A stretch of 64,000 nt of DNA, taken from NCBI GenBank assembly GCA_948467605.1, contig CAOKET010000003.1, positions 9,230 to 73,229 of the forward strand, written 5' to 3'. The translations under genes were made by a program, and so were the position numbers. Source of the DNA: an uncultured Mycoplasmatota bacterium (GTDB lineage Bacteria > Bacillota_I > Bacilli_A > RF39 > UBA660). Below, in pieces: positions 1-64,000 of this stretch. The notes beneath the pieces are model-generated. The model made no database searches. It was not told the DNA's origin and worked only from the letters and a program-made list of their open reading frames with translations. How positions within the stretch are numbered: position 1 is the first letter of the stretch; each line of letters opens with the position of its first letter.

Positions 1-743
1 AAAAGGCACTAGAGAAAATCTCTCTAGATGAAATTAAACCATCTACTAGAAAATATCCTTATATAAATTTTGATTTTGAAAAATACTTAGGAAAAGAGGC
101 AATTTCCATACTTGGAGTATCAAAAGTAGTTGATGGTAAAGAGGTATTAAAAAATGTACGTTTTACAATAAATCCAGGCGATAAAATTGCATTTGTTGGT
201 AACAATGAAATCGCAAAAACTACTCTTTTTAAAATTATAGCTGGGGAGTTAGAACCAGACTCTGGATTTGTAAAAGTAGGTACAACAGTAAATATGTCAT
301 ACTTTGCTAAAAACCATGATGAATATTTTACGAGTGATTTAAACTTAATTGATTGGTTAAGACAATACTCAGAAGACAAAACTGAAACATTCGTAAGAGG
401 ATTTTTAGGTAGAATGTTATTTTCTGGAGAAGAAGTATTTAAGAAGGTAAATGTACTATCAGGTGGAGAAAAGGTTAGATGTATGTTATCTAAACTTATG
501 TTACAAAAGGGTAATGTTTTAATACTTGATGAACCAACAAACCATTTAGATATGGAGTCTATTACTTCTCTTGACACAGGTATGCAAAATTTTAAGGGTG
601 TAATTTTATTTGCGACTCATGATCATCAAATGTGCGAGAATGTTGCTAATCGTATTATAGAAATAAAAGATGATGGAAAGATAATAGATAAATGGATGAG
701 TTATGATGAATACCTAGAACTAAAACAAAATGGTAATATATAG
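1..743 (+). CDS. ABC-F family ATP-binding cassette protein, C-terminal part (5' end lies outside the window)
   Basis: The frame is open from position 3 and reads as the second ABC domain: Walker A-like ...INPGDKIAFVGNNEIAKTT..., signature LSGGEKVRCMLSKL, Walker B ILILDEP. The ORF-track Met at 294 is internal. Confidence 0.8.
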   Translation, partial: KALEKISLDEIKPSTRKYPYINFDFEKYLGKEAISILGVSKVVDGKEVLKNVRFTINPGDKIAFVGNNEIAKTTLFKIIAGELEPDSGFVKVGTTVNMSYFAKNHDEYFTSDLNLIDWLRQYSEDKTETFVRGFLGRMLFSGEEVFKKVNVLSGGEKVRCMLSKLMLQKGNVLILDEPTNHLDMESITSLDTGMQNFKGVILFATHDHQMCENVANRIIEIKDDGKIIDKWMSYDEYLELKQNGNI

Positions 744-750
744 GTGAACT

Positions 751-1581
751 ATGATAAGAATTAAAGATGTATATAATTTTAATTTACATGATACAGTAAC
801 TTGTGGTCAAATATTTAGATTTAAAGAAGAAGAAGATAATAGTTATACAATAGTAATTCATGATAGAGTAATAAATATTAAACAAGAAGGTACTAATTTA
901 ATAGTAAAATCTAATAATGAAGATAATCTAGAAAACATTGTGAAAACATACTTTGATTTAGATAGAGATTATGATGAAATAAATAACGAATTAATATGTT
1001 TAAACAAAGATATAAAGGATACAATAGATAAATGTAGTGGTTTAAAAATGATAAACCAAGATTATTTTGAAACATTGATTGCATATATTATATCCGCTAA
1101 TAACAGAGTATTAATGATAACAAGATGTTTAAATAATATTGCAGAAAAATATGGTAAAAAAATTACATTTGAAGGAAAAAACTATTATTTATTTCCTAAT
1201 TCCTTAGAACTATCTACATGCACAAAAGAAGAACTTAGAAATTTGAAAACAGGTTTTAGAGATGAATATATAGTAGATGTAGTAAAAAGGGTAAATAATG
1301 GTGAATTAAACCTTGAAGATATAGCAGATATGCCTACTGATAAAGCAATGGAAACTTTAATGCAAAATAAGGGTATAGGAGAAAAAGTCGCTTCTTGTAT
1401 CCTTTTATTCGCATACTTTAAAACAGATGTATTTCCTATAGATACATGGGTTAAAAAGTATATGTTGGATAATTATAATGTAACAGGTGTTAAGAACATA
1501 AGAGAGTTCGCATCAAAAAATTATGGTAAATATTGTGGAATTGCAATACAATATATGTTTCATGCTAGAAGAAATAAATAG
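751..1581 (+). CDS. ogg: 8-oxoguanine DNA glycosylase/AP lyase (Ogg1-type, HhH-GPD)
   Basis: The N-terminus has the OGG_N-like segment ...TVTCGQIFRFKE.... The HhH-GPD region reads ...LMQNKGIGEKVASCILLFAY...FPIDTW.... Length is 276 aa, like the clostridial Ogg. Confidence 0.7.
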   Translation: MIRIKDVYNFNLHDTVTCGQIFRFKEEEDNSYTIVIHDRVINIKQEGTNLIVKSNNEDNLENIVKTYFDLDRDYDEINNELICLNKDIKDTIDKCSGLKMINQDYFETLIAYIISANNRVLMITRCLNNIAEKYGKKITFEGKNYYLFPNSLELSTCTKEELRNLKTGFRDEYIVDVVKRVNNGELNLEDIADMPTDKAMETLMQNKGIGEKVASCILLFAYFKTDVFPIDTWVKKYMLDNYNVTGVKNIREFASKNYGKYCGIAIQYMFHARRNK

Positions 1582-1589
1582 GAGAAGTT

Positions 1590-2756
1590 ATGAAGAAGTC
1601 ATTTGTAATAGTATTAGTGATATTATTGATATTTATAATTTGTATAGAAAGTACTTTATTATTAAATAATAAGCAAGATGATAAAGTTTATTCATGTGCT
1701 AATGTTATAAGTAATTTAAAAGTAGAAGATTATAAATTATCATTAATTGCAGTAGGTGATGCCCTAATTCATAGAGGAATTTATTACGATGCTGCTACTA
1801 ATCAAACAGATGATTCTGGTTATACAAAATATGATTTTACAGATATGTTTTCATATATAAGAGATATTATAAAGCCATACGATTTAAAATTTTATAACCA
1901 AGAAACTATAATAGGTGGTAAAAATTTAGGATTATCTAATTACCCATTATTTAATTCACCAGATGAGATAGGATTAAATCTTATAGATGCTGGATTTAAT
2001 TTAGTTAATTTAGCAACTAATCATTCAATTGATAAAGGAAAAGAAGGAGCAACTTATTCTGCTAACTTCTGGCAGAGTAAGAATGAAATATATGCAGTTG
2101 GAAGTTATAGATCATTTGATGAGAGAAATAAGGTAAGAATTGAAGAAAAAAATGGTATTAAATATTCACTTCTTGGTTATACGACTCATACAAATGGTTT
2201 AAAGGTACCTAGTGGGTATGAATATTTAGTTAATGTATATAATCCTGATCAAGTAAAAAAAGATATAGAAGACGTAAGGAGTAAAGTAGATGTATTAATT
2301 GTATCTATGCACTGGGGAGAAGAATATACTAACACTCCTACAAATGAACAAAGACAAATCGCAGAGTACTTATCAAATCTTGGTGTAGATATAATTATTG
2401 GTCATCATCCTCATGTAGTTGAATCAATTGAATATGTAAATAATACTTTAGTAATATATTCATTAGGTAATTTTATATCAGCACAAGATGGTATAAATAA
2501 AAGAACTGGTTTAATTGCTGCTTTAACTATAAATAAACATGTTGTTGAGGGTAAATCTACTATTAGTATAACTGATGTAAAAGGTGATTTGATTTGGACT
2601 CACCAAGTAGGATATAAAAACTTCAAAGTAATACCATATGCATATTTAACAGATGATAACTTAAAAAATCACGATAGTATATATGAGCAATATAAAAAAT
2701 ATATAAATCCAAAAAATGATAGTAGAATACAAGTAGGTTTTATAACTAAGGAGTAA
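1590..2756 (+). CDS. CapA/PgsA-family metallophosphatase (poly-gamma-glutamate capsule synthesis-like), with an N-terminal TM anchor
   Basis: Motifs IAVGDALIHRG, ...SMHWGEEYT..., ...IIGHHPHVVE... mark the CapA family. A hydrophobic N-terminus is present. Confidence 0.75.
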   Translation: MKKSFVIVLVILLIFIICIESTLLLNNKQDDKVYSCANVISNLKVEDYKLSLIAVGDALIHRGIYYDAATNQTDDSGYTKYDFTDMFSYIRDIIKPYDLKFYNQETIIGGKNLGLSNYPLFNSPDEIGLNLIDAGFNLVNLATNHSIDKGKEGATYSANFWQSKNEIYAVGSYRSFDERNKVRIEEKNGIKYSLLGYTTHTNGLKVPSGYEYLVNVYNPDQVKKDIEDVRSKVDVLIVSMHWGEEYTNTPTNEQRQIAEYLSNLGVDIIIGHHPHVVESIEYVNNTLVIYSLGNFISAQDGINKRTGLIAALTINKHVVEGKSTISITDVKGDLIWTHQVGYKNFKVIPYAYLTDDNLKNHDSIYEQYKKYINPKNDSRIQVGFITKE

Positions 2757-2759
2757 TTT

Positions 2760-3995
2760 ATGGAATATATAGTTGACATATTAAGAGAAAATGATGAAGG
2801 ATTAGGAATTGCTAAAATAGATAATATTACAGTATTTGTAAGTGATGCGATTAAGGGTGAAAGAGTAAAAATAGAAGTTATAGATAAGAAAAAAAATTAC
2901 TTACTAGCAAAACAAAAAGAAATATTAAAAAAATCCTCTGATAGAGTAGATACTCCATGTAAGTATTACTCTATATGTGGTGGATGCGATATAATGCATA
3001 TGAGTCATGATAAACAACTTGATTTTAAATTAAATAGAGTTAGACACATATTTAAAAAATTATATGATAAGGAAGTAAACATAGAAAAAATAGAATCGTT
3101 AAATAGTTTTAATTATAGAAATAAAGTAGTACTTAGAGTAGATAATGATATATTAGGATTTTATAAGCATGGAACAAATGAATTATTTGATTGTAATAAG
3201 TGTATTGTATCTAGTGATAATATAAATAAAACAATAGAAATATTACATAATTTTATAAATAATAATAAAAATCATAATATAAAAGAAGTAATGATAAGAC
3301 AAAACAATGACACTATTGGTAAAGTAATGGTATGTATAGATGATATTAACAAATGTTGGCAAGAAAAATTTATAAAAGAATTATCTAGTTATAAATTTAT
3401 TGAAAGCATTTATATAAATGAAAAATTAGTATATGGAAAAAATAATCTTTTAATAAATATGTTTGACTTGACATTTGAAGTGTCACCTAAATCCTTTTTT
3501 CAAATTAATGAATTGATGACTAAATGCTTATATAGTTATGTACTTGATAATATTGACAATGGTAGTAATGCCCTTGATTTATATTGTGGAACGGGTACTA
3601 TTACATCTATAATATCTAAAAAGTGCAATAAAGTAATAGGAATAGAAGTAATTAAAGATGCAATTTATAATGCTAATAAAAATATATTAAGAAATAATAT
3701 AAAAACAGTAGGATTTATGTGTGGTAAAGTAGAAGATTTAATTGATGATATAAATATTAAAAAACTAGATGTAATAGTAATGGATCCTCCTAGAAGTGGT
3801 AGTGATAAAAAAACATTAAATACTATTTGTAATATACTTCCTAAAAAGATAATTTATATTTCTTGTAATCCAGTTACCTTAGTAAGAGATTTAAAACAAT
3901 TAGATGATTATTATGATATTAAAAATATAAGATTGTTTGATATGTTTCCACAAACTCATCACGTTGAATGTGTATGCGTGTTAAATAAAAGGTAA
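2760..3995 (+). CDS. rlmD: 23S rRNA (uracil-C5)-methyltransferase RlmD/RumA with a TRAM domain and an Fe-S Cys cluster
   Basis: N-terminal TRAM-like domain, then CGGCDIMHM Cys cluster, SAM motif LDLYCGTGTI, and catalytic DPPRSG...FPQTHHVECV at the C-terminus. Confidence 0.85.
   Translation: MEYIVDILRENDEGLGIAKIDNITVFVSDAIKGERVKIEVIDKKKNYLLAKQKEILKKSSDRVDTPCKYYSICGGCDIMHMSHDKQLDFKLNRVRHIFKKLYDKEVNIEKIESLNSFNYRNKVVLRVDNDILGFYKHGTNELFDCNKCIVSSDNINKTIEILHNFINNNKNHNIKEVMIRQNNDTIGKVMVCIDDINKCWQEKFIKELSSYKFIESIYINEKLVYGKNNLLINMFDLTFEVSPKSFFQINELMTKCLYSYVLDNIDNGSNALDLYCGTGTITSIISKKCNKVIGIEVIKDAIYNANKNILRNNIKTVGFMCGKVEDLIDDINIKKLDVIVMDPPRSGSDKKTLNTICNILPKKIIYISCNPVTLVRDLKQLDDYYDIKNIRLFDMFPQTHHVECVCVLNKR
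3960..3992 (+). repeat. Direct repeat, copy 1 (actual 3' end of rlmD): tcatcacgttgaatgtgtatgcgtgttaaat
   Basis: It repeats at 5190-5222 with few mismatches. Copy 2 is in frame as H-V-E-Y-V-C-V-L-N-V-stop, i.e. a displaced rlmD C-terminus. Confidence 0.7.
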
Positions 3996-4139
3996 AACCT
4001 TATAGATAAAGGAAAAGCGGGCTATTCAGTTGAGAACAAAAAATGGTAAAAAACGAGTAAATTATTGATATTTTTCCTGATTTTTGAAAAAAATATTGTG
4101 GAGGTTGTCTGTGGAGAATATGTTCCCTAAAACCACTAT

Positions 4140-4170
4140 AACTGGTATGAGTGTATAATTAAAATTATAA
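4140..4170 (+). promoter_or_regulatory. Candidate sigma-A promoter with extended -10 (tgtgtataat) in front of the first ORF6N gene
   Basis: gagTGtgTATAATt sits about 25 nt upstream of the RBS GGAGG and the ATG at 4187. Confidence 0.4.
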
Positions 4171-4186
4171 ATGGAGGTTTTAGGTT

Positions 4187-5062
4187 ATGAATGAATTATT
4201 AGTAAAAGAAAATATAAAAATTGAAGATATGATTTTTGAAATAAGAGGAAAGCAAGTTATTTTCTCATCAGATGTTGCAAAGTTATATAAAACAGAAACA
4301 AGAATTATAAATCAAACGATTAAAAGAAATATTATGAGATTTCCTGAAACATTTTGTTTTCAACTAACTATGGAAGAGGTAATAAACTTGAGATCACAAT
4401 CTGTGACCTCAAGTTTAAGGAATGAAATAGTACATGGTGGAATAAGATATTTACCGTATGTTTTAACTGAACAAGGAATAATGATGTTATCTGGGCTTCT
4501 TAAAAGTGATGTTGCTGCCAAAGTAAATGTTCAAATTATTGACGCTTTTGTTGCTATGAGAAAATTTATTTCAAGTACAATGGTAAATCAAAGTTTTATA
4601 AATAATTTAGTTTATAAGCATGATGAAGAAATCAAGTTACTAAAAGATTCTTTTGATAAATTACAAGAAAAGGAAAAAAACAATGCAATATTCTTTGATG
4701 GACAAATTTATGATGCTTATTCATTACTATTAGATATTTTAAATAGTGCAACAAAAGAAATAATTATTATTGATAATTATGCTGGTAAAGAATTATTAGA
4801 TATTTTAAAAGAAATAAATGTTAATATAATAATTTATTCTGTAAATATGAATGAAACATTAATCAAAAAATATAAAAGCCAATACAATAATGTTGAATTA
4901 GTATTTAATAATAGATTTCATGATAGATTTATTATTATAGACAACAAATATATATATCACTGTGGTAGTAGTTTTAAAGATTTAGGAAAGAAGTGTTTTG
5001 CCATTAATAAAATAGAAAGCAACAAAATTTTAAATGGTGTTTTAGATGAAATTAGAAAGTAG
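4187..5062 (+). CDS. ORF6N (KilA-N-related) DNA-binding domain protein fused to a conserved C-terminal domain of unknown function (paralog 1)
   Basis: The N-terminus reads FEIRGKQV...SDVAKLY...NQTIKRNIMRFPETFCFQLTMEE...LPYVLTEQGIMMLSG, the ORF6N signature as I recall it. The C-terminal half carries IIIIDNYAGKELLD...FHDRFIIID...GSSFKDLGKKCFAIN, shared by all three paralogs. Confidence 0.75.
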   Translation: MNELLVKENIKIEDMIFEIRGKQVIFSSDVAKLYKTETRIINQTIKRNIMRFPETFCFQLTMEEVINLRSQSVTSSLRNEIVHGGIRYLPYVLTEQGIMMLSGLLKSDVAAKVNVQIIDAFVAMRKFISSTMVNQSFINNLVYKHDEEIKLLKDSFDKLQEKEKNNAIFFDGQIYDAYSLLLDILNSATKEIIIIDNYAGKELLDILKEINVNIIIYSVNMNETLIKKYKSQYNNVELVFNNRFHDRFIIIDNKYIYHCGSSFKDLGKKCFAINKIESNKILNGVLDEIRK

Positions 5063-5189
5063 TATATACTATAATTAATAACTACTATATATTCATAATA
5101 AACATTATATTTATATTGTTTGTGTATTACGACATAGTCAGTTGTAAACAAACATATAAAAGTCAACTATTAATAATACACAAACTTAT

Positions 5190-5222
5190 CATGTGGAATA
5201 TGTATGCGTGTTAAATGTGTGA
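5190..5222 (+). repeat. Direct repeat, copy 2: displaced remnant of the rlmD 3' end (candidate att scar)
   Basis: catgtggaatatgtatgcgtgttaaatgtgtga matches 3960-3992. Confidence 0.7.
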
Positions 5223-5278
5223 TAAAACTTTATATGATAGGAACAGAGAAACTGTTGTATAATATAGATTAATATTTA

Positions 5279-5731
5279 ATGGAGGATAATATGGAAGATT
5301 TAAAAATAAGTATTGAAAAAGAAAATAATGATTTTTTTAGAAAATGGATTATAGAAGAATGGAAACACCATAATACAGTTGATTCGATATATCAACTAAA
5401 AATAATAAAACCAGAAGACTTAACTTTTCAAAAAAATGAAGAATATTATAAAATTATATGCAATGATGAAATGGTTGGATTTTTTGGAATAAAAAATTAT
5501 GAAAAAGAACTATATCTATATAGATTTTTTATTGATGAAAAATATCGAAATAAAGGAATTGGAACAATAGTATTAGGAAAGATTATTGATATAGCAAAAG
5601 AACAAAATAAGGATATGACATTAGAAGTAATTGGAGAGAATATTGCAAGGGATTTGTATGAAAGATTAGGATTTAAAACTCATTATAGAAAGATGGTATT
5701 AAAAATCAATGACAATATATATGAAAATTAG
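5279..5731 (+). CDS. GNAT family N-acetyltransferase
   Basis: Motif A reads ...DEKYRNKGIGTIVLGKIIDIAKE..., followed by ...YERLGFK.... Length is 150 aa. Confidence 0.75.
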   Translation: MEDNMEDLKISIEKENNDFFRKWIIEEWKHHNTVDSIYQLKIIKPEDLTFQKNEEYYKIICNDEMVGFFGIKNYEKELYLYRFFIDEKYRNKGIGTIVLGKIIDIAKEQNKDMTLEVIGENIARDLYERLGFKTHYRKMVLKINDNIYEN

Positions 5732-5775
5732 TAAAAATATGTATGATATAGCCAGTTTGATTGTAATATAAAATA

Positions 5776-6294
5776 ATGAATATGAGGAGAAAGTTTATGA
5801 ATATTAGAAGGAAAAAAATAACAGACTGTGAGGTATGGGTTGACATTAATATTAAAAGTTGGAATGATAATTTAAAAGGAATTGTATCTGATAGAGTATT
5901 AAAAATAATTTCAGATAATAGAGATTCTAGGATTGAAAGAGATATTAACAATTTTAAAATAGATGATTGGAATTATGTTTTAGAAGAAAATGATAATGTT
6001 GTTGGGATACTAAAAATAAAACAATCAGACAGAAAAGATTATGAAAATTGTGCTGAAGTGCAAGTTTTATATTTATATACTAATCAAAAAGGAAAGGGAT
6101 ATGGTAAGTGCTTGATTAATAAAGCGTTTGAAGTCTTAAAAGATAAAGGATATAAAAAGGTTGTTATTGGTTGTCTTGAAGGTAATCCTTCTAATGAGTT
6201 CTATAAACATATTGGAGGCAAATTTATAAGGCAAGAACCTTGGGATATTTTTGGCGAGCATTATGTAGAGAATATATATGAATACAATATATAA
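5776..6294 (+). CDS. GNAT family N-acetyltransferase (the start could be the downstream Met at 5797)
   Basis: ...YTNQKGKGYGKCLINKAFEVLKDKGYKKVVIGCLEGNPSNEFYKHIGG... is a typical GNAT motif A/B. Confidence 0.65.
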   Translation: MNMRRKFMNIRRKKITDCEVWVDINIKSWNDNLKGIVSDRVLKIISDNRDSRIERDINNFKIDDWNYVLEENDNVVGILKIKQSDRKDYENCAEVQVLYLYTNQKGKGYGKCLINKAFEVLKDKGYKKVVIGCLEGNPSNEFYKHIGGKFIRQEPWDIFGEHYVENIYEYNI

Positions 6295-6375
6295 TAGTTA
6301 TAATTTATAAAAAGTATTTATAAGAAAAAAACATATGTTAAGATATATATGAGATAAATATATAATAAGAATTTA

Positions 6376-6560
6376 AAACTAATTGAAATAGAATCTCCTA
6401 TTTGATAAAATAAAGAAGTATTAATTAACTTGCCATGTATTGATACTTTTACAATTTAGACGATAATTTATATTTTTAGGCAAGGAAAATATATCTATTC
6501 GGGATATACCTATATATTAAGGGTATATCTTTTTTTATTTAGTGGAGGGATGATAATAAT
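6376..6560 (+). repeat. ~185 bp leader repeat, copy A (upstream of ORF6N paralog 2), containing a hairpin plus T-run
   Basis: By eye about 90-95% identical to 7461-7633. It contains GATATACC-N11-GGTATATC followed by TTTTTTT, about 20 nt before the RBS. Confidence 0.75.
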
Positions 6561-7454
6561 ATGAATGAAATTGTTGTAAATGAAAAAGAAAATATTAGTA
6601 ATAAGATTTATGAAATAAGGGGAATTCATGTAATATTAGATAGTGATTTAGCAATTCTTTATAAGTGCAATAACGGAACAAAAGATATAAATAAGGCGGT
6701 AAAAAGAAATATTAATAGATTTCCTGATGATTTTTATTTTGAATTGACTAAAGAAGAAGTAAAAATGTTAACTTCAAGGTTCCATTTTGGAACCATGAAC
6801 AAATCAAATAATTTACGTGGATATAATTTAAAATATTTACCCCATGCATTTACAGAGCAAGGAGTTGCTATGCTTGCATCAGTATTACATACAAGTATAG
6901 CAGAAGAAGTAAGTATAAATATAATGAGAACATTTGTAGCAATGAGAAAATATATATCAAATGATTTATATAAAAACAATAATATACTAATAAATCATGA
7001 GAATAGATTATTAAAATTAGAGGAAACATTTGATAAGATGCAAGTAAATAAAAAAATAAGTACAATATTTTACAATGGTCAAATATATGATGCCTATTCG
7101 ATATTAATGAGCATATTAAATAGTGCAAAAGAGGAAATTATTATAATAGATAATTATGCGGGAAAAGAACTTTTAGATGTATTAAAGAATATTGATAAAA
7201 AGATATTAATAATATCAAAAAATATAGATGATATATTAATAAAAAAGTATAAAGAACAATATAGCAATGTAGAATTTAAAAAACTTGATATTTTTCATGA
7301 TAGGTTTATAATAATAGATAGAAAAGTGTTATATAATTTTGGTACATCTTTAAAAGATTTAGGTAAAAAGTGTTTTGCGATAAATGAAATGGAGTCTTGT
7401 GAAATATTAGATGTTTTATTGAAAAAAATATTAGATAGAGATGGCCGCTTTTAA
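6561..7454 (+). CDS. ORF6N domain fusion protein (paralog 2)
   Basis: The N-terminus reads ...YEIRGIHVILDSDLAILYK...NKAVKRNINRFPDDFYFELTKEE...LPHAFTEQGVAMLAS.... The 3' ~455 bp (6941-7394) is nearly identical to 8017-8468. Confidence 0.75.
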   Translation: MNEIVVNEKENISNKIYEIRGIHVILDSDLAILYKCNNGTKDINKAVKRNINRFPDDFYFELTKEEVKMLTSRFHFGTMNKSNNLRGYNLKYLPHAFTEQGVAMLASVLHTSIAEEVSINIMRTFVAMRKYISNDLYKNNNILINHENRLLKLEETFDKMQVNKKISTIFYNGQIYDAYSILMSILNSAKEEIIIIDNYAGKELLDVLKNIDKKILIISKNIDDILIKKYKEQYSNVEFKKLDIFHDRFIIIDRKVLYNFGTSLKDLGKKCFAINEMESCEILDVLLKKILDRDGRF

Positions 7455-7460
7455 CAAAAA

Positions 7461-7633
7461 AAACTAATTGAAATAGAATCTCTTTTTTGATAAAATAAAG
7501 AAGTATTAATTAACTTGCCATGTGTTGATACTTTTACAATTTAGACGATAATTTATATTTTTAGGCAGGAAAAATATATCTATTCGGGGTATACCTATAT
7601 ATTAAAGGTATATCTTTTTTTATTTAAGGAAGG
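7461..7633 (+). repeat. Leader repeat, copy B (upstream of ORF6N paralog 3)
   Basis: Near-identical to 6376-6560, with the same hairpin (GGTATACC...GGTATATC) and T-run. Confidence 0.75.
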
Positions 7634-7642
7634 ATGATGAAA

Positions 7643-8515
7643 ATGAATGCAATTATTATAGATGAAAAAGAAAATATTAGTAGTAGAATTTATCAAATAA
7701 GAGGAGTACAAGTGATGTTATCTTCTGATATTGCTAAGTTATACGAAGTTGAAACAAAAGTATTAAATCAAACAATAAAAAGAAATATTAATAGATTTCC
7801 TGAAACATTTTGTTTTCAGTTAACAAAAGAAGAGATAATCAATCTATCTTTAAGGTCACAATTTGTGACCTTAAACAGTAAAGATAATATGAAAGGCCAA
7901 CATTATAAATATTTACCTTATGTTTTAACTGAACAGGGTATAATGATGTTATCTGGATTATTAAAAAGTGAAATTGCAGCTAAAGTTAATATTCAAATTA
8001 TTGAAGCATTTGTAACAATGAGAAAATATATATCAAATGATTTATATAAAAATAATAATATACTAATAAATCATGAGAATAGATTATTAAAACTAGAGGA
8101 AACATTTGATAAGATGCAAGTAAATAAAAAAATAAGTACAATATTCTATAATGGTCAAATATATGATGCATATTCAATATTAATAAGTATCTTAAATAAT
8201 GCAAAAAAAGAAATAATTATAATAGACAACTATGCGGGAAAAGAACTTTTAGATGTATTAAAGAATATTGATAAAAAGATATTAATAATATCAAAAAATA
8301 TAGATGATATATTAATAAAAAAGTATAAAGAACAATATAGCAATGTAGAATTTAAAAAACTTGATATTTTTCATGATAGGTTTATAATAATAGATAGAAA
8401 AGTGTTATATAATTTTGGTACATCTTTAAAAGATTTAGGTAAAAAGTGTTTTGCAATAAATGAAATGGAATGTGATAGTATATTAATCAGCATATTAGAA
8501 AAATTAGATGATTAG
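7643..8515 (+). CDS. ORF6N domain fusion protein (paralog 3; the ORF track starts at 7634, but the ATG at 7643 has proper RBS spacing)
   Basis: The N-terminal module resembles paralog 1 (...RFPETFCFQLTKEE...LPYVLTEQGIMMLSGLLKS...). The C-terminal half is nearly identical to paralog 2 at the DNA level, so the gene is mosaic. Confidence 0.75.
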   Translation: MNAIIIDEKENISSRIYQIRGVQVMLSSDIAKLYEVETKVLNQTIKRNINRFPETFCFQLTKEEIINLSLRSQFVTLNSKDNMKGQHYKYLPYVLTEQGIMMLSGLLKSEIAAKVNIQIIEAFVTMRKYISNDLYKNNNILINHENRLLKLEETFDKMQVNKKISTIFYNGQIYDAYSILISILNNAKKEIIIIDNYAGKELLDVLKNIDKKILIISKNIDDILIKKYKEQYSNVEFKKLDIFHDRFIIIDRKVLYNFGTSLKDLGKKCFAINEMECDSILISILEKLDD

Positions 8516-8545
8516 GTTATAAAAAACTTGTAAGGTGGATTTGTT

Positions 8546-9223
8546 ATGAAAGATATTAAAAAGGTAACAGCAATAATTTTGGCTTCAGGAAATAGTACAA
8601 GATTTGGGAAAAATAGGAATAAAAACTTTGAAATAATAGATGGGAAAAGTGTATTAGTATATAGTTTAAATGAATTTGATAAGAATAAATATATAGATAA
8701 TATAGTAATTGCATGTAAACAATCAGAAATTAAAGAAGTTAAAAACATAATAGGAAATGAGAAACTCTCCAAGCACATAAATATAGTTGTAGGAGGTAAT
8801 TCCAGAAAAGAATCGGTATATAATTGCTTAAAAAATACAAACTCTGATATTGTAGTTATACATGATGGTGCAAGGCCTTTAATTAAACAAGAATATATTA
8901 ATAAATGTGTTGAAAATATTAGTGAAATTAAAGGGGTTACTATTGGTGTAAAATCAAAAGATACAATAAAAATAACCGATGAAAATAACATTGTTATTGG
9001 AACAACTAATAGAAGTAATACATGGATAATTCAAACACCACAGGCATTTGATAGAAAAATTTTGTTACAAGCACACGAGAAATATAAAGGTGATGTAACG
9101 GATGACTGTATGTTGCTTGAAGAATATGGTCATAAAGTTAAAATACTTGAAGGAGATTATACTAACGTAAAAATTACTACATATGAGGATTTAGAAATTA
9201 TAAGAGAATATTTAAAAAAATAG
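8546..9223 (+). CDS. ispD: 2-C-methyl-D-erythritol 4-phosphate cytidylyltransferase
   Basis: The N-terminus VTAIILASGNSTRFG is the IspD signature. Length 225 aa. Confidence 0.85.
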   Translation: MKDIKKVTAIILASGNSTRFGKNRNKNFEIIDGKSVLVYSLNEFDKNKYIDNIVIACKQSEIKEVKNIIGNEKLSKHINIVVGGNSRKESVYNCLKNTNSDIVVIHDGARPLIKQEYINKCVENISEIKGVTIGVKSKDTIKITDENNIVIGTTNRSNTWIIQTPQAFDRKILLQAHEKYKGDVTDDCMLLEEYGHKVKILEGDYTNVKITTYEDLEIIREYLKK

Positions 9224-9337
9224 TAGTAATTGATAGTATACATATTTGTTTGTAAATAATTTGATAAAGAAAATTAAAGGATTTTATAGATGAATAATAC
9301 TAAAACAAATATATTTTTATTTTAGAAAGGAATAATT

Positions 9338-10138
9338 ATGAGTAAATTAAAATTGTGTATATTTTCAGATATACATTATATAGATAAAAAACCAAATTGG
9401 ACTGTTAACCAAAAACTTACCGAATATTCTACTATACTTTTAGATAAGATTATAGATAAAGTTAATAATGAGATAAAACCAGATGTTTGTATATGCTTAG
9501 GAGATATGATACAGGCCTCTAAAAGTAAAGAAGATGATATAAATAATATAAAATATATATGGAATAAACTAAAAACAATCAATGTCCCATTTTTTTCATT
9601 AATAGGTAATCATGAGTTAAAGATGATGGAAAATAGTAAAGAGGTTTTAGAATTAATGGGATATGAAAGAAGTTGTTTTTCAACTGATATAGATAAATAT
9701 CATTTGATTTTTTTAGGAACAGAAATAAATGATAAAGATAAGTTGTATAGAACACAGTATTTATCTTCTGATGATTTAAAATGGATTAAAGAGGATTTAG
9801 GTTTAAATAAAGATAAGAAAATATTTATATTTTCACATTTTGGGATTGCAGAAGATGATATGAAAGGAAATTTTTGGTGTGAAAAGGATCCAGAAACAGC
9901 ATTGTTTAGAAATAGAGATGAGTTAAAAGGGTTATTATTAAAACAAAAAAATATAGTTGCAGTTTTTAGTGGACATCAACATTGGACAAAAAAACTTCAA
10001 GAAAATGGAATTTCTTATTATATTGTTGGTTCATTAATTGAAAATATAAATTCAGATGGAATTCCTGATGGAGTTTATTTTGAAGTTGAAGTAGATGATT
10101 GTAACTTAACAGTAAAAGAAAAACATTTGAGTATATAA
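9338..10138 (+). CDS. Calcineurin-like metallophosphoesterase
   Basis: Motifs CIFSDIHY, GDMIQ, GNHE and SGHQH are present. Confidence 0.7.
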   Translation: MSKLKLCIFSDIHYIDKKPNWTVNQKLTEYSTILLDKIIDKVNNEIKPDVCICLGDMIQASKSKEDDINNIKYIWNKLKTINVPFFSLIGNHELKMMENSKEVLELMGYERSCFSTDIDKYHLIFLGTEINDKDKLYRTQYLSSDDLKWIKEDLGLNKDKKIFIFSHFGIAEDDMKGNFWCEKDPETALFRNRDELKGLLLKQKNIVAVFSGHQHWTKKLQENGISYYIVGSLIENINSDGIPDGVYFEVEVDDCNLTVKEKHLSI

Positions 10139-10166
10139 TATATTTATTAAATAGTGTATAATATTT

Positions 10167-10625
10167 ATGAAAGAAAGTGAAATAAAAATGGAACTAATAG
10201 TAGGCGGTATAATAGAAAAAGATGGTAAGGTATTACTTGTACAAGAATCTAAACCAAAATGTTATGGAAAGTGGAATATTCCAGCAGGTCATTTAGAACC
10301 TAATGAAACTATAATGGAAGGTGCCATAAGAGAAATAAAGGAAGAAACGGGATGTGATGTTTGTATAACAGGGGTCTTAAGTATTGAGAATCTTTTATAT
10401 GATAGTAATACACTTATTTGTATAATATTTAGCACTAAATTATTAAGTGAATATCAACCATATAAGAGTGATGAAATACTAGATACTAAATGGTTTGAGA
10501 TAGATGATATTATTAATAATATGGATGATAAATTAAGAGATGTAGATATTATTAAACATCCAATAATAAATTATAAAAATGGTAACATATGTAATTTAGA
10601 TATTATTAATGATGTGCGTAAATAG
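10167..10625 (+). CDS. NUDIX hydrolase
   Basis: Nudix box GHLEPNETIMEGAIREIKEETG fits GX5EX7REUXEEXGU. Confidence 0.8.
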   Translation: MKESEIKMELIVGGIIEKDGKVLLVQESKPKCYGKWNIPAGHLEPNETIMEGAIREIKEETGCDVCITGVLSIENLLYDSNTLICIIFSTKLLSEYQPYKSDEILDTKWFEIDDIINNMDDKLRDVDIIKHPIINYKNGNICNLDIINDVRK

Positions 10626-10661
10626 AGGTATTATATACTTAAAGTAAAGAGGGATTGTGTA

Positions 10662-12521
10662 ATGAAGAAAGTATGTAAATATATTGTTTTATTAATTAGT
10701 ATTTATTTTGTTTTTATTACAAAATCTTTTGCAAAAGTTATTGATAGTGAATATGATTATTTAAATATTACTGAAATAAGTGAACTTTCAAATATAAAGG
10801 CAGAACATATATTACTTTATAATTTAAATGATAATAAGATACTATATAAAAAAGGTATAGATGATAAAATATCTATGGCCAGTTTAACTAAAATAATGAC
10901 TGCGATAGTTGCAATAGAAAATATTGATAATTTAGATGATAAAGTGACACTTAACTCTTTAGCATTTTCTAATATATTAGGATATGCAAAAGCGGGGTTT
11001 AAAATAGGGGATGTTGTTACTTATAGAGATCTTTTATATAGTATTATGCTTCCTAGTGGAGTAGAAGCAGCCCAGGGATTAGCAATAAGTATTTCTAGTG
11101 ATATAGATAGTTTTGTAGATTTAATGAATGAAAAAGCAAAAAAGTTAGGAATGAATAATACTCGTTATAGCAATCCAGTAGGAAGAGATGACGTTAATAA
11201 TTACTCTACACTAAGTGATTTAGCAAAACTTTTACTTTATGCACTAGATAATGAAGTATTTTATGAAATATATACAACAAGAAAGTATATTACTACAAAT
11301 AATTTAGAATTTTCAAGTACTTTAGAGTTTCCTGCTAAAAGATATGGAATAAATGTTGATGATATTATTGGTTCTAAATCTGGATACACTCATGATGCTG
11401 GTCTTTGTTTATCAAGTATTGCTGAATTTAATGGTGTTAAATATTTACTTATTATTACTAATTCATTATATGATAATGGATATCCTAATCATGTTATAGA
11501 TAGTTTAAATATTTATAATTACTATAAAGAAAACTATGGTTATCATAATATACTTAACAAAAATCAAGAATTATTAAATATAGATGTAGAAGATGGATTC
11601 ATAGATAAATATAATGTAATAAGTGATAAGGATGTATCACTATATTTAAAAAATGATATGGTTGATAAAATAGAATACAAATATAATGGATTAGATACAT
11701 TAAATTATAAAGTAAAAGATAATGAAAAATTAGGAAGTCTAGACGTAATTTATGAAGATAAAATTCTTTATACATATGATATTTATCTTCATGATAAGAT
11801 TAAATATAAACATACTAAATTAGTTATTTTATCTATTTTATTAATAATTATTATTACATTAATAATTATCTTAATTAAAAGAAGGAAGAAAAAAACTGTA
11901 ATTAATCTTAATAAAGAAGACATGAGTTTAGAAGAAATAACCGTTAAAGAATTTAAAAAATATTTTTATAGGGATTATAATAAACTTTTCCCAGGAATAG
12001 AAAAAAATACATATCATGAATTAAAAAGAAAGGAAAAAATTGGTATAACTCGCTTTTTCAGTATAAAAGTAAGTAATAATTATATTGGCTTTATGATAAT
12101 TAATTCATTAAATGAAAATCTTATAGTACTTGATTATTTTGCAATATTGCCTAGATATCAATCTAATGGATATGGTACTAAAAGTATAGAGTTATTAAGC
12201 GAAAAATTTAGTGGTTGTACTATATGTATAGAAGTAGAAAAAGATGGATTTGGTAAAGATGAGCAAGAAAATAATACAAGGAAAAGAAGAATTAACTTTT
12301 ATGAAAATTGTGGTTTTAAATGTATGGATTTCTATATTTATTACTATCACGTTTATTATTCTATTTATTGTTTAAATTTAAATATGGATAGTAATAGTGT
12401 TTTAGAAAACATGAGAAATATATATGTATCTATGTGGGGAGAAGAAGAAATATCAAAGAACTTAGAAATTTTATATGAAAGTGATAATAAAGAGGCAGAA
12501 GATGAAGGAAAAGATAAGTAA
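10662..12521 (+). CDS. D-alanyl-D-alanine carboxypeptidase (S11, PBP5-like) fused through a TM helix to a C-terminal GNAT-like domain
   Basis: Signal peptide, then the SxxK motif (SMASLTKIM), an S11 core, a TM segment (LVILSILLIIIITLIIILI followed by KRRKKK), then ...LDYFAILPRYQSNGYGTKSIELL..., a GNAT-like motif A. Confidence 0.65.
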   Translation: MKKVCKYIVLLISIYFVFITKSFAKVIDSEYDYLNITEISELSNIKAEHILLYNLNDNKILYKKGIDDKISMASLTKIMTAIVAIENIDNLDDKVTLNSLAFSNILGYAKAGFKIGDVVTYRDLLYSIMLPSGVEAAQGLAISISSDIDSFVDLMNEKAKKLGMNNTRYSNPVGRDDVNNYSTLSDLAKLLLYALDNEVFYEIYTTRKYITTNNLEFSSTLEFPAKRYGINVDDIIGSKSGYTHDAGLCLSSIAEFNGVKYLLIITNSLYDNGYPNHVIDSLNIYNYYKENYGYHNILNKNQELLNIDVEDGFIDKYNVISDKDVSLYLKNDMVDKIEYKYNGLDTLNYKVKDNEKLGSLDVIYEDKILYTYDIYLHDKIKYKHTKLVILSILLIIIITLIIILIKRRKKKTVINLNKEDMSLEEITVKEFKKYFYRDYNKLFPGIEKNTYHELKRKEKIGITRFFSIKVSNNYIGFMIINSLNENLIVLDYFAILPRYQSNGYGTKSIELLSEKFSGCTICIEVEKDGFGKDEQENNTRKRRINFYENCGFKCMDFYIYYYHVYYSIYCLNLNMDSNSVLENMRNIYVSMWGEEEISKNLEILYESDNKEAEDEGKDK

Positions 12522-12732
12522 TATTTTTAATATAATGTGTGATATAGAATATGGTTTTAAAGACAGTATGGGCAAAAATATTATTGATGATCCTAATGTG
12601 TTTGATGATAACAGATAACGATAATTGTCCTCTTAAATATTTAGAAAAAGTGTAAAGAGATAATATTAATATATTAATAATCATATTTTTATGTTATTAT
12701 ATATGTTAGTTTTTTAAGAAAAGTGGTGATAT

Positions 12733-13758
12733 ATGAAAACAGATGATTTTGATTATGAACTTCCTTTAGAACTAATCGCACAAACACCTCTTAGTAAAAG
12801 AGATGATTCTAAGTTATTAGTATTAAATAAAAGTAATGGAGATATTACGCATAAGAAATTTAGTGATATATGTGATTATTTAACTAGTAATGATGTATTA
12901 GTATTAAATGATACTAAAGTTATACCTGCAAGATTAATAGGGATTAAGGAAAGTACAGGTGCAGTTATTGAAATACTTATTTTAAAAGAAATGGAAAATA
13001 ATCATTTTGAATGTTTAGCAAAACCTGCTAAAAGAATACATGTTGGTGATATAGTATCTTTTGGAGATGGCATATTAAAGGCAAAATGTATATCTATTGG
13101 CGAAGAAGGTATAAGAATTTTTGAGTTTTTATATTCGGGTATATTAGTAGAAATATTAGATCAACTTGGTGAGATGCCACTACCACCTTATATCCATGAA
13201 AAACTTGAAAATAAGGATAGGTATCAAACTGTATATGCGGCTAACTTAGGTTCTGCAGCAGCACCTACCGCAGGACTTCATTTTACTAAAGAACTAATAG
13301 AAAAAATAAAGAATAAGGGTGTAGAAATATTATATGTAACTTTACATGTTGGTCTTGGAACATTTAGGCCAGTTAGTGTTGATGATGTTACTAAACATAA
13401 AATGCATACAGAAGAATATTATATGTCATCTGATGTTGCATCTAAATTGAATGCTGCTAAAGTTAAGGGTAAAAGAATAGTGAGTGTTGGTACAACAACA
13501 GTAAGAGTTTTAGAAACTATATATTCTAAATACGGATGCTTTAAGCCATGTCACGATGAAACAAATATATTTATATATCCTGGTTATTGCTTTAAAGCAG
13601 TTAATGCCCTTATTACAAATTTCCATTTGCCAAAATCAACTTTATTAATGTTAGTAAGTGCATTTAGTAGTAAAGAAATAATAATAAATGCATATAAGGA
13701 AGCAATAAAAAATAATTACAGATTCTTCTCATTTGGAGATAGTATGTTTATTTGTTAA
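12733..13758 (+). CDS. queA: S-adenosylmethionine:tRNA ribosyltransferase-isomerase
   Basis: The N-terminus [20 protein letters not shown] is the canonical QueA start. Length 341 aa. Confidence 0.9.
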
Positions 13759-13827
13759 AAAATTTAAAAAAAATGTTGTGTAAATATAAAAAAAAGTATA
13801 TAATTGTCGATAAGGAGTGGGTGATGA

Positions 13828-14613
13828 TTGATGTCTGGATTTAATAGAATAACAAAAGAAAGATATTTAGAAATAAAAGAAGAGGCAAAAGAATTAGCAT
13901 TAGAGAATCCTGAAAGAGAGGAAAAAGCAGCATTAGTTGAAGAACGTCGTAAGGATTTTTCATCTGAAGATGAAAGAATAGTATTTATTGGTAACCTATA
14001 TTTTAGGGATGATGATGAATTTTTAAAAGATTATAATATGTATAATAGAAATATTAAATTAATGGCAGATAATTATGATATTGATACATATATAGTTAGA
14101 TGTAAGGTATTAGAAATGGCTATGTTTAAAGAAGTAAAAAATATTTCTAATGAAATTATTCAAATGCCTATTATTAGTGAAAAAGAATCAGAAGAAGATG
14201 AAGTTTCTAGTGAAGAAGAAGTAAAAGATGATGGAGTACCATCTGATTTTGATGAAGTTATGGATTCATTCTTAGATGATTCATCAACAAAAGTTACTGA
14301 AATAAACGAAAGAAATGTAGAAATAGAAACTCTACAAAAATCTTTAATTGAATCTATAAGAGTTGCAAAGGTAAGTGTAAGTAGAAAAAATAAAGAACTT
14401 GCTCGCGAACGTAAAGAACTTGATAAAGAAAAAGAAGAGTTTGAAGCATATAAACGTGAAGAGATGGAAAACTTATCAAATGAAAGAGTACATCTAGACG
14501 AAGAAGAAGAAAGATTACTTGCTTTGAAAGATAAGATTATGGAAACAATTAAGAGTTTTGAAGAGGCTAAAGCAAATTTAGCAAGTATGTTTAATAATAC
14601 TAATAATGAATAA
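13828..14613 (+). CDS. Acidic, E/K-rich coiled-coil hypothetical protein
   Basis: The composition is low-complexity (EEDEVSSEEEVKDD..., KELARERKELDKEKEEFEAYKREEMENL). An RBS GGAGTGGGTG sits upstream. It lies between queA and tgt. Confidence 0.5.
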   Translation: MMSGFNRITKERYLEIKEEAKELALENPEREEKAALVEERRKDFSSEDERIVFIGNLYFRDDDEFLKDYNMYNRNIKLMADNYDIDTYIVRCKVLEMAMFKEVKNISNEIIQMPIISEKESEEDEVSSEEEVKDDGVPSDFDEVMDSFLDDSSTKVTEINERNVEIETLQKSLIESIRVAKVSVSRKNKELARERKELDKEKEEFEAYKREEMENLSNERVHLDEEEERLLALKDKIMETIKSFEEAKANLASMFNNTNNE

Positions 14614-15769
<1,156 letters not shown>

Positions 15770-15771
<2 letters not shown>

Positions 15772-15791
15772 TAATAATTACTATTTTTTTT
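15770..15791 (+). terminator. Rho-independent terminator after tgt
   Basis: Hairpin AGTAATAATTACT followed by a T8 run. Confidence 0.55.
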
Positions 15792-15833
15792 CATATAGTT
15801 TATTAGAAATTTAGAAAAGAGGGTACGATATAA

Positions 15834-16331
15834 ATGAATAAGCAAAGTTTATGGTTTATTACGTTGTTCAGTTTAATTTTAGTACTTAGTGTATATTATA
15901 TAACTATGCCAAGTGAAATTTTGGTAAGTAATAATGGAGATTTTACTAATACTAATAAATTACAAGCACAAGCAAAAGTAGAAGAAAGTGACATTTTAGT
16001 AGCACTTAGAGTAGCAAAAGAGGAACAAGTTATGTCACAAAGAGAGGACTTAGAATCAGTATTAACTAGTGTAGAAGCAACAGTTGATGAAAAAAATAAT
16101 GCATATGAACAACTAAAAGCACTTACATTAAATCAAGGTACTGAAGAAAAATTAGAGTCAAAAATATCTGAGAAATTTGGCAAAAATTGCTATGTAAAAA
16201 TAGATAACAATCAAATTAGAGTTGTAGTTGCTAGCGAAGAGCATTCTAAAGAACTTGCTAATGAAATAATGAGAAGTATCCAAGAAGAATTTACTGATAA
16301 AATGTATATTTCAGTAAAATTCCAAAGTTAG
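15834..16331 (+). CDS. Hypothetical membrane-anchored protein with an N-terminal TM
   Basis: A hydrophobic N-terminus is followed by a charged C-terminal domain. A good terminator follows at 16330-16349. Confidence 0.5.
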   Translation: MNKQSLWFITLFSLILVLSVYYITMPSEILVSNNGDFTNTNKLQAQAKVEESDILVALRVAKEEQVMSQREDLESVLTSVEATVDEKNNAYEQLKALTLNQGTEEKLESKISEKFGKNCYVKIDNNQIRVVVASEEHSKELANEIMRSIQEEFTDKMYISVKFQS

Positions 16332-16402
16332 AGCAATAGCTCTTTTTTAGTTGACTATTTTAAAAAAAAGTAATATAATATAAATCCAAATTGGGGTGGA
16401 TT

Positions 16403-17515
16403 ATGAAAAATATACAAAAAAAATTAGAAGAAGAAAGATTAAAAGAAAGAATAAAAAATAAAATTGTAGAATATACAATAGAAGCAATGCACAAAACAGC
16501 ACTAGGTGAGTATTTTACTGATGATATGGTTAAGATGAGAATATGTGCTAATATTGAATATATAGACTTTAGAAAAGTTTTAAATTGTGAATCACCAATT
16601 ATAAAGGATGGAATATTAAGCATAGATAAGTCTATATTAAATATGGATTCTCAATATGTAAAAGAAATACTGACATCTTTTGGTATTTACTCTGTAATTA
16701 GTGATTGTAAAAAGTTTAATGTTACTAATGATATGTTAGCAACTTACTTCTCATCACTAGCAGTAAATGGGGATAATTATAGATATATAGATGAATTAAA
16801 ATGCAATAGTTTTTTAAGACATAATTTGACATATAGTAATCAAATATCTATTTTCCATGAGTTAATAGGTGAAGAAGCAATGGCCGTTCTATGTTCTAAA
16901 ATTGATAAAAAACATTCATTCTACGATAATTTATATATATTAATTGATTATATGAAAATTCCTAACTCACTTGATAAAAAAAGTTTAAAGAGAATAGAAA
17001 AGTTAATGAATAGTATGTATAATGCAACTAATAATACTTTAGGAACAAGAAGAATATACGATTTAGTTAAAAACACATATTTTGGTAAATTCAAAATAAT
17101 AATAGACAAATTTTCAACTAAATATTCATTTGTAAAATTTTTTAAATTTTTTGATATGTTTAAAAAGAATAAATATAGTATAAGATATATAGAAAAAGAA
17201 TATGATATTAGTTTAGATAATATTAGACTATCATCTGAAGAAAAAATGGGATTATCAAAAATTTTAGACATACTATGTAATGCTGACCTTAGTATTAATA
17301 GTTATTCTGATATAGATTCAAGATGTAAAGAATTTTTAGAATTACAAGGTAAAAAGATAGTAAGTTCAAGAGAAGAAATTGTTAAAATAGAAGATTTAAT
17401 TGATATGTTACTTGTCACAAAATTTGTATCACCACTTATACAAAAATATGGCCTAGATGATAAAGATTCTAAAAGCATGCAAAAGATATTCCCATATATT
17501 TTAAAGAAAAAATAA
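16403..17515 (+). CDS. Hypothetical protein
   Basis: A long ORF with an RBS GGGGTGG. I recognise no motifs. The ORF track starts at 16391 on a TTG. Confidence 0.45.
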   Translation: MKNIQKKLEEERLKERIKNKIVEYTIEAMHKTALGEYFTDDMVKMRICANIEYIDFRKVLNCESPIIKDGILSIDKSILNMDSQYVKEILTSFGIYSVISDCKKFNVTNDMLATYFSSLAVNGDNYRYIDELKCNSFLRHNLTYSNQISIFHELIGEEAMAVLCSKIDKKHSFYDNLYILIDYMKIPNSLDKKSLKRIEKLMNSMYNATNNTLGTRRIYDLVKNTYFGKFKIIIDKFSTKYSFVKFFKFFDMFKKNKYSIRYIEKEYDISLDNIRLSSEEKMGLSKILDILCNADLSINSYSDIDSRCKEFLELQGKKIVSSREEIVKIEDLIDMLLVTKFVSPLIQKYGLDDKDSKSMQKIFPYILKKK

Positions 17516-17581
17516 AAGTTAATAGTCATCCTTGATTATTAACTTTTTTTTACACACTTATAATATAGTGGAGGTGATATT

Positions 17582-17995
17582 ATGAATTTTAAATGCATTT
17601 GTTCAACACTATTTATAACTCTTACCCTTACCTTAATCATATCTTTAATCCTTATGTTACTTGGAATTGATACTATACCATTAATTTCTCCAAATATAAT
17701 AGGTTTAATATTATTTGAAATAGGCTTAATTAATTTAGTAATATCGTTTGTAGCATTATTATATAGAAGTTGTGGTTGTAAATGTTATATAAAATGTTTT
17801 TCTAATAAATTATTTCTCTTATTTTTGTTTTCTTTATTCCTAGTAATATTTTCTATTATTGGCTTTATTATCTTTTTTAATACTACTATTAATATTTTAA
17901 TATTTTCTATAGGTATATTTTTAGTTTTAGGAATATTACTTACAGAAATAAGTATATTATTCCCACTATTAGGCAGAAATAATATTTTAGGATAA
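17582..17995 (+). CDS. Small polytopic membrane protein
   Basis: RBS GGAGGTG. Four or more hydrophobic helices. An accessory-like gene. Confidence 0.45.
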   Translation: MNFKCICSTLFITLTLTLIISLILMLLGIDTIPLISPNIIGLILFEIGLINLVISFVALLYRSCGCKCYIKCFSNKLFLLFLFSLFLVIFSIIGFIIFFNTTINILIFSIGIFLVLGILLTEISILFPLLGRNNILG

Positions 17996-18124
17996 CCATA
18001 ATTATAAGATATAATAATGTAACTTTTAAAATGGTAAAAATAATGTTTAAATTTAGTATATTAATATTAACTAAATTTATTGACAAATATTTTGTTTTGG
18101 AGGTATACTAAATTAGTATAAAAC

Positions 18125-18350
18125 ATTGATTGAGAGAAGTAATAATAATACTTACTTAAAGCGAGTTAGATATGGTGAAAGCTAACAGTAAAAGGTTATT
18201 ATGAATAACACTCATGAGTGCTTAAAGAAATAATAGTAGACTAAGCCGGTAAATCCGTTATCTTTATAGAGAGACTATATTTTTATAGTAAATTGGGTGG
18301 TACCGCGAAGACAACATTCGTCCCTTTGTAAGGATAATGTTGTTTTTTTA
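18125..18350 (+). ncRNA. T-box riboswitch leader of the gatCAB-aspS operon (probable Asn AAC specifier)
   Basis: Stem I AGAGA at 18133. The T-box sequence AATTGGGTGGTACCGCG is at 18291-18307. The terminator ACAACATT...AATGTTGT plus T7 is at 18312-18350. A candidate specifier is the AAC-A in gaataacactc. Confidence 0.8.
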
Positions 18351-18369
18351 TCTAAGAAAGGGTGATAAA

Positions 18370-18684
18370 ATGGCAAAATTTACACGTGATATGGTAATAG
18401 ATTATGCAGATAAACTATTAATTGGACTAACAGATGAAGAAGTACAGATGGTATTAGATGAGTTTGAGGTAATTGATAAAAATATTGATTTGATAAATGA
18501 AATACCTAATATAAGTGATGTTACTCCTATGACTCATTGTTTAGATAACTTTGAGTTTGAGTTAAGGGAAGATGTAGTAGAAGAGTCAACTGATATTGAT
18601 GATTTATTGCAAAATTGCGACTCTACTTTAGATAGAGAAGTAAAAGTACCAAAGGTGGTGGAAGATAATGGAATACATGAATAA
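18370..18684 (+). CDS. gatC: Asp-tRNA(Asn)/Glu-tRNA(Gln) amidotransferase subunit C
   Basis: MAKFTRDMVIDYADKLLIGLTDEEVQ...LDNFEFELREDVV is GatC-like. An RBS AAAGGGTGA precedes it. The ORF-track start at 18337 is upstream of the RBS. Confidence 0.8.
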   Translation: MAKFTRDMVIDYADKLLIGLTDEEVQMVLDEFEVIDKNIDLINEIPNISDVTPMTHCLDNFEFELREDVVEESTDIDDLLQNCDSTLDREVKVPKVVEDNGIHE

Positions 18685-20125
18685 AACTATTGAAGAATTA
18701 CATGAATTATTGAAAAGTGGTAAGGTTACATCAAAGGAATTAATTAATGAATCGTTAGAGAGATCTCATGAAATACAGGAAAAATGTAATGCCTTTGTAA
18801 CTATTATGGATGATGCGAAAGAAACTAATGTAACAGATAACTTATTATCTGGTATTCCTTATGGTATTAAGGATAATTATAGTACAAAAGGTATTTTAAG
18901 TACTGGTTCATCAAATACTTTAAAAGATTATATACCATTCTTTAATGCAACAGCAATTGAAAACTTAGATAAATCTGGTGCAGTGCCAGTAAATAAAACA
19001 GTAATGGATGAATTTGGAATGGGTGGTACAGGAACTACAGGACATACAGGTATTGTTAGAAATCCTTGGGATTTATCTCGCATGTGTGCTGGGTCTTCGG
19101 CTGGTTCTGCCTGTGCCGTTGCTGCTGGAGTTTATCCATATGCGACTGGTTCTGATACAGGTGACTCAATACGTAAACCTGCCGCATATTGTGGAATAGT
19201 AGGTTATAAACCAACATATGGAATGATTTCTCGTTATGGCTTATTTGCGTTTGCTAGTAGTTTAGATCATTGTGGAGTTTTAACTAGAAGTGTTAAAGAT
19301 GCTGCTATAGTAGTAGATAACATGAAAGGTATAGATAAAAATGATATGACTACTTGGGATTCAAGTAATATGCATTTATATGACTCAATAGATGGAAAAG
19401 TAACTGGTAAAAAATTATGTTATATAAAAGAATTATGTGATATCAATATGTATCCAAATGCTTCAAATGAATTAAAAGAACATTTAAGTAACTTTAATAA
19501 AGCATTAGATAAATGTAAGAGTTTAGGTATGGAAGTGTGCGAGGTAAGTATTGATAAAACACTACTTAATGCTTTGGCTTCTGTTTACGTTGTTATTTCT
19601 TGTGCTGAGGCAACATCGAACATGTCTAATTTAACAGGATTTATATTTGGACCAAGAGGAGAGGGTAATAACTATATTGACATGATGAAAGATTATAGAA
19701 CTCGTGGTTTTTCACCTTTAATTAAAAGAAGATTTATAATTGGTTCTTATGTATTACAAGCACAAAATAAAGATAGATATTTCCACAATGCTCAAAGAGT
19801 TAGAAGATTACTTGTTGATGAATGGAATAAGTTATTTGAAGAGTTTGATGCTGTAATACTTCCAGTTGGTTCTGGTCCTGCTAAACACTTAGACGGTTCA
19901 CTTGACATACTTGATTCAAATACTACTGCTCTAGAAGAACATTTACAAGTTGGAAACTTTGGTGGATTCCCATCAATTACAATACCAGATGGATTTGTAG
20001 ATAATCTTCCTGTTGCACTTAATATTACAGGTAAATGTTATGATGATATAAATGTGTTAAATATTGCCTATGCTCTTGAAGAAGCAATGGACTATAAGAA
20101 CAAAATAGCAAAGGAGGTAAAATAA
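18668..20125 (+). CDS. gatA: Glutamyl/aspartyl-tRNA amidotransferase subunit A (amidase signature)
   Basis: The amidase signature GGSSAGSACAVAAG...GSDTGDSIRKPAAYCG is present. Length 485 aa. Confidence 0.9.
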   Translation: MEYMNKTIEELHELLKSGKVTSKELINESLERSHEIQEKCNAFVTIMDDAKETNVTDNLLSGIPYGIKDNYSTKGILSTGSSNTLKDYIPFFNATAIENLDKSGAVPVNKTVMDEFGMGGTGTTGHTGIVRNPWDLSRMCAGSSAGSACAVAAGVYPYATGSDTGDSIRKPAAYCGIVGYKPTYGMISRYGLFAFASSLDHCGVLTRSVKDAAIVVDNMKGIDKNDMTTWDSSNMHLYDSIDGKVTGKKLCYIKELCDINMYPNASNELKEHLSNFNKALDKCKSLGMEVCEVSIDKTLLNALASVYVVISCAEATSNMSNLTGFIFGPRGEGNNYIDMMKDYRTRGFSPLIKRRFIIGSYVLQAQNKDRYFHNAQRVRRLLVDEWNKLFEEFDAVILPVGSGPAKHLDGSLDILDSNTTALEEHLQVGNFGGFPSITIPDGFVDNLPVALNITGKCYDDINVLNIAYALEEAMDYKNKIAKEVK

Positions 20126-21582
20126 TGGATAAATATAAAGTATTAATTGGTCTTGAAATGCACTGCGAAATAAGTGAAACTAATACTAAAGTTTTCTCCT
20201 CTGCTGCAAATACATATACAGATATACCAAACTCAAATATAAGACCAGTAGATATGGGGTTTCCAGGAACTTTACCTGTTGTTAACAAAATGGCAGTTGA
20301 AAAAGCATTAATGGCAAGTATTGCATTAAACTGTAAACAACCTGAGTATATTTATTTTGAAAGAAAAAACTATTATTATCCTGATCTTCCTAAAGGGTTC
20401 CAAATAACACAAGAAACAAAACCAGCACCTGTTGGAATATATGGAGAGTTAAAATATGAAGTAAATAGTGAAATAAAGAAAGTAAGAATTAATAATATAC
20501 ATCTTGAAGAAGATGCAGCATCTTCTGATCACTATTCAAAATACTCAACAATTAACTATAATAGAGCAGGTGTACCTTTACTTGAACTTGTAACTTATCC
20601 AGATTTCAGAAATGCAGATGAAGCAGTAGCATTTCTAGAAGCAATGCGTTCCATTTACCAATATGCTGGTATTAGTGAAGCAGATAGTAGAAAAGGTCAA
20701 ATAAGATGTGATGTCAATGTATCAATAATGGACTCTTCATTAGATGAGGCAAAAGAGGAAAACTGGGGAACTAAAGTAGAAATTAAAAATGTTAACTCTT
20801 TTGGTGGAGTAAGAGATGCGATTAATTATGAAATAGAACGTCAAATTGAATTAAAAAGAACAGGTCAGTATGATTCTATGGAACAACAAACAAGACGTTG
20901 GGATGAAGAATCTATGAGTACAATATATATGAGAAGTAAAGTAGACGCCATTGATTATAAATATTTTGTTGAACCAAATATTCCAAAATTTAAAATTTCA
21001 AGTGAATGGATTGAAAAAATTAAATCTATGATTCCAGTATTTGCACTAGAGAGAAAAGAAAAATATATTAATGAATATGGTCTATCTAATTATGATGCGA
21101 CTATATTAGTTAAAGAAAAATCAATATCTGACTTTTATGATGAAACTATTTTTCTAGGTGCTGATCCTAAATTATCATCTAACTGGATGACTACTATGGT
21201 ATTAGGTTATTTAAATAAACATGAACTAAATATATCTGACATATATTTAACTCCTAAAATGTTAGTTGATATTATAAAAATGATAGAAGAAGGTAAAATA
21301 TCAAGCAAACAAAGTAAAGACGTATTCTATAAAGTTATAGAAGATGAAAAAGAACCATCTAAGGTTGTTTCTGAATCTGGAATGAAGCAAATAGGTGATG
21401 AAGATACTATTAGAAAAATAGTAGTTGAAGTAATAGAAGCACATCTTGAGTTAATAGAAGATTATAGAAAAGGTAAAAATGTATTTGACTTCTTTGTAGG
21501 TCAAGTAATGAAAGCAACTCGTGGTCAAGCAAATCCAGGAATAACTGCACGTATTATTAAAGAAGAAATAGATAAAAGATAA
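20125..21582 (+). CDS. gatB: Glutamyl/aspartyl-tRNA amidotransferase subunit B
   Basis: The N-terminus VLIGLEMHCEISETNTKVFS... is GatB-like. Length 485 aa. It overlaps the gatA stop. Confidence 0.9.
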   Translation: MDKYKVLIGLEMHCEISETNTKVFSSAANTYTDIPNSNIRPVDMGFPGTLPVVNKMAVEKALMASIALNCKQPEYIYFERKNYYYPDLPKGFQITQETKPAPVGIYGELKYEVNSEIKKVRINNIHLEEDAASSDHYSKYSTINYNRAGVPLLELVTYPDFRNADEAVAFLEAMRSIYQYAGISEADSRKGQIRCDVNVSIMDSSLDEAKEENWGTKVEIKNVNSFGGVRDAINYEIERQIELKRTGQYDSMEQQTRRWDEESMSTIYMRSKVDAIDYKYFVEPNIPKFKISSEWIEKIKSMIPVFALERKEKYINEYGLSNYDATILVKEKSISDFYDETIFLGADPKLSSNWMTTMVLGYLNKHELNISDIYLTPKMLVDIIKMIEEGKISSKQSKDVFYKVIEDEKEPSKVVSESGMKQIGDEDTIRKIVVEVIEAHLELIEDYRKGKNVFDFFVGQVMKATRGQANPGITARIIKEEIDKR

Positions 21583-21591
21583 GGTGAATAT

Positions 21592-23340
21592 ATGAAACTA
21601 GAAAATAAATATAGAAATAAATATTGTGGTAAAGTTACTAAAGAAGATATAGGTAAAGAAATTAGAATAGCTGGTTGGGTTGAAAATATAAGAGATCATG
21701 GCGGAGTAATATTTGTAGATGTTAGAGATGAATCAGGTACTATTCAAACTGTAAGTAATGATGAAGAAATGTTTAAATCTTTAACACGTGAATCAGCAAT
21801 TACTATGTTAGGTACAGTAAGATTAAGAGATGAGGAAACTATAAATGTTAAACTTGCAACTGGAGAAATAGAAGTTTTAGTAACGAAATTAGAAGTTTTA
21901 GGTAAAGCAAAAAATGAACTTCCATTTGAAGTAATGACATCTCATGAAGTATCAGAAGAAGTAAGATTAAAATATAGATATTTAGACCTTAGAAATAAAA
22001 AAGTACATGATAATATTGTCTTAAGAAGTAAAGTATTAAGTTTTTTAAGAAACAAAATGGAAACTTTAGGTTTTACTGAGGTACAAACTCCTATAATAAC
22101 AGCATCTTCTCCAGAAGGAGCAAGAGATTTTGTTATTCCATCTAGAAAATTTCAGGGTAAGTTCTATGCACTTCCACAAGCACCACAAATATTTAAACAA
22201 CTACTTATGACAAGTGGTTTTGATAGATATTACCAAATAGCGCCTTGTTTTAGAGATGAGGATACAAGAGCAGATAGAACTTTAGAATTTTATCAATTAG
22301 ATTTTGAAATGTCTTTTGCAACAGAAGAAGATGTGTTTGAAATAGGTGAAGAAATATTCTATGATACTTTTTCTAACTTTAGTGATAAAGAAATATCACC
22401 TAGACCGTTTACTAGAATTTCATATAAAGATTCTATGTTAAAATATGGTACAGATAAACCAGATTTAAGAAATCCACTTACTATTATTGATATAAGTGAA
22501 ATATTTGAAACATCAGAATTTAAACCATTTAGAGGTGTAACTGTAAGAGGAATAAAAGTAGATAATATTGCAGATAAATCTAACTCTTGGTTTAATGAAG
22601 TAGTAGATTATGCTAAAGATATTGGAATGCCTGGAATTGGTTATATAACTGTTATGGATGATATGACATTTAAAGGACCAATAGATAAATTCCTAACTAG
22701 CGATGATAAAGAAAATTTAATAAAACAAGCAGATTTAAAGGTAGGCAGTGTATTATTCTTTATTGCAGATAAACAAGAAGAAAAGTGTGCTAAACAAGCA
22801 GGACTTATTAGAGATTATCTAGGTGAAAAGTTAGAATTAATAGATAAAAATAAATATGTATTCTGTATTATTACCGATTTCCCAATGTATGAATTTGATA
22901 GTGATGAAGATAAATATATATTTACACATAATCCATTTAATATGCCAAAAGGTGGTATGGAGGCATTAAATAATGAAAGATTAGAGAATATTACTGCAAT
23001 TCAATATGATTTTGTATGTAATGGTAACGAAATGGCATCAGGTGCAGTACGTAATCATGATATAGAAATTATGAAAAAAGTTTTTGAATTAGCAGGATAT
23101 TCTGAGGAAGATGTAAAGGAAAAATTTAAGTCATTATATACTGCATTTCAGTATGGTGCTCCACCTCATGCTGGTATGGCTCCTGGTATTGATAGAATAA
23201 TAATGCTTCTTAAGGATGAACCAAATTTAAGAGAAGTTCAAGCATTCCCAATATCTCCATCAGGTGAGGATAAAATGATGGGATGCCCTAGTAACCTTAC
23301 AGAACAACAATTAAGAGAGGTACATATAAAAATAAGATAA
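21592..23340 (+). CDS. aspS: Aspartyl-tRNA synthetase (in a gat operon, so plausibly non-discriminating)
   Basis: The class II motifs FRDEDTRADR and GMAPGIDRIIMLL are present. Length 582 aa. Confidence 0.9.
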   Translation: MKLENKYRNKYCGKVTKEDIGKEIRIAGWVENIRDHGGVIFVDVRDESGTIQTVSNDEEMFKSLTRESAITMLGTVRLRDEETINVKLATGEIEVLVTKLEVLGKAKNELPFEVMTSHEVSEEVRLKYRYLDLRNKKVHDNIVLRSKVLSFLRNKMETLGFTEVQTPIITASSPEGARDFVIPSRKFQGKFYALPQAPQIFKQLLMTSGFDRYYQIAPCFRDEDTRADRTLEFYQLDFEMSFATEEDVFEIGEEIFYDTFSNFSDKEISPRPFTRISYKDSMLKYGTDKPDLRNPLTIIDISEIFETSEFKPFRGVTVRGIKVDNIADKSNSWFNEVVDYAKDIGMPGIGYITVMDDMTFKGPIDKFLTSDDKENLIKQADLKVGSVLFFIADKQEEKCAKQAGLIRDYLGEKLELIDKNKYVFCIITDFPMYEFDSDEDKYIFTHNPFNMPKGGMEALNNERLENITAIQYDFVCNGNEMASGAVRNHDIEIMKKVFELAGYSEEDVKEKFKSLYTAFQYGAPPHAGMAPGIDRIIMLLKDEPNLREVQAFPISPSGEDKMMGCPSNLTEQQLREVHIKIR

Positions 23341-23367
23341 AATTAATCATTGATTAATTTTTTTTAA
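23341..23367 (+). terminator. Rho-independent terminator after aspS
   Basis: AATTAATCAttGATTAATT followed by T9. Confidence 0.55.
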
Positions 23368-23435
23368 TATAAAGTTAAATTGACTAAGAAAATTTTAAAT
23401 GTTATAATGTAAATATAATAGCGGAGGAATAGAAA

Positions 23436-23888
23436 ATGAAGAAATTTTTATTAATGAGTTTAGCAGTATTAGTATGTTTTGGGGCAGTTTGTGGTTGTGG
23501 TAAAAAAGATAAGGAAGATGATAAAGCAGGTGAAAAGGACAAAACTGAAGAAAAGGTTGGATTGGGACCATTTGAACTAAAAGCAGGAGATATAAAAGAA
23601 CAAATGATTACAAAAAGTATAAAATTAACAAACACAAAATTTAATGTAGATGATACAGGAACTTCATATGTAACAGATATTACAAATACATCAAAAGAAG
23701 ATGTAAAAGTTTATGAATTACATATTATAATTAAAAACCAAGATGGTATAGAAATGGTTAGGTTTAGAGCAAATCTAAATGATTTAAAAGCAGGAGAAAT
23801 GAAATCCATTAAAACAGGTATGGACTTTAAATTAGAAGGATTTAAAACAGTACAATACGAAATTATAGAATCAAAACCAGCCGAATAA
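23436..23888 (+). CDS. Hypothetical lipoprotein
   Basis: A signal peptide with a lipobox-like ...AVCGCG.... Length 150 aa. Confidence 0.5.
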   Translation: MKKFLLMSLAVLVCFGAVCGCGKKDKEDDKAGEKDKTEEKVGLGPFELKAGDIKEQMITKSIKLTNTKFNVDDTGTSYVTDITNTSKEDVKVYELHIIIKNQDGIEMVRFRANLNDLKAGEMKSIKTGMDFKLEGFKTVQYEIIESKPAE

Positions 23889-23898
23889 GAGAATAAGC

Positions 23899-25035
23899 CT
23901 ATTTTTGTATAGGCTTATTTTTATACTCTAATTCACTTAATGAAGAATCATTTACAATAAGTGAGTAAATATCAGTAACCCTTTTTTCAAAGTTTAACAT
24001 ATCATTATTTGTATAATTAGTTACTAATGGAAGTTCTAATTTTCTTTTTATTTTATTTAAGTATATTCTACCATTATTAGAAAAACCAAGTATCCTAATA
24101 TAAGATATATCTCTAAATCTTTTAGCATCTTCCTTAGTAAAACCAACTAATATATGAGTAAACATTCTTTTAAGTTTATTATATGTATATCTTTTAGATT
24201 TAACACTATTAATTAATTCCTCTAAACTAAAACATTTTTCAATATTTTTTAATATTTTATTTTCAATACCTTCATCTACAGATTGAAATATAGATAAATC
24301 ATGTTCACTAACTATTTTGTATTTTAATAAATTAAAATAATTGTTTTCAATGTCTTTTAAATCATATATTAAATTAATAACTCCATTAGGAACATAGTTA
24401 TCAATTCCATTATCCTTTTTTAAACACTCTCTAATACTTGATGCACTACTTATTTCACCAGTTACTTTAGTAGAGTTGTAATTATTTGTTCTTTGTATAG
24501 AGTGCGCCGTGATATTATAATTATTACTTAATATTTCTTTTATATAACATAATCCTAATGTATCATTAGGTGTATTTATATTAAAGTTAGTTAATTCTTT
24601 AGTAGCAAGAGCACATGAAGTAGGGTAGTTATTTCCTTCATTCATGTATTTATTAACTAATAAATCATACTCTTTATTATTAATAGTTTTACGTGCTATT
24701 TCATACAATTTAGAGATATCATTTAATTCACTGCCAAATACTATTTTATTAACTCCTAGTTCATTTAATATCCTAATTGCTCCCTTAGAAAAAATATCGG
24801 CAGATTGGGAAGAAAAACTATATGGGAGTTCAATTACAATATCAACAGAGTTATCAAGTATAATACTAGTTTTATCCCATTTATTGATAATACATACATC
24901 TCCTCTTTCAGTAAAGCAAGAAGATGTTACACATATTATTAATGAATCATTATAGAGTTCTTTTATCTTATTTATGTGATACAAATGGCCATTATGAAAT
25001 GGATTATATTCTGCAATTATACCTATTACTTCCAT
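23899..25035 (-). CDS. tmcAL: tRNA(Met) cytidine acetate ligase (YlbM/UPF0348 nucleotidyltransferase)
   Basis: The N-terminus MEVIGIIAEYNPFHNGHLYHI is the HxGH nucleotidyltransferase motif characteristic of TmcAL. Confidence 0.75.
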   Translation of the reverse strand: MEVIGIIAEYNPFHNGHLYHINKIKELYNDSLIICVTSSCFTERGDVCIINKWDKTSIILDNSVDIVIELPYSFSSQSADIFSKGAIRILNELGVNKIVFGSELNDISKLYEIARKTINNKEYDLLVNKYMNEGNNYPTSCALATKELTNFNINTPNDTLGLCYIKEILSNNYNITAHSIQRTNNYNSTKVTGEISSASSIRECLKKDNGIDNYVPNGVINLIYDLKDIENNYFNLLKYKIVSEHDLSIFQSVDEGIENKILKNIEKCFSLEELINSVKSKRYTYNKLKRMFTHILVGFTKEDAKRFRDISYIRILGFSNNGRIYLNKIKRKLELPLVTNYTNNDMLNFEKRVTDIYSLIVNDSSLSELEYKNKPIQK

Positions 25036-25122
25036 ATAAACACTTCCTTTATATATATTCTATCAAAATTATTTGCATTTTTCCATTAAATAATGTATAA
25101 TGATAGAGCGTGGAGGCAAAAG

Positions 25123-25569
25123 ATGAATATAGATATTACTGAGTTAATTAATGGAAGTAAAAATAAAATAGAGGTTAATGATGTAATTAGTTTTGATAAG
25201 GAAATATTTAAAAATACAGATATAATAAAACTAGATAATATATCCTTAAATGGTAGTATTCATGTTGATAATGCCAATATATATCATATAGATATAGATG
25301 TTAATGGAATAATGGTGCTTCCTTGTTCAATTACTTTAAAACCTGTTGATTATAAATTTTCGTGTAAAGTTGAAGAAGAATACGATGAAACAGAGTTAAG
25401 TAATATGAAAAATAATAAAAATTTAAAAAACAGTATTGATATTCTTCCAATTATATGGGAAAATATTATATTGGAAATCCCTCTAAAAGTATTATCAAGT
25501 GATGCTTATAATACAAAATTAGAAGGTGATGGCTGGAAATTAATTACAGATCAAGAAGGAGAGGAGTGA
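25123..25569 (+). CDS. yceD: YceD/DUF177 family protein (large-ribosomal-subunit accumulation protein)
   Basis: It sits directly upstream of rpmF. Cys-containing DUF177-like sequence. An RBS GGAGG lies 8 nt before the ATG at 25123. Confidence 0.7.
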   Translation: MNIDITELINGSKNKIEVNDVISFDKEIFKNTDIIKLDNISLNGSIHVDNANIYHIDIDVNGIMVLPCSITLKPVDYKFSCKVEEEYDETELSNMKNNKNLKNSIDILPIIWENIILEIPLKVLSSDAYNTKLEGDGWKLITDQEGEE

Positions 25570-25573
25570 TAGA

Positions 25574-25759
25574 ATGGCTGTACCATTTAGAAAGGTTAGT
25601 AAAACTAGCAAACGTACAAGAAGAGCACATGATGCGCTTAAAAATCCAACAACTACAAAATGTACAAATTGTGGTGAAGTAATAAAACCTCATAGAGTTT
25701 GTGATAAATGTGGTTACTACAAGGGAAAAGATGTAGTAAATAAAGAAGAGGCTGCTTAA
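25574..25759 (+). CDS. rpmF: 50S ribosomal protein L32
   Basis: MAVPFRKVSKTSKRTRRAH...CxxCG...CDKCG. Length 61 aa. Confidence 0.9.
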   Translation: MAVPFRKVSKTSKRTRRAHDALKNPTTTKCTNCGEVIKPHRVCDKCGYYKGKDVVNKEEAA

Positions 25760-25775
25760 TAAGCAGTTTTTATTT
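25751..25775 (+). terminator. Terminator after rpmF
   Basis: CTGCTTAaTAAGCAG followed by T5. Confidence 0.5.
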
Positions 25776-25867
25776 TCTGATAAGGGAAAAAATGCTAAGC
25801 AAGTATAGAGGTAAAAAATTATATTATAATTATAAAAGAGTCAAAAATATGACTCTATTTTTAATAT

Positions 25868-26185
25868 CTAATTATTTAATTCTTGCATAGATTGTTCTAA
25901 TTTATTAATTGATTGTGTAATTTTTTGTTCTTCTGCTTTTTCTAAGCAATACCAACCATTTCTAAACATAAGTTCAAATAAATCTCTTTGACTTTGTTTT
26001 ACACTTTCATATATATCTTTTATTTTATTATATAATGCTTCATTACTTGCCTCATTAAGTGCGATAGTTAAATTGACACTCATATTTTTTTCGGTTTCAA
26101 GTAAATCATTCAAATAATCTCTTTCATTCATGTTCTTAGTTTCTGGTACTTCGGTTTTAGGGTTTGATATTTTTTGATTATTCAT
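25868..26185 (-). CDS. Coat F domain (spore coat protein F-like) protein
   Basis: ...ERDYLNDLLETEKNMSVNLTIALNEASNEALYNKIKDIYESVKQSQRDLFELMFRNGWY fits the CotF-family pattern. RBS GGAGAAG. Confidence 0.55.
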   Translation of the reverse strand: MNNQKISNPKTEVPETKNMNERDYLNDLLETEKNMSVNLTIALNEASNEALYNKIKDIYESVKQSQRDLFELMFRNGWYCLEKAEEQKITQSINKLEQSMQELNN

Positions 26186-26195
26186 CTTCTTCTCC

Positions 26196-26393
26196 TTATC
26201 TTAATATATTAATAATTTGTTCACATATATTTTTGTGCATTTCATATATATTGTTTAATTCTTGCTTTATCTCTTCATTGTTTATTTCGTTGTAGTAGTG
26301 AAGAGATTTTTTACAAGCATTAAAGTTCCACTGGAACATATCTTCCAAATAAGATAAATCTTTTGTTGAAATCATTTCTGGTACATTTTGCAT
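26196..26393 (-). CDS. Small hypothetical protein, possibly spore coat-associated and partnered with the CotF-like gene
   Basis: An RBS GGAGG lies 9 nt upstream of the ATG at 26393. The ORF-track N-terminal extension to 26426 has no RBS. Confidence 0.4.
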   Translation of the reverse strand: MQNVPEMISTKDLSYLEDMFQWNFNACKKSLHYYNEINNEEIKQELNNIYEMHKNICEQIINILR

Positions 26394-26469
26394 ATTATCA
26401 TTCCTCCTTGAGTATATAATGTACAAACTTAAAAATTTTTAATCAAAAAAAATAAGATTTTTTAAAATC

Positions 26470-26907
26470 TTACTTATAAAATGCAAATTTACCTATTACT
26501 GGTAATGGTTCATCTTTACCATTATTAGCATTCATAATTCCAATAATCATTAATACTAATGTTCCAATGCTAACAGCAAAATATAAAATTCCAAAGAAAG
26601 CACTAACTAATATAGATAATACATATACATCAATTAATGCAACAAAAATTGAAATAATTACATTTAATATACCAATTACTATATTAAGACCAATTCCTGC
26701 AATAGTTAAAACTATTCCTTGACCAACATGAAATTTAACACTTTTATTGTCCTTAACATCTGGTACTATTAATCCTACTAACCAAAGTATTCCAATATAA
26801 GATAATATTTTATATAGTTTAGTATTAGAATCATTTTGTACATTAGTTGTTTGACTATTATTTTCTACTTTTACTTCTTCAGTAGGTACATTTTGATTAT
26901 TTTCCAT
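26470..26907 (-). CDS. DUF4870-like small membrane protein
   Basis: A polar N-terminus is followed by 3 TM helices. The C-terminal ...GKDEPLPVIGKFA is a typical motif of this family. Confidence 0.5.
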   Translation of the reverse strand: MENNQNVPTEEVKVENNSQTTNVQNDSNTKLYKILSYIGILWLVGLIVPDVKDNKSVKFHVGQGIVLTIAGIGLNIVIGILNVIISIFVALIDVYVLSILVSAFFGILYFAVSIGTLVLMIIGIMNANNGKDEPLPVIGKFAFYK

Positions 26908-27022
26908 TAATATAAATCCTCCTTATTAATATTTATGTATTAATAATATCATTATTTCTTAATATTAACAATATTTTGTCGTACTTTTTGTGTAAATAGT
27001 TGATAAAATTTCGTAAATTATA

Positions 27023-27051
27023 TTTACAATATGTATTAATTATAGTACAAT
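27023..27051 (+). promoter_or_regulatory. Candidate sigma-A promoter of the mraZ operon (TTTACA-17-TACAAT)
   Basis: It lies immediately upstream of the MraZ repeat array. Confidence 0.5.
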
Positions 27052-27052
27052 T

Positions 27053-27090
27053 ATGGTGAACAGTGGTTAATAGTGGTAAAAAGTGGGGTG
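27053..27090 (+). promoter_or_regulatory. MraZ operator: four GTGG(T/G) direct repeats at 10-bp spacing
   Basis: tGGTGaacaGTGGTtaataGTGGTaaaaaGTGGGgtg. MraZ-binding GTGGG-type repeat arrays in front of mraZ are established in other bacteria. Confidence 0.7.
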
Positions 27091-27097
27091 AAGGAAT

Positions 27098-27535
27098 ATG
27101 CTAATGGGTGAGTTTCATCATAATATTGATGATAAAGGTAGATTAATCATTCCTGCAAAGTTTAGAGCAGATTTAGGTGAACAGTTTATAGTAACTAGAG
27201 GAATTGATTCATGTTTGTTTGTATATCCACTAGCAGAATGGAATAATGTAACCTCAAAATTAAGAGAGATATCTTTTACTAAAAAAGATGCCCGTAACTT
27301 TGGAAGATTCTTTTTATCTGGTGCCACTGAGTGCGAATTTGACAAACAAGGTAGAATTGTAATACCATCCCCACTTATAAATTACGCATCATTACTAAAA
27401 GAATGTGTAATTATTGGAGTAAACGATAGATTAGAAATTTGGGATAAATCTAAATGGGATGAATTTATGAATACCAATAGTGATAACATGTCAGATATTG
27501 CAGAAAACCTATTTGAAACTAATTTAAATATTTAG
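27098..27535 (+). CDS. mraZ: Transcriptional regulator MraZ
   Basis: [23 protein letters not shown]... Confidence 0.9.
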
Positions 27536-27544
27536 AGGTGTAAC

Positions 27545-28462
27545 ATGCATAAGAGTGTATTATTAAATGAGTCAATAGAATATTTAAATATTAGTTCATC
27601 GGGTATATATGTAGACGCTACACTTGGATATGCTGGGCATAGTAGCGAAATATTAAAAAGAATAAAAAGTGGGTTTCTATTCGCCTTTGACCAAGATAAC
27701 GATGCAAGAACTGCAAGCGATAGTAAACTCAGCAAGATTAGTGATAGATATGAAATAATAGCAACTAATTTTGTAAATTTAAAGAGGGAACTTAGCAAAA
27801 GAGGAGTACAAGAAGTTAATGGGGTTTTGTTTGATTTAGGAGTTTCATCTCCACAACTAGATCAGGCTAGTAGGGGATTTAGTTATAAACAGGATGCTAC
27901 TTTAGATATGAGAATGGATATGGATAAAGATTTTTCTGCTTATGATGTGGTCAATAAATATTCATATGAGAATTTAGTTGATATATTTTATAAATATGGA
28001 GAAGAATCATATGCAAGACCAATTGCAAGAAAAATAGTGGAAACAAGAAACATAAAAAATATAGAAACTACCTTTGAACTTGTAGATATAATAAAAAGCG
28101 TATATCCAGCAAAAAAAATGAGAGATAAACATCCTGCAAAAAAAGTATTTCAAGCAATAAGAATAGAAGTTAATAAAGAATTTGAAGTATTTGAAACAGC
28201 ATTAGAAGATGCCATCAAAATGCTATCTAAAAATGGAAGAATATGTGTTATAACATTCCATTCATTAGAAGATAAAATATGTAAAAATATATTTAATAAA
28301 TATACAAAAGTAGATGATAAATTAAAACATTTGCCAATAATACCAGATGAATTAAAACCAAAATATAAAATAGTAGCAAATAATATAAAACCAACAGAGG
28401 AAGAACTAACTAATAATAATAGATCAAGAAGTGCAAAACTTAGAGTAATAGAAAGAATATAA
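27545..28462 (+). CDS. rsmH: 16S rRNA (cytosine1402-N4)-methyltransferase
   Basis: ...VDATLGYAGHS..., FDLGVSSPQLD. Confidence 0.9.
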   Translation: MHKSVLLNESIEYLNISSSGIYVDATLGYAGHSSEILKRIKSGFLFAFDQDNDARTASDSKLSKISDRYEIIATNFVNLKRELSKRGVQEVNGVLFDLGVSSPQLDQASRGFSYKQDATLDMRMDMDKDFSAYDVVNKYSYENLVDIFYKYGEESYARPIARKIVETRNIKNIETTFELVDIIKSVYPAKKMRDKHPAKKVFQAIRIEVNKEFEVFETALEDAIKMLSKNGRICVITFHSLEDKICKNIFNKYTKVDDKLKHLPIIPDELKPKYKIVANNIKPTEEELTNNNRSRSAKLRVIERI

Positions 28463-28473
28463 AGGGTGATAAT

Positions 28474-28764
28474 ATGAAAAAGAAAAGTAGTAGCGTATTT
28501 GAGAAAATCTGCAATTTTTTAACTTTTTTAACAGTTATTGTTTTAGTGTTGTTGCCAATAGTTGCTGTTGGTGGACAAGCATATGTTGCAAAATATAATA
28601 CTGAAGTTGAAAAACTTAAAAGTGATGTAAATAAACAATTAAAAAAGAATCAAAGTTTAGGTATGAAAATAAATGAACTAGCATCCCTAGATAGTTTAGA
28701 ATCAGTTGCAAAATCTATGGGATTGGCTTATAATAATGATAATATTAAAAATATAGGTGACTAG
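28474..28764 (+). CDS. ftsL: FtsL-like cell division protein
   Basis: A small bitopic protein with a TM and a coiled coil, at the conserved dcw position. Confidence 0.55.
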   Translation: MKKKSSSVFEKICNFLTFLTVIVLVLLPIVAVGGQAYVAKYNTEVEKLKSDVNKQLKKNQSLGMKINELASLDSLESVAKSMGLAYNNDNIKNIGD

Positions 28765-28772
28765 GTGATAAT

Positions 28773-30905
28773 ATGAAGAAGAAAGATAATACTAAAAGAA
28801 TTAAAATTAATTTATTAGTATTAATATTTTCTTCTTTTTTATTGCTATTAATAATTATACAAGGAGCAAGAATATCACTAGTTGATGAAATAGATGGTAC
28901 AAATATAAAAAAGTTTGCTATGGGAAGAAATATAAAAGAAACAACACTTACTGCTAATCGTGGTTCTATACTAGATGTAAATGGTAATGTACTAGCAGAA
29001 ACCGTATTTTCATATACAGTAACTGCATATTTAAAAGAAAAACCAGGTGAAAAAGAAAGTAATCCTAAGCATGTAATCGATAAACAAAAAACTGCTGAAC
29101 AGTTATCTCCAATAATAAATATGAGTGTTGAAGATATACTTAAACTTCTAAATAAGGATGTAACACAAGTAGAACTTGGACCAGGTGGTAGAGGTATAAC
29201 AGAATTAGTAAAAGAACAAATTGAAGCCCTAAAATTACCTGGAATAGATTTTATACAAACTAGAAAGAGATTTTATCCAAATGGAGATTTTTTGCCATAT
29301 GTAATAGGATATGCTAAAAGTAATGATGATGGAAGTATAGTTGGAGAGATGGGAATTGAATCTTACTATAATGATAAACTTAGTGGAGTAGATGGATATT
29401 ATAAATACGTAAAAGATAAAGATGGAATAAGAATACCAAATACACCATCAGATACTAAAGAACCACTAGATGGTTATGATATATATTTAACTATTGATAA
29501 TAATATACAGTTTTTTGCAGAACAAGCAAGTAAGGAAGCATATTCTACTTACAATCCAGAATGGGTATCTATAACTGTTGCAAATGCTAAAACAGGTGCA
29601 ATACTTGCAACAACTACAACTCCCGGATTTGATCCAAATACTAGAAATATGACTAGTTACTTAAATTCTTTAGTATCTTATGCTTTTGAACCTGGTTCAA
29701 CAATGAAAACATATACATATATGGCTGCTATGGAAAAGGGTGTTTATAATGGAAGCGATACATTTCAATCTGGAAGCATAGAAATAGGAAAAGATGTTGT
29801 AAGAGACTGGAATGGTGGTAAAGGTTGGGGTGTTATAACTTACGATGTAGGTTATGCTCAATCAGCAAATACAGCAGTATCTACTATGATGAAGAACTCA
29901 CTACTAACAGGAGATGAACTAAAATCATTTTTACTAAGATTAGGTTTTGGTGAAAAAACAGGTATTACTTTATCAAACGAATTATCAGGTAAAGTAGCCT
30001 TTAAATATCCAATAGAAATAGCCAATGCGTCTTTTGGACAAGGTATAACAACAACGCCAATACAGCATATAAAAGCACTAACTTCAATATCAAATGGTGG
30101 TGTATTATTAAATCCATATATAATATCTAAAATAGTTGATCCAAATACTAATAAAGTAATATATGAAGGAAGTAAATCTGAAGTTGGTAGAGTTATAAGT
30201 ATAGAAACTGTAAATAAAATGAAACAATTAATGTATAATGTCGTACATGGTGAACAAGGTCAAACTGCTGGTGGACAATATAATGTAGAGGGTATTAGTT
30301 TAATAGGTAAAACGGGAACTGCCCAAATTGCAGATTTAAAAAACGGTGGTTATTTAACTGGAGTAAATGATTATATACGTTCATTTGAAGGAATGTTTCC
30401 ATATGAAGACCCAGAAATAATAATATATGTTGCTATAAAAGGTACAAGTGCAAATGCAACAATATCAGTAGTAAAATCCCTTACAACTAATATATCTAAA
30501 TATTTAAAACTATCAGAAGAAAAAATAAATACAGATATGGTAAGTTATGAAATGCCATCATTTATTAATAAAAATACAAACGATGCAAAAAAAGAATTAG
30601 AATCAAAATTAATAACACCTATAATATTAGGTAACGGAGATAAAATAATAAAACAATATCCTAATCCAAATATAAATGTAATGAGTTATGAAAAAGTATT
30701 TTTACTTACTAATGATTATAATGTAAAAATGCCAGATATAACAGGATATTCATTAAAAGAAGTAATATCTCTATCAAATATATTAAATCTTAAATATAAG
30801 TTTAATGGGAATGGATTTGTAACACAAAGTAGTATTGCTCCTGAAAGTGAAATAAATAAAGAAACAGTATTAGAATTTACTTTAGAAGAAAAAAAGAGTA
30901 ATTAA
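28773..30905 (+). CDS. Class B penicillin-binding protein (FtsI/SpoVD/PBP2B family) with a C-terminal PASTA domain
   Basis: Transpeptidase motifs ...FEPGSTMKT..., ...KTGTAQ... and a PASTA-like C-terminus. Length 710 aa. Confidence 0.85.
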   Translation: MKKKDNTKRIKINLLVLIFSSFLLLLIIIQGARISLVDEIDGTNIKKFAMGRNIKETTLTANRGSILDVNGNVLAETVFSYTVTAYLKEKPGEKESNPKHVIDKQKTAEQLSPIINMSVEDILKLLNKDVTQVELGPGGRGITELVKEQIEALKLPGIDFIQTRKRFYPNGDFLPYVIGYAKSNDDGSIVGEMGIESYYNDKLSGVDGYYKYVKDKDGIRIPNTPSDTKEPLDGYDIYLTIDNNIQFFAEQASKEAYSTYNPEWVSITVANAKTGAILATTTTPGFDPNTRNMTSYLNSLVSYAFEPGSTMKTYTYMAAMEKGVYNGSDTFQSGSIEIGKDVVRDWNGGKGWGVITYDVGYAQSANTAVSTMMKNSLLTGDELKSFLLRLGFGEKTGITLSNELSGKVAFKYPIEIANASFGQGITTTPIQHIKALTSISNGGVLLNPYIISKIVDPNTNKVIYEGSKSEVGRVISIETVNKMKQLMYNVVHGEQGQTAGGQYNVEGISLIGKTGTAQIADLKNGGYLTGVNDYIRSFEGMFPYEDPEIIIYVAIKGTSANATISVVKSLTTNISKYLKLSEEKINTDMVSYEMPSFINKNTNDAKKELESKLITPIILGNGDKIIKQYPNPNINVMSYEKVFLLTNDYNVKMPDITGYSLKEVISLSNILNLKYKFNGNGFVTQSSIAPESEINKETVLEFTLEEKKSN

Positions 30906-30950
30906 TAATACTAACTGTGTAATTTTTTCGATATACATGATATAATTATA

Positions 30951-31760
30951 TTGGGTGAAGTTATGTTAAAAAGAGTAATAAGTGCAGTTATTATGGCTGT
31001 AATAGGAATACCAGCAGTAATTATTGGAGGTAATGTATTTTTTATATTTGCATTTTTAATGAGTATACTTGCTTTATATGAAATTATTGATACTAAAGAA
31101 ACAAAAAAAACACTTCCAGTATTTATAAAAGTAGTATCGTATTTAATGCTTACAGTAATGTTTGTAATGTCTAGTACTGGTAAGATATTTAGTGTAGATT
31201 ATAGAGTTATTAGCAGTCTTATGACATCTATGTTATTGCCATTAATATTTTATAAAAGAGAATCATATAGTATTAATGACGCAATGTATTTAGTAGGATT
31301 TATATTTTTAATTTCTTCATTTTTCAACTTAGTTGTGTATATAAGAAATATGGATGAAGGTATTAAATATTTAGTGTATATATTATTAATTGCTATTTCT
31401 AGTGATACTTTCGCATATATTTCAGGTAATTTAATTGGAACACATAAACTTATACCTAGTGTTTCACCTAACAAAAGTATTGAAGGAACAATTTTTGGAG
31501 TTATATTTGGAACATTAATTCCATGTACATACTATTATGTGACAATAAGTGACAGTACTAATATACTATACTTAATTGTAGGAACAATGTTTTTAAGCAT
31601 ATTAGGACAATTAGGAGATTTAGTTTTTAGTGCTATAAAAAGATATTTCAATAAAAAAGATTACTCTAATTTAATTCCAGGACATGGTGGAATATTAGAT
31701 AGAGTTGATAGTTTATTATTTATAACATATGGCTTTATTTTGTTACTTGGAGTATTGTAA
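30951..31760 (+). CDS. cdsA: Phosphatidate cytidylyltransferase
   Basis: The CdsA signature ...IKRYFNKKDYSNLIPGHGGILDRVDS... is present. Confidence 0.85.
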   Translation: MGEVMLKRVISAVIMAVIGIPAVIIGGNVFFIFAFLMSILALYEIIDTKETKKTLPVFIKVVSYLMLTVMFVMSSTGKIFSVDYRVISSLMTSMLLPLIFYKRESYSINDAMYLVGFIFLISSFFNLVVYIRNMDEGIKYLVYILLIAISSDTFAYISGNLIGTHKLIPSVSPNKSIEGTIFGVIFGTLIPCTYYYVTISDSTNILYLIVGTMFLSILGQLGDLVFSAIKRYFNKKDYSNLIPGHGGILDRVDSLLFITYGFILLLGVL

Positions 31761-31771
31761 GGAGGTACTTT

Positions 31772-32821
31772 ATGACAGTAGTTTTAAATATATTGCTTTT
31801 TTGCTTTATATTAGGTTTATTAGTAACCGTTCATGAATTTGGACATTTTATATTTGCAAAAAAAGCAGGGATTTATGTTTATGAATTTTCAATAGGAATG
31901 GGTCCAAAATTATTTGGATTTAAAAGAAAAAATGATGAAACTGCATATTCTATTAGATTATTACCAATAGGAGGGTATGTTCATATAGCAGGAGAAGATG
32001 TTGAAGAAGATAGTGATGTTCCACAAGATAAACGATTAAACAACAAAACATTTACTCAACGTTTCTTAGTTATGATAGCAGGTGCGATGAACAACTTCAT
32101 ACTAGCAATAATTTTATTATTAGTATCTGGTTTTATTTTTGGAACACCAGGGACAAAACCTATAATAAATGAACTTGTTAAAGGATATCCTGCATATGGA
32201 GTTTTAGAAAAAGGAGATCAAATACTTGAAATAAATGGCAAGAAGACTTCTACATGGGATGATGTTCTTTTAGATCTTCAACTAATAAAATCAAATAAAG
32301 ATGTTAAAGTAAAAGTAAAAGATAATCAAGGAGATGTAAAAACATTTACATTAAAACCAAAGGAAATAGAAGTAGATGGTCAAAAATACTATAAATTAGG
32401 AATTGCAAACACACAAGAAAATGAAAGAGGATTTATTTCAACATTAAAATATACAGCAATTAAATTCTACTCATCTATTAAGACAATGTTTAGAGTATTA
32501 GGAAACTTATTTGTTGGAAATATTGGTCTTAATTCTATGTCAGGACCAGTTGGTATATATAATGTAGTAGGAGAACAGGCACAATATGGAATAAGTAAAA
32601 TAATTGATTTAATTATACTTCTTAGCATAAATGTTGGTTTTATAAACTTAATACCATTTCCAGCATTTGATGGGGGAAAAGTATTATTCCTTATAATTGA
32701 AAAAATAAGGAGAAAACCAGTTAGTTCAAGAGTAGAAAATACTATTCATAATATTGGGTTTGTACTTCTAATGGGATTGATGCTTATTATAACAGTAAAC
32801 GATATATTTAGAATATTTTAG
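31772..32821 (+). CDS. rseP: RIP site-2 zinc metalloprotease RseP with a PDZ domain
   Basis: HEFGHF (HExxH), a PDZ domain, and a C-terminal ...FDGG... motif. Confidence 0.85.
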   Translation: MTVVLNILLFCFILGLLVTVHEFGHFIFAKKAGIYVYEFSIGMGPKLFGFKRKNDETAYSIRLLPIGGYVHIAGEDVEEDSDVPQDKRLNNKTFTQRFLVMIAGAMNNFILAIILLLVSGFIFGTPGTKPIINELVKGYPAYGVLEKGDQILEINGKKTSTWDDVLLDLQLIKSNKDVKVKVKDNQGDVKTFTLKPKEIEVDGQKYYKLGIANTQENERGFISTLKYTAIKFYSSIKTMFRVLGNLFVGNIGLNSMSGPVGIYNVVGEQAQYGISKIIDLIILLSINVGFINLIPFPAFDGGKVLFLIIEKIRRKPVSSRVENTIHNIGFVLLMGLMLIITVNDIFRIF

Positions 32822-32829
32822 GAGGACTT

Positions 32830-33147
32830 ATGAATAAAACAATACTTGATTGTTGTATTAATTTTGATAATATAGTTAATTTTGTTTTTGATGAAGATGA
32901 TTTATATTCTAAACAATTAGTACAATATTACAAAAGTATTGTTTTAGAAGCAAACATTACAAACGAATCAAAACTAAAAAAAATAAAAGAATTTGATTCA
33001 ATTATGTATAGATATATATATGATTATAAATTTAGGAAATCATTAAAAAATGAAATAACTAGATTTAAAGTAGAAAAAATAATAGATTTCTCAGAAAAAT
33101 ATTATGAAAATTCAATAAAAAGTTTTGAAAGTACAATATGGATTTAA
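32830..33147 (+). CDS. Small hypothetical protein
   Basis: An ORF with an RBS GGAGGA. I recognise no motifs. Confidence 0.35.
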   Translation: MNKTILDCCINFDNIVNFVFDEDDLYSKQLVQYYKSIVLEANITNESKLKKIKEFDSIMYRYIYDYKFRKSLKNEITRFKVEKIIDFSEKYYENSIKSFESTIWI

Positions 33148-33199
33148 TATTGTACTTTTTATATTTTATTATTTGTTATATAATTATATTGGTGATATC

Positions 33200-35377
33200 A
33201 TGATAATTAAAGTATTAGTAGAAAATTATATTAAAACAACAGATAGTATTCTTAGTTATCATGTTCCATTTAATCTTGAGGGTGATATTGCTATTGGTAA
33301 AAGAGTAGTCGTACCACTAAACAAAAACGAAGTAGAAGGATTTATATTAGAAATTAGTAAGGAAACTCCTAATTTTGAAGTAAAAGATATAATATCTATT
33401 GTAGATGATGAACCAGTATTAAATAAAGAATTACTAAGTTTAGGAGAATATATAAAATCTATTACTTTATGTAGTTTAATAAGTGCTTACCAAGTAATGT
33501 TACCGAGTGCTCTAAAAGCAAAAAGAAATGTCAATATTAAAAGTAAATATAAAACATTTATTAAATTAAATAAAAGTATAGAATTTATTAATGATTATAT
33601 TGATAAAAATAAAAGAAATAAAAGTGAAATAGCACTCTTAAATGAACTTATAAATAATAGTATAGTAGAAAAAAATTCATTTAATAGTAGAGTTGCAAAT
33701 AAATTAAAGGATAAAGATTTAATAATATATAGTGATAAACAAATATATAGAACAGTTAGTGATGAAACTTATAAATATGATAAATTAATCTTAAATAAAG
33801 AACAAGAACATGCAGTTAACACTGTTGTTTCTGCTTTAGGTATACCTAAGGTTTTCTTACTTCATGGAGTAACTGGCAGTGGTAAAACAGAAACCTATTT
33901 ACAAATAATAGAACATGTTTTAAAAACAGGAAAAAATGTTATTGTCTTAGTTCCAGAAATATCACTTACACCACAGATGACTGAAAGATTCAAAGGAAGA
34001 TTTGGGCCTAATGTTGCAGTTATGCACTCATCATTATCTAGTGGTGAAAAGTATGATGAATGGCTTCGTTTAAAAAGAGGAGAAGCACACATAGTAGTAG
34101 GTGCTAGAAGTGCAATTTTTGCACCTCTTTCTAATATTGGACTAATAGTAATAGATGAAGAACATGAAACGACATATAAACAAGATTCTTCCCCAAGATA
34201 CCATGCTCTAGATATTGCAAAATATAGAAGTAAGTACCATAATTGTCCAATTATATTAGGAAGTGCTACTCCTTCCTTAGAAAGTTATGCTAGAGCAAAA
34301 AGAGGTGTATATGAATTATTAGAACTAAAATCACGTGCTAATGGCAAAAAGTTACCAGAAGTTAAAATAGTAGACATGTGTAGTGAAGTAAAGAAGAAAA
34401 ACTATTTAATCTCATCTATTTTAAAGGATAAAATAAATGAAAAACTATCTAAAAATGAACAAATAATACTTCTTTTAAATAGAAGGGGATACTCATCATT
34501 TATAACCTGTCACGATTGCGGTTATGTAGCAAAATGTCCAAATTGTGATATATCATTAACATTCCATAAAACTAATAATATGCTTAGATGTCATTACTGT
34601 GGATATGCTACTAAAATGTATGATACTTGTCCAGAATGTAGTGGTGAAATAAAAAATTTTGGTACAGGAACAGAGAAAGTATTAGAAGCACTAGAGAATA
34701 TGTTTGATGCAAAAATTGTTAGAATGGATTTAGATACTACATCTAAAAAGGGAAGTCATGAGAAAATTATTAAGGACTTTGAAACCCATAAATATGATAT
34801 ATTATTAGGAACTCAAATGATAGCAAAGGGATTAGATTTTAGTAATGTTACACTAGTAGGAGTAATAAATGCTGATACATCACTTAATATTCCTGATTTT
34901 AGAAGTGGCGAGGTAACATTTGAGTTACTATCTCAAGTATCAGGTAGAGCAGGACGTGATAAACTTACTGGAGAAGTCATAATACAGACATATAATAAAG
35001 ATAATTATAGTATAATATGTGCTGCTAATCACGATTATTTCTCATTTTATGACAAAGAGATGGAAATAAGAAGAGCATTAAAATACCCACCATATTACTA
35101 TTTAGTTAATATAAAAATAATGGGTAAAATTTATGATGATGTACTTAATACAGCATTAAAAATAAAAAACTATTTAAAAGATTCACTATCTAGTGATACA
35201 ATAGTCCTAGGACCAACAACTGCAAATATGTTTAAGGTTAATAATATATATAGATTTCAAATTATAATTAAATATAAAAAAGATGATAAATTATATAGTT
35301 CTCTAATCTTATTACAAGAACTTTACTTAAATAATAAAATAAACATAGATATAACTTTTAATCCATTGATATTATAG
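33200..35377 (+). CDS. priA: Primosomal protein N' (replication restart helicase PriA)
   Basis: Walker A HGVTGSGKTE, DEEH box, Cys4 zinc fingers CHDCGYVAKCPNCD...CHYCG...CPEC. The start was chosen at ATG 33200; the ORF-track start at 33125 adds a hydrophobic extension without an RBS. Confidence 0.9.
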   Translation: MIIKVLVENYIKTTDSILSYHVPFNLEGDIAIGKRVVVPLNKNEVEGFILEISKETPNFEVKDIISIVDDEPVLNKELLSLGEYIKSITLCSLISAYQVMLPSALKAKRNVNIKSKYKTFIKLNKSIEFINDYIDKNKRNKSEIALLNELINNSIVEKNSFNSRVANKLKDKDLIIYSDKQIYRTVSDETYKYDKLILNKEQEHAVNTVVSALGIPKVFLLHGVTGSGKTETYLQIIEHVLKTGKNVIVLVPEISLTPQMTERFKGRFGPNVAVMHSSLSSGEKYDEWLRLKRGEAHIVVGARSAIFAPLSNIGLIVIDEEHETTYKQDSSPRYHALDIAKYRSKYHNCPIILGSATPSLESYARAKRGVYELLELKSRANGKKLPEVKIVDMCSEVKKKNYLISSILKDKINEKLSKNEQIILLLNRRGYSSFITCHDCGYVAKCPNCDISLTFHKTNNMLRCHYCGYATKMYDTCPECSGEIKNFGTGTEKVLEALENMFDAKIVRMDLDTTSKKGSHEKIIKDFETHKYDILLGTQMIAKGLDFSNVTLVGVINADTSLNIPDFRSGEVTFELLSQVSGRAGRDKLTGEVIIQTYNKDNYSIICAANHDYFSFYDKEMEIRRALKYPPYYYLVNIKIMGKIYDDVLNTALKIKNYLKDSLSSDTIVLGPTTANMFKVNNIYRFQIIIKYKKDDKLYSSLILLQELYLNNKINIDITFNPLIL

Positions 35378-35386
35378 GAGGAACTT

Positions 35387-38300
35387 ATGAACTTAGAAGA
35401 AAAATTACATGAATTAAAATTAAATATACAAGAAAAAGCATTATTATCTGGAGATAGTAGAAAACCTATTGTATGTGATGATGAAGTAATAGAGTTACTT
35501 GCTTACTATAAGCCAACTTCTACTCATGAATTATCTAATATAAGTGGAATAGGAGAAACATTTATAGAAAAATATGGTTCTTCTTTTGTAGATTTAATCA
35601 AAGAAGAAACTAGTAAAAGAGAAAGTAGTAAATTGACAGATGAAGAGTTAGAAATTATAAAAAAATTAGAAAATAGGTTAGTAAATATAAATAAAAGAAA
35701 TACTATGCTTTATGCTGGAAAACTAAATACCAGAAAAAACTTTGATCTATATAATATTGGTACAGATAATACATTATTTAAAAACCTTATAATGGATCAA
35801 CAAAATAAAAAAATATCATTGTGTAAAACAGAAAGCATGTATTATAAACAGTTATTAAAACTCCAAAGAGAAGTATCTAGAATACAAATGGAAACAGGAA
35901 GTAATGAATTATATATTGGTTATCCATTTGTTCAAGGATTGATGGGAATTGATAAATTTACTATAAAAGCACCTCTAGTACTATTTCCATGTATATTAAC
36001 TAATGAACAAGGTGGATTTAATTTGAGTTTTGATACATCTAGAGATATACTTTACAATAATACACTTATACTAGCAAATAATAAGTTTAGAGGTAAAAAT
36101 ATAGTTTTACCAGATAATGTAGTTGAAGAGTTAAATAAAGAAAATTTTGTAAGTGAAATAATGTCATTTTACAATAATAATGGTATGTATATATCTAAAT
36201 ATAACGATGGATTTACTAAATTTCTAGAAAATACTGCAGATGAATTTCCAAAATATCCATCAGATGAATTAGAAATATTTGAATATATGGTTTTAGGAAT
36301 ATATCCATCATTTTCAACATCAATGCAAAGAGATTTTGAGACTATAAAAACTAAAAAAGAAGTAAATACTATTATTAAAGATTTAATATGGGGTATGGGA
36401 GATTCTAAAGTAGATGAAGAAAAAGAAGATGACAGTAAAGATTCTTGTTTTAATGAAGGAGATATAACATATATAAATGAGTTAAATTACTCCCAGGAAA
36501 AAGTTCTTGCAATGTTTGAAAATAGTACTTCTTTAGTAGTAGAAGGCCCACCTGGAACTGGTAAGTCACAAATGATTACTAGTTTAATCGCACAAGAAGT
36601 AAAAAAAGGCAAAAAGATTTTAATGGTATCTGAGAAGAAACAAGCACTTGATGTTATTAATTCTAGATTAGGGGAACTATCTAATTATTCAATAATAATA
36701 GATGCGATAAATAATAAAGAAGAGTTTTATAATCAAATTAGAAAAATATTATCAAATGAATTAACAGGTACACATTACTCACTAACAGAAATAGAATTCT
36801 TAGTAAAAAAAATGGATGCTAATATAAATAAACTAAAACAACTACAAACAGTTATGTTTGATGATGATTCATTTGGTATAAATATGCAAAGCATTTATGC
36901 AAAATGTAAAAACTATGATTTTAATAACTTAGAAGTATTAAAGTTTTATAATTATTTAAAAAACAACGTAGATAAAAGAATACTTGATATGAACTATGAA
37001 GATTTAAGAAATCTAAAAAGAAAATTCTCAGATAAAAATAATAATAAAAATCTATGGGGATATTTAGAGGTTAAAAATAAGTTTAACATACAAAAATATA
37101 TAAAACTAGATATAACAGATTTTGAATACAATAATTTTATAAACTATTTAAAAAACTATTCAACAATACAAGATGAGATAAATAATGCAAATATATTTAA
37201 AAGAATATCCCTAAAAAATAAACATAAAAAAGAATTTTTAAATATATTACAAACTGTATGTGTTAAAGGTGAAGCAACATCTTTATATAAAGAGACAAAA
37301 GACAATATAAATACTTTAATAGAATTCTTTAATGTATATGAAGATTTTAAAATAAATAAATTAAAATATCTTGAATTAAATGAATCTGAGCTTATATGGT
37401 TTGATAATTTATGTAAAATATTAGAAGAAAAGAACAGTACATTAGATGTAGTAAATATCGATTTATATAATTATCTTTTATATTTACAAATTGAAAAGTT
37501 TGAAAGAGAAAATTATATGACATTAAATAGTATTAATTCATACTTTGATATTACAAAAGAATTAAATAATTGTATTACACAAAGAAGTAAATTAGAAAAA
37601 ATTATAGTAAAAAATAAATTACTAGATAGTTTAAAAAAACTAGATAAAAATAATAGTCGCAAAGAAATAGAAAGACGTAGTAATCAAACTAGAAAGATGT
37701 CTATAAATAAATTTATAAGTAAACATAAATTTGAATTATTTGATTCTATAAATATTTGGATGATGACACCTAATGTTGTATCAGACATACTTCCAATGCA
37801 AGAAGAATTATTCGATATTGTAATATTTGATGAGGCATCACAACTATTTATAGAGCGGGCAATACCATCTATATATAGGGCTAAAAAAATACTTGTTGCA
37901 GGAGACTCTAAACAATTAAAACCATCATGTCTAGGATTAGGTAGAACAAGTGATGAAGAAGAGGAACAAGAGGCAATTATGGAAAGTGAGAGTTTACTTG
38001 ATTTAGCAGTATATAAATTCCCTAAAACATTATTAAATTATCACTATAGAGCAAAATATGAAGAATTAATCGCATTCTCAAACTATGGCTTTTATAACTC
38101 AAATCTTTATGTTTCACCAAATATAGAACACGATGTAATAAAACCAATAGAAAGAATAAAAATACAAAATGGACTATTTATTAATAGAGAAAATAAAAAT
38201 GAGGCATTAGAAGTAGTTAGATTATTAAAAAAAGTATTAAATGAAAAGAAAGAAGAACAAACACTTGGAATTATAACTTTTAATAGTGCTCAAAGAGATT

Positions 38301-39070
38301 TAATTTTAGATTTAATAGAGGACGAAAAAGGTAAAGATAGCGAATTTGCATTAAAAATAGAACATGAGTTTAATAGAAAAGATAATGGTGAAAATTTAAG
38401 TTTATTTGTTAAAAATATAGAAAATGTACAAGGTGATGAAAGAGATATTATTATATTTTCAACACTTTATGCTAAAGGTGAAGATGGGAAAGTTTCAATG
38501 AACTTTGGATGGTTAAACGATTTAGCAGGTGAAAATCGTCTTAATGTTGCAATATCTCGTGCTAAAGAAAAAATATATGTTGTAACTTCAATCGAACCAG
38601 ATGATCTAAATGTAGATGGTTCTAAAAATAGAGGACCAAAACTATTTAAAAAATACCTAGAATATGTAAAAGCAGTATCCGATTCCAACTATGAACTAGT
38701 TCAAGAAATACTTACATCATTACTTGAAGTACCTAAGAGTGAAGTTATTGCAAATGACACTATAGAAATGACAGAACAAGTATATAACTTCTTATTAGAA
38801 AAAAATATAAAGGTAAAGAAAAATATAGGTGTTGGTGGGTATGTAATAGATCTTGCTTTATTAGATGAAAACGATAACTATGTTCTAGCAATCGAACCAG
38901 ATGGAAAATTATATGAATACTCAAAAATAGTTAGAGAAAGAGACTATCATAGAAAAAAATACTTAGAAGTAAGAGGATGGAATATATATAGATTATGGAG
39001 TTATAACTGGTTTAAAAACAAAGAAAAAGAATTAAATAAAATTATAGATGTATTTAATAAATTAAAGTAA
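35387..39070 (+). CDS. Large SF1 (Upf1/DNA2-like) helicase with an N-terminal HRDC/HhH-like module and a C-terminal Vsr/DUF559-like restriction-endonuclease-fold domain; it resembles the single-gene Hhe defence protein (DUF4011-AAA_11-AAA_12-Vsr)
   Basis: Walker A VVEGPPGTGKSQMI, Walker B IFDEASQ, helicase C-terminal motifs (...GDSKQLKP..., ...VAISRAKEKIYVV...). The terminal ~110 aa read GVGGYVIDLAL...AIEPDG..YHR.KYLEVRGWNIYRLW, which is Vsr/DUF559-like. Length 1227 aa. Confidence 0.65.
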   Translation: MNLEEKLHELKLNIQEKALLSGDSRKPIVCDDEVIELLAYYKPTSTHELSNISGIGETFIEKYGSSFVDLIKEETSKRESSKLTDEELEIIKKLENRLVNINKRNTMLYAGKLNTRKNFDLYNIGTDNTLFKNLIMDQQNKKISLCKTESMYYKQLLKLQREVSRIQMETGSNELYIGYPFVQGLMGIDKFTIKAPLVLFPCILTNEQGGFNLSFDTSRDILYNNTLILANNKFRGKNIVLPDNVVEELNKENFVSEIMSFYNNNGMYISKYNDGFTKFLENTADEFPKYPSDELEIFEYMVLGIYPSFSTSMQRDFETIKTKKEVNTIIKDLIWGMGDSKVDEEKEDDSKDSCFNEGDITYINELNYSQEKVLAMFENSTSLVVEGPPGTGKSQMITSLIAQEVKKGKKILMVSEKKQALDVINSRLGELSNYSIIIDAINNKEEFYNQIRKILSNELTGTHYSLTEIEFLVKKMDANINKLKQLQTVMFDDDSFGINMQSIYAKCKNYDFNNLEVLKFYNYLKNNVDKRILDMNYEDLRNLKRKFSDKNNNKNLWGYLEVKNKFNIQKYIKLDITDFEYNNFINYLKNYSTIQDEINNANIFKRISLKNKHKKEFLNILQTVCVKGEATSLYKETKDNINTLIEFFNVYEDFKINKLKYLELNESELIWFDNLCKILEEKNSTLDVVNIDLYNYLLYLQIEKFERENYMTLNSINSYFDITKELNNCITQRSKLEKIIVKNKLLDSLKKLDKNNSRKEIERRSNQTRKMSINKFISKHKFELFDSINIWMMTPNVVSDILPMQEELFDIVIFDEASQLFIERAIPSIYRAKKILVAGDSKQLKPSCLGLGRTSDEEEEQEAIMESESLLDLAVYKFPKTLLNYHYRAKYEELIAFSNYGFYNSNLYVSPNIEHDVIKPIERIKIQNGLFINRENKNEALEVVRLLKKVLNEKKEEQTLGIITFNSAQRDLILDLIEDEKGKDSEFALKIEHEFNRKDNGENLSLFVKNIENVQGDERDIIIFSTLYAKGEDGKVSMNFGWLNDLAGENRLNVAISRAKEKIYVVTSIEPDDLNVDGSKNRGPKLFKKYLEYVKAVSDSNYELVQEILTSLLEVPKSEVIANDTIEMTEQVYNFLLEKNIKVKKNIGVGGYVIDLALLDENDNYVLAIEPDGKLYEYSKIVRERDYHRKKYLEVRGWNIYRLWSYNWFKNKEKELNKIIDVFNKLK

Positions 39071-39084
39071 TGTAACATATATAT

Positions 39085-39127
39085 AAAATGATAATAAAAT
39101 ATAGTATATTTTATATCATTTTTTTTA
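39085..39127 (+). terminator. Terminator after the helicase gene
   Basis: AAAATGATA...TATCATTTT followed by a T run. Confidence 0.5.
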
Positions 39128-39172
39128 AAAATGTGATAATATATTATATGTAATATGGACGGTGTTTGAAGT

Positions 39173-39748
39173 ATGAAGAAGTTTTTTAAGAATAATTTAA
39201 TTATTATAATAATTGTTGCAGTGTTTTTATTAGCAGCGGGAATTGGAATATTTTTTGTAGTAAGAGGAATGACAAAACAACAAGAAGATATAGAAAAACA
39301 AGTAAAAAATATAGATGAAAAATATAAACAATTTTCTGATGCCTCATCAGCAATATCAGAAAAACGTACTAAAATTTATAATGAAGTTTTTAACAATGTT
39401 TATTATGTTGACTTTAGTTCAAAAGATGAATCATGGAAAACAAATTTTAATGAATACTATGAACTTATCAATAATGTCCATAACGATTATAAAGATACCA
39501 TTACAATATGTAAAAAATATAATTTTATTTATGAAAGCACTAAACAGAAATGCGAATCAATATTAAAATATTATGAAATATTAATTAATAATTATGTAAC
39601 AGATTATAAACTATATAATGAAAATATAAAGAAATATAATGAATGGACTAATAGTAATACTAACTATCAAAAATTAGATGAATTTATATCAAAAGAATAT
39701 ACCGAGTATGTAGATTATAATGGTAATGGTGAAATTGAACATTATTAG
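39173..39748 (+). CDS. Hypothetical membrane-anchored protein
   Basis: An N-terminal TM, then Tyr/Asn-rich sequence. Confidence 0.45.
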   Translation: MKKFFKNNLIIIIIVAVFLLAAGIGIFFVVRGMTKQQEDIEKQVKNIDEKYKQFSDASSAISEKRTKIYNEVFNNVYYVDFSSKDESWKTNFNEYYELINNVHNDYKDTITICKKYNFIYESTKQKCESILKYYEILINNYVTDYKLYNENIKKYNEWTNSNTNYQKLDEFISKEYTEYVDYNGNGEIEHY

Positions 39749-39765
39749 TAGTAGGAGTGAAGAAG

Positions 39766-40920
39766 ATGGAAGATAAAAATATAGATAAAATAATAGAGGA
39801 CATAAAAAATGATGAATTTATGAACACTTCAGATGAAGTTAAAAAAGATATAACTGAACTAAAAGAAGAAAAATCTAAAAATAAAAAAGAAAGAAAAAAA
39901 ATGGGTAAGTTAAAAAAAGTTTTACTAGCATTTTTAATAGTAATATTATTTGGAGTAGGGAGTAGTTTATTCTTACTTTATGGACCTTGGCCATGGTTTA
40001 GAGAAACACTAATAACAACTGCTATGACAACTATGAATCATCAATATTTAGCAACTTGGTTTTATGATGATGAAACGATTCAAAAAGTATTAAACAATCA
40101 TGCAGTTATAGAATCAGGAGAAGAAACTGATACTAGTCAAATAGTTATAAGTGATGTACCTAATAATATAACTGTATATGAATCAATATATGAAGAACAA
40201 ATATTAAAAAAAGATCCAGATAACGACTTATATAAAATAGTAGAAATACACGAAGCAAAATATAAGGGATATTTAGTTGTAATATACGACCCATCCAAAG
40301 TAAAGATTGCAACAGCAAGTAGTATGGGTAACTCAGGACAATACATCACAAAAATAGCATCTGACAACAATGCGGTTATTGCAATTAACGCATCTGGCTT
40401 TGAAGATCCAAACTGGAATAGTAATGGCGCAAAACCACATGGAATGGTTATAAAAGATGGTAAATTAGTATGGAACAATGTAAGAGCACAAGTTGGTGGG
40501 GGTCTTGTTGGATTTACAAAAGACAATAAACTTATTTTAGGAAGAATGAGTGCACAAGAAGCATTAAACAAAGGTGTAAGAGATGGTATAGAGTTTGGTC
40601 CATACTTAATAGTAAATGGAAAGCCATCATTTATAAAAGGTAATGGTGGATGGGGAATCGCACCAAGAACGGCAATAGGACAAAGACAAGATGGAATAGT
40701 ACTATTCCTAATAATTGATGGAAGGACAACTGCCAGTGTAGGTGCAGATATGGTAGATCTAACTGAAATAATGCAAAGATATAAGGCCTATAATGCCGCT
40801 AACATGGATGGTGGATCATCTACTGCATTAATAGTAAAAAATCAAATACATAATAAACCAGTAGCAAAAGGTAAAAACGGTTTAAGAGGAATACCAACTG
40901 CATGGATAGTGGTAGAATAG
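39766..40920 (+). CDS. Phosphodiester glycosidase family protein (DUF2233/NAGPA-like), membrane anchored
   Basis: The C-terminal ...NAANMDGGSSTALIV... is characteristic. The ORF track starts at the GTG at 39757; the ATG at 39766 has proper spacing from the RBS AGGAG. Confidence 0.6.
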   Translation: MEDKNIDKIIEDIKNDEFMNTSDEVKKDITELKEEKSKNKKERKKMGKLKKVLLAFLIVILFGVGSSLFLLYGPWPWFRETLITTAMTTMNHQYLATWFYDDETIQKVLNNHAVIESGEETDTSQIVISDVPNNITVYESIYEEQILKKDPDNDLYKIVEIHEAKYKGYLVVIYDPSKVKIATASSMGNSGQYITKIASDNNAVIAINASGFEDPNWNSNGAKPHGMVIKDGKLVWNNVRAQVGGGLVGFTKDNKLILGRMSAQEALNKGVRDGIEFGPYLIVNGKPSFIKGNGGWGIAPRTAIGQRQDGIVLFLIIDGRTTASVGADMVDLTEIMQRYKAYNAANMDGGSSTALIVKNQIHNKPVAKGKNGLRGIPTAWIVVE

Positions 40921-40962
40921 AGAATAAATAATTCTCTTTTTATTTTGAACTAGGATCTAATT

Positions 40963-41481
40963 TTAACACTTTTTAGGTGTACCATGCGAAATACTATATT
41001 CACGAGAACCAATAATGTGCTCTTGTACAAGGGGCACATCTTTTTTTCCAATATTACTTATTGCTGGAACCATAATATATTTGTCCTTCTTAATATATGG
41101 CAATAGTTTATCGTTAAAACCTAATTTATATTTTGTATCATACACATATGATTCTAATAATAATTCACAATTAGTATTTACATTTATATCTCTTAACATT
41201 ATTGATAAGTCAGCCAGTTTGCTAAGTGCTAGGGATTTTTTATTTTGTTTAAAAGGTAGAGTCAAGATTTCAGCCAAGAATGTGTCAATTATAAACCATA
41301 ATGGAATAGTTGACAATAATCCTTTAAAAATATCCTCTCCTCTTGCAGCATTCAAAGAGGTATAAACTGTACTTTGAATACATAAATAAGTAAAAACATA
41401 TTTTGTATATTTTTGTAATGAAAAACCAAGTTCGGCTTCCCTTATTTTTGAAAGTAAATCATAATTAATTCTAATTTTCAT
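40963..41481 (-). CDS. Hypothetical protein
   Basis: An RBS GGGGG lies 8 nt before the ATG. The overlapping + strand ORF 41015..41365 has no RBS. Confidence 0.45.
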   Translation of the reverse strand: MKIRINYDLLSKIREAELGFSLQKYTKYVFTYLCIQSTVYTSLNAARGEDIFKGLLSTIPLWFIIDTFLAEILTLPFKQNKKSLALSKLADLSIMLRDINVNTNCELLLESYVYDTKYKLGFNDKLLPYIKKDKYIMVPAISNIGKKDVPLVQEHIIGSREYSISHGTPKKC

Positions 41482-41645
41482 AATATCAACCCCCGTAATT
41501 TAAATACATATTATCACTAATGTTTTAAATTACATTATAATAATACCTATTTAGATAAATGTCAAATATTTTTTTAGTTAACACTTTACAAACTTAATTT
41601 TCTATGTTATTATAACTCTCACAAAAAAGAAAGGGGAATATAAAT

Positions 41646-41876
41646 ATGTTAAAATCTGAGGATTTATATCTTTTAAAACAAGCACTAAATAATTATTCAA
41701 AATCACTAGATAAAAATAATAGGACTAATCGTATTCTAGCAATTGCCAACTTAATAACAGCAGGGGTACTAACACATGAACAAGCACTTAATGATAAGGA
41801 ATATAGAGAGTTTATTGAATCTATGACAAATGTTAAAGATAATAGTGAGCCAATTAAAGCAACTATAAGAAGATAA
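41646..41876 (+). CDS. Small hypothetical protein
   Basis: An RBS AAAGGGGAA, and a terminator at 41876-41897. Confidence 0.4.
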   Translation: MLKSEDLYLLKQALNNYSKSLDKNNRTNRILAIANLITAGVLTHEQALNDKEYREFIESMTNVKDNSEPIKATIRR

Positions 41877-41936
41877 AATGCACTAGCATTTTTTTTCTTT
41901 AGTAGAATATAATACTAAAGAAGTTAGGCGGTTATT

Positions 41937-43124
41937 TTGAAAAACTTTAATGTATTATTTACCTTAAAAATACTAAAAAATATACTTTGGAACTTTTTAG
42001 ATAGTTTCTTTATACTTTATTTTTTAGAAATTTCATATAATAATATTTTTACATTAGGTATATATAAATTAATATATATAACTGTATTATATATTGTTAT
42101 ATTTATATTTAGAAATATATCTAAAAGTAAAAAAAGAATATATTTACTTAAAATAGGTATAATATTTAAATTTATATATTTTTTATTAATATTATTATTA
42201 AAAGAACAAATAGTTAAATATATAATTATTTTAGGAATTATATATGGAGTAGCAGAGGGACTATATTTTTCTATTTATGATGTATTTGAATCAGAAGGAA
42301 TAAATAATAAAGATAGAAATAAATTTTCTGGTTATTATGTTTTTATAAAATCTATTATTTCAATGATATTTCCATTAATATTTGGAGCATTAATAAGTAA
42401 AGAGGGGTTTAATACTTGTATTTTATTAGTACTTACTATTGTAATACTAATGATAATTATGTCATTTTTATATAAAGATGTATTTTTTTATAATGATAAA
42501 AAAACTAATTTAAAACAATACATTAAATTAATAAATAATAATCCATTAATTAAAAGAGTATATAAAATATATATATTTTATGGACTTACATATTCATCAG
42601 GGGCATTATCTAGTATAGTAACACTTTTTATATTAAAAATATTTAATAATAGTTTTAAACTAGGAATATTTACATCAATATTTAGTATTATTACTTGTAT
42701 AATAGGAATACTATTTTCAAAGAAAATAAATAAATACAAATACAATAAATATATTGGTATATCAATGAGTTTTAACATTGTAACATTTTTATTAATGGTA
42801 TTTACATGTAATTATATAACAGTTATATTATTTTACCTTTTTCAAACTATATCAAAAACTTTACTAGGACTTATAAATGATAACACAGTAGCAAACATAT
42901 CTAACATGAAAATAATAAAAGAAAATTATAAAATAGAGTATTTTCTCGGTTGTGAAACTGCATTATTTACTGGTAGATTTATTAGTTATTGTATTTTTAT
43001 AACTATGTCATTTTTTAAAGATTATATAATGTTCTTCGTTATATTATTTATATCATTTTTAATTATACTAACTATTCAGTCAATAAAATTGGTAAAAGAA
43101 TTTAATTATATTGACATTGATTAA
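41937..43124 (+). CDS. Polytopic membrane protein, putative MFS-type transporter
   Basis: About 12 hydrophobic segments. Length 395 aa. Confidence 0.45.
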   Translation: MKNFNVLFTLKILKNILWNFLDSFFILYFLEISYNNIFTLGIYKLIYITVLYIVIFIFRNISKSKKRIYLLKIGIIFKFIYFLLILLLKEQIVKYIIILGIIYGVAEGLYFSIYDVFESEGINNKDRNKFSGYYVFIKSIISMIFPLIFGALISKEGFNTCILLVLTIVILMIIMSFLYKDVFFYNDKKTNLKQYIKLINNNPLIKRVYKIYIFYGLTYSSGALSSIVTLFILKIFNNSFKLGIFTSIFSIITCIIGILFSKKINKYKYNKYIGISMSFNIVTFLLMVFTCNYITVILFYLFQTISKTLLGLINDNTVANISNMKIIKENYKIEYFLGCETALFTGRFISYCIFITMSFFKDYIMFFVILFISFLIILTIQSIKLVKEFNYIDID

Positions 43125-43364
43125 TAACAGATTTTAGTATGAATTGATAGTTACTATAAGGATAAGTGAGTAATAACTATTATTATAGGTATTGCTAAAT
43201 TATTAAAAAGTTTAATATATTAATATATATATTTTTAAAAATATTAATAAAAAATAAGTTTATAAATGAAAAAAACTATGACGAATTCTTTTAGTCATAG
43301 GTCTTATATACTAAATTTATAACAGTTACATACGTACTGTGAAACTTATTTTAAATATATGAAT

Positions 43365-43688
43365 TTATATTTTAAAGTAAGAACCATAATTTCTTTCTGC
43401 TTCACTTTGTAAGGATTCTGCATCATCTTTAATTGCTTGAACAATTCTTTCTTTAGTCCAAATATTTTTTTCGCTTAAGAGTTCTTTTCCACTAACGTAT
43501 ATATTTATCAACGGTACTTTTAAAGAATTCAATGTCATAACAATAAATTTTTGCATTTCTGTTGTTTGTTCCGCTCTAACAAAAAAATCAAAACCAAGAT
43601 AATGAGGACCACTACAACGAATATCTACTGGATCATTATTAACACAATCAACACATATCTTTGAACATTCTATTAATTTATCACTCAT
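43365..43688 (-). CDS. Small Cys-containing hypothetical protein
   Basis: A CxxC-containing N-terminus (CSKICVDCVNNDP). It faintly resembles YuzD-like DUF1462 proteins. Low confidence. Confidence 0.35.
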   Translation of the reverse strand: MSDKLIECSKICVDCVNNDPVDIRCSGPHYLGFDFFVRAEQTTEMQKFIVMTLNSLKVPLINIYVSGKELLSEKNIWTKERIVQAIKDDAESLQSEAERNYGSYFKI

Positions 43689-44398
43689 ACATGAAAACCT
43701 TCCCTTAAAATTTGTATGAAGTTTATTATATATTAATTTTTAATTTTGTCAATTATCTTTTTAACTTTAATGTTAGTATTTAAAAATAGTATAAAAAGTG
43801 CGTTATTAAATATTAAAAATAAAATATTATTTAAAATATAGATTTTAAAATAATTTCTGTAAATTAATGCATTATAGGCAATTATAATTTAAAAAATTTA
43901 GAGGAGAATTATTATTTTAGAAATTACAATTAGTGAAAGTGAGAAAAAATTACTAGAAAACAGTAGTTTAGAAAATGTATTTTTATTTTACATTTCATTA
44001 AGTTATGAAAATATCAAAAGTTCATTAACTTATAATAAGGTAGTTGGAGATGTAACTGTATCTATTAATGAACAAATAAAAAGTTAGAAGATAAGAATTT
44101 TAAAGAGATATGTATATATTATTCATATTCAGATAATGAATATATGTGTAATTTACATTTTTTGATTTTATGATAAAAATATTGATTCCTAATTGTAGAA
44201 TGTACGTTGAAAAGGTTTTGTGGTTTTTATTTAGAATTCTTGCATAGATATTTTAATTAAACAAAATATTATTGAAATATGTAAAATAAAATGGGAAAAA
44301 ATATGCTAGGTGAGGTTAAAGAACAAAAATATATAAGAATCATTAAAGTATAAAATATTATACATGATATAATAGTTTTATAGGAAGGTGATTAATAC

Positions 44399-45010
44399 AT
44401 GAGAATTAAACATCATAAACAAATTGTAGATATGTTGTATAAAGAATGGGACTTAGGTAAAAAATCATCAAAGGCAAAAGGGAAAACATGTGCATGGATA
44501 TATTGGTTTGAAATACTAAATGAAGTAGAAGAAGTAATTACAGAAAAAAAAGATAATAATATTATAGGTATATGTGCTTATTCTAAATGTGGTTCTAAAA
44601 AACATATTATTAGAAAAAAGATATACGAATTGTTAAAAAATCTATTAATTTCTAGTTTTCTTGTGAAGAATAAAGAAAACTTATATAAATATAATAATGA
44701 CTATGATTATTTGCCAAAAGAATTAGAAAACTATTTTGATGGTGAAATAACAATCCTTATTGTAGATAAGCAATATAGAGGTAAACAAATAGGTAAAAAA
44801 CTTTTAAATAAAACATTTGAAATTGCAAAGAATGATAATATTAATAATCTCCAAATATCAACTGATGAATCATGTAATTATAAATTCTATGAAAGTTTAG
44901 GTTGCACAAAAATATATGAAAAAACAATTCCAAATAGAGAAGTAGATAAATGTGGCAATAAAACAACAGAAGAGGGATATATATATGAGAAAAAATTAAG
45001 AAATATATAA
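44399..45010 (+). CDS. GNAT family N-acetyltransferase
   Basis: ...VDKQYRGKQIGKKLLNKTFEIAK... Confidence 0.65.
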   Translation: MRIKHHKQIVDMLYKEWDLGKKSSKAKGKTCAWIYWFEILNEVEEVITEKKDNNIIGICAYSKCGSKKHIIRKKIYELLKNLLISSFLVKNKENLYKYNNDYDYLPKELENYFDGEITILIVDKQYRGKQIGKKLLNKTFEIAKNDNINNLQISTDESCNYKFYESLGCTKIYEKTIPNREVDKCGNKTTEEGYIYEKKLRNI

Positions 45011-45083
45011 AATATGTAAGTTATAAATTGACTTACTATATAAATAAATGATATACTAAACCAACTAAAGGAGAGGACAAGAG

Positions 45084-45746
45084 TTGAGTTTAATAGAAAA
45101 TATTCCGTATAAAAAAAGTTTTATAGTAAAAGATGATTTATCATTATTAGGCAAAAGTCAAACAATATCTATATCAAAATATTTATGTGGAGATATTTAT
45201 GACCGTTATTATTTAAGAGTAAATACAAAAGACGATAATAATAATCCTTTAGATCAAGGGTATCTTTATTTTTATCTAGACTTTGAAAAAAGAAAAAGCG
45301 AATTTATTGGAGTAAAAATATCTCAAGAATATCGAAATTGTGGACTTGCATCTTTACTTATTTCTGTTTGGATACAATTTTGTTTAGATGAAGGATTTTT
45401 AAATTTACAAACAATTTCTAAACAAAGAAAACCATTTGTATTATATCTTTTAAAAAAGTATGAATTTGAGTTAAGAAATTTAACTACTTATCGAACATCA
45501 ACAAGAACAGTTCATATATGTAAAAAAGAAAATGAAGATAGAAAATGTATTATGTTTGAAAATAAACAAGAAGAGAATCGTTTTAGAAATAGCAATATTA
45601 TGAAAACTGATAATTATAGAATTATTGGAAAAGAAGAACAAAATATTAGTATTTTAGATAGTGTTGTTCTATATACGCCATATTTTTTACAAGATCAAGA
45701 AAAAGCATATCAAAAATCTTTACAGTTTTATAATAGTAAAAGATAA
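45084..45746 (+). CDS. GNAT-like acetyltransferase (TTG start)
   Basis: ...ISQEYRNCGLASLLISVWIQFCLDEGF... Confidence 0.45.
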   Translation: MSLIENIPYKKSFIVKDDLSLLGKSQTISISKYLCGDIYDRYYLRVNTKDDNNNPLDQGYLYFYLDFEKRKSEFIGVKISQEYRNCGLASLLISVWIQFCLDEGFLNLQTISKQRKPFVLYLLKKYEFELRNLTTYRTSTRTVHICKKENEDRKCIMFENKQEENRFRNSNIMKTDNYRIIGKEEQNISILDSVVLYTPYFLQDQEKAYQKSLQFYNSKR

Positions 45747-45817
45747 AACATTTATTAAAAAATATATGTTATACTTATAGTGTATTTGTATAAAAAAACT
45801 AAAAATGAGGTAAGTAT

Positions 45818-46606
45818 ATGTATAATATTTATGATGAATTAAATAAAATGATAGATTATATAGAAGAACATATATTAGAAAATATTGATATAAAAGTATT
45901 AACAAAAATCACTGGTTTAAATATAAATACTTTAAAAAGTGTTTTTAGTTGTCTAACTGGTATAAGTATAACAGATTACATAAGATTAAGAAGATTGACT
46001 CTTTCAGTAAGTGATATATTAAAAGGAAAAAGTATTACTGAAGTATCATATAAATACTTATATAATTCACCATCTAGTTATAATAGAGCATTTAAAAAAT
46101 ACGAAGGAATAACACCAAAAGAAATAAAGAGTAATACTAGTAAATTAAAACTATTTAATAAGATTATTTTTAAAGAAAATATAAAAAATTATAATATAGA
46201 TTATAAAATATACAAAAATAAAGAGTTTAATTTATATGGTATTTCAAAAAAAATAGATTTTGAAAGTAGAACTAAAGATATACCAGAGTTTTGGAAAGAA
46301 GTAAAAAATAAATATGAGGAATTTAATTCTAATAAACGATATGGCTTTTTGGATGAATCAAATAATAATGAAATATTATATTTTTGCTTGCTTGAAAAAA
46401 AATTTAAAAGTTCTAAAAAAATAAACATACCAAAATGTAATTATTTTGCTATTAAAATAGATGATTTTAAATCACAAAGTATAATTAATAATATAAATAA
46501 ATGCTTAGATGAATATATAAAGTCCCTTAATTATAAAATATTAGATATGGCTAATATTGAAATATATTATGATAATTATATTGAAATCTTAATACCCATT
46601 ACTTGA
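45818..46606 (+). CDS. AraC-family HTH regulator with a C-terminal GyrI-like effector-binding domain (Rob/BmrR-like)
   Basis: AraC HTH ...ITDYIRLRRLTL...SYNRAFKKYEGITPKEIK, then a ~150 aa GyrI-like C-terminus. Confidence 0.65.
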   Translation: MYNIYDELNKMIDYIEEHILENIDIKVLTKITGLNINTLKSVFSCLTGISITDYIRLRRLTLSVSDILKGKSITEVSYKYLYNSPSSYNRAFKKYEGITPKEIKSNTSKLKLFNKIIFKENIKNYNIDYKIYKNKEFNLYGISKKIDFESRTKDIPEFWKEVKNKYEEFNSNKRYGFLDESNNNEILYFCLLEKKFKSSKKINIPKCNYFAIKIDDFKSQSIINNINKCLDEYIKSLNYKILDMANIEIYYDNYIEILIPIT

Positions 46607-46639
46607 TATTTTTTAATGTAATAATATCAAGTTTTTTTA
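46601..46639 (+). terminator. Terminator after the AraC-like gene
   Basis: ACTTGATATT...AATATCAAGT followed by T7. Confidence 0.5.
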
Positions 46640-46666
46640 TACATTCTTTGGGATAATTATTTAGGG

Positions 46667-48322
46667 ATGTATATGATTAAAGAGTATATAAATATATTTA
46701 AAAATTATTATAAGTTAATTAGTGATGATAAAAGAAAACTTATTCCATATTATATAGGATATTTTCTAGAAGAAATAATTGAATTAATAATACCTATATA
46801 TATTGCAAAAATAACTGAAGATTTAACTAATTCATTATTTATTTCAAGCTTAATTAGTATTGCAATGTATTTCTTTTTAAAAAATGTTAATATTTTAATA
46901 TCATATTTTATTAAAAATACATACACAAACTTCTTTAAAAATAATTATGTTACATTATATAAAAAAATAGTAAAAGAAATATATAACTTTGATGAAGAGT
47001 ATAAGAAGAAGTTTTCAACTGGTAGAATGCTTAACAGTTTGACAAGTGATATTATTAATGTTGGAGAAATGGCTGATGATATATTAACAGTTATTTTGAA
47101 TATTTTAAAAAGCATAATAGTTATAATTTACTTTTTTAAAATTAATATATATCTTTTAATATTTATAATTTTAATTGATATTATTTATATTAAAAGAAGT
47201 AACTATTTAAATAATATGACAATAAAATATTTAAAAAAACAAGTAAATGAAAATGATAAATTAATTGGATTAATTAGTCAAACCATAACTGGCTTAAAAG
47301 ATATTCAAACATTAGGAATATCAAATACAATTAATGATAAATACAATACAATTTATAGATTGTGGAAAAATATGTATAGTAGTAAAAGAAAATACCAAGT
47401 ACATAAACAAACAGTATTAAAATGCCTGTTAATACTAGTTAAAACATCAATATATTTTTTACTAGCATATTTAGTTATGAATAAAGAAATGACTATAGGA
47501 GTAATGTTAATTATAATCTCATATTTTGATTCACTATTTCAATCAAGTGAAAATATTATGCAATCACTAGAAAACATTAAAGAACAAAATGTTTCAGTAA
47601 ATAGAATAAAAGAAATACTAGAATATAATACAGTTAAAGAATATGAAATAAAAAGTTTAAAAAATATAAATGGATTAATAAATTTTAATAACGTAAGTTT
47701 TTCATACAATGATGAAAGATTCTTAGAAAATTTAGAGTTTGTTATTAAACCAAATAAAATAACTGTAATAATAGGTGCAAATGGTACAGGAAAAACTACA
47801 ATAACTAACTTAATATTGCGTTTGTACCAACCAACTAGTGGAGAAATACTACTAGATGGAATAGATATTAATAGTATTGATAAAAAAACATATTTAAAAG
47901 AAATATCAATATTAAACCAAGAAACTTATCTTTTTAACTTAAGTATTAGACAAAACTTTAATTTAATTAATAAAGATATAAATAAACAACAAGAAATATG
48001 TAAGTTTGTTGGAATAGATAAATTTATAAAAAAGTTACCTAAGGGTTATGATACGGTAATAGGCGAGAATTGTAATAATATATCAGGTGGTCAAAAAAAA
48101 TTAATTTCACTAGCAAGAACTTTATTAAAAGGTTCCAAAATATTAATACTAGATGAAGCAACATCTTCTCTTGATACTAATATGACAAAAAATTTTATAA
48201 GTATTTTAAAAAAATTAAAGAAAAATCATACTGTTATTGTAATAACACATAAAAATGCAATTATTGATATAGCAGATGAAATTATAGCAATTGACAAAAG
48301 TAAAAGTAATGTGATTAAATAA
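46667..48322 (+). CDS. ABC exporter (fused permease and ATPase, half-transporter)
   Basis: Six N-terminal TM segments, Walker A GANGTGKTT, signature ISGGQKKLISLAR, Walker B ILILDEATS. Confidence 0.8.
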   Translation: MYMIKEYINIFKNYYKLISDDKRKLIPYYIGYFLEEIIELIIPIYIAKITEDLTNSLFISSLISIAMYFFLKNVNILISYFIKNTYTNFFKNNYVTLYKKIVKEIYNFDEEYKKKFSTGRMLNSLTSDIINVGEMADDILTVILNILKSIIVIIYFFKINIYLLIFIILIDIIYIKRSNYLNNMTIKYLKKQVNENDKLIGLISQTITGLKDIQTLGISNTINDKYNTIYRLWKNMYSSKRKYQVHKQTVLKCLLILVKTSIYFLLAYLVMNKEMTIGVMLIIISYFDSLFQSSENIMQSLENIKEQNVSVNRIKEILEYNTVKEYEIKSLKNINGLINFNNVSFSYNDERFLENLEFVIKPNKITVIIGANGTGKTTITNLILRLYQPTSGEILLDGIDINSIDKKTYLKEISILNQETYLFNLSIRQNFNLINKDINKQQEICKFVGIDKFIKKLPKGYDTVIGENCNNISGGQKKLISLARTLLKGSKILILDEATSSLDTNMTKNFISILKKLKKNHTVIVITHKNAIIDIADEIIAIDKSKSNVIK

Positions 48323-48355
48323 TATTATAAAATATTTGATTTAGGTGGAATAGAA

Positions 48356-49036
48356 ATGATTAGTACAAGCAGTTATAATAATTGGAAAAGTGACAGATAT
48401 ATAACTTATTCTATATCTGGTGATTGTGGAAAAAAAGCAGGATATATTGGAAGAAACTTTAAACAATTAGCACCTAAATTATCATTTTGGCAAGTATGGC
48501 ATGATAATATTGGTGTTATTGAAGAAGAAGAAAATAATAGATATTATATAGAACAGTATTATGAACAAGTATTATCTAAACTTGATCCAGAAGATATTTA
48601 TAGAAAGTTAGATGGTTCTATACTTTTATGTTATGAAGATAACACAGAATTTTGCCATAGACATATAGTTGCAGGATGGTTAGAAATTTTATTAAATATA
48701 GAAGTTCCAGAAAAAATAGCATACGGCTATAATGTAGAAACAGTTGAAAGACCAGATTATATTAAAGAATATTTAGAAAGTGCAATGAGAAAAAATCGTA
48801 ATATGAGGGGATTTAACTCATTAAGAGCATTATATCTATTTGAAAAAGGAGAAAAACTAGAAGAAGAGGCAGCAAGACTAAAGGAATCAAATAATGTAGA
48901 TACTTTTACTGATATAGATACAGGTGAAATAATAGTAACAGCAAGAGAATATATGCAAGAAGCATGCTATTTAAGATGTCGTGCTGATGATGCAGAAGAG
49001 GAATATAATAAAAGACGAGTTAAAGTAAAAGAATAA
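48356..49036 (+). CDS. DUF488-like protein with a C-terminal extension
   Basis: ...LLCYEDNTEFCHRHIVAGWLE... matches the conserved DUF488 core. Confidence 0.5.
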   Translation: MISTSSYNNWKSDRYITYSISGDCGKKAGYIGRNFKQLAPKLSFWQVWHDNIGVIEEEENNRYYIEQYYEQVLSKLDPEDIYRKLDGSILLCYEDNTEFCHRHIVAGWLEILLNIEVPEKIAYGYNVETVERPDYIKEYLESAMRKNRNMRGFNSLRALYLFEKGEKLEEEAARLKESNNVDTFTDIDTGEIIVTAREYMQEACYLRCRADDAEEEYNKRRVKVKE

Positions 49037-49053
49037 TATTGTAATAAGGAAAC

Positions 49054-49082
49054 TTGATAAAATAGTACTAATATGATAAAAT
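49054..49082 (+). promoter_or_regulatory. Candidate promoter TTGATA-17-TAAAAT for a ~110-nt + strand sRNA ending at the terminator at 49160-49199
   Basis: The promoter-to-terminator unit overlaps the 3' end of the minus-strand small ORF transcript. Confidence 0.35.
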
Positions 49083-49111
49083 GTATATGTATGAAGGAAA
49101 CTTCATAAAAT

Positions 49112-49151
49112 AAAAAAGGATACATTTGATTGCTAGAATCAGATGTTATCC
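49112..49151 (-). terminator. Rho-independent terminator of the minus-strand small ORF transcript
   Basis: On the minus strand, GGATAACAT...ATGTATCC followed by T6. Confidence 0.45.
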
Positions 49152-49159
49152 CTTATGGA

Positions 49160-49199
49160 TGGCATCTGAAATCAACTAATGTTGAAATCAGATGTTTTT
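49160..49199 (+). terminator. + strand terminator (CATCTGA...TCAGATG then T5) of the DUF488 3'UTR or candidate sRNA
   Basis: A 7-bp stem, an 18-nt loop, then TTTTTATT. Confidence 0.4.
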
Positions 49200-49200
49200 A

Positions 49201-49278
49201 TTATTTAAATAGTAATGTTATTACTACAAAGAATAATAGTAGAATTATAATAAATTGAGAAGCTTCTCTTTTAGTCAT
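49201..49278 (-). CDS. 25-aa hydrophobic peptide MTKREASQFIIILLLFFVVITLLFK (candidate type I toxin or small membrane peptide)
   Basis: A strong RBS AAAGGTGGTGG lies 7 nt upstream of the ATG. A single TM helix. An extended -10 tgcTACAAT promoter sits at about 49352-49360 on the minus strand. It has its own terminator. Confidence 0.35.
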   Translation of the reverse strand: MTKREASQFIIILLLFFVVITLLFK

Positions 49279-49435
49279 AATTACCACCACCTTTCTTTTA
49301 TCATTAGATAAATAGAAAGGGAAAGCATCTGATATATTTCAAATGTATCCAAATAATATTGTAGCAAACATCCGTTCACAAAACAATAGTTTTAAAATAA
49401 TATAATCAAAATTAAAACATTAAGGGGGAAAAAAT

Positions 49436-50308
49436 ATGTATATAGTAGTACAATTTGATATTAAACTAAGAAAAGAAGATAATTTTTCTCCGCTATTAGG
49501 AATTCAATTTATTCCAAATAAAAAAAATAAATTATTTTCTTTATTAATACAAGAGTATGGAATAATATGGTCTGAAAAGTATAAATGTTATATATTACCA
49601 GATATTGCCTATTTTAATCCAAATATATTAAAAGAATATAAAAATATAATAGATTTAACACTAAATAAAATAAAAGATAAACAAATAGATCAAAAAATAA
49701 TAGAAAGAGAACTTAACCAAAGTTATTACACAAAACCACATTTGGCTAACTTTCTATCAGATTATATTAATAATACAAGTGATGAAAATTCTATCTTATT
49801 AGATCCATCTTGTGGAACTGGAAATCTTACAGATAATGTTAATATACCTAAAAAAAATATATATTTAGTTGAACCAGATAAAACATGCATTAATATTTTA
49901 AGAGAAAAAGGATACTCTAATATAATTACATCAACGTTCCAAGAATTTTTAACCAAAGGTAATTATCCAGAGTTTACTCATGTAATAATGAATCCACCAT
50001 TTAAAAATAGACAAGATTTATACTTCTTTAATGAATGTTTTAAATTATTAAAAGATGGTTGTATAATTGCAGCAGTAATATCAGAAAATTCAATTTATGA
50101 AGAATTACAACCATTAGGATATACATTTAATACAGATTTACCAAATAGTAATAAATATAATAACTTTGACAACATATCAGAATTATTACAAGAATTTATA
50201 AATAATATTAGAAATATAACACAGTGTTTTATGGATATAACAGATTCATTTTACAATACAAGTGCAAGAAGTTATTATTTACTAGCAAAAAAATGTAAAA
50301 CAAAATAA
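49436..50308 (+). CDS. Class I SAM-dependent methyltransferase with an NPPF motif (N6-adenine/N2-guanine type); orphan
   Basis: Motif I LLDPSCGTGNLT and motif IV VIMNPPF. RBS AAGGGGGAA. Confidence 0.6.
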   Translation: MYIVVQFDIKLRKEDNFSPLLGIQFIPNKKNKLFSLLIQEYGIIWSEKYKCYILPDIAYFNPNILKEYKNIIDLTLNKIKDKQIDQKIIERELNQSYYTKPHLANFLSDYINNTSDENSILLDPSCGTGNLTDNVNIPKKNIYLVEPDKTCINILREKGYSNIITSTFQEFLTKGNYPEFTHVIMNPPFKNRQDLYFFNECFKLLKDGCIIAAVISENSIYEELQPLGYTFNTDLPNSNKYNNFDNISELLQEFINNIRNITQCFMDITDSFYNTSARSYYLLAKKCKTK

Positions 50309-50705
50309 ATAAAGAAATATATTTAGTTTCATTTTTAAACAATAATATAATTGATGAAAATTTTGACTATTATTGTAATATAGAATTAAAAATTTATAGT
50401 TTTTTAAATGATAAAGGAGAGTTTCCATTTTTAGATGAAGTTTAATAATAAATATTTTGTTATAGAGGTAAATTTATGTCAGAAACATGTTATGATAATT
50501 AGGAATATCCAAGGATGAACAGAAGAATAAATAAAAGAAGCATATAGAAAAACTGTATAAATGATTTATATGGCATTTCTTTTAGTAAAAATAATGATAC
50601 AGAAAAGAAAATGATGTAATCTGGTTAATTAATATTAAAACCAGATTTTTTTGCTACAAATTATTACAAATATTAGAAGTACAATTATAAATAGAGGGTG
50701 ATACT

Positions 50706-51962
50706 ATGGTAAAAAAATATACCATTATTTTAATACTTTTTATAAATATAATTTTAATAACAGGATGTAATAATATTAAAGATAAAAAAATAAAAGAAAA
50801 AGAAGTAGTTGAAGATGAATATATAGAAATAATACCAGATAATGCAATAAAATTCATTGAAAATCTTGATAATAGTATTATTTTAAGTACAGATGAAATT
50901 AAAGAATATAATAAAAAGATCAAAGAAAAAACTACTTTTATTTTTGATTTAAATAGTATCACTAATTTAACTAAAGAAGATGTCCTAAATTATATAAATT
51001 CATATACTATCCCAAAATTGCCTAAATATAATGGTAATAACAAAGTAACTCAAAATGATATAAAAGTTATACTAGATAATAGAAATATCGAAGGAATAAA
51101 GAATAATATAGAAATAAAAAAAGGTATTATAGTAAAAAGAAGTAATCTAAAATCTTTTCCAACAGACATTAATTTTTTTAGTCGTAAAGGTATTAATAAT
51201 TTTGATAGTTTACAAGAAACAGAATTAACAATAAATACCCCTATATTAATAGTACATGAAAGTAAAGATAAAATGTGGAATTTTGTTATATCTCCTATAT
51301 ATGTTGGATGGGTAAAAAATGATACAATAGCACTTGCTACTGATGATGATATTAATTATTTTATAAATAATACTTCATTTGGTGTAATAACAGAAGCAAG
51401 TTTAAAAATTGATGATTTAATCTTAGATATGGGTGTAAAACTGCCATATATAGGTGTATCAAAGAATAATTATCAGTTTGTAATCCCTGTTAAAGGTGAT
51501 AATAATTATGCCAAAAAGAAAGTAATTAGTATACCAAGAACTAAAGCACATATTGGGTATTTGCCATATACTAAAAGAAATGTCATAATACAAGCATTTA
51601 AATATGAAGGTATGGATTATAGTTGGGCTGGTATGAATGAAAGTGTTGATTGTTCAAGTTATATATTAAATGTTTATAAGACATTTGGTTTTACATTTCC
51701 TAGAAATACTGTAAATCAAAGGGATAGTGTAGGTAATATTACATGGCTAAATGGAAAAACAAATACTGAAAAATTAAGTATAATTTCTGATAAAAAAGTA
51801 TCTCTTATTTATCAGATAGGACATGTTATGCTATATCTAGGTACTAAAGAAGATAAACATTACATAATACATGCATCAGGTGATGATATGAAGATTGTAG
51901 TAACTGATTTAAACTCAAGAACATATCTATCTAAAATAGATAGAGTAATTACAATACCCTAA
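50706..51962 (+). CDS. NlpC/P60 (C40) cell-wall peptidase lipoprotein
   Basis: Lipobox ...LITGCNN.... The C-terminal catalytic Cys DCSSYILNVY and His GHVMLYLG...HIIHASG are present. Confidence 0.65.
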   Translation: MVKKYTIILILFINIILITGCNNIKDKKIKEKEVVEDEYIEIIPDNAIKFIENLDNSIILSTDEIKEYNKKIKEKTTFIFDLNSITNLTKEDVLNYINSYTIPKLPKYNGNNKVTQNDIKVILDNRNIEGIKNNIEIKKGIIVKRSNLKSFPTDINFFSRKGINNFDSLQETELTINTPILIVHESKDKMWNFVISPIYVGWVKNDTIALATDDDINYFINNTSFGVITEASLKIDDLILDMGVKLPYIGVSKNNYQFVIPVKGDNNYAKKKVISIPRTKAHIGYLPYTKRNVIIQAFKYEGMDYSWAGMNESVDCSSYILNVYKTFGFTFPRNTVNQRDSVGNITWLNGKTNTEKLSIISDKKVSLIYQIGHVMLYLGTKEDKHYIIHASGDDMKIVVTDLNSRTYLSKIDRVITIP

Positions 51963-51982
51963 ACTATTTTAAAATTTTAATA

Positions 51983-52012
51983 TTGACAAGCGTAAAAAAT
52001 ACGCGTATATTA
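51983..52012 (+). promoter_or_regulatory. Promoter TTGACA-17-TATATT with a 15-bp perfect palindrome GCGTAAAAAATACGC (51990-52004) in the spacer (candidate NrtR operator 1)
   Basis: A perfect -35. The inverted repeat is embedded between -35 and -10 of the NrtR-like gene. Confidence 0.6.
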
Positions 52013-52028
52013 TAATTGTGGTGATAAT

Positions 52029-52703
52029 ATGACAGTAGATAATCCACTATATAAAAACCAAGGTATTCACATTATTACATCAATATTCACTGTTGAATCG
52101 GGAATTACTAAAGTTCTACTTATAAAAAGAAAGAATGAACCATATAAAGATATGTGGGCTTTAGTAGGAGGAGCATTATATAATAATGAAGATCTTATGG
52201 ATGGAGTATATAGAGAAATATATGAAAAAACAGGTATAAAAGATATTGATATATATTTTTCTAATGTATTTGGTAAAAAGGATAGATCCCCAGTAATGAG
52301 AATGGTGGCCACGTCTTTTATTGGAGTTATTGATAGCAAAAAAGCATCAATATTAAAGGAAACCTTAAAAACATCTGATGCCTCTTGGTTTAAGTTAGAT
52401 GAAATTCCACCACTAGCATATGATCATAATGAAATTTTAACAGATGGAATAAATTGTTTAAAAGAAAGTATTTTAAGTACAAATATATTAAAATCATTAT
52501 TTCCAGATGGATTTACAATTTCAGAAATACAAAAAACATACGAAATAATATTGAATACAAAATTTGACAGAAGAAATTTTAGAAAAAAATTGCTGAATAC
52601 AAATTTAATATTTGATACAAATAAAACAAAGATATTTGAAGGTACTAAACCATCAAAAATATATAAATTTAATAAAAATTGTGATTTAAAAGATGTATTC
52701 TAA
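52029..52703 (+). CDS. nrtR: NrtR-family regulator (Nudix domain plus C-terminal winged HTH); putative ADP-ribose-responsive repressor
   Basis: A slightly degenerate Nudix box GGALYNNEDLMDGVYREIYEKTG. The C-terminal ...FTISEIQKTYEIILNTKFDRRNFRKKLL... resembles the NrtR DNA-binding domain. Confidence 0.65.
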   Translation: MTVDNPLYKNQGIHIITSIFTVESGITKVLLIKRKNEPYKDMWALVGGALYNNEDLMDGVYREIYEKTGIKDIDIYFSNVFGKKDRSPVMRMVATSFIGVIDSKKASILKETLKTSDASWFKLDEIPPLAYDHNEILTDGINCLKESILSTNILKSLFPDGFTISEIQKTYEIILNTKFDRRNFRKKLLNTNLIFDTNKTKIFEGTKPSKIYKFNKNCDLKDVF

Positions 52704-52725
52704 TACATTTTTTCTAAAAAATTAC

Positions 52726-52746
52726 CAAGTGTAAAAAATACGCTTG
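52726..52746 (+). promoter_or_regulatory. Candidate NrtR operator 2: 21-bp near-perfect palindrome CAAGTGTAAAAAATACGCTTG
   Basis: The same half-sites as operator 1. It lies 15 nt upstream of the kinase gene start. Confidence 0.55.
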
Positions 52747-52760
52747 TATAGGAGGAATTT

Positions 52761-53582
52761 ATGATAAAAAGTAATACTATATTTAGTGAAAAACAAAAAT
52801 CAGATAATGCATCTTATGACGAATATTTAAATCAAATATTTGAATCTCATCCAGAATTATTAACAAGATTAATGGAATTAAACAGAAAAAAAGAAGAAAT
52901 ACAAGAATTAAAATATAAATATGGAAACTTGCCATATCCAGTTGTAATTACAGTAAGTGGAACTCCTAGATCGGGAAAAACAACATGTATAGATAATTTG
53001 TTTGAGTTTTTTAAAAAGTGTAATTTAAGAACAACATGTTTAGAAGAACCAGCTGGGTTAATATATCAAACCCTAAAAACAAAAGAAGAAAAAAAACAAT
53101 TATTAAAGGACAGAATTGGCTTTGTAGAAAGACAATTTGAACTTGGAAATAAACACATAAATAGAAATTTAAATGAAAATGATATTATTATTTGCGATAG
53201 GGGAATAATTGATACATTTATTTGGTATGACATGTATTATAAGTTAAATATGATGGATAAGGCAAGATATAATAACTATTTTAAAAAATTAGATGAAGTA
53301 AGACAATATTGTAACTATTTCTTTGCATTATTCTCATCAAGCAATGAAGCTATTACAAGAGATTATATTAATTCATTATCTATTGAACCAAGGACTACAA
53401 TGAGCAAAGATAATATCGAAAACTATAATAACTCTTTAATGAATTGTTTATCGATTCTTTCATCAAATGTAGATTATTTACAATTTATAGATACTACAAA
53501 ATGTGATAGAATGGAAGCATCGATACTAGCGGCAAGTAGTATATCTGAAGAGATAAAAAAAATATATTTAAAAAGGAGATAA
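52761..53582 (+). CDS. P-loop kinase, nicotinamide riboside kinase-like (uridine kinase/NRK superfamily)
   Basis: The P-loop VVITVSGTPRSGKTT parallels GISGVTNSGKTT of the NRK/Udk family. It lies downstream of the NrtR-type operator. Confidence 0.5.
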   Translation: MIKSNTIFSEKQKSDNASYDEYLNQIFESHPELLTRLMELNRKKEEIQELKYKYGNLPYPVVITVSGTPRSGKTTCIDNLFEFFKKCNLRTTCLEEPAGLIYQTLKTKEEKKQLLKDRIGFVERQFELGNKHINRNLNENDIIICDRGIIDTFIWYDMYYKLNMMDKARYNNYFKKLDEVRQYCNYFFALFSSSNEAITRDYINSLSIEPRTTMSKDNIENYNNSLMNCLSILSSNVDYLQFIDTTKCDRMEASILAASSISEEIKKIYLKRR

Positions 53583-53583
53583 T

Positions 53584-54054
53584 ATGTATTTTATAGATAA
53601 AATAAAACAAGAATTTAAAAATGATAAACTATGTATATTTGCCGATATGGATGGTGTAATTACAGATTATAACTTTGGAAAACCTTTTAATTTTAAATTA
53701 AAAAGACCAATATTAACAAATATTAATACAATAAAACAATTATCTGAAATGAATAATGTAGAACTATACATACTGTCTATTTGTAAGAAAGATTACCAAA
53801 TAAGTGAAAAAAACGAATGGTTAGATAAGTATGCACCATTTTTTAATAAGAATATGAGAATTATTATTTCAAAAGAATCTAACCCTAATCTTACTAGTAA
53901 AGAACTAAAATGTAATTTTCTAAAAGGATTTATAATAGAAAATAAAGACAGTAAAGTAATACTAATAGATGATGATAATGATATACTAAAATATTTATTA
54001 GATAATATTGGAAATGAAATAACATTGTACCAAGATTCATCAATAATTGATTGA
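53584..54054 (+). CDS. HAD-superfamily 5'(3')-nucleotidase (NT5C-like)
   Basis: HAD motif I CIFADMDGVITDY. About 156 aa, as in the NT5C family. Confidence 0.6.
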   Translation: MYFIDKIKQEFKNDKLCIFADMDGVITDYNFGKPFNFKLKRPILTNINTIKQLSEMNNVELYILSICKKDYQISEKNEWLDKYAPFFNKNMRIIISKESNPNLTSKELKCNFLKGFIIENKDSKVILIDDDNDILKYLLDNIGNEITLYQDSSIID

Positions 54055-54111
54055 TATTATTATAAAATAACATTATAATTAATAATAGTTAATGTAATCT
54101 AAGGAGTATTT

Positions 54112-55869
54112 ATGAGAACAGAGTGGAATTTAAAATGCTTATATGAAGATGAAAAAAGTTGGGAAAAAGATTATAATTTTTGTGAAAAAATGATACAAAA
54201 ATTAGATTTATTAAAAAATGAATTTATAGATAATATAAAAAAATTTAGAGAATTTATAACCTTAAAAATATCGATTATTGTTTTAATAGAAAAATTATAT
54301 TGTTATTCTAGAAGACATTTAGATATTGATAGTACATTACAAGAATATAGTAAGTTATAAAAAAAAGCACTAGATTTATATAATAGTATGCAACTTATAA
54401 ATAATTATTTTGAATAGATGATAGTAAATAATACTGATAAAGTATATGAGTATTTACAAGATAATACTTTAAACAAATATAAAAGATATATAAGTTTAAT
54501 TATAAGAAGAAAAGAACATATTATAGATACTATATATGCAAAAGACATTTATCCTAATTATAAAAAGAATATGGAAACTTTAAAAACTGAATATCAGGAT
54601 TTATTTACTAATAAAATTAGTTTTAATGATGTTAAGTTAAATGGAACTAAGGTAAATGTAAATAGAGAAAACTATAATGATTTAATTATAGACAAAAATC
54701 AAAATACAAGAAAATCAGTATATGATATATATACATTTGCATTTGCAAATATAAGTGATATATTAGGTGATATGTATATTAAAAAGTTAGAATTAGACTT
54801 AATGGTTTCTAAGAAAGAAAAATATAATTCTTTATTATCTAAAAAATTATTTGAATTAGAATTACCAGATGAAATACTAGATAAATTAATAAGTACTATT
54901 AATAAAAATTTACATGTAATGCATGAATATACAGATTTAAGAAAACAATTATCAGGATTAAAAGAGTTCCACGTGTATGATTCATCTATTTCACTATGTA
55001 AAATACCAAAGATAGAATATGAATTAATAGATGCCATAAATATTATAAAATCAAGTTTATCTATATTAGGCAATGATTACATATCGATAATAGATAAAAT
55101 GTTTGATGAAGGTTGGGTTGATGTATATAGTAAAGTTAATAAAAGAACTATGTCATTTACTTGTATTTCATATGTAGGAGTACCCTATATATTAATAAAT
55201 TATAACAAATCTATAAACTCTGTAAGAACATTGGCACATGAAATAGGTCATGCAATACATGTCTATTATTCAAAAAATAACAACGATTTTGAATACTTTG
55301 AATTTAGTTATTTTTTAACAGAAATAGCATCTAAAGTAAATGAAACATTATTTAATGAATACATGATAAAAAATTGTAGTGATATAGAAGAGAAAAAATA
55401 TATTTTGAATAATATAATAAGTAGTATTGGAAACTCAATATTTGGTCAAACTATGCTTACTGAGTTTGAGCATACTGTTATAAAACGTTTAGAAAAGGAA
55501 GAAAAAGTTGATACTAATTATCTAAATGATTTATATTTAGAAATAAATAAAAAATATAATGGTAAATCATTAACAATTGATGATAATATAAAATATGGTT
55601 GGTCAAAAATTCCTCACTTTATAATGCAAGATACTTACTATATATATCAATACTCTATAGGTACATCTATTGCAGTATATATAGCATATAAAATATTAAA
55701 TAATGAAAATAATATGAAAGAAAAATATCTTAAATTTTTAAAACTAGGAAACAGTGTAAGTATAGAAGATGCCCTAAAAGTAATAGATGTAGATCTAAGA
55801 GATGGAAAATATATAGAGGATGCAATTAAAGTATTAAGTGAAAAAATAAAAGAAATGAAAAACTTGTAA
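54112..55869 (+). pseudogene. pepF: Oligoendopeptidase F (M3B, PepF-like) interrupted by two in-frame stop codons (TAA 54358-54360 and TAG 54415-54417)
   Basis: The ORFs at 54112..54360 and 54418..55869 are in the same frame. The N-terminal piece has PepF-like ...EWNLKCLYEDEKSWEKD.... The C-terminal piece has the HExxH motif HEIGHAIH. Confidence 0.55.
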
Positions 55870-55891
55870 ATAAAATCTACAAGTTTTTTTA
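55861..55891. terminator. Bidirectional terminator between pepF and the convergent minus-strand gene
   Basis: CTTGTA...TACAAG followed by T7. Confidence 0.5.
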
Positions 55892-56815
55892 CATATGATA
55901 ACTTAATGGTCTTTTTTGTATTCCTAGTGTTTCAATTGATTCATGATTTATTTGATTATCTTGACCATTAATAAAGTTTAAATAATCAATATAAGTATAA
56001 TTAGTAGTATATTTATTATCTTTATTTTGCTCATAATATAGCCCATTTCTATAAGATAAAGCAAATCCATCAAAATAATTTTTTATATTTTCTTGATTAA
56101 ATTCTATGCAACCATTTTGTAGTAATTGATATGCAAGTTGCATTCTAGAATTATTCATAATCATAAATGTACCAGGATTACAACTAACAAGACCAACAAT
56201 TCCAATTCTTTGTAGAATATTTTGACTTAAATTAAAGAACTGCGAATAGGTACAATCTATTAAATACTCCTTATTATTAATTGTTACTATAACAAAATAA
56301 TGATACCCATGCCCATCTAATAGATTAGCCTCTTCACTAAATCCAGGACTTATTTTCACTAATCTAGATTTAATACCTAAACTGTTGCATAAGTTATTTA
56401 TAAAAGTACTTACAATCTTACAATTGTTTGTTAAATCAATATCATTTATATTACAATAAGAATTACTATCAACAATAAATTTTCTAGCAATATATACAAT
56501 TTTATCTAGAATCTCTTTAACTGAAGAACATGTATCAAAAGAATCATCTAAATCAAAATTAGAATCCAATTTAATATTTGTTAGTGGAAACTTTCTAAGT
56601 AGGCTTTCACATAATATAAGTTCATTTATTAAAAATTGATATGAACTATCTATTTTACCATTAACAAAAAAATATGGACAAATGCCTTTTATAAACTCAT
56701 ATATTTCAATCATATTTGAACTTAAAATACTACTTTGATTTTGATATCTTTCAAAATTCATTTTAAGTCTACTAAATTTTTCTAAACAAACTTCAATATA
56801 GTTATATGGTTCCAT
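55889..56815 (-). CDS. Transglutaminase-like cysteine protease superfamily protein
   Basis: A putative Cys-His-Asp triad: ...INNLCNSLGIKSRLV..., ...GHGYHYF..., ...YLIDCT.... Confidence 0.5.
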   Translation of the reverse strand: MEPYNYIEVCLEKFSRLKMNFERYQNQSSILSSNMIEIYEFIKGICPYFFVNGKIDSSYQFLINELILCESLLRKFPLTNIKLDSNFDLDDSFDTCSSVKEILDKIVYIARKFIVDSNSYCNINDIDLTNNCKIVSTFINNLCNSLGIKSRLVKISPGFSEEANLLDGHGYHYFVIVTINNKEYLIDCTYSQFFNLSQNILQRIGIVGLVSCNPGTFMIMNNSRMQLAYQLLQNGCIEFNQENIKNYFDGFALSYRNGLYYEQNKDNKYTTNYTYIDYLNFINGQDNQINHESIETLGIQKRPLSYHM

Positions 56816-56988
56816 AGTAAACCCTCCAAATAATTTTATCTTATAATATTATATATTCTAATAAAAATCAATATATTAGATATTAATGATTTTATGAATA
56901 ATATATATATAATATGAATAAATGTTATTATTTTTTTAAATTTGTGATATAATACAATACATATATTTTTTTAGGGGTGAAAATAATT

Positions 56989-58407
56989 ATGTATAATGAT
57001 AAAAAACTATGTGTATTTTATAAAAAGCTTGACGATACATATGACGATATTATTAATTTAGGTGAAATTAGTACAAAAATATATAGATGGATATATGACA
57101 ATTTATATAGATTTTATCTTATTAAAGGTGAAAATAAAAAGGCACAATTTATATTAAATTTTTATGAAAACCAGTTAGAAAGAAGAAAACAAGAAAAAGA
57201 GAGTCACTTTCTTGATAGATTACAAGAAATATATCAATATTATATGAAAACAAATATAATACCTATACATGATAAAGATGCTTACTTTTCTGATGGAGTA
57301 AGTATGAAAGGTTGGTTAAATAGGCATTTATTTGAATTAGAAAAATTAAGTAAGTGTAACCAAATTGCAAAACTAATTATAGATAGTAATAAAGTTACTG
57401 AAGAGGTAAAAAATTTAAATTTAAATAGTAGAATAGATGAACTTTATGCCTACTTTAATAGTAAAACAAGTGGAAATCAAATAGATGTAAAAGATTCATT
57501 TAGTGATAATATAAATATAATTAATTGGTTAGATAAAAATATTTCAAGATTATATGAATTAAGTAATGCAGACCTAAAAATGATAATTGTTATTAATTTT
57601 TATATTAATACTAAAAGGAAGAAAAATATACTTGATAAAGATACAATAAAGAAGTTGAGTGAACTGTATTTATATGTATTAAAAAATGAACTTTTACCAA
57701 AATGTGATTCAGAAGAAAAGTTTAGTGATGGAAGTAATATTAGAAAATGGTTTGATAGTAATTTAGATATTTTAAATAGTGTTAAATGTAATAATTTATA
57801 TGCTAATGCTATATTAGCGGTGTATAGAATAGAAAATAAAAAAAATAATTTTTTTAAAATTAATCTATCAAAAATAGATGAGGTTTATAATATATGTAAA
57901 AATAAACCAATATATTATATTTTTAAAAATAATATCAAGTTTGAAGATGGAACAGATATGAGTTCATGGATTAAAACAAATATTGGACTATTAGAAGAAT
58001 TAAAAGAAAAAAACAAAAAAGCAAGAAAAATATTAGATAGTATAAATGAATATAATATTCTTAATAAAAAACTAGAACAAATAGAATGTCTTAAAAAGAG
58101 TTTAGAATTTAATAAAAAAATATTAGGAATTTATAACTATTGTGTTTCAAAAAAAAGTTTGCCTACTAGATATAGTGATTGTAAACTAAATAACGGATAT
58201 AGTATGGGATGTTGGTTAAATAATAATAAATTTAAAATATGGGATGAAAGATTTAGAAATCCATATTGTTTAAAACTAATCAAAGAGATACTAGAAATAA
58301 ATCCTGAATTTTTTACAAAAACAAATAGTTGTGATAATACTAAAACAACATATAATAAAATTTCTACTAAAAGAATAAAATTATTAATAAATAGTAGAAA
58401 ATTATAA
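56989..58407 (+). CDS. Tandem-repeat protein with ~60-aa repeats (FSDG..M..WL motif), possibly helicase-associated (HA) domain-like; paralog A
   Basis: Five repeats of the form ...Y.YY.K...LP......FSDGS/T.M..WL..N...L.....N. The ORF track starts at the GTG at 56977; the ATG at 56989 has proper RBS spacing. Confidence 0.5.
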   Translation: MYNDKKLCVFYKKLDDTYDDIINLGEISTKIYRWIYDNLYRFYLIKGENKKAQFILNFYENQLERRKQEKESHFLDRLQEIYQYYMKTNIIPIHDKDAYFSDGVSMKGWLNRHLFELEKLSKCNQIAKLIIDSNKVTEEVKNLNLNSRIDELYAYFNSKTSGNQIDVKDSFSDNINIINWLDKNISRLYELSNADLKMIIVINFYINTKRKKNILDKDTIKKLSELYLYVLKNELLPKCDSEEKFSDGSNIRKWFDSNLDILNSVKCNNLYANAILAVYRIENKKNNFFKINLSKIDEVYNICKNKPIYYIFKNNIKFEDGTDMSSWIKTNIGLLEELKEKNKKARKILDSINEYNILNKKLEQIECLKKSLEFNKKILGIYNYCVSKKSLPTRYSDCKLNNGYSMGCWLNNNKFKIWDERFRNPYCLKLIKEILEINPEFFTKTNSCDNTKTTYNKISTKRIKLLINSRKL

Positions 58408-58416
58408 GGTGTATAT

Positions 58417-59583
58417 ATGGATGATAATTTTAGAAAACCTCAAAAATATTCAATAAAATTTTATTTAAAACTAGATTATTTATATGAAATGCTTAAAAAT
58501 GATAAAAATTATCTAGAAGATGTAGATACTAAGCGTTTTTATGATGGTACTAAAATTTCTAATTGGTTAAAAGATAATTTATATAAATTAGAAAGACTTA
58601 AAGACGAAAATATAAAAGCAAAGTATATATTAGATATTATAAACAATAAAAAAAATGATGGAAAACCACAAAAATTTTATAAAAAATTAGAAGAAGTATA
58701 TAAGTATTATTTAAAAACAGGTACACTTCCAACTTTTAGTGAAAAAATTTTGTTTGAAGATAAAACTAATATGTATAATTGGTTAATAAGTTATATGATT
58801 AAATTAGAATTAATAAGAGACGAAAATAAAATGGCAAATGCTATATTAACGGAATATAGAAAAAGTGACATGCGAGAAAATAATTTTAATGAAAAATTAA
58901 AACAGGTATATGAGAGTTTTAAAAATAATGATGGTTTAAACTCCAATCAAGTTATGTTATTTAGTGATGGAACCAGTATTAATAACTGGATAAAAACATA
59001 TAGTAATAGAATGCGTGAAATAAAAGATGAAAACGAAATGGCCTATGCTATATTAAGTATTATAGATGAAAGGAATAAGGAACAACAACATAAAGCTTTT
59101 AATGAAAAAGCAGAAGAAATATATGAGTATTATCTAAGAACTGATGATTTATTAATGGAAGGAAAAAGTGCAAAATTTAAAAATGAAATGAGATATAAAA
59201 ATTGGCTTATTAATATGTGGAATTTAAAAACATTAAAGAACATGAATAAAAGGGTATATAAATTAGCACTAGCACAACTTCTTAATAAAAGTTTATTGTA
59301 TGATAAAAAACTACTTGAAACATATAAATATTGCATAACTACAGGTAGAATACCAAATGAATATACTAAAAGTAAATTTACTAATGGACATGATATGGGA
59401 ACATGGTTAAGAAATAATAAGTATTTTATTTGGGTAAAAAAGAAAAATAATCCATATTGTATGTTGTTGGTTAAAGCAATATTAGAAATAAAACCTAAAT
59501 ATTTTAATTGTTATATTAGTGATAAAGAAGATAAATTAACAACAAGTAAACAAAATAAAGTATTATTTAAAATAAGAAAATGA
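58417..59583 (+). CDS. Tandem-repeat protein, paralog B
   Basis: The same repeat architecture. The C-terminus (...RNPYCMLLVKAILEIKPKYF) parallels paralog A. Confidence 0.5.
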   Translation: MDDNFRKPQKYSIKFYLKLDYLYEMLKNDKNYLEDVDTKRFYDGTKISNWLKDNLYKLERLKDENIKAKYILDIINNKKNDGKPQKFYKKLEEVYKYYLKTGTLPTFSEKILFEDKTNMYNWLISYMIKLELIRDENKMANAILTEYRKSDMRENNFNEKLKQVYESFKNNDGLNSNQVMLFSDGTSINNWIKTYSNRMREIKDENEMAYAILSIIDERNKEQQHKAFNEKAEEIYEYYLRTDDLLMEGKSAKFKNEMRYKNWLINMWNLKTLKNMNKRVYKLALAQLLNKSLLYDKKLLETYKYCITTGRIPNEYTKSKFTNGHDMGTWLRNNKYFIWVKKKNNPYCMLLVKAILEIKPKYFNCYISDKEDKLTTSKQNKVLFKIRK

Positions 59584-59619
59584 TATTGATATGTGATATA
59601 ATTTTAAATGGAGGAAATT

Positions 59620-60042
59620 ATGAAAAAAAATAAAATAATAGAAAAAGGGACAAGCACATTTAAAGAATTTAAACAATTTATCTCAAAAGGAAATGTAATT
59701 GATTTAGCAGTTGGGGTAATTATAGGACAAGCATTCGGTAAAATAGTAACATCTTTAGTAAATGATATATTAATGCCTTTAATTGGTATTGTAAGTGGTG
59801 GACTTGACTTTTCAGGCCTTAGTTATAAAATAAAAGATGTACCTATTATGTATGGAACATTTATACAAAATATAGTTGACTTTCTAATAGTATCTGCTTG
59901 TATATTTATATTTGTTAAATTAATTTCTAAACTAAATAAAAAAGAAGAAAAAAAAGAAGAGAAGAAAAAAGATGAGCAAGTAGTATTATTAGAAGAAATT
60001 AGAGATTTACTTAAGAAAAAATCTAATGTAAAGTCTAAATAG
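59620..60042 (+). CDS. mscL: Large-conductance mechanosensitive channel
   Basis: ...[43 protein letters not shown].... The start was taken at ATG 59620 after the RBS GGAGG; the ORF-track start at 59608 overlaps the RBS. Confidence 0.85.
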
Positions 60043-60094
60043 TAATATTTACTTGTATAAAAAAATATGTTATTATAGCAATATAAAAGCAATT

Positions 60095-60295
60095 ATGAAA
60101 GAGTAGTAATCTAATTTAATTTTATTAAAGAGAAAAAAACCTTGGCTGGAAGTTTTTATAAAATGTTAGATGAATTCACTTTCTAGTTCTATAGACAAAA
60201 TCTATAGCGGTTATCTTACGTTATAAAGATTAAAGTTAAAAGAAAGGTGGTACCGCGATTAATCTCGCCCTTTTAGTACCATCTTTTTTTGTATA
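60095..60295 (+). ncRNA. T-box riboswitch leader of pheST (Phe UUC specifier)
   Basis: The T-box AAAGAAAGGTGGTACCGCG is at 60238-60257. The terminator GGTGGTAC...GTACCATC plus T7 runs to about 60290. A specifier candidate is the UUC-A in gatgaattcac. Confidence 0.8.
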
Positions 60296-60308
60296 TAGGA
60301 GGATAAAA

Positions 60309-61355
60309 ATGATAGAGAAAATGAATGAACTTAAAAGTAAATTGAATGAAGAAATAAAAAATATTTCATCAACTCGTGAATTAGAAGATTTAAGAGTCAA
60401 ATATTTTGGCAAAAAAGGTTATGTTACTGAAATATCATCACATATGAAAGATCTTTCTAATGATGAAAAACGTGAATTTGGAATGCAGTTAAATTCATTA
60501 AGAAATGATTTAGAAGTATTATTCTATGAAAAGAAAAATATTTTAATAGATAAAGAATTAAGAGAAACTCTAGAAAAAGAAAAAATAGATATAACTTTAC
60601 CAGCAGATAATAATGATGTTGGGACTCTTCATCCACTAACACGTATTACAAATGAAATAGAAGAGTTATTTGTATCTATGGGATATGATGTAGTATCAGG
60701 CCCTGAAATTGAAAGAGATTTATATAACTTTGAGTTACTTAATCTACCTAAGGGACATCCAGCAAGAGATGCTCAGGACAGTTTCTATATAACAGAAGAA
60801 ATGCTACTTAGAACACATACATCACCAGTACAAGCAAGAACTATGATTGCAAATCAAGAAAAAACACCAATTAGAATAATATGCCCAGGAGCAGTTTATA
60901 GAAGGGATGAAGATGATAGAACCCATTCACATAAATTCCACCAAATAGAAGGTTTAGTAATAGATGAAAATATATCAATGTCTGATTTAAAAGGTACACT
61001 AGAACTTGCTATGAAACATTTATTTGGCGAAGAAAGAGAACTTAGATTTCGCCCATCATTTTTCCCATTTACAGAACCATCTGTAGAAGTAGATGTATCT
61101 TGTTTTAAATGTGGTGGAGAAGGATGCGCAATATGTAAAGGTACAGGATGGATTGAAATATTAGGTAGTGGATTAGTTCATCCTAACGTATTAAAAAACT
61201 GTGGTTATGATCCAAAAAAATATTCTGGCTTTGCATTCGGATTTGGACCAGAGAGAATAGCAATGTTAAAATATGGAATTTCTGATATAAGAAGTTTTTA
61301 TACTAACGATTTAAGATTCTTAAATACTTTTAATAGAATGGATGGTGAAAATTAA
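60309..61355 (+). CDS. pheS: Phenylalanyl-tRNA synthetase alpha subunit
   Basis: Class II motifs ...[12 protein letters not shown]... and ...[14 protein letters not shown].... Length 348 aa. Confidence 0.95.
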
Positions 61356-63724
61356 TGAGAGTAAGTACAAAATTTTTATCTGATTATATAGATGTATCAG
61401 ATATTGATTATAATGATTTAGCAAATAGATTAGCACTAATTGGTAATGAAGTCGAAAGCGTAGAGAAAATAACTACTGCAACATCTTTAGTAGTAGGTAA
61501 AGTATTAGAATGTAAACCAATACCAGATAGTGATCATTTACATGTATGTAAAGTAGATATTGGTAGTGAGACAAAACAAATAGTATGTGGCGCTCCAAAT
61601 GTAAAAGAAGGAATAAACGTAATAGTAGCAAAAGTAGGTGCTACACTTCCAGGTGGTACAATTAAAGAAACTACAATTAGAGGAATTGAATCAAGTGGAA
61701 TGTTATGTTCACTAGAAGAATTAGGGATAGAATCAAAATATGTACCAGAACGTTCTAAAGGTGGAATACATATATTAGAAAGCGATGCAAAAGTAGGAGA
61801 AGATGTAGTTAAATACTTAGAATATGATGATACAGTTATTGACTTAGAACTTACATCAAATAGAAGTGATTTATTAAATATAATAGGTGTTGCATATGAA
61901 GTAGGTGCAATGTTAGATAAAAAAATAAAGTTAGTTGACCAAACTATAAAACTAGATGGAACCGAGATAAATGATAATCTAGAACTTATTGTAGATACAC
62001 ATAACTGCTCTTTATTTCTAGCAGGAATGGTAAAAAATGTAAGCATTAAAGAAAGTCCAAATTTTATTAAAGCAAGATTAATGGCATCAGGTATAAGACC
62101 AATAAATAATGTAGTTGATATTAGCAATTATGTCATGATTGAATATGGTCAGCCACTACATTTTTACGACTATAAAAAATTAGGTGGAAAAATACAGGTA
62201 AGAATGGCTACAGATAACGAAAAACTTACTACATTAGATGGAATAGATAGAACATTAAAAGAAACTGATATAGTTATAACAAATGGAGTTAATGCAGTAG
62301 GACTTGCTGGTGTTATGGGTGGGTTATCTACAGAAGTTGATGATGATACTTGTGATATAGTTATAGAAGCAGCAATATTTAATCCAATGTCAATAAGAAA
62401 TACATCAAAAAATATACTAAAAAGTGAAGCAAGTACTAGATTTGAAAGAGGACTAGATCCAAATAGAACTTACATGGCAATATCAAGAGCACTTGAATTA
62501 CTTAAAAAGTATGCTTATGGAACAATAGTTGATGGAATATTAGTTCACGATAACAGCATAAAAGAACCAAAAGTAATAAATATTACAAAGACAAAAATAT
62601 GTACATCTTTAGGAATAGAATTAACTAATGAAGATATATTAGATGTATTTAGAAGATTAGAATTTAAAGTTACTAAAGAAGAAGATACATTTACAGTAAC
62701 TGTACCAACAAGAAGAATGGATATATCAATTGAAGAAGATTTAATTGAAGAAGTAGGGCGTATTTATGGATATGAAAAAATGAATGGAACCCTAGCAACT
62801 GGAGTTATAAAACCAGGAAAATACGATTCAATGTATAAATATATTAAAAACTTAAAAACAAGATTAACATCAATTGGATTATCAGAAGTAATTACATATT
62901 CACTAGTAAATAAAAATACTATATCTATGTTTACTAATGATAAAAAAGATTTAATTACTATACTAGATCCAATGAGTGAAGAACATACAACAATGAGATA
63001 TAGTATACTTCCATCTTTATTAGAAGTAGTTGATTATAATCTAGCACGTAATAATAAAAATATAAATATATTTGAAATTGGAAAAAGATACTATAAAGAA
63101 GATAGTAACTACAAAGAAGAATATTTATTAAGTGTAGCAATGCTAGGTAGTAATGATATAAGTAATATAAAAAATCAAAGATTAAATATAGATTTTTATA
63201 CAATAAAAGGCAAATTAGAAAATATATTGAACTACTTAGGATTTAATGGAAGATATTCTTATGATACTAATGAAATACCTAAAGAATTTCATCCATATCA
63301 AAGTGCAAGAATACTTGTAGATAATAATTTTATAGGATACATAGGTTTAATTAACCCAAGTATAAATAAAAACAAAATATATATGTTTGAAATCAATCTT
63401 GAGGTATTAAAATCACTTAAAGTAAGAGGAATTAAAGCAAAAGAAGTATCTAAATATCCATCAATAAGTAAAGATATGGCATTTATATTAGACAAAAATG
63501 TACCAGCAGGAGACATTATTAAAGAAATTAAAAAACAAGGCGGAAAAAATGTAAGCGCATCAGTATTTGATTTATATGATATGGGAGATAAAAAATCACT
63601 AGCATTTAACCTTATATTCCAAGATGATACAAAAACATTATTAGAAGAAGATGTAATGATTACATTTAATAAAATAATAGATACTGTTGTAAATAAGTTT
63701 AACGCAGAACTTAGAAATAAATAA
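61355..63724 (+). CDS. pheT: Phenylalanyl-tRNA synthetase beta subunit
   Basis: 789 aa, with tRNA-binding, B3/4, B5 and FDX-ACB domains. It overlaps the pheS stop. Confidence 0.95.
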   Translation: MRVSTKFLSDYIDVSDIDYNDLANRLALIGNEVESVEKITTATSLVVGKVLECKPIPDSDHLHVCKVDIGSETKQIVCGAPNVKEGINVIVAKVGATLPGGTIKETTIRGIESSGMLCSLEELGIESKYVPERSKGGIHILESDAKVGEDVVKYLEYDDTVIDLELTSNRSDLLNIIGVAYEVGAMLDKKIKLVDQTIKLDGTEINDNLELIVDTHNCSLFLAGMVKNVSIKESPNFIKARLMASGIRPINNVVDISNYVMIEYGQPLHFYDYKKLGGKIQVRMATDNEKLTTLDGIDRTLKETDIVITNGVNAVGLAGVMGGLSTEVDDDTCDIVIEAAIFNPMSIRNTSKNILKSEASTRFERGLDPNRTYMAISRALELLKKYAYGTIVDGILVHDNSIKEPKVINITKTKICTSLGIELTNEDILDVFRRLEFKVTKEEDTFTVTVPTRRMDISIEEDLIEEVGRIYGYEKMNGTLATGVIKPGKYDSMYKYIKNLKTRLTSIGLSEVITYSLVNKNTISMFTNDKKDLITILDPMSEEHTTMRYSILPSLLEVVDYNLARNNKNINIFEIGKRYYKEDSNYKEEYLLSVAMLGSNDISNIKNQRLNIDFYTIKGKLENILNYLGFNGRYSYDTNEIPKEFHPYQSARILVDNNFIGYIGLINPSINKNKIYMFEINLEVLKSLKVRGIKAKEVSKYPSISKDMAFILDKNVPAGDIIKEIKKQGGKNVSASVFDLYDMGDKKSLAFNLIFQDDTKTLLEEDVMITFNKIIDTVVNKFNAELRNK

Positions 63725-63732
63725 GTGTTAAG

Positions 63733-63766
63733 AGATACAAAATAATTGATTTGTATCTTTTTTTTA
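63733..63766 (+). terminator. Rho-independent terminator after pheT
   Basis: AGATACAAA...TTTGTATCT followed by T8. Confidence 0.6.
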
Positions 63767-63814
63767 AAGGAAAAAAGAAAAATACTCCGAATAATAATAA
63801 TGGAGGTGTTTTAA

Positions 63815-64000
63815 ATTATAAAGGAAAAAACTGAACTAATACCAGGAACATATGATTTTATGTTTAAAGCGATAATGTTAGATAATGCTAATAAAGATTA
63901 TCTAATAGGAATAATATCAAATGTAACGGGTATTAAAAAAGAAGATTTAAATGATATTAAAGTACAAAATGTAGAACATATAGTAGATAATAAAAAAGAT
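63815..64000 (+). CDS. Rpn/YhgA-like PD-(D/E)xK nuclease family putative transposase (5' partial at the window edge); non-ATG start (ATT or ATA) implied
   Basis: The frame opens right after a TAA at 63812-14, 6 nt downstream of the RBS GGAGGTG. The translation ...KEKTELIPGTYDFMFKAIMLDNANKDYLIGIISNVTGIK... matches the N-terminus of clostridial Rpn-family proteins. The first ATG is 16 codons downstream. Confidence 0.4.
   Translation, partial: MIKEKTELIPGTYDFMFKAIMLDNANKDYLIGIISNVTGIKKEDLNDIKVQNVEHIVDNKKD

Follow-up and report, generated by a model that had tools for sequence, protein, structure and literature searches.

The window analysed here, which is the whole 64,000-nucleotide stretch of DNA, carries the 3' end of rlmD twice, and the two copies bracket a short segment with a single gene. 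This arrangement raises the question of whether the bracketed segment is a mobile unit, the remnant of a larger element or a local accident. The evidence favours the first answer: window positions 3969-5198 are best read as a recombinase-less integrative gene cassette of the rum site that is moved in trans, a reading to which we assign a probability of about 0.7.

The rlmD end and its displaced copy

A repeat search of the window found positions 3949-4004 again at 5179-5234, as an ungapped direct repeat of 56 nt with 82% identity, and gapped alignment lengthened this to ~68 nt (3949-4017 and 5179-5246) with two small indels. The 21-mer GAATGTGTATGCGTGTTAAAT has two occurrences in the window at up to 3 mismatches and none in each of 100 dinucleotide-preserving shuffles. 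The duplication of the rlmD end reported in the first-pass annotation is therefore genuine and not expected by chance. Copy 1 forms the genuine end of rlmD, which encodes a 411-aa protein with TRAM and U5-methyltransferase domains (by Pfam); PGA_cap and OGG genes lie upstream. Copy 2 translates in frame as HVEYVCVLNV*, as had been claimed, and ends no window ORF of at least 40 aa; the idea that it is the end of a different gene did not hold. The features of the site are as follows.

2760..3995, + strand: rlmD (rumA/rum), 23S rRNA U1939 methyltransferase (Pfam TRAM + tRNA_U5-meth_tr)
3956..3973, + strand: attL core TCATCACGTTGAATGTGT, corresponding to the 18-bp attB core of Phi-m46.1 in rum
5190..5246, + strand: attR, made up of core CATGTGGAA (5190-5198), the earlier, displaced tail of rlmD, ..YVCVLNV* (ending at 5222), and what is left of the stop-proximal hairpin

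The 18-bp attB core of Phi-m46.1 was mapped experimentally in streptococcal rum (PMC4288039 Table 3), and the 3' end of rumA/rlmD is a documented integration hotspot in Firmicutes, as the first-pass annotation had stated (PMC4288039, PMC4701971, PMC13651849). As seen in the alignment, TCATCACGTTGAATGTGT lines up base for base with the mapped Phi-m46.1 cores GCATCACGTGGAGTGTGT and ACATCATGTTGAAGTTGT, and both window 3956-3973 and window 5186-5203 align with the published 18-bp cores. The crossover probably lies within CACGTTGAA (3960-3968), which encodes the rlmD codons H-V-E (CAYGTNGAR). The deposited Phi-m46.1 record displays tail replacement and displaced tails of the same kind as those found here, and no core-like site was found at the 3' ends of the Phi-m46.1 recombinase genes. 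On the right side of the segment, a partial match to the left-end profile of the cassette, limited to tail and hairpin, is present at 5190-5235 (nhmmer, E 2e-4). A reading of the core as a dif-like Xer site was rejected: 18 of 28 positions match B. subtilis dif by eye, but with this alignment the mapped crossover would fall in an arm and not in the central region.

The repeat pair is a true attL/attR pair, and the earlier description of an att-like footprint with a replacement gene end was correct. The last 9 codons of rlmD (3969-3995) are element-derived; this tail, ..CVCVLNKR*, here called tail A, is common to the loci L014, L018, L020 and L021, the rlmD bodies of which are 35-69% identical. 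These sequences show that insertion was site-specific, into the H-V-E codons at the rlmD 3' end, and that the cassette supplies a replacement C-terminal tail. Because the cassette brings its own tail, rlmD remains intact, and because the previous tail is pushed downstream, the direct repeat arises.

Arms and cargo of the cassette

The cassette (3969-5198, 1,230 bp) is composed of four parts: the replacement rlmD tail, a left arm of ~190 nt, one cargo gene and a right arm of ~100 nt.

3996..4160, + strand: left arm (L-end), from nhmmer profile and alignments
3998-4012: stop-proximal hairpin of the left arm
4022-4030: CTATTCAGT box of the left arm
4065-4097: A/T-rich palindrome of the left arm
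4100-4136: conserved M motif of the left arm, GGAGGTTGTCTGTGGAGAATATGTTCC..ACCAC
4152-4159: extended -10 element of the left arm, TGTATAAT
4187..5062, + strand: cargo gene, 291 aa, ORF6N DNA-binding domain at the N terminus and PLD-fold domain at the C terminus (Pfam, PADLOC, AlphaFold2/Foldseek)
5094..5189, + strand: right arm (R-end), with blocks ATAATAAACATT, TATTAyGACATAGTCAGTTrTA, CAAACATATAAA and CAACTATTmATAAT

The bracketed segment had been described as carrying only an extended -10 promoter and one ORF6N gene, and both are present between the copies (4152-4159 and 4187-5062). A GC-richer stretch had been proposed as the left edge of the insertion. The stretch is real (4097-4126) and is the most conserved block of the left arm, but it lies ~130 nt inside the left boundary and not at it.

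A profile built from 7 L-ends matches window 3960-4147 with E 4e-52 (nhmmer). The M motif occurs once in the window, with 0 occurrences expected. An L-end is carried by 13 of the 17 related rlmD loci examined, and the motif is present in all 13. According to the left-arm alignments, a TGnTAtAaT element closes every left arm. The left arm may provide a promoter for the cargo, with the putative extended -10 facing it. A promoter and terminator scan of 3900-5400 gave consensus promoters not above shuffles and no intrinsic terminator. In Rfam, the only match of window 3500-9000 was a sub-threshold miRNA match at the M motif.

The R-end profile matches window 5094-5203 with E 6e-26 (nhmmer), the window copy being among the five R-ends in the profile; other loci match equally well, and so do loci outside the profile. 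The right-arm alignment comprises 11 copies from 8 loci. The right arm was also considered as a small peptide or the 3' end of an integrase gene, and this was rejected: one frame is open in several copies but has no consistent start. As coding sequence it was likewise rejected, since substitutions between copies are mostly non-synonymous and conservation falls in DNA blocks (by eye). Neither arm has a nucleotide match in INPHARED, PLSDB or IMG/VR. IMG/VR was queried with the M motif, the right arm, the left arm and tails A and B, and the other two databases by blastn with the full junction unit.

The cargo protein carries an ORF6N domain (Pfam, E 2e-28) and is a full-length match to the PADLOC candidate PDC-S05 (PDLC04869, E 2e-90, residues 7-289 of 291). 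Its C-terminal domain has the invariant residues H245-D-R247..D252..G260..S262, an HxR..D..GxS variant of the HKD motif; compared to the PLD motif HxK(x)4D(x)6GSxN, R stands in place of K. The AlphaFold2 model (mean pLDDT 68.7 overall, about 83-91 over most of the C-terminal domain) has Foldseek matches to MITD1, TrmBL2, NucT, Zucchini and PLD3, and non-catalytic PLD-like domains (TrmB, MITD1) match the C-terminal domain equally well. A PDB sequence search with the protein returned nothing significant. The protein is a candidate anti-phage or nuclease effector.

Related cassettes, arrays and the rest of the island

Outside the window, at least 9 metagenomic loci have the same arms around unrelated cargo, including one with an rlmD only 35% identical. 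The L-end profile matches the window, L014, L018, L020, L021 (three times), L025 and L033; the R-end profile matches the window, L014, L018, L020, L021 (twice), L025 and L033 (three times). Under these common arms the cargos are ORF6N-PLD, a 9-kb block of two-component and ABC genes, a SAM methyltransferase with RhuM, EEP with RhuM, a kinase-like gene with HAD, YgjV with a histidine phosphatase, a 372-aa protein with no function assigned, CN_hydrolase and a nucleoside deoxyribosyltransferase. Under type-B arms the cargo is AbiEi/AbiEii, RhuM or KilA-N. In L020, the locus with the 35%-identical rlmD, the L-end scores E 1e-50 and the right arm is followed by the native tail of that gene. The same ends around unrelated content, which had been named beforehand as a finding against the integration reading, are thus seen in related genomes, but at occupied sites, and therefore support mobility rather than refute it. 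The two arms thus define a family around unrelated cargo.

These observations bear on the suggestion that nothing at this locus is mobile, with the repeat explained by slippage or unequal crossover that duplicated the rlmD end locally, by an assembly chimera over three ORF6N paralogues or by a chance AT-rich match. The G+C content of the window is only 24.6%, an assembler could be confused by the three paralogues, and in all three other contigs of this strain the break lies within ORF6N-1. However, the shuffles predict zero chance matches, the attL side is reproduced in three independent assemblies, the right arm on the attR side matches the R-end profile as given above, and the same architecture is present in more than 9 unrelated loci. 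This suggestion is scarcely credible.

Two loci of one species provide a clean pair of occupied and empty sites. L025 differs from L029 by an insert of 1,382 bp between flanks that are 98% identical, with a 9-nt overlap CATGTGGAA, and in L025 the native tail HVETICVMERK* stands after the right arm. This occupied and empty pair is known for the family member L025/L029; for the strain of the window no empty allele was found, as all 3 other contigs from it carry the cassette. The pair also rejects a crossover at the M motif instead of the rlmD core: the left arm and the M motif are both missing from the empty site L029 and both contained in the L025 insert.

A 97%-identical copy of the window cargo was found on 1.2-kb contigs from four other runs (L038-L041), in which the right arm leads through the core into the element's own left arm. 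L038 and L039, both 1.2 kb long, are circularly permuted and have 28 nt of terminal redundancy; they could represent circles, tandem copies or unitigs bounded by repeats. In L040 and L041 the sequence runs from the right arm into the left arm.

The first-pass annotation left open whether the segment is a decayed element or a minimal cassette. According to the former account, a classical CIME, each segment is what remains of an ICE, IME or prophage that lost its integrase and transfer genes, and is a scar instead of a mobility unit. In Firmicutes, decay is the standard explanation for integrase-less elements and accretion arrays (PMC5704250 section 7), tandems of phage and ICE arise at rum (PMC13651849), and the arrays described here do hold clearly decayed material in the form of RhuM and ORF6N pseudogenes and truncated arms. 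However, at least 10 independent large elements would have had to shrink to 1-2 genes with both arms intact and abutting the cargo. Moreover, L025 and L029 differ by exactly one cassette, no fragment of an integrase, relaxase or phage structural gene was found in any array by Pfam, and the unit of cargo plus arms recurs at ~1.2 kb in the four further samples. Recurrent tight units of 1-2 genes argue against repeated decay, which we consider an unlikely origin. The minimal cassette is favoured by the common arms around unrelated cargos of 1-2 genes and by the clean polymorphism of empty and occupied sites.

A different account dispenses with a current site-specific recombinase: the junction units of ~300 bp, each composed of a right arm, a copy of the rlmD tail and a left arm, would serve as portable homology. 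Cassettes would be gained, duplicated and lost through RecA-dependent crossovers after DNA uptake, either from one junction unit to another or in rlmD and ispD. It is in agreement with the three left arms of L021, which share private variants whatever their cargo, with the arms being more diverged (63-85% identity) than the cargo (96.9%) between the window and L038, and with the duplication of ORF6N-2 and ORF6N-3 in the window, a case of local unequal recombination. In S. suis, the rum locus has been demonstrated to undergo RecA-dependent replacement (PMC13651849). Such shuffling leaves unexplained the first insertions in genomes with rlmD 35-49% identical and unalignable flanks, and equally the conservation of non-coding arms of ~100 and ~190 nt over such distances; boundaries placed precisely at the 9-nt H-V-E core, and a native tail kept after the right arm, also speak against it. 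As the main origin of the cassettes it is quite improbable, but the divergence of arms relative to cargo and the private variants within an array suggest that homologous recombination or gene conversion also shapes these loci.

Returning to the integrative cassette, its relatives stack into arrays: there are 3 cassettes in L021, at least 4 in L033, and 2 together with remnants in L007, with arrays reaching up to about five. The cassette belongs to a previously undescribed family that forms such arrays in uncultured gut Bacilli. An RlmD scan of genome contigs returned only 3 loci at ~40% identity, and therefore no close GTDB representative. The remainder of the island in the window contains the following genes.

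5279..5731, + strand: GNAT acetyltransferase 1 (Pfam)
5776..6294, + strand: GNAT acetyltransferase 2, an older island resident (Pfam)
6369..8515, + strand: two tandem ORF6N-PLD paralogues (6561-7454 and 7634-8515), from window repeats and alignment to L014
8546..9223, + strand: ispD (Pfam IspD)

GNAT acetyltransferase 1 is probably an older cassette with a left arm minus the M motif; a possible R-end fragment, weak in local alignment, lies at 5738-5775, and the gene is absent from the closest relative, L007. In L007 the orthologue of GNAT 2 directly follows a remnant of a native-type rlmD tail. The two paralogues have duplicated upstream regions (6375-6548 and 7460-7633), each of which keeps a fragment of the native rlmD tail, tail C. 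At L014 12420-12640 an R-end, the core and tail C precede the orthologous ORF6N gene. The tandem paralogues are the ancestral neighbour of rlmD, and ispD is the conserved right boundary of the variable island, also in L007. An empty site with rlmD immediately followed by ispD had been expected; in this lineage the empty state would instead be rlmD with its native tail, then an ORF6N gene, then ispD. Similarly, the rest of the island had been placed outside the repeat pair, but it is not unrelated to the pair and represents older, partly decayed layers of one accretion process. New cassettes enter beside rlmD, and older ones are pushed towards ispD and decay there.

Proposed mobilisation and comparison with known systems

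The claimed absence of an integrase was confirmed by Pfam: no Resolvase, Recombinase or Phage_integrase domain is present among the genes of the island or among 10 tested window ORFs that had no assignment, in 64 kb of genome. No recombinase was found by Pfam in any cassette of the relatives, including unannotated cassette proteins, with flanks of up to 10 kb. ORF57 of Phi-m46.1, the positive control, scores clearly for Resolvase, Recombinase and Zn_ribbon. This absence from window and cassettes suggests mobilisation in trans. The ORF6N-PLD protein is not supported as the recombinase, as cassettes occur in lineages without such a gene near the array (L020, L025). The gene for the enzyme would lie at another place in the chromosome or on a phage or ICE that acts as helper, and the cassettes may spread as small circles or by riding with the helper (accretion-mobilisation). 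The leading candidate, tentatively, is a rum-specific large serine recombinase acting in trans. Dyad symmetry in eight real or reconstructed attP-like junctions and the empty attB amounted to 13-15 matches of 26, compared to shuffle maxima with a mean of 13.1 (sd 1.1), which in itself speaks neither for nor against a serine recombinase. Taken together with arms much longer than the attP of large serine recombinases, the lack of symmetry above shuffles makes this guess a weak one.

In streptococci, the rum/rlmD site is an entry point for phages and ICEs that carry resistance. In uncultured gut Bacilli, these few codons receive very small recombinase-free cassettes, which have standardised ends and accumulate into arrays. 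If these cassettes are moved in trans, they would provide a compact natural cargo format for a site-specific recombinase, relevant to genome engineering; the order of gene acquisition in a lineage would be readable, with the newest cassette beside rlmD; and the arrays would be an easily mined source of candidate defence genes, the cargo including PDC-S05, PDC-S22 and AbiE. The two arm profiles offer a handle for finding the missing recombinase through co-occurrence across metagenome-assembled genomes.

Among known systems, the elements of rum/rumA/rlmD (Phi-m46.1, ICESsu-type ICEs, IME_SpnAP200_rumA, Erysipelothrix phiEr670 and phage-ICE tandems) share the attachment site of the cassette, and likewise replace the rlmD tail, displace the old tail downstream and stack several elements. 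However, they are 10-130 kb in size and carry their own large serine recombinase (PMC4701971), whereas the cassettes here are 1.2-9 kb, have no recombinase found in them and possess long conserved non-coding arms.

CIMEs are defined as attL/attR-flanked elements without integration and transfer genes (PMC5704250). Those related to ICESt1/ICESt3 and to streptococcal IMEs resemble the cassette in these respects and in being arrayed in tandem where a conserved gene ends (3' side). By definition they derive from ICEs or IMEs by decay, and they usually occur singly and measure several kb, whereas many tiny cassettes with varied cargo and standardised arms across distant lineages are found here. Standardised arms with different cargo over such distances suggest that the cassette itself is the propagating unit. 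No parental ICE or IME with these arms was found in IMG/VR, INPHARED or PLSDB.

In composite islands of SCC, pseudo-SCC and ACME, recombinase-less units rely on Ccr serine recombinases supplied by a neighbour (PMC7029136). These units also target the 3' end of a 23S rRNA methyltransferase gene, and each is delimited by direct repeats of that gene end. The gene is rlmH (orfX) and not rlmD, the repeats and host clade are different and the units larger, whereas the present cassettes have long conserved arms and no ccr-like gene nearby. The rlmD repeat is unrelated to the SCC repeat GAAGCRTATCATAAATGA, and the resemblance is one of analogy only. Tycheposon islands of Prochlorococcus also grow by integrations at one site that push older elements inwards and leave partial targets, in that case tRNAs, and degenerate remnants (bioRxiv 10.1101/2020.12.28.424599), but tycheposons have their own tyrosine recombinase and target tRNA genes.

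Integron cassettes and CALINs, which are clusters of attC sites without an integrase, are similar to these arrays in having co-oriented cassettes of 1-2 genes, a conserved recombination unit between them, the newest cassette beside the primary site and no recombinase within the array. Integrons differ in possessing IntI, attI and Pc with promoterless cassettes; here none of this platform is present, the cassettes have putative promoters of their own, and the primary site is inside a housekeeping gene. Integrons are not known from Bacillota. An attC-like mechanism was rejected, with single-stranded folding z-scores of 0.0 and -0.12 for the two strands of the window right arm plus core; the L021 junction gave only about -2.4 to -2.5, owing to a short inverted repeat surrounding the core. 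A bolder reading, possible but doubtful, is that the rlmD 3' end of low-GC gut Bacilli is the primary site of a dedicated integron-like gene capture, in which standardised cassettes of 1-2 genes would each carry a recombination unit of ~300 bp, made up of right arm, core and a left arm with its own promoter. A recombinase from another part of the chromosome or from a helper would excise the cassettes as small circles and insert them beside rlmD, giving ordered arrays of defence and niche genes. If true, it would be the first such cassette-array system in Bacillota, mechanistically independent of IntI and attC. By analogy with these systems, the cassette can be regarded as CIME-like or pseudo-SCC-like, with an integron-like flavour.

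A duplicated rlmD 3' end in a variable island

The window has a G+C content of 24.6%. According to the first-pass annotation, the 3' end of rlmD is duplicated downstream with the second copy still in frame, and this held as written under repeat search, gapped alignment, shuffling and translation. The repeat search of the window returned a direct repeat of 56 nt at 82% identity (3949-4004 versus 5179-5234), and with two small indels the similarity extends to 3949-4017 versus 5179-5246. Its central 21-mer has two matches in the window at 3 mismatches or fewer, and zero in each of 100 shuffles. Copy 2 translates in frame to HVEYVCVLNV-stop and is not the terminus of any window ORF of at least 40 aa. 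The two copies enclose a cassette of 1,230 bp (3969-5198). The term core is used for the H-V-E codons of rlmD (CAYGTNGAR) and tail for the codons that follow; tails A and B are element-derived types, and tail C is native in the window lineage.

Features of the rlmD-ispD region in the window
1590-2756: PGA_cap gene
2760-3995: rlmD (TRAM and U5-methyltransferase)
3960-3968: attL core, followed by the replacement tail until 3995
up to about 4160: left arm (L-end)
4187-5062: ORF6N-domain gene, the cargo (ORF6N-PLD)
5094-5189: right arm (R-end)
5190-5198: attR core
until 5246: displaced earlier tail A with hairpin remnant
5279-5731: GNAT1, probably an older cassette; left arm without the conserved motif, weak R-end-like fragment at 5738-5775
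5776-6294: GNAT2; orthologue in the related locus L007 directly 3' of a native-type tail
6561-7454 and 7634-8515: ORF6N-2 and ORF6N-3, tandem paralogues; each duplicated upstream region keeps a piece of native tail C
8546-9223: ispD

No close genome was found among GTDB representatives, the top RlmD match being 40% identical. Protein search recovered RlmD homologues at 85, 74, 73, 69 and 56% identity, and the more distant ones (45-49%) that carry a source name are 'Bacilli bacterium' MAGs. On the contigs of these relatives the upstream order ABC-OGG-PGA_cap-rlmD is kept, while the downstream content is entirely different; the region 3' of rlmD is a variable island. In L007, the AbiEi/AbiEii pair comes first after rlmD, then a pseudogene of RhuM and a fragment of an ORF6N gene; a GNAT gene and a remnant of ORF6N type stand between these and ispD. 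Displaced rlmD-end copies occur there after the AbiE pair (13049) and at about 14046. RhuM follows in L010, and in L014 a 9-kb block (two-component system, deacetylase, amidase, ABC transporter) precedes an ORF6N gene. Among the 120 closest RlmD clusters, 87 tails are native-like, 13 are tail A, 6 are tail B and 14 are of another HVEC type.

Several other features were observed at related loci. In L023 (8319-8390) and L028 (11195-11244), rlmD ends in the tail-A-like CVCVLNLQ-stop and CVCVLNRK-stop with no left arm behind; the arm may have been lost by deletion, or tail A may be native to the lineage that gave the cassette family its tail. L007 carries an IS605-family OrfB/TnpB gene (2956-4110) about 6-7 kb upstream of rlmD, absent at the matching place in the window. 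In L018 (9-521), a different rlmD-like gene, cut off after ..LKELY, is joined directly to a right arm, core and left arm. Either a deletion joining rlmD to the first cassette or an assembly error on this low-coverage contig (coverage 1.7) could explain the fusion.

Conserved arms and insertion at the H-V-E core

The sequence 3' of the rlmD stop can be aligned across four lineages that have unrelated genes farther downstream. It includes a conserved non-coding motif, GGAGGTTGTnTGnGGA..A..TGTT.C....ACCAC, which occurs once in the window (4100-4136) and was found in every related rlmD locus having a left arm. A metagenome scan with this motif gave five loci, among which L018 and L021 revealed the junction structure. 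The rlmD-end copy sits inside a junction unit of ~300 nt, consisting of R-end, core with replacement tail, short hairpin and L-end.

Arms of the junction unit
R-end, ~100 nt: blocks ATAATAAACATT, TATTATGACATAGTCAGTTATA, CAAACATATAAA, CAACTATTCATAAT
L-end, ~190 nt: CTATTCAGT box, A/T-rich palindrome, conserved motif, TGnTAtAaT element

Cargo-specific sequence starts directly after the TGnTAtAaT element. In L021, junction units lie between three cassettes, which carry a methyltransferase with RhuM, an EEP gene with RhuM', and the first part of a block of the L014 type. Profiles for nhmmer were built from junction-unit copies. The L-end profile (seven copies) matches window 3960-4147 at E 4e-52, and the R-end profile, whose five copies included that of the window, matches 5094-5203 at E 6e-26. 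With a match on either side, the 1.23-kb segment has a complete pair of arms at its ends. The profiles also located arms in L014, L020, L025 and L033; no arm match was found in IMG/VR, INPHARED or PLSDB. The GC-richer stretch that had been taken to mark the left edge of the insert is real, and the arm alignments and profiles identify it as the best-conserved block within the left arm, about 130 nt inside the left boundary of the insert. This motif (window 4100-4136; L007 11349-11389; L010 11311-11350; also L019, L020, L025 and L033) is the sole block common to the type-A and type-B arm families. Apart from a 6-nt insertion, it looks like the stretch of rlmD immediately before the core (codons ..RLFDMFPQT.., AGATTGTTTGATATGTTTCCACAAAC) and could be taken for the fossil of a second rlmD-end copy.

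Empty and occupied sites can be compared within one species, represented by L029 and L025 (flanks 98% identical). In the empty L029, the rlmD tail HVETICVMERK-stop is directly followed by a 429-aa gene. In the occupied L025, the tail is HVECVCVLNLK-stop, followed by L-end, two genes (YgjV-like, then histidine phosphatase) and R-end; beyond these lie CATGTAGAA, the native tail and, again, the 429-aa gene. The blastn breakpoints (empty 5996-7203 = occupied 9996-11203; empty 7195-13230 = occupied 12586-18607) define an insert of 1,382 bp with a 9-nt overlap, CATGTGGAA, encoding H-V-E. A second indel lies on the upstream side of rlmD in the same pair, where a 3.5-kb block between gerA and rlmD (L029 2465-5995; NUDIX, sigma-70 region 4 protein, 230-aa protein, histidine phosphatase and kinase-like protein) is absent from L025.

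The RlmD of L020 is only 35% identical to that of the window, yet its tail-A and L-end segment matches at E 1e-50. The order there is L-end, two-gene cargo, diverged R-end and the locus's own native tail AVLQLKRN-stop abutting the next gene. Since homologous recombination would be unable to bring a cassette across this divergence, the insertion must have been site-specific, at the core. L033 holds at least 4 cassettes in 6 kb, and its displaced tails fall into three types (native, B and one other). These loci display insertion at the H-V-E core, tail replacement, conservation of arms, and arrays with the newest cassette beside rlmD.

Age order of the cassettes and a possible excised form

In the window island, cassettes nearer rlmD are newer. 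The tandem ORF6N genes before ispD, with their tail C pieces, indicate that the ancestral state in this lineage was rlmD (tail C)-ORF6N-ispD. A fragment ~85% identical (estimated by eye) to the window ORF6N-1 lies distal to the two type-B cassettes of L007, which fits the same order. The regions upstream of the paralogues (6375-6548 and 7460-7633) are 94% identical, marking a tandem duplication of the ancestral ORF6N with a period of 1,076-1,085 nt. Stretches in the C-terminal halves of ORF6N-2 and ORF6N-3 are 96-100% identical and the N-terminal halves ~69-78%, a pattern that suggests recent gene conversion. An ORF6N-PLD gene, preceded by a similar hairpin region, comes next after the native rlmD tail in the distant lineages L033 (12746-13421) and L014 (12420-13447). 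The adjacency may be old, or the gene may itself have entered as a cassette very long ago, with a left arm of another kind.

Four contigs of ~1.2 kb, each from a different sequencing run, encode a protein with 96% identity to the window cargo. On all four, the right arm runs through a core (CACACAGAA...) and tail into the start of the cassette's own left arm. Two of them, L038 (1,235 nt) and L039 (1,232 nt), from runs SRR34396528 and ERR12319716, have an exact terminal redundancy of 28 nt, which implies circular permutation of 1,207 or 1,204 bp. Such contigs are expected of an excised circle or a head-to-tail tandem; alternatively, they may be repeat-bounded unitigs.

Cargo, mobility and relation to known rum-site elements

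Full-length matches to the PADLOC candidate PDC-S05 (E 2e-90 to 4e-85) were obtained for all three ORF6N proteins of the window. RhuM is a PDC-S05 match too; L019 carries a KilA-N cargo that hits PDC-S22, and L007 carries AbiEi/AbiEii. The AlphaFold2 model of the window cargo (mean pLDDT 68.7 overall, about 83-91 across most of the C-terminal domain) resembles the PLD-fold proteins MITD1, TrmBL2, NucT, Zucchini and PLD3, and the invariant H245-D-R247..D252..G260-x-S262 forms an HKD-like motif with R instead of K. The family is not confined to defence, since metabolic or resistance-type genes are found in other cassettes. Elsewhere in the window, a cluster of poorly characterised genes (48356-49036; 55889-56815, minus strand; 56977-58407; 58417-59583) includes a weak Tox-PLDMTX (papain-like toxin) match, a DUF488-N3a protein and two adjacent large ORFs without a Pfam match; this is possibly a further region of accessory or defence genes.

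Pfam searches detected no recombinase in the island genes or in 10 unassigned window ORFs, and none was found in any cassette or array examined. The cassette would then have been moved in trans, by a recombinase encoded elsewhere. Since every characterised rum-site element relies on a large serine recombinase, one specific for rum is the default guess; the long arms, however, are more typical of tyrosine-integrase attP sites, and the test of junction symmetry was uninformative as to recombinase type. An attC-like site was excluded by folding. Homologous recombination or gene conversion also appears to act on these loci, judging from sequence comparisons: the three left arms of L021 have private variants in common whatever the cargo, and between the window and L038 the cargo gene is 96.9% identical against 63-85% for the arms. 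With the empty/occupied pair and the arm profiles, the recombinase searches uphold the earlier proposal of an att-like integration without an integrase at rlmD. That proposal had left a choice between a decayed element and a minimal cassette; the tiny standardised units and varied cargo favour the latter and disfavour decay. Given the absence of a local recombinase, the small size, the standardised arms, the varied cargo and the lack of database arm matches, the cassette itself, not a decayed large element, looks like the propagating unit.

The rum/rlmD 3' end had also been named as an element hotspot, and published elements confirm it. In streptococci, ICEs and IMEs that rely on a single serine integrase insert at the rum/rumA/rlmD 3' end (PMC4701971, PMC5704250), Erysipelothrix prophages adjoin rlmD (PMC12785378), and phage-ICE tandems form there by accretion (PMC13651849). 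For Phi-m46.1, experiments in four species located the 18-bp attB core (GCATCACGTGGAGTGTGT, ACATCATGTGGAGTGTGT, GCATCATGTTGAGGTGGT, ACATCATGTTGAAGTTGT; PMC4288039 Table 3), and the window sequence TCATCACGTTGAATGTGT (3956-3973) occupies its position. In the deposited Phi-m46.1 record (FM864213), rum terminates HVECVALLVKA-stop and ORF57 is a large serine recombinase. At the right end of this S. pyogenes record, two displaced rum tails spaced by 116 nt, HVECVSLLEKRS-stop and HHVECVVLLIKE-stop (2904 and 3020 in the extracted locus L031; ~56903 and ~57019 in the record), lie between the phage attR and pnp; they amount to a miniature scar left by a previous event at that core.

The window cassette belongs to a family of recombinase-less, arm-standardised mini-cassettes that build arrays at the classical rum attachment site. 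Compared to the known rum-site elements, these cassettes are without a recombinase and tiny (mostly 1.2-1.4 kb, 9 kb at maximum), have long standardised non-coding arms, and turn up with a wide range of cargos. Conceptually they stand nearest to CIMEs with accretion, to the pseudo-SCC and ACME units at rlmH, and to tycheposon islands.

Follow-up and report, generated by a model that had tools for sequence, protein, structure and literature searches.

Three neighboring genes from an uncultured Mycoplasmatota bacterium encode proteins in which an ORF6N DNA-binding head is joined to a C-terminal domain that is assigned here to the PLD fold and, more precisely, to its HDR (MIT_C-like) clade; neither Pfam nor NCBIfam holds a family for this domain. 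The proteins themselves are already listed in a candidate single-gene anti-phage family (PADLOC PDC-S05). The tandem arrangement adds a contrast that had not been noted before. In the window, meaning the whole 64,000-nucleotide stretch of DNA that was analyzed, and in at least 5 other genomes, the helix and PLD-like parts of tandem paralogs are 90 to 99% identical, while their ORF6N heads are 52 to 65% identical. Read from sequence, this contrast points to modular specificity switching in a candidate defense gene.

Gene Layout and Domain Boundaries

The three paralogs lie on the + strand at 4187..5062 (paralog 1, 291 amino acids), 6561..7454 (paralog 2, 297 amino acids), and 7634..8515 (paralog 3, 293 amino acids), and all have the same layout: an ORF6N head, a long helix, and an HDR-type PLD-like domain of about 125 amino acids. 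The head is the easy part to recognize, with Pfam ORF6N (PF10543) scoring 98.8, 99.2, and 105.4 bits in the three proteins against a gathering cutoff of 27.8. In paralog 1, it occupies residues 15 to 102 (4229..4492, + strand; E = 2.2e-28, 98.8 bits), and it is the only part of that protein to which the PHROG “anti-repressor” families match. The full-length AlphaFold model of paralog 1 links head and domain by a single helix of 52 residues (residues 108 to 159; 4508..4663, + strand). This helix is presumed to be a dimerization element by analogy with the architecture of TrmB and TrmBL2.

The C-terminal halves are less easily named. They match no family above its cutoff in Pfam (2025 copy) or NCBIfam (release 20), and a phmmer search of PDB sequences with the whole protein gave no meaningful match. 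In paralog 1, the family HMM (E = 7e-50), the model, and Foldseek together place the PLD-fold domain at residues 165 to 290 (4679..5056, + strand). A preliminary description of this DNA had put it at 4600-5062, a span that does cover the domain but takes in the end of the linker helix, as the globular part starts at about residue 165 (nucleotide 4679). The corresponding domains lie at 7059-7430 in paralog 2, with the motif HDRFIIID at 7296-7319, and at 8135-8506 in paralog 3, with the same motif at 8372-8395 (both + strand).

A Predicted PLD Fold

The domain of paralog 1 is modeled with good local confidence (pLDDT 84 to 95), and on the strength of this model, the C-terminal domain is predicted to have the PLD fold, as the preliminary description had guessed. 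A Foldseek search of the PDB with the domain model returned 78 matches at E ≤ 1e-3, of which the top 50 all belong to the PLD superfamily. The top match is NucT (6ehi, E = 7.6e-8), followed by TrmBL2, PLD2, Zucchini, FAM83, and MITD1 (4a5z, E = 3.9e-5); lipid enzymes, PPK1, PLD3, and Tdp1 are also among the structural matches in the superfamily. The viral structure library BFVD led to the PLD superfamily again. Sequence profiles point the same way more faintly. Pfam PLDc_2 (PF13091) scores 16.3 bits (E = 0.0092) for the window domain and does not reach its gathering cutoff of 27. It gives subthreshold matches in 16 of 48 domain sequences (best, 1.6e-5) and reaches E ≤ 1e-3 in only 3 of 83 diverse full-length homologs.

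How does the domain compare with PLD nucleases that carry a single HKD motif? In Nuc (1BYR), NucT (6EHI), Zucchini (4GGJ), and BfiI, each chain has a single PLD-fold domain that is similar in size to the window domain, and the window proteins likewise have one HDR motif per chain. BfiI is a PLD nuclease joined to a separate DNA-binding domain, a combination that the window proteins have in the reverse order. In hhalign, the HDR of the domain aligns with the HDK of Nuc, and the same alignment seems to put Lys269 at the position of the Glu by which Nuc supports its His. Of the canonical motif HxK(x)4D(x)6G(S/T)xN, the domain retains the His and the Asp but not the Lys, which is replaced at the catalytic site by Arg, nor the spacing, which is x7 rather than x6, nor the Asn of GSxN; it also has an extra invariant Asp after strand 2.

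The HDR Motif and Its Conservation

Two blocks, IIIIDNY and FHDRFIIID-x7-G(S/T)S, are present and invariant across all three paralogs; the spacing H-x-R-x4-D-x7-G-S/T and the conserved blocks given in the preliminary description thus stand exactly as described. In paralog 1, IIIIDNY (residues 192 to 198; 4760..4780, + strand) covers strand 2, which is strand E65-69 of the model and residues 191 to 195 of the protein, and brings the invariant Asp196 directly after it. The HKD-like motif HDRFIIID (residues 245 to 252; 4919..4942, + strand) supplies His245, Arg247, and Asp252, with HDR positioned before strand E122-125. The third element, GSS...GKKCF (4964..4999, + strand), contains Gly260, Ser262, Gly267, and Lys269, all four of which reach at least 90% conservation among 83 diverse homologs.

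That same alignment of 83 sequences, which extends down to 24% identity, gives at least 90% conservation to each of D196, H245, D246, R247, D252, G260, S262, and K269, and Asp196 is invariant in the 48-sequence domain alignment. HDR-x4-D is kept in 116 of 118 close homologs with a readable motif and, among 150 representatives drawn from clusters at 50% identity, in 131; the remaining representatives are fragments or single HDK, HDH, or HDY variants. Position 247 is nearly always Arg, the very few exceptions being Lys and the single HDH and HDY cases among the 150. The His and Asp of the motif, on which the PLD suggestion had hung, are nearly invariant across homologs, and judging from these alignments, the conservation of the motif is far above chance. 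The motif of the family can be written as HxR(x)4D(x)7G(S/A/T)S with a hydrophobic residue next. The family is large, with 3,104 representative clusters at E ≤ 1e-3. The separate genome scan used a narrow alignment of 8 sequences.

Placement in the MIT_C-Like HDR Clade

An HDR clade has been defined within the PLD superfamily by an acidic residue after strand 2 and an HDR before strand 5 (PMC12065111), and both are found in the window domain. By motif, the domain matches the MIT_C-like HDR clade, which includes Pfam MIT_C (PF16565), MITD1 (PDB 2YMB and 4A5Z), PB-PLD1, and some BrxL C termini, and with which it would have its fold in common. Human MITD1 is the only solved structure found with the same HDR motif. 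The D196 block IIIDNY aligns with WIEDPY of MITD1 and HDR aligns with HDR, so that the two proteins have in common an acidic residue after strand 2 (D196 versus E), the HDR itself, and the x4 and x7 spacing up to the Gly. By motif, the domain's closest relatives are thus in this clade and not among the single-HKD nucleases originally proposed for comparison (Nuc, BfiI, and Zucchini).

The likeness has its limits. After the Gly, the window family has (A/S)S-hydrophobic-KD and not RGLD, and its sequence similarity to MIT_C lies below the Pfam cutoff (14.4 bits versus 25), with weak matches in 6 of 48 domain sequences. With hhalign, the probability is 24% against a single MITD1 sequence and 67.5% (E = 5e-5) against a narrow vertebrate MIT_C profile. 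The partners differ as well: in the window family, the domain is attached to ORF6N, RhuM-N, or Bro-N DNA-binding heads, and in the other members of the clade, to MIT, inactive PIN, or AAA+ modules. As for function, an HDR-type PLD domain (PB-PLD1) fills the effector slot of Menshen NsnC and is also found in BrxL C termini, and for both, a nuclease role has been proposed without an assay; in the same work, an enzymatic activity of MITD1 is treated as a hypothesis (PMC12065111). The PLD-like domain of MITD1 is described elsewhere as a mediator of membrane association, and no enzymatic role is reported for it (PMC11962514). Like PB-PLD1, the window domain occupies a variable C-terminal position in a defense-associated protein.

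Links to Anti-Phage Defense

The window proteins match the PADLOC model PDLC04869 end to end (E = 2.1e-90, 4.2e-85, and 4.5e-89 for paralogs 1, 2, and 3; model positions 2 to 301 of 306), with the match of paralog 1 spanning residues 7 to 289. A second model, PDLC04879, represents the same C-terminal module on a RhuM-type head. Both belong to PDC-S05, a set of about 40 heterogeneous models that are grouped mainly by their N-terminal head and form a candidate family by genomic association. In the one published phage test, a PDC-S05 representative protected E. coli from T7, T5, and T4, lowering plating about 1,000-fold for T7 and T5 (10.1101/2024.09.26.614923). The phage-tested gene carried the Virulence_RhuM Pfam domain and may lack the C-terminal domain seen in the window, a point against the nuclease reading. 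RhuM-like proteins have themselves been proposed as toxins in restriction-modification loci (PMC3710099).

The C-terminal module is found joined to ORF6N, to a duplicated ORF6N, to Bro-N plus ORF6N, or to the first 70 positions of the RhuM model; among 83 representatives, the heads are ORF6N in 51, RhuM-N in 12, and Bro-N in 2. Conversely, other PDC-S05 and PDC-S23 models have only the N-terminal module in common with the window proteins and end in different C termini. Because C-terminal modules interchange on shared heads in this way, the family shows a swappable-effector pattern. On plasmids, copies have MazEF, methylases, a recombinase, and an AAA ATPase plus HNH pair (Septu-like) next to them. 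Together with the end-to-end PDC-S05 match, these toxin-antitoxin, methylase, and Septu-like neighbors lend support to the defense or conflict role suggested in the preliminary description. Did the C-terminal domain come from phages? It occurs in 4 of 50,697 phage records, all of them unclassified fecal contigs, and a phage origin for it was rejected on these counts.

The Tandem Locus

The contrast between heads and modules is also visible in the DNA. The helix-plus-PLD coding block of paralog 2 (6940..7395, + strand) is 83 to 100% identical to 8016-8471 of paralog 3, including 240 nucleotides at 100%, and between the helix-plus-PLD blocks of the two, the ORF6N-coding parts are 52 to 78% identical (sliding window). 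A 174-nucleotide region upstream of paralog 2 (6375..6548, + strand) is repeated at 7460-7633 before paralog 3 with 94% identity. For the hairpin that precedes paralogs 2 and 3, stability does not exceed that of shuffled sequence (z about -1.1), and Rfam and terminator scans over 3900-8700 found nothing.

Paralog 1 is bracketed by a different repeat (family D7), in which the 3' end of the rumA-like gene (3949-4004) has a 56-nucleotide copy (82%) at 5179..5234 on the + strand; this repeat is absent from three related loci (L003, L004, and L007). Copy number at this position varies between related genomes. The flanking genes in the window are housekeeping genes, and neither an integrase nor phage genes were found among the eight flanking products scanned against Pfam. 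Because the whole window is without a tRNA gene, a tRNA-linked integration site is unsupported. The suggestion of an integration hotspot is therefore weakly supported: the varying copy number and the rumA repeat speak for it, and the lack of a tRNA gene and an integrase speaks against it.

No conserved partner, immunity, or methylase gene emerged when 1,242 ORFs from 79 related loci and the window were clustered; the neighbors in these loci, too, are housekeeping genes, and the recurring rumA and GNAT neighbors reflect synteny among related genomes. If the domain is a nuclease, the sparing of self-DNA is thus left unexplained. Several related loci carry disrupted copies, either split or frameshifted. 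In one lineage (L085/L086), the reading frame shifts within the FTEQG codons, at a run of six G (G6). Homopolymer phase variation was considered as a source of the N-terminally short homologs and rejected as a general feature, as no other locus or window gene has such a run.

What Might the Proteins Do?

The explanation that we place first, at a probability a little short of even, is a dimeric nuclease. The long helix and the PLD-like domains would pair two chains, and the two HDR half-sites would then build one phosphodiesterase center, as in Nuc, NucT, Zucchini, and BfiI. His245 would act as the nucleophile, with Arg247 in place of the canonical Lys, and the center would cut DNA that is held and recognized by the ORF6N heads, restricting phage or other incoming DNA. 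Co-resident paralogs with different heads would provide several DNA specificities, possibly including mixed dimers, on one effector chassis. Further points count against a nuclease: no HDR-clade domain is known to have an enzymatic activity; canonical features are changed, with Lys turned to Arg, x7 for x6, and a hydrophobic residue at the Asn of GSxN; and the whole protein is structurally most like TrmBL2, a DNA-binding protein whose PLD-like domain is noncatalytic. A bolder extension, which we consider unlikely, is that the arrays form a combinatorial, methylase-free restriction-like system. The shared helix and PLD-like part, kept near-identical by recombination, would be the dimer interface and half of the active site, the divergent heads would recognize DNA, and homodimers and heterodimers would cut different combinations of sites.

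Could the proteins bind DNA without cutting it? The architecture of TrmB and TrmBL2 (PDB 5BOX, 5BPD, 3QPH, and 2F5T) is, as in the window proteins, a DNA-binding head, a long helix, and a PLD-like domain. As the main rival reading, it is possible, if somewhat doubtful, that the family consists of noncatalytic regulators or chromatin-like proteins of this kind. ORF6N would bind DNA, the helix and PLD-like domain would serve only to oligomerize, and a polar pocket would bind a phosphate ligand that tunes DNA binding; the paralogs would then be transcription factors with different operator specificities. The best PDB matches of the full-length model are indeed TrmBL2 chains (172 to 308 columns), and both TrmBL2 and TrmB are again near the top when the domain is compared alone. 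Where PDB chains matched the family profile, those with a PLD fold were TrmB and TrmBL2, at E values of 0.1 to 0.2, with an unrelated glycosyltransferase scoring better at 0.026. One homolog is named “sugar-specific transcriptional regulator TrmB” at its source, and the PHROG families that match the head are annotated as anti-repressors or regulators. The degraded HKD features and the membrane association described for the MITD1 domain with the same HDR motif also speak for this reading, and the housekeeping neighbors and the missing immunity or partner gene are what a harmless regulator would lead one to expect.

The resemblance is confined to the helix and the PLD-like part, however. The window head is ORF6N and not a winged helix, no TrmB-type HTH was found in the window proteins with Pfam, and a sugar-binding subdomain is absent. 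TrmBL2 lacks the His and Arg, having FDL where the window family has HDR, while the window family keeps its H, R, D, S, and K almost invariant. Interchange of the module with other C-terminal modules on the same heads, in a family of defense candidates, also argues against a regulator, and the disrupted copies in several related loci show a state in which one would sooner find costly conflict genes than core regulators.

A catalytic domain need not cut the DNA backbone, and an active PLD phosphodiesterase or phosphotransferase could act instead on a nucleotide signal, a phospholipid head group, or a Tdp1-like adduct, with ORF6N localizing or regulating it. The lipid enzymes, PPK1, PLD3, and Tdp1 among the structural matches are in keeping with such a substrate, as is the membrane association described for the nearest motif relative, MITD1 (PMC11962514), and the remodeled active site (Arg, the extra Asp196, and Lys269) suggests that the substrate has changed. 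We nonetheless regard this as quite improbable, given that the domain nearly always comes attached to a DNA-binding head, in the proportions listed above, and that its clade has been proposed to be nucleolytic (PMC12065111). Least probable by far is that the genes are leftovers of a decaying prophage anti-repressor (Ant/Rha-type) with no present host function, for although PHROG anti-repressor families match the N-terminal part and related loci hold split or frameshifted copies, the C-terminal domain is nearly absent from phage records, the flanking products scanned include no phage genes, none of the three window copies is disrupted and their motifs are invariant, and the family is strongly conserved over more than 3,100 clusters.

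Implications

Whether HDR domains are enzymes is a question that was raised in 2025 for Menshen, for BREX BrxL, and for human MITD1. The present family comprises small, single-gene proteins in more than 3,100 clusters, almost all with DNA-binding heads, and probably offers the simplest setting for testing it. If the domain is inert, the family would stand as a bacterial equivalent, and a widespread one, of the TrmBL2 layout in archaea. If the combinatorial restriction-like reading is true, the HDR clade would be catalytic, and the C termini of BrxL, PB-PLD1 of Menshen, and human MITD1 may all have an enzymatic activity that has gone unrecognized.

Domain architecture and predicted fold

Three genes on the forward strand, at 4187-5062 (paralog 1, 291 amino acids), 6561-7454 (paralog 2, 297 amino acids), and 7634-8515 (paralog 3, 293 amino acids), encode proteins in which a long helix joins a DNA-binding-type head to a PLD-fold domain, the latter bearing a conserved polar site of HDR type. 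Identity to paralog 1 is 52% for paralog 2 and 59% for paralog 3, and all three begin with an ORF6N domain that scores 98.8 to 105.4 bits in Pfam (cutoff, 27.8). What is the C-terminal half? Neither Pfam nor NCBIfam has a family that passes its cutoff there. The sole NCBIfam signal, seen in all three paralogs, is a weak local match of residues 240 to 270, around HDRFIIID, to positions 416 to 453 of NF040700 (VPA1262_N_dom), at ~21 bits (cutoff, 80; E, ~1e-4). From this resemblance, the HDR-type PLD module may also be present in the uncharacterized VPA1262 family. The blocks and motif quoted in the preliminary description were correct as written: in paralog 1 numbering, used throughout, IIIIDNY occupies residues 192 to 198 and HDRFIIID residues 245 to 252, the latter separated by seven residues from G-S/T-S, and both blocks are invariant in all three copies.

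In a full-length structure model (mean pLDDT, 72.5), the ORF6N domain (12-105) is joined to the PLD-like domain (177-290) by a single unbroken helix, residues 108 to 159. An AlphaFold2 model of residues 127 to 291, with an input alignment of 70 sequences, has a mean pLDDT of 78 (84 to 95 in the globular part) and the element order strand-helix-strand-helix-strand-helix, four strands, and a final helix. Foldseek matched this C-terminal model to 78 PDB entries at E≤1e-3, and the best-ranked 50 all belong to the PLD superfamily. Its PLD superfamily matches include NucT (6ehi; E=7.6e-8; query TM-score, 0.57), TrmBL2 (5bpi; E=1.4e-7), PLD2 (E, ~2e-6), FAM83 (E, ~5e-6), Zucchini (4ggj; E=5.2e-6), and MITD1 (4a5z; E=3.9e-5), as well as PPK1, PLD3, and TrmB (3qph and 2f5t). 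A viral structure library returned PLD family proteins only, each at 15% identity or less. Among 48 domain sequences, weak Pfam matches were to PLDc_2 (16/48; best, 1.6e-5), MIT_C (6/48), and PLDc (2/48), and 3 of 83 full-length homologs matched PLDc_2 at E≤1e-3. These matches, together with those from Foldseek, therefore support the PLD fold originally guessed from sequence, which a structure prediction could have overturned and did not.

A conserved HDR motif

With the C-terminal 152 residues as the query, 2,680 proteins were found at E≤1e-3; when all of 1.84 billion cluster representatives were scanned, 3,104 matched at E≤1e-3, 924 of them at E≤1e-10. Among close homologs with a readable motif, 116 of 118 contain HDR-x4-D, as do 131 of 150 sequences representing clusters at 50% identity, the exceptions in the latter set being mostly fragments, with single HDK, HDH, or HDY variants. 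In an alignment of 83 sequences reaching down to 24% identity, the positions conserved in at least 90% are G172, D176, A177, A188, D196, Y198, L204, Y233, H245, D246, R247, D252, Y257, G260, S262, G267, K269, and F271. Seven of these (D196, H245, D246, D252, G260, S262, and G267) are invariant in a 48-sequence alignment of the domain only, so the histidine and aspartate singled out at first are indeed kept in homologs. In these alignments, conservation of the HDR motif is far above chance.

To which branch of the superfamily does the domain belong? The comparison sequences were checked in the PDB (human MITD1, 100% to 2ymb_A; Salmonella Nuc, near-identical to 1byr_A). Against the single Nuc sequence, the family profile aligns HDR on HDK with a probability of 18%, so that His245, Arg247, and Asp252 fall at the places of the canonical His, Lys, and Asp. 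Against MITD1, the alignment spans helix 1 and sets IIIDNY on WIEDPY and FHDRF on IHDRE, with a probability of 24% for the single sequence and 67.5% (E=5e-5) for a narrow vertebrate MIT_C profile; in both MITD1 and the paralog family, seven residues separate the motif from the next Gly. The same signature was set out in a 2025 analysis of Menshen, which put forward an enzymatic role and called for further study (PMC12065111). In the C-terminal model, D196 follows strand 2 (model residues 65 to 69) and HDR precedes strand 5 (model residues 122 to 125). With this predicted arrangement, the domain fits by motif the HDR clade, a MIT_C-like branch in which HDR replaces HKD, though it lies under the Pfam cutoffs of MIT_C and PLDc_2.

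Interchangeable modules in a candidate defense family

All three paralogs match PADLOC model PDLC04869 end to end (E=4e-85 to 2e-90) and are thus new members of an already catalogued candidate single-gene defense family, PDC-S05, in which heads and C-terminal modules are exchanged. PDC-S05 models are heterogeneous: PDLC04869 is ORF6N plus the HDR-type domain, PDLC04879 is a RhuM-type head plus the HDR-type domain, and many further PDC-S05 and PDC-S23 models (312 to 346 positions) have the head alone in common. Heads among 83 diverse representatives are ORF6N (51), positions 1 to ~70 of the RhuM Pfam model (12), or Bro-N (2), and several homologs have two ORF6N domains. Judged by these sequences, the C-terminal domain behaves as one of several modules that related DNA-binding heads can exchange. 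In E. coli B, plating of T7 and T5 fell ~1,000-fold, and that of T4 ~10-fold, with a PDC-S05 representative taken from a cold-seep metagenome (10.1101/2024.09.26.614923); it is described by its Virulence_RhuM domain alone and may lack the HDR domain. An earlier proposal cast RhuM-like proteins as toxins encoded within restriction-modification loci (PMC3710099).

The tandem copies are themselves mosaic. Between paralogs 2 and 3, the upstream regions (6375-6548 and 7460-7633; 174 nt) share 94% DNA identity and the helix-plus-PLD coding blocks (6940-7395 and 8016-8471) share 83 to 100%, with 240 nt at 100%, while the ORF6N-coding stretches (~6613-6918 and ~7695-7994) share 52 to 78%, the break falling at the end of the ORF6N domain. 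At the protein level, the head of paralog 3 is 64% identical to that of paralog 1 and 52% to that of paralog 2, and its C-terminal domain is 90% identical to that of paralog 2 and 61% to that of paralog 1. The pattern is repeated in tandem arrays of at least five other genomes (loci L011, L013, L022, L029, L033, and L061; C-terminal domain, 90 to 99%; heads, 52 to 65%), with one exceptional pair (L076; heads, 49%; C-terminal domain, 35%). The head divergence is too great for recent duplication, and the sequence pattern indicates recombination, by either 3'-half conversion or 5'-cassette replacement. Within the repeated upstream region, a 10-bp hairpin followed by seven U (6500-6535 and 7585-7620) ends ~25 nt before each start codon. 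This hairpin might terminate transcripts arriving from upstream or serve as a leader element; its stability does not exceed that of shuffled controls (z, ~-1.1), and it has no Rfam match.

Genomic neighborhood

Gut metagenome-assembled genomes, labelled as uncultured Mycoplasma, Tenericutes, or Bacilli, supply the closest relatives (best, 94%), in keeping with the 23 to 26% G+C of the window. Two 2-kb bins within 42001-48000 have 18 to 19% G+C, versus 21 to 31% in the rest of the window. The flanks are housekeeping genes (OGG glycosylase, PGA_cap, RumA-type methyltransferase, IspD, metallophosphoesterase, and a NUDIX protein). Among related loci, L003 and L004 have one copy directly after rumA, L007 has a split copy, and L015 and L022 each have three, a GNAT gene lying among them; the number of copies at such positions is therefore variable. 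This lends weak support to the integration hotspot first suggested, against which stand the housekeeping flanks and the lack of tRNA genes within the 64-kb window.

Two GNAT acetyltransferase genes (5279-5731 and 5776-6294) lie between the paralogs. Small GNAT genes also accompany copies in L015, L022, L034, and L085, and one GNAT cluster is near copies in seven related loci, a recurrence that could reflect either a functional link or simply the shared gene order of related genomes. A 56-nt copy (82%) of the rumA-like 3' end (3949-4004) lies at 5179-5234, immediately 3' of paralog 1, placing a 1.2-kb segment with one gene between two repeats. This arrangement, whose 56-nt copy is missing from L003, L004, and L007, resembles what an insertion or a segmental duplication would leave. 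Several related loci carry disrupted copies, among them L085 (5706-6579), L086, and L007, with its split copy (6051-6927). In the L085/L086 lineage, the conserved FTEQG codons are frameshifted at a G6 run, and a further degraded copy lies upstream; the frameshifted product or near-identical variants are on up to 19 contigs.

The HDR-type domain is also on 59 plasmids, chiefly of Bacteroides, Parabacteroides, and Legionella, where its annotation reads "RhuM family protein" or "ORF6N domain-containing protein." Neighbors there include MazEF, DNA methylases, a recombinase, SLOG/PRTase genes, YfjI, and DUF3644. On a B. thetaiotaomicron plasmid (L082), an intact copy is immediately 5' of an AAA ATPase and a "retron system putative HNH endonuclease." At the equivalent position on related ~98-kb Bacteroidales plasmids (L089; Bacteroides pMMCAT type), a RhuM-head HDR-PLD copy gives a match split into two pieces, and no gene is listed for it; it is therefore probably a pseudogene.

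Possible mechanism and alternatives

What might these proteins do? Tentatively, the helix and PLD-like domains would pair two chains into a dimer, with one active center built from two half-sites by analogy with Nuc, NucT, Zucchini, and BfiI; His245 would be the nucleophile, Arg247 would stand in place of Lys, and the DNA recognized by the ORF6N heads would be cleaved. Several points count against a nuclease. (i) We know of no HDR-clade domain with known activity. (ii) The canonical Lys, Asn, and spacing are all altered. (iii) Clustering of 1,242 ORFs from 79 related loci and the window gave no conserved partner gene, and with no immunity or methylase partner, the sparing of self DNA is unexplained. 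(iv) The PLD-like domain of MITD1 has been described as a mediator of membrane association (PMC11962514).

The main rival, somewhat less probable than cleavage, is a noncatalytic, TrmB/TrmBL2-like DNA-binding regulator whose PLD-like domain oligomerizes or senses a ligand. The best PDB matches of the full-length model are TrmBL2 chains (up to ~300 aligned columns), followed by NucT, Zucchini, TrmB, and MITD1, and the TrmB family has a DNA-binding head, long helix, and PLD-like domain in the same layout; TrmBL2, however, has FDL at the position of HDR, and Pfam detected no TrmB-type HTH in the paralogs. A PLD-type enzyme with a non-DNA substrate is unlikely. Phage genomes almost entirely lack the HDR-type domain (4 of 50,697 records have it), and a decaying prophage anti-repressor is very improbable.

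The analysis places a previously unannotated domain, by its motif, in the HDR (MIT_C-like) PLD clade and adds a TrmBL2-like overall layout and a recurrent mosaic pattern. The significance of the family would rise considerably if the HDR site is truly catalytic.

Follow-up and report, generated by a model that had tools for sequence, protein, structure and literature searches.

Two neighbouring genes, P2 and P3, in the 64-kb stretch of DNA that was analysed (hereafter the window) are mosaics of near-identical and highly diverged blocks, and this mosaic is best explained, with a probability of about 75%, by patchy gene conversion between two old defence-candidate paralogs located in an islet of single-gene cassettes between rlmD and ispD. 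P2 (6561..7454, +) encodes an ORF6N-PLD-like protein of 297 aa, with the ORF6N domain at nt 6600-6884 and an HxR motif starting from H246 (nt 7296); an identical protein exists as cluster member P0129. P3 (7634..8515, +) encodes a protein of the same type, with ORF6N at ~7685-7954, the PLD-like domain at ~8135-8473 and the HxR motif at 8372-8425, and its true start is probably the ATG at 7643, giving the 290-aa form listed as P0001. Together with P1, they are the only three copies in the window.

Mosaic structure of P2 and P3

Sliding-window and block analyses reproduced, with essentially unchanged coordinates, the layout described in the initial annotation, i.e., a shared leader and shared 3′ halves around diverged N-modules. 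The leaders (6376-6541 vs 7461-7626) are 95.8% identical, with 7 differences in 166 nt, and identity is 82.5% over the RBS and the first ~21 codons. The N-modules (6625..6932, + in P2, ~7705-8008 in P3), of which that of P2 is unconverted and belongs to a rarer N-type, share 62.6% identity at the DNA level and 50% at the protein level. They are followed by a shared block (6933..7393, +, corresponding to 8009-8469 in P3), which comprises the N/linker junction, the helical linker and the PLD-like domain and carries 17 differences in 461 nt (~96% identity), distributed so that the junction and linker are 97.8% identical, an 86-nt island 84.9% and the remainder 99.6%. The last of these includes an identical run of 224 nt, the longest observed, whereas permuting the variable sites 20000 times gave no identical run above 80. 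The island (7070..7155, +, homologous to 8146-8231) is old (dS 1.08, dN 0.05), and the C-terminal tail of P2 (7394..7454, +) is unconverted, with 42.6% identity to the P3 tail over the last ~15-20 codons, which differ between the two genes. By block, dS between P2 and P3 is 1.15 (N-module), 0.09 (linker), 1.08 (island), 0.10 (C_b) and 0.73 (tail). The divergence is far from uniform along the gene pair, and the sharp breakpoints and the ~tenfold contrast in dS between blocks show that the mosaic is a product of recombination or gene conversion, as had been proposed from the sequence at the outset.

The recent and ongoing nature of the process is indicated by L077, a contig of a near-identical strain that is colinear with 5359-8058 and covers the second GNAT gene, P2, the leader and P3. 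This evidence comes from one low-coverage (2.2x) metagenome contig, which differs from the window at 12 positions, all 12 of them paralog-distinguishing sites; at 11 a P2 base is changed to the P3 base, and at one the change is the reverse. Within the island, L077 has P2 bases at 7070-7100 and P3 bases at 7109-7154, the change from one type to the other falling within the 8 nt between 7100 and 7109. Variation between the strains at this locus affects the C block and not the N-modules, which are the same in both strains. A second tandem pair, in L015, combines unlike N-types with a homogenised 5′ end.

The N-module of P3, initially described as P1-like with ~65% amino acid identity by eye, is indeed closer to that of P1 (61% identity, dN 0.22) than to that of P2 (50%), but a dS of 0.93 speaks against a recent link, and both modules carry the majority N-type of the family. 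The closest relative found of the P3 N-module is that of P0004, from another genome (83%), which has a different C-type and the same leader. The P2 orthologs P0068 and P0024 share with P2 the N-type, linker and C-type, while its tail type is matched by P0068 but not by P0024. These patterns imply that the P2 and P3 lineages were each equipped with the leader and a complete gene before they came together. Family-wide, the correlation between N- and C-modules is only moderate (Spearman 0.62) and one C-type is paired with at least four N-types, so that module exchange does occur; synteny with the window was found at none of 28 related genome loci.

Encoded proteins and the rlmD-ispD islet

Each of the three proteins begins with an ORF6N domain of the KilA-N/Bro-N kind, continues with a helical linker and ends in a domain assigned by fold search to the PLD fold, in agreement with the early description of a DNA-binding module joined to a constant, effector-like half. 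ORF6N (PF10543), classed by Pfam among the DNA-binding domains of the KilA-N group, scores 98.8, 99.2 and 105.4 bits in the three proteins (gathering cut-off 27.8), and the PADLOC PDC-S05 model PDLC04869 covers residues ~2-291 of all three (E 2e-90, 4e-85 and 4.5e-89). The C-terminal domain carries the motif H-x-R-x4-D-x7-G-x-S-x-K (FHDRFxxxD...Y..G.S.KD), which is conserved without exception in all 123 family members compared as well as in 8 distant homologs, and the invariance of H, R, D, G, S and K suggests an active site in the PLD-like domain. The motif departs from the canonical HxK(x)4D(x)6GSxN in having R for K and a spacing one residue longer, the Pfam PLDc_2 match to the domain (16.5 bits) lies below the cut-off of 27, and non-catalytic PLD folds (FAM83, TrmB, MITD1) are among the top fold matches; for these reasons, catalysis by the C-domain is only putative. 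NCBIfam gave nothing beyond a VPA1262 fragment that overlaps the motif and scores below threshold. The sole PDB sequence match, pokeweed antiviral protein (E 0.005), straddles the domain boundary and was judged spurious.

The only member of PDC-S05 reported to protect against phage is a cold-seep representative, active in E. coli against T7, T5 and T4; it was characterised in that study solely by a Virulence_RhuM domain and may represent a different subtype (bioRxiv 10.1101/2024.09.26.614923). PDC-S05 is a candidate phage-defence family, and defence by its ORF6N-PLD type, whose members are lone genes in varied genomic contexts, is putative. We infer nuclease activity, dimerisation and an anti-phage function for P1, P2 and P3. 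Natural relatives of ~410 aa, in which two ORF6N domains are joined to a single PLD-like domain, hint at an advantage of paired heads. In the literature searched, no description was found of the leader RNA, of the PLD-fold/HxR domain or of conversion between paralogs.

The islet is bordered on the left by an rlmD-like 23S rRNA (uracil-5) methyltransferase gene (2760..3995, +; Pfam TRAM and tRNA_U5-meth_tr) and on the right by ispD (8546..9223, +; Pfam IspD, E 5e-55). The true 3′ end of rlmD is the left copy (3949..4004, unstranded) of a 56-nt direct repeat, whose right copy (5179..5234, unstranded; 82% identical, blastn E 7e-7) is a degenerate rlmD 3′ end encoding QTYHVEYVCVLNV and a stop. Between the two lies the P1 cassette (4111..5114, +), made up of the P1 gene (4187..5062, +; an ORF6N-PLD-like protein of 291 aa, ORF6N E 2e-28, preceded by no structured leader), an extended -10 promoter belonging to it and ~50 nt of 3′ flank. 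This cassette is shared horizontally, being 95.5% identical over 1005 nt to positions 7925-8927 of L069, another genome, while the rlmD proteins are only 36% identical, and it lies directly 3′ of rlmD in both genomes; a duplication of the rlmD end was not found beside the P1-like cassette of L069. Judged from these comparisons, P1 is a separately transferred 1-kb cassette, and its position after rlmD in two distant genomes suggests an unrecognised mobility of single-gene cassettes that have no recombinase. A 65-nt element before the repeated rlmD end (5121..5185, unstranded) is 88% identical to positions 8-72 of L080, where it lies upstream of the leader of another family member. Two GNAT acetyltransferase genes (5279-5731 and 5776-6294, +; Pfam Acetyltransf_1) separate P1 from P2. 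The full set of ORFs in the region of 1-14 kb comprises ABC-F, OGG-like, CapA-like, rlmD, P1, the two GNATs, P2, P3, ispD, a metallophosphoesterase, NUDIX, a 619-aa ORF and a queA-like ORF, the last two assessed by eye from the ORF list.

Leader RNA

The leader shared by P2 and P3 has the organisation of a structured RNA element. Copy 1 (6376..6560, +; CM match of 111.6 bits) precedes the ATG of P2 at 6561 and contains, according to a promoter scan, a -35 box at 6383-6388 and a TG-extended -10 at 6406-6411, with the RNA starting from ~6418. Downstream are a pseudoknot, in which CUUGCC (6429-6434) pairs with the loop GGCAAG (6479-6484) of the hairpin 6469-6493, an invariant 16-nt core (6451-6466, ACAAUUUAGACGAUAA) and an intrinsic terminator (stem 6503-6529, U-run 6530-6536), followed by the RBS. 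Copy 2 (7461..7633, +; 111.3 bits), before P3, has the same parts (RNA ~7503-7621, core 7536-7551, pseudoknot strands 7514-7519 and 7564-7569, terminator 7588-7621), and the region upstream of P1 gave no leader HMM or CM match. The structure was evaluated by pair counts and then on a CM-derived alignment. In 11 leader instances, 98.7% of the cells are paired, compared with 38-54% when the partners are slid, and 5 pairs are changed on both sides, where shuffling gives 0.9 (0 of 500). The pseudoknot, although absent from the search model, is 100% paired with 2 compensatory pairs, the terminator stems are paired in 80 of 80 cells, and covariation is present in all three helices. A terminator scan reported none in the leader, because the loop is of 11 nt and the scan allows a maximum of 8.

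Besides the ORF6N-PLD genes, the leader is found upstream of Bro-N (PDC-S13) and restriction-enzyme-like genes. A metagenome pattern scan recovered 3 loci only, each with other gene types; all 30 matches of the 16-mer in viral contigs lack the flanking motif and are attributable to chance, and BLAST of the leader against plasmids and phages gave no match. Against Rfam 15, neither the region 3800-8800 nor the leader by itself gave more than noise matches. An attC/integron site was considered for the leader and rejected, as there are neither a long imperfect palindrome nor R′/R″ cores.

We infer attenuation by the terminator of the leader, and any anti-terminator pairing is only weakly suggested by eye. 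Tentatively, the ~120-nt leader could represent a riboswitch-like attenuator of a new class, dedicated to anti-phage genes, with conversion holding the paralogs under the switch and permitting heterodimers, although this is rather less likely than not to be correct as a whole. The genes under its control, of the ORF6N-PLD, Bro-N (PDC-S13) and restriction-enzyme-like kinds in gut Bacillota, would then answer to a single shared signal, and the linker and PLD half, kept identical by conversion, could allow the formation of P2-P3 heterodimers with two different ORF6N heads. If the leader senses a signal, it would offer a handle on how defence genes switch on, and an RNA with no Rfam match, common to three unrelated kinds of defence gene, may outweigh the original finding in importance.

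Alternative explanations and comparison with known systems

The mosaic could have arisen from a recent tandem duplication of a ~1.08-kb leader and gene cassette, in which the N-module of one copy was then replaced from a P1-like or foreign donor, which would diversify specificity on a constant effector. The copy spacing of 1076-1085 nt and the near-identity of the leader and of most of the 3′ half agree with this history, as do the moderate N/C correlation and the single C-type found with several N-types. However, the tail and the 86-nt island are also old and require extra replacements, P1 is excluded as donor by its dS, the uneven divergence of the shared blocks (4.2%, 2.2% and 0.4%) points to several events of different ages, and what varies between strains is the C block. 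The clean 1.1-kb duplication and swap initially put forward is not supported, and we regard this history as unlikely. The old tail and internal island imply instead that the shared parts of P2 and P3 are converted patches on long-diverged genes; this choice of backbone and patch is an argument of parsimony, and a duplication with three replacements needs an equal number of steps. A programmed specificity switch, such as a shufflon or a phase-variable hsdS, in which a recombinase moves alternative N-modules between expression sites, was suggested by the variable module within constant flanks, but the analogy is not supported and such a switch is very improbable. The islet and its neighbours have no recombinase gene, the repeats are direct, and the inverted repeats, of only 30-32 nt, AT-rich and 70-75% complementary, are at chance level; both genes are complete with their own promoters, and silent cassettes are absent. 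A single arrangement is seen in six independent contigs, those of other samples being colinear with the window, and none of the five predicted P2/P3 hybrid proteins was present in an exact look-up in ~15 billion sequences, a weak test as these data are short-read.

Near-identical repeats can also be mis-joined in a metagenome-assembled genome, giving false chimeric genes, and short-read contigs do end within the leader repeats, at 6430, 6524, 7458 and 7617. Each gene, with the N/C junction included, was nevertheless recovered at 99.9-100% in metagenome contigs of other samples and L077 spans both, so the arrangement is not an assembly chimera of this record, and an artefact is extremely unlikely. 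A different objection concerns function, namely that the proteins are prophage-derived anti-repressor or Rha-like regulators in which the PLD-like module is non-catalytic and serves ligand binding or dimerisation. The ORF6N region is matched by the PHROG anti-repressor and Rha families and the K of the motif is replaced by R, both in favour of this proposal. The PHROG matches are confined to the N-domain, though, and no phage genes lie around any copy, while the invariant motif, the full-length matches to PDC-S05 models and the occurrence of the same leader before a restriction-enzyme-like gene and a PDC-S13 gene also speak against it, and a purely regulatory role is improbable in our judgement.

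Gene conversion between old paralogs, the reading we prefer, would have proceeded as follows. The rlmD-ispD interval is a small islet in which each cassette has one gene and three cassettes encode PDC-S05 members, and P2 and P3 would be long-diverged paralogs, or separate acquisitions, that lie head to tail. RecA-type conversion between these direct repeats would be copying patches repeatedly and in both directions; it would have homogenised the leader RNA with its promoter, the linker and the greater part of the PLD-like domain, and would halt where similarity is too low to support it, at the ORF6N module, over the final ~15-20 codons and, to date, at the 86-nt island. Selection for two different heads may add to these limits. 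The outcome would be two putative DNA-reading heads under a common regulatory leader and on a common enzymatic or dimerising half.

Several known systems share part of this picture. In PADLOC, the end-to-end matches place P1, P2 and P3 with the lone genes of PDC-S05, a family that is itself only a candidate, and for which the present analysis provides a testable hypothesis, namely that these proteins are PLD-type phosphodiesterases acting as dimers, with the HxR variant of the motif and with ORF6N as the targeting domain. A PLD nuclease fused to a DNA-binding domain is found in BfiI and NgoAVII, but there the B3-like domain is C-terminal, whereas here ORF6N is N-terminal; the motif of this group, with Nuc, NucT and Zucchini as the minimal enzymes, is H-x-K-x4-D-x6-G-S-x-N, in contrast to the H-x-R-x4-D-x7-G-x-S-x-K of these proteins, whose activity is putative. 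With terminator-type riboswitches and attenuators, the leader shares the order of promoter, structured domain (a pseudoknotted hairpin and an invariant core), intrinsic terminator, RBS and gene; unlike riboswitches, it belongs to no Rfam 15 family, and the genes behind it serve neither metabolism nor transport but are defence candidates of three unrelated kinds. The variable recognition module between constant blocks recalls shufflons and the phase-variable type I hsdS genes, from which the locus differs in several respects: no inverted repeats bound the modules, no tyrosine recombinase lies next to them, partial or silent copies are absent, and alternative arrangements were not found. Concerted evolution of tandem or dispersed paralogs by gene conversion is known in bacteria, for example, in the tuf genes and the rRNA operons, and the locus resembles it in the sharp-edged, near-identical tracts within older genes, in the strain polymorphisms at paralog sites and in needing no dedicated machinery. 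Conversion between tandem paralogs is ordinary in itself; here, however, it affects only the regulatory leader and enzymatic half while the heads stay different, a selective action that would amount to a machinery-free widening of recognition on one effector chassis.

Gene content of the islet and the P2/P3 mosaic

Between an rlmD-like rRNA methyltransferase gene (2760-3995, + strand) and ispD (8546-9223, +), the window carries five + strand genes, namely P1 (4187-5062), two GNAT acetyltransferases (GNAT1 and GNAT2), P2 (6561-7454) and P3 (7634-8515), and P1, P2 and P3, three ORF6N-PLD-like paralogs, have no further copy in the 64-kb window. The coordinates of P3 are those of the longest ORF, whose ATG at 7634 abuts the ribosome binding site (RBS) directly; the true start is probably the ATG at 7643, which has a normal RBS spacing, lines up with the starts of P1 and P2 and begins the 290-aa database form P0001. 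An assembly artefact was rejected, because contigs of other samples reproduce, at 99.9-100%, P1 with the GNATs (L030, L031), P2 (L032) and P3 through ispD and further (L001), and one contig, L077, is colinear from GNAT1 and GNAT2 through leader, P2 and leader into P3. The leader repeats, the 5' blocks shared by P2 and P3, are break points of short-read contigs, as is expected for true repeats.

The initial annotation had described near-identical blocks around a diverged ORF6N part (N-module), and this mosaic is confirmed by a three-way sliding-window alignment, a base-by-base P2/P3 alignment and the block values derived for the pair. In P2 coordinates, DNA identity is 95.8% in the leader (6376-6541), 82.5% in the RBS and first ~21 codons, 62.6% in the N-module (6625-6932), 97.8% in the N/linker junction and helical linker (6933-7069), 84.9% in an 86-nt island (7070-7155), 99.6% in the rest of the PLD-like C-domain (7156-7393; one difference and a 224-nt identical run) and 42.6% in the tail (7394-7454). 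When the 186 differences were placed at random, no identical run exceeded 80 nt in 20000 trials. The dS values (Nei-Gojobori) are 1.15 for the N-module, 0.09 for the linker, 1.08 for the island (dN 0.05), 0.10 for the rest of the C-domain and 0.73 for the tail and, since the contrast between blocks sits in synonymous sites, it reflects recombination and not selection. The N-module of P3 does resemble that of P1, as had been noted by eye (61% aa identity, vs 50% to P2), and the P1-P3 dS of 0.93 implies that this kinship is old.

Origin of the mosaic

The mosaic had been read as a tandem duplication followed by replacement of one head; recombination or gene conversion was rightly invoked, as the blockwise dS contrast and the population evidence from L077 indicate, but the effect is homogenisation of the common parts and not a swap of heads. 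Four lines of evidence point to gene conversion in patches between two paralogs that diverged long ago. The shared region is uneven, which speaks against duplication with a later head replacement: the island, with saturated synonymous sites, is flanked by near-identical tracts, the tail is old too, and the shared tracts, at 4.2%, 2.2% and 0.4% divergence, differ in age. Both parental types exist whole among database relatives, with N-type, linker, C-type and tail type all as in P2 in P0068, N-type, linker and C-type as in P2 in P0024, and a different C-type in P0004, the nearest relative of the P3 N-module (83%); all three carry the leader upstream, which is thus native to both lineages. Where no conversion took place (N-module and island), P1 is always closer to P3 than to P2, as would fit P2-type patches copied onto a P3 backbone. 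Lastly, the rlmD-P1 contig of the sample that yielded L077 matches the window at 99.9%. L077 itself departs from the window sequence at 12 positions, 11 of which lie in the P2 C block (6977, 7017, 7109-7154) and have the P3 base, while the remaining one, at 8015 in P3, has the P2 base. This contig keeps the P2-type at 7070-7100 and has P2-type and P3-type sites 8 nt apart, a spacing that rules out a de Bruijn path switch as the source. Such a pattern, seen in this one 2.2x contig, is what conversion still under way in both directions leaves behind. The N-modules are identical in the window and L077 strains, a further point, with the old P1-P3 kinship, against head replacement.

Constant flanks around a variable module had also been likened to specificity-shuffling systems, in which diversity is programmed, and no sign of such a generator was seen. 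The P2/P3 repeats are direct, and inverted repeats are limited to short, AT-rich ones with 70-75% complementarity; both genes are complete, each with its own promoter; all contigs have one arrangement; and no recombinase gene was detected within 14 kb by ORF list and domain search. None of five predicted P2/P3 hybrid proteins was found by exact look-up in a 15-billion-sequence collection, a weak test in short-read data. The main result is a commonplace evolutionary process at work in a candidate defence family about which little is known. In this family P2/P3 is the most extreme similar-C/different-N pair among 7381 member pairs, and module reassortment is only moderate (Spearman 0.62). A second tandem pair, in L015, likewise combines different N-types with a homogenised 5' end: an N-module-only remnant (5998-6414; ORF6N plus C-terminal tail, linker and PLD domain deleted) adjoins a full-length member with a different N-type (6407-7261), and the two are nearly identical over their first ~30 codons.

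Leader RNA and the region 3' of rlmD

The 5' block shared by P2 and P3 is more than a duplicated spacer. It comprises a sigma-70 promoter (TTGACT-17-TATAAT in L018, a TG-extended -10 in the window), a CUUGCC motif, an invariant core ACAAUUUAGACGAUAA, a hairpin of 9-11 bp that forms a pseudoknot by pairing of its loop GGCAAG with the CUUGCC 5' of it, an intrinsic terminator (stem of 8-11 bp and U-run) and the RBS with start codon. The RNA lies at 6418-6536 and 7503-7621, 5' of P2 and P3 (P1 is without it), and in contigs of other genomes upstream of remote ORF6N-PLD genes, with proteins sharing about 48-52% identity with P3 (L018 5868-5990, L020 5714-5836, L024 304-423), of a restriction-enzyme-like gene (L033 1129-1240, - strand) and of a Bro-N/PDC-S13 gene (L034 3019-3134), as well as at L078 3864-3982, L080 146-264 and L035 6784-6899 (-). 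In L035, which is syntenic to L034 (uppS to ispH-like), the leader is kept and the Bro-N/PDC-S13 gene is seemingly truncated or lost (6527-6857, -), with no ORF of at least 80 aa 3' of the leader. A covariance model built from the hairpin alone, with the pseudoknot left out, recovered 11 instances, in which 98.7% of cells pair (vs 38-54% with slid partners) and five pairs changed on both sides (vs 0.9 in shuffles; 0/500). Pairing is 100% in the pseudoknot, with two compensatory pairs (CUUGUC/GACAAG and UUUGCC/GGCAAA), and 80/80 cells pair in the terminator stems, with many covariations. There was no family match in Rfam 15, and searches of plasmid, phage and viral collections did not find the leader. 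We regard it as a putative cis-acting attenuator RNA; as an uncatalogued RNA common to several kinds of defence gene, it is among the check's more interesting by-products.

Another such product is the rlmD-associated cassette. Over 1 kb, window 4111-5114 and L069 7925-8927, a segment of a different genome, share 95.5% identity. The rlmD proteins of the two genomes are only 36% identical, yet the P1 cassette is directly 3' of rlmD in both. The last 56 nt of rlmD (3949-4004) are repeated beyond P1 at 5179-5234 (82% identity), a repeat on the far side of the cassette that recalls att sites; no recombinase is present. Directly 5' of the repeated end, a 65-nt element (5121-5185) is 88% identical to L080 8-72, in an unrelated contig, where it precedes the leader of P0024 and, as in the window, a stretch resembling the rlmD end comes after it. 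It possibly marks a cassette boundary or serves as a recombination site. The rlmD-to-LiaF interval of the L069-type lineage holds a P1-type gene in L069 and a P2-type gene in L078 and, together with the P1 cassettes of L069 and the window, makes the region 3' of rlmD a recurrent landing site for such recombinase-less cassettes. This rlmD-LiaF-like interval is variable within the spore-forming lineage (L078 428-8796 vs L069 6695-11385), lipase, glyoxalase, HTH and Ada-like genes accompanying the P2-type gene in L078.

Protein family and predicted function

In all three paralogs ORF6N scores well above the Pfam cut-off, and PDLC04869, the PADLOC model of the candidate defence family PDC-S05, is matched end to end (E 1e-85 to 1e-90); PHROGs matches (anti-repressor and Rha-type families) cover the N-domain only, and no phage genes were found near P1, P2 or P3. 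One PDC-S05 representative, described in its source paper solely by a Virulence_RhuM domain, is reported to lower T7 and T5 plating about 1000-fold (bioRxiv 10.1101/2024.09.26.614923). An AlphaFold2 model of P3 from 27 homologs (overall pLDDT 69; 74-88 over most of the C-domain) has an alpha/beta C-domain with non-catalytic PLD folds among its top fold matches, and PLDc_2 (Pfam) is matched below threshold only. The variant PLD signature F-H-D-R-F-x3-D-x4-Y-x2-G-x-S-x-K-D is invariant across the family alignment (123/123 members) and in eight remote homologs. As a query, the C-domain alone gave 2589 clusters at 50% identity, and it follows ORF6N in nine of ten sampled architectures, several ~410-aa forms having two ORF6N domains. 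In P0138, P0150 and P0173 (about 410 aa) the two domains are in tandem before one PLD-like domain, which suggests that paired ORF6N heads are functional in the family.

The PLD-fold/HxR assignment is likewise among the more interesting outcomes of the mosaic check. The predicted protein joins a DNA-binding head through a helical linker to a PLD-type phosphodiesterase, which would require dimerisation; its C-domain is strictly not a canonical HKD enzyme, and the functional analogue of such a protein would be BfiI or NgoAVII.

Follow-up and report, generated by a model that had tools for sequence, protein, structure and literature searches.

The gene under study occupies positions 35387..39070 (+ strand) of a 64-kb stretch of DNA, here called the window. 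As the first-pass annotation had stated, it is a single complete gene starting at ATG and encoding 1227 aa, as seen from the ORF list, its translation and the Pfam, PADLOC and NCBIfam scans. It follows priA (primosomal protein N'; 33197..35377, + strand), which is identified by its translation and by the PriA Pfam domains of its homologues, and whose likely start is the ATG at 33197 and not the TTG at 33125, the homologues having 724-731 aa. The Shine-Dalgarno sequence of the helicase-nuclease gene, AGGAGG (35376..35381, + strand), is read directly and overlaps the priA stop codon TAG (35375-35377); the intergenic gap measures 9 nt, which corrects the start 10 nt after priA given earlier. Judging by sequence, co-transcription and translational coupling of the gene with priA are very probable. 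A promoter scan returned promoter-like sites at chance frequency for AT-rich DNA (73 found versus 77.5 expected), and an internal promoter thus finds no support.

At the 3' side, the sequence and its folds reveal an A-U-only hairpin followed by a U-run (39085..39126, + strand), a candidate intrinsic terminator. The terminator previously ascribed to the gene is not called by the consensus scan after the gene, and the folding energy of the hairpin is ordinary for its composition (z -0.16 to -0.22); yet it is probably real, since an equivalent AU hairpin with U7-U9 stands right 3' of the stop codon in four of the five species, with L001, L112 and L114 carrying it. The two genes directly downstream encode a 191-aa protein and then NAGPA, which is 60% identical to its sister-group orthologue and appears as an ancestral neighbour, and variable genes start only beyond NAGPA; the description of the downstream genes as unrelated accessory genes is thus not sustained. 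No homology was detected between the 191-aa protein and its positional counterpart of 228-242 aa in sister lineages. The gaps around the helicase-nuclease gene are of 9 and 102 nt, its flanks are free of integrase and transposase genes and of repeats, its GC content equals the host background, and its neighbourhood in the window is not a defence island.

Domain architecture of the 1227-aa protein

The Pfam scan places HRDC, DUF4011, AAA_11, AAA_12, MTES_1575 and DUF559 above the gathering score, among which are the DUF4011, AAA_11, AAA_12 and DUF559/Vsr matches that had been proposed for searching. The suspected N-terminal HRDC/HhH-like segment is an HRDC domain (aa 24-71; 35456..35599, + strand; PF00570, 32.4 bits) with invariant residues G54, G56, F59, Y63 and F67, and its AlphaFold model (pLDDT 81) matches the RecQ HRDC structures 2RHF and 1WUD with target-normalised TM values of 0.76-0.86. 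The N-terminal 75 aa superpose on the RecQ HRDC, with 33% identity to HRDC3 of D. radiodurans, whereas in RecQ the HRDC is C-terminal to an SF2 core and here it is N-terminal to an SF1B helicase. Next comes an alpha/beta DUF4011 module (aa 79-335; 35621..36391, + strand), whose Pfam match (PF13195, 36.3 bits versus a gathering score of 22.2) spans aa 79-227. The module is modelled confidently (pLDDT about 75-92) and has no significant match among solved structures; its invariant residues include N105, D120, Y179-P180, A195-P196-L197, D216, R219 and Y223-N224.

The helicase core is split. The N-terminal part of domain 1A (36467..36721, + strand; AAA_11 match) holds the Walker A motif GPPGTGKSQ (aa 387-395, nt 36545-36571; G387-Q395 invariant), in a region that aligns to motif I of IGHMBP2 and Upf1. 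It is followed by an insertion of ~340 aa inside domain 1A (aa 446-790; 36722..37756, + strand), which comprises helices alone according to DSSP of the model and has few invariant columns. The C-terminal part of 1A and domain 2A (37757..38596, + strand; AAA_11 and AAA_12 matches) contain the invariant Walker B motif DEASQ (aa 815-819, nt 37829-37843) and the further motifs GDxxQLxP, QGDERD and GENRLNVAISRA, likewise invariant in the family; overall, the family shows no variation in Walker A, Walker B or motifs III, V and VI. The Pfam matches score 67.8 bits for AAA_11 (aa 366-490 and a second stretch) and 71.0 bits for AAA_12 (aa 872-1068). In agreement with the Upf1/DNA2-type SF1 core first recognised from GPPGTGKSQ and DEASQ, the Foldseek matches of the core are Upf1-like SF1B helicases, with E down to 2e-12, and the relatives of the motor by Foldseek or alignment are Aquarius, IGHMBP2, Upf1, SETX, Dna2 and ZNFX1. 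These helicases (IGHMBP2, Upf1, Senataxin/Sen1, Aquarius, Dna2, ZNFX1) are the closest solved motors and have the same motif set, but the identity is about 12-22% and all of them lack both the HRDC-DUF4011 head and a C-terminal Vsr-type nuclease; in Dna2 the nuclease lies at the N-terminus and is of another PD-(D/E)xK type. Since the Upf1-like SF1B group has 5'->3' polarity, the same polarity would be expected here.

The C-terminal Vsr/DUF559-type endonuclease is likewise borne out, as an MTES_1575 domain (aa 1130-1221; 38774..39049, + strand; PF18741, 87.5 bits; PF04480, 24.0 bits), a family defined as having the Vsr-REase fold (PMC3710099). The acidic catalytic residues D1155 and E1170-x-D1172, along with R1183, R1185, D1186, H1188 and K1191, are invariant or at least 90% conserved. 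Among solved structures, a C-terminal family profile matches 3HRL, a DUF559 endonuclease-like protein (E 2.7e-5), and the motifs D / ExDG / D..R..YL..G..R.W line up; the family profile was needed for this PDB search, as a single-sequence query gave spurious repeat-protein matches. The best explanation of the sequence is that the gene product would be an active single-polypeptide DNA helicase-nuclease.

Acquisition behind priA and retention in the clade

Clade membership was inferred from protein clusters, and the comparisons were made with close relatives. The gene order in sister lineages is priA-fmt-(228-242 aa)-[NAGPA]-rlmN-PP2C-PrkC, so that fmt (L012, L013) holds the slot that the helicase-nuclease gene occupies here, as had been surmised. 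These lineages (~57% priA identity) have no helicase-nuclease gene at the priA locus, and the helicase is likewise absent in L011; as the gene sits in their fmt slot, it is a lineage-specific acquisition. Within the clade, the comparison of priA neighbourhoods that had been suggested finds the gene next to priA, 1-12 nt apart, in all five known species-level clusters (L001, L002, L111, L112, L114); the flanks vary on both sides, and the pair is the sole constant through the rearrangements.

The identity of the helicase-nuclease within the clade is 76-81%, versus 72-77% for PriA, and each of the six related loci has an unbroken reading frame of 1226-1230 aa. The dN/dS of the gene is 0.07, being lowest (0.02) in the helicase region 37757..38596, and no domain has an elevated value in a manner that suggests an arms race. 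A near-identical strain also carries the gene, and a recombination tract with a ~7% divergent allele covers it in a strain whose identity is otherwise about 99.5%. Diversifying selection between near-identical strains, considered for the gene (95.2% versus 98-100% for its neighbours), was rejected in favour of the recombination tract (dS 0.36, dN/dS 0.07).

The comparison shows a single acquisition of the gene, directly behind priA, in the ancestor of a genus-level clade of low-GC gut Bacilli, and vertical inheritance since then as a tight priA-helicase pair under strong purifying selection. From the synteny in all five clusters, a conservation at least that of priA and the dN/dS of 0.07, the gene therefore behaves as a core gene of the clade and not as strain-variable defence cargo. 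The earlier picture of an acquired gene riding on priA transcription thus stands as to acquisition and, very probably, co-transcription, but the acquisition is not recent: the gene was acquired long ago and is now fixed. Core-genome presence with a housekeeping annotation had been named as an argument against defence; the gene is present and syntenic in all five clusters, whereas a housekeeping annotation is found in no source.

Kinship with Hhe, ProA and PDC-S37

Hhe is reportedly the single-gene system of Gao et al. 2020. It has in common with the 1227-aa protein a DUF4011 region, an AAA_11/AAA_12 helicase and a Vsr-type nuclease in one polypeptide, and the Hhe-like domain order and superfamily kinship first proposed are thus upheld. 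Membership is not, as the NCBIfam model NF042953 gives 372.3 bits versus a cut-off of 2000, with the best stretch at model positions 1239-1684 of 1797, and three other subfamily members score 396-434 bits; the corresponding E-values for the window protein are 5e-111 (NCBIfam) and 5e-81 (PADLOC PDLC02194). The Hhe models have about 1800-1900 positions, whereas the window protein is shorter, adds the HRDC and is without DUF3320. As an accessory gene, Hhe is carried by some E. coli genomes only (10.1101/2022.06.16.496414), unlike the window gene, which is fixed in its clade. The Hhe nuclease mutant E1731A abolishes defence (10.1101/2022.06.16.496414), and the equivalent residue here is presumably E1170 of the ExDG motif, the two being likened without aligning the sequences; class II DNA-metabolism genes of T7 behave as Hhe triggers (10.1101/2024.10.10.617714). 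The literature searched yielded neither a paper on the mechanism or structure of Hhe nor a primary description of ProA and PDC-S37.

ProA (NF058533) and the PADLOC candidate PDC-S37 are the best-scoring known family, with 508 and 516 bits (E-values of 6e-152 and 7e-155), and have, like the window protein, a single gene in which DUF4011 is followed by a split SF1B helicase and then by an MTES_1575 Vsr-type nuclease. The suggested PADLOC scan accordingly matched the PDC-S37 and Hhe models, but 516 bits over a partial alignment (best stretch 859-1340 of 1550) does not amount to membership. The ProA score of 508.1 bits compares with a cut-off of 1500, other subfamily members reaching 544-569, whereas the Vibrio plasmid protein L113 scores 1391 against NF058533 and 1952 bits over positions 1-1544 of 1550 of the PDC-S37 model. 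L113 is a full-length PDC-S37/ProA-type protein encoded beside two DUF262 genes; the window protein is 33% identical to it in the C-terminal 493 aa and 27% identical in the stretch from DUF4011 to Walker A. ProA/PDC-S37 proteins have about 1550-1900 aa, DUF4011 first, no HRDC and a DUF3320 (wHTH) tail. L113 has DUF3320, whereas the window protein has no match to it (PF11784) and ends 6 aa past the nuclease domain; the helical insertion is of ~340 aa here and of ~570 aa in L113. Curated cut-offs and partial alignments thus refute membership in Hhe or ProA/PDC-S37. The Mokosh models MkoA and MkoC give 133 and 90 bits only, reflecting helicase-core similarity with no strong full-length match.

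More than 1300 homologues of the protein were found, the close family having 1180-1290 aa. At E <= 1e-30 to aa 1-360, the subfamily amounts to 73 clusters (50% identity) among 1.84 billion representatives, and its full-length clusters are nearly all of 1180-1290 aa and match from residue about 2-30. Its hallmark, also found in the window protein, is an N-terminal HRDC joined to DUF4011, with no DUF3320. These HRDC-DUF4011-SF1B-MTES_1575 proteins make up a small and unnamed branch, not described before, of the DUF4011 helicase-nuclease superfamily, of which the single-gene anti-phage proteins Hhe, ProA and PDC-S37 are the characterised representatives or candidates. Elsewhere in the superfamily, a DUF4011 gene flanking the defence hotspot cDHS1 of P. 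aeruginosa is core in every isolate (PMC10250203); its large protein is likewise stably fixed and presumably belongs to another subfamily, being likened here without sequence comparison. The superfamily therefore includes stably fixed chromosomal genes. In a culturable, studied strain of M. hominis, an ICE interrupts a chromosomal DUF4011 gene (PMC12228374).

Immune and genome-maintenance readings

On the analysis as a whole we slightly favour defence as the likeliest role, and an immune function of the gene is plausible, though unproven. Intact catalytic motifs and best defence-library matches to PDC-S37, ProA and Hhe point to it, as does a patchy distribution across Bacteria and Archaea in unrelated contexts, together with the lineage-specific insertion fixed in all five species clusters under purifying selection. 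Defence-type neighbours occur in three of nine independent contexts, a small sample taken without a formal background: the family member P0059 (L008/9) lies in a clear defence island with a Type I R-M system bearing a shufflon integrase, GmrSD_N and AAA_15/21, AbiEi is immediately downstream of the member in L048, and a Type I R-M-like methyltransferase adjoins the one in L006/L007. The remaining contexts are housekeeping, and so are most of the pooled neighbours; an all-vs-all BLAST of 77 neighbours gave no conserved partner gene, recurrence being restricted to ordinary housekeeping genes of the archaeal syntenic group. Against defence also stand the wide margins by which the cut-offs of both named anti-phage families are missed, the ordinary neighbourhood in the window, the lack of any domain with elevated dN/dS, and a long vertical retention, atypical of defence genes, with conservation at least that of the essential priA. 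In an archaeal lineage retention is similarly stable, the helicase being 54-68% identical versus 46-70% for its syntenic neighbours. Full-length members are absent from PLSDB plasmids, INPHARED phages and IMG/VR, and presence among close relatives is not variable.

As an immune gene, it would be expressed constitutively from the priA housekeeping operon. The HRDC and DUF4011 module may recognise a DNA structure (a ssDNA/dsDNA junction, an end, or a replication or recombination intermediate), the Upf1-like SF1B motor would translocate 5'->3' on single-stranded DNA with ATP (K393 of Walker A; D815/E816 of Walker B), and the Vsr-type endonuclease (D1155, E1170, D1172) would nick or cut the tracked DNA. 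By analogy with Hhe, the most likely target would be phage DNA, or that of other invading elements, while it replicates, because Hhe does not defend without its nuclease and its activation follows the DNA-metabolism genes of phages. The gene would then represent an immune gene that became fixed long ago ('domesticated'), as opposed to mobile cargo.

Genome maintenance competes seriously with defence as the role of the protein, although on balance we regard it as rather unlikely. The protein would be a housekeeping Dna2/RecQ-like helicase-nuclease acting on stalled forks, flaps and recombination intermediates alongside PriA restart, with Hhe and ProA as specialised relatives. The constancy of the closely spaced priA-helicase pair in all five species clusters, its conservation and low dN/dS, the archaeal lineage in which the gene has stayed among housekeeping neighbours despite deep divergence and the absence from plasmids and phages are all consistent with this role, as are an HRDC otherwise typical of the RecQ/BLM/WRN genome-maintenance helicases, an SF1B core resembling Dna2 and the core DUF4011 gene of P. 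aeruginosa. However, the priA link is confined to this Bacilli clade, with priA nearby in none of the eight other contexts, and operon membership says little on function because the usual occupant of the slot, fmt, is functionally unrelated to priA. The absence from the priA locus of sister lineages and the rarity of the family argue therefore against a general housekeeping function, and some members lie in defence or TA contexts, while the M. hominis gene was disrupted in a culturable strain. Still more tentatively, the HRDC-DUF4011 subfamily might be a new prokaryotic class of genome-maintenance helicase-nucleases, analogous to Dna2 or to RecQ plus a nuclease, recruited into the priA operon for fork processing at restart and kept in some archaea likewise, with Hhe, ProA and PDC-S37 as defence offshoots of a housekeeping ancestor.

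A true Hhe or ProA/PDC-S37 orthologue, callable as such by automated tools, is very improbable: the domain order is the same and the E-values are highly significant, but the window protein and three other subfamily members miss the equivalog cut-offs 3-5-fold, the best stretches cover the C-terminal helicase/nuclease only (~1200-1790 of 1797-1911; 859-1340 of 1550), and the window protein is 300-700 aa shorter, with an extra HRDC and DUF3320 missing. Least credible of all is a decaying or selfish remnant, a pseudogene in the making or mobile-element cargo with no host function, which the lineage-specificity of the gene and its divergent allele might suggest but which the unbroken frames, invariant catalytic motifs, low dN/dS, close intergenic gaps, host-like GC content and flanks free of mobile elements contradict.

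If the protein is anti-phage, it would add to the Hhe/ProA group a compact HRDC-bearing variant that is unnamed in current curated models, and would represent an immune-type gene that lost mobility, displaced fmt from a core operon and has long evolved in a core-like manner. If it serves genome maintenance, automated defence annotation would over-call the DUF4011 superfamily, and the protein would be a new repair or restart factor. On either reading, the DUF4011 module of ~250 aa, well modelled without a structural relative, and its pairing with an HRDC single out the segment that would choose the DNA substrate, which is the question posed by Hhe-type systems.

Domain architecture and family placement

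The helicase-nuclease gene (35387-39070, forward strand) comprises 1227 codons from an ATG start and shows no compositional break, the window having a G+C content of about 24% throughout. A Pfam search, in which all listed matches exceed gathering scores, places HRDC at aa 24-71, DUF4011 at aa 79-227, AAA_11 at aa 366-490 plus a second stretch, AAA_12 at aa 872-1068 and MTES_1575 at aa 1130-1221 (87.5 bits), together with DUF559 (24 bits); the motifs GPPGTGKSQ and DEASQ are found at aa 387-395 and 815-819. By its published definition MTES_1575 is a novel restriction-endonuclease fold of the Vsr type, and DUF3320, discussed below, a winged-helix pair (PMC3710099). Two AlphaFold models from a 26-sequence family alignment (mean pLDDT 81 in both) complement this picture: on structural superposition residues 1-78 match RecQ HRDC domains (TM 0.76-0.86), residues ~80-335 form a confidently modelled alpha/beta module, and the motor matches Upf1-like SF1B helicases (Aquarius, IGHMBP2, Upf1, Senataxin, Dna2 and ZNFX1), with an all-helical insertion inside domain 1A (residues ~446-790). 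The C-terminal domain profile matches 3HRL, a solved DUF559 endonuclease-like protein (E 2.7e-5), with the D / ExDG / D..R..YL..G..R.W motifs in register. A search for solved structures of close relatives returned none, and the alpha/beta module corresponding to DUF4011 is of particular interest, as it has no significant match, and so no structural relative, among solved structures. All helicase motifs and the acidic core of the nuclease are invariant in 26 diverse members, as is much of DUF4011. Clearly, a conserved HRDC+DUF4011 head is joined in one polypeptide to an SF1B ATPase/helicase and a Vsr-type nuclease, both intact, and the order of N-terminal segment, SF1 helicase and Vsr/DUF559 nuclease proposed in the first-pass annotation is real.

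The assignment to Hhe, a named single-gene anti-phage family, fared differently: DUF4011, AAA_11, AAA_12 and DUF559/Vsr were all recovered, but the best NCBIfam matches are to ProA, another such family (508 bits, cut-off 1500), and to Hhe (372 bits, cut-off 2000), so that the protein is Hhe-like at the superfamily level only. The best PADLOC matches are the defence candidate PDC-S37 (516 bits) and Hhe (271 bits), and membership in ProA/PDC-S37 is rejected by the curated ProA cut-off; for three further subfamily members the ProA scores are 544-569 bits and the Hhe scores 396-434. As a reference for comparison we used a 1566-aa Vibrio parahaemolyticus plasmid protein adjoining two DUF262 genes, which spans the PDC-S37 model end-to-end (1952 bits, positions 1-1544 of 1550) and scores 1391 against the ProA model. 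Its order is DUF4011, AAA_11, a ~570-aa insertion, AAA_12, MTES_1575 and DUF3320, with HRDC absent. Its identity with the window protein amounts to 33% across the C-terminal 493 aa and to 27% between DUF4011 and Walker A. ProA/PDC-S37 and Hhe are therefore homologous to the window protein from DUF4011 through the nuclease, whereas the latter represents a shorter separate branch in which an HRDC is added, the insertion is shorter and the DUF3320 tail is missing. Indeed, an exhaustive search with residues 1-360, counted as representative clusters at 50% identity, yields only 73 clusters at E <= 1e-30, whose full-length members are nearly all 1180-1290 aa and align from residue ~2-30; weaker matches begin at residue ~90-155, have lengths of 1240-1974 aa and constitute the wider superfamily. 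The protein is best filed as belonging to an HRDC-bearing, DUF3320-less and so far unnamed branch of the DUF4011 helicase-nuclease superfamily.

The priA locus in the clade and its sister group

In every close relative readable at this locus (comparison loci L001, L002-L004, L111, L112 and L114, of which L001 is an uncultured Bacilli MAG from a Hadza gut sample), priA is followed by the helicase-nuclease with 1-12 nt spacing. The close homologues fall into five clusters, at 100, 88, 80, 79 and 74% identity, after which identity drops to 48% or less, and the priA homologues run in parallel (98, 77, 77, 72 and 69%, then 59% or less). The flanks vary by species: 5′ of priA are found cdsA-rseP (window, L111), uppS (L001), a rhomboid-type gene (L002) or a polysaccharide deacetylase gene (L114), and 3′ of the helicase-nuclease a 191-aa gene plus NAGPA in most, or a YitT-type membrane protein gene in L114. 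In the sister group (priA ~57% identical) the order in L012 and L013 is cdsA-rseP-(small ORF)-priA-fmt-(228-242 aa)-[NAGPA]-rlmN-PP2C-PrkC-rsgA-rpe, and in L011 the helicase-nuclease is likewise absent 3′ of priA. The genes cdsA, rseP, small ORF and NAGPA are orthologous between window and L012, and fmt and the rlmN-PP2C-PrkC-rsgA-rpe block are absent from the window (33197-40920, compared with L012/L013) and from the L001-L004 loci. Given this gene order and the missing fmt, the helicase-nuclease occupies exactly the fmt slot, in agreement with the earlier view that def-fmt usually sit here. Gene order further shows one old insertion or replacement in the clade ancestor: the notion of an acquired defence gene stands as to acquisition, but this occurred long ago, the gene being now fixed and core-like in the clade and a candidate for a defence role.

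At the junction the AGGAGG ribosome-binding site of the helicase-nuclease overlaps the stop codon of priA, and the spacing is 9 nt rather than the 10 nt first reported; the gene is tightly coupled to priA. The terminator attributed to it is a candidate A-U-only hairpin with a U-run, and four of five related species have a comparable hairpin with U7-U9 3′ of the stop codon, but a consensus terminator scan misses the window's hairpin and its folding energy is ordinary for DNA of such composition. Homologues of priA are 724-731 aa long, so its real start is probably ATG 33197. Just 5′ of priA is a conserved 105-aa ORF (32830-33147), which overlaps the TTG extension of the priA ORF (33125-33197) and is 30% identical to a 120-aa ORF in L012, there two genes 5′ of priA.

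Conservation of the helicase-nuclease at least equals that of its neighbours, identity among relatives being 76-81%, compared with 72-77% for priA, 61-72% for the 191-aa protein and 76-89% for NAGPA. With respect to L111, a near-identical strain, nucleotide divergence is 0-1% up to ~34.5 kb of the window and 4-11% from the 3′ end of priA through the entire helicase-nuclease (~34500-39140). Over the same range dS is 0-0.04 in upstream genes, 0.11 in priA and climbs to 0.36 in the helicase-nuclease, where dN/dS remains 0.07, a combination that rejects diversifying selection. By region, dN/dS is lowest in domain 2A (0.02) and highest in the C-terminal 160 aa (0.20), with 0.05 for codons 360-790, which include the insertion, and 0.11 for the N-terminal module. 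These results evidence strong purifying selection, and the divergence corresponds to a homologous-recombination tract carrying a diverged, fully functional allele, with its right-hand end past the end of the L111 contig.

Genomic contexts

Members at 35-48% identity occupy unrelated genomic places. L008/L009 is a classic defence island, comprising Type I R-M with an integrase-driven hsdS shufflon, GmrSD_N and AAA_15/21; directly 5′ of member P0059 (L008 1-7961) the Type I R-M genes, with a phage-integrase gene between full and partial inverted hsdS, precede the GmrSD_N protein gene. AbiEi is found directly 3′ of the family member in L048, and L006/L007 have an adjoining Type I R-M-like methyltransferase. 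In L021 a 1588-aa fusion helicase (4614-9377, forward strand; RecQ/DpdF-like SF2 at aa ~240-630, UvrD/GajB-like SF1 at aa ~1030-1470) lies 5′ of the member, separated from it by one small reverse-strand ORF. Defence-type genes are absent among the immediate neighbours tested in L005, L018 and L047; in L005 a 1277-aa protein without Pfam or PADLOC match (3481-7311, forward strand) is encoded 5′ of member P0008, with two small genes between. Overall, three of nine independent contexts, a small sample with no formal background, have defence-type neighbours, which is suggestive of defence but not decisive, and the 77 pooled neighbours are for the most part housekeeping genes. In the window itself, the region 3′ of the gene carries an MFS transporter, a GNAT, an AraC/Cass2 regulator, an ABC exporter, NlpC/P60 and NrtR, among others, and does not constitute a defence island.

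Two genes 3′ of the helicase-nuclease, the stretch 40963-46606 looks like a small variable islet, bounded by a conserved reverse-strand 172-173-aa gene and the AraC/Cass2 regulator: it holds MFS and GNAT genes in the window, and in L002 (15684-22227) NTP_transf_2 (MNT-like), a 137-aa ORF without Pfam match, RhuM and a metallo-beta-lactamase-fold gene. Directly following the ABC exporter gene, 48356-49033 (forward strand) encodes a 226-aa protein with weak matches to DUF488-N3a and to CTD4 of ABC-three-component (ABC-3C) conflict systems. The sole Rfam family at gathering score within the window is a T-box leader (RF00230, 134 bits; 18117-18328, forward strand), 5′ of ORFs starting at 18668.

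Inheritance and proposed function

Upf1-like SF1B helicases have an established 5′ to 3′ polarity, and HRDC domains bind DNA structures. From these properties, the HRDC+DUF4011 head would recognise a DNA junction or end, the SF1B motor would track single-stranded DNA 5′ to 3′, and the Vsr-type nuclease would nick or cleave DNA. In Hhe, the nuclease glutamate E1731 is needed for defence against T7 (10.1101/2022.06.16.496414), and T7 class II DNA-metabolism genes act as triggers, suggesting that phage replication activity, rather than any single protein, is what Hhe senses (10.1101/2024.10.10.617714). By homology with Hhe, we somewhat favour replicating foreign DNA as the target, that is, a defence role, in which the housekeeping operon would provide constitutive expression.

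The main rival, a role in genome maintenance, we regard as rather unlikely. It would account for the RecQ-type HRDC and for core-like behaviour in two lineages, since a second case of long vertical retention appears in archaea (L010, L016, L017 and L024; G+C 47-61%), where FlK thioesterase, helicase-nuclease, HMA/Cu-ATPase, diphthamide synthase and ribose-5-phosphate isomerase are syntenic, with identities of 54-68% for the helicase-nuclease and 46-70% for its neighbours, as expected of stable inheritance. Mobile elements agree with it as well, PLSDB plasmids, INPHARED phages and IMG/VR containing no full-length member and only distant HRDC-less relatives. However, the linkage to priA is limited to one clade, the usual occupant of the slot 3′ of priA, fmt, has an unrelated function, and the family is both rare and patchily distributed. 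Fixed genes are also known from other parts of the superfamily, as a DUF4011 gene is core in every P. aeruginosa isolate (PMC10250203), and the disruption of a DUF4011 gene by an ICE in a studied M. hominis strain (PMC12228374) suggests that such genes can be dispensable. Read as a candidate defence gene, the helicase-nuclease would illustrate neatly how an immune-type gene can become part of a core operon.
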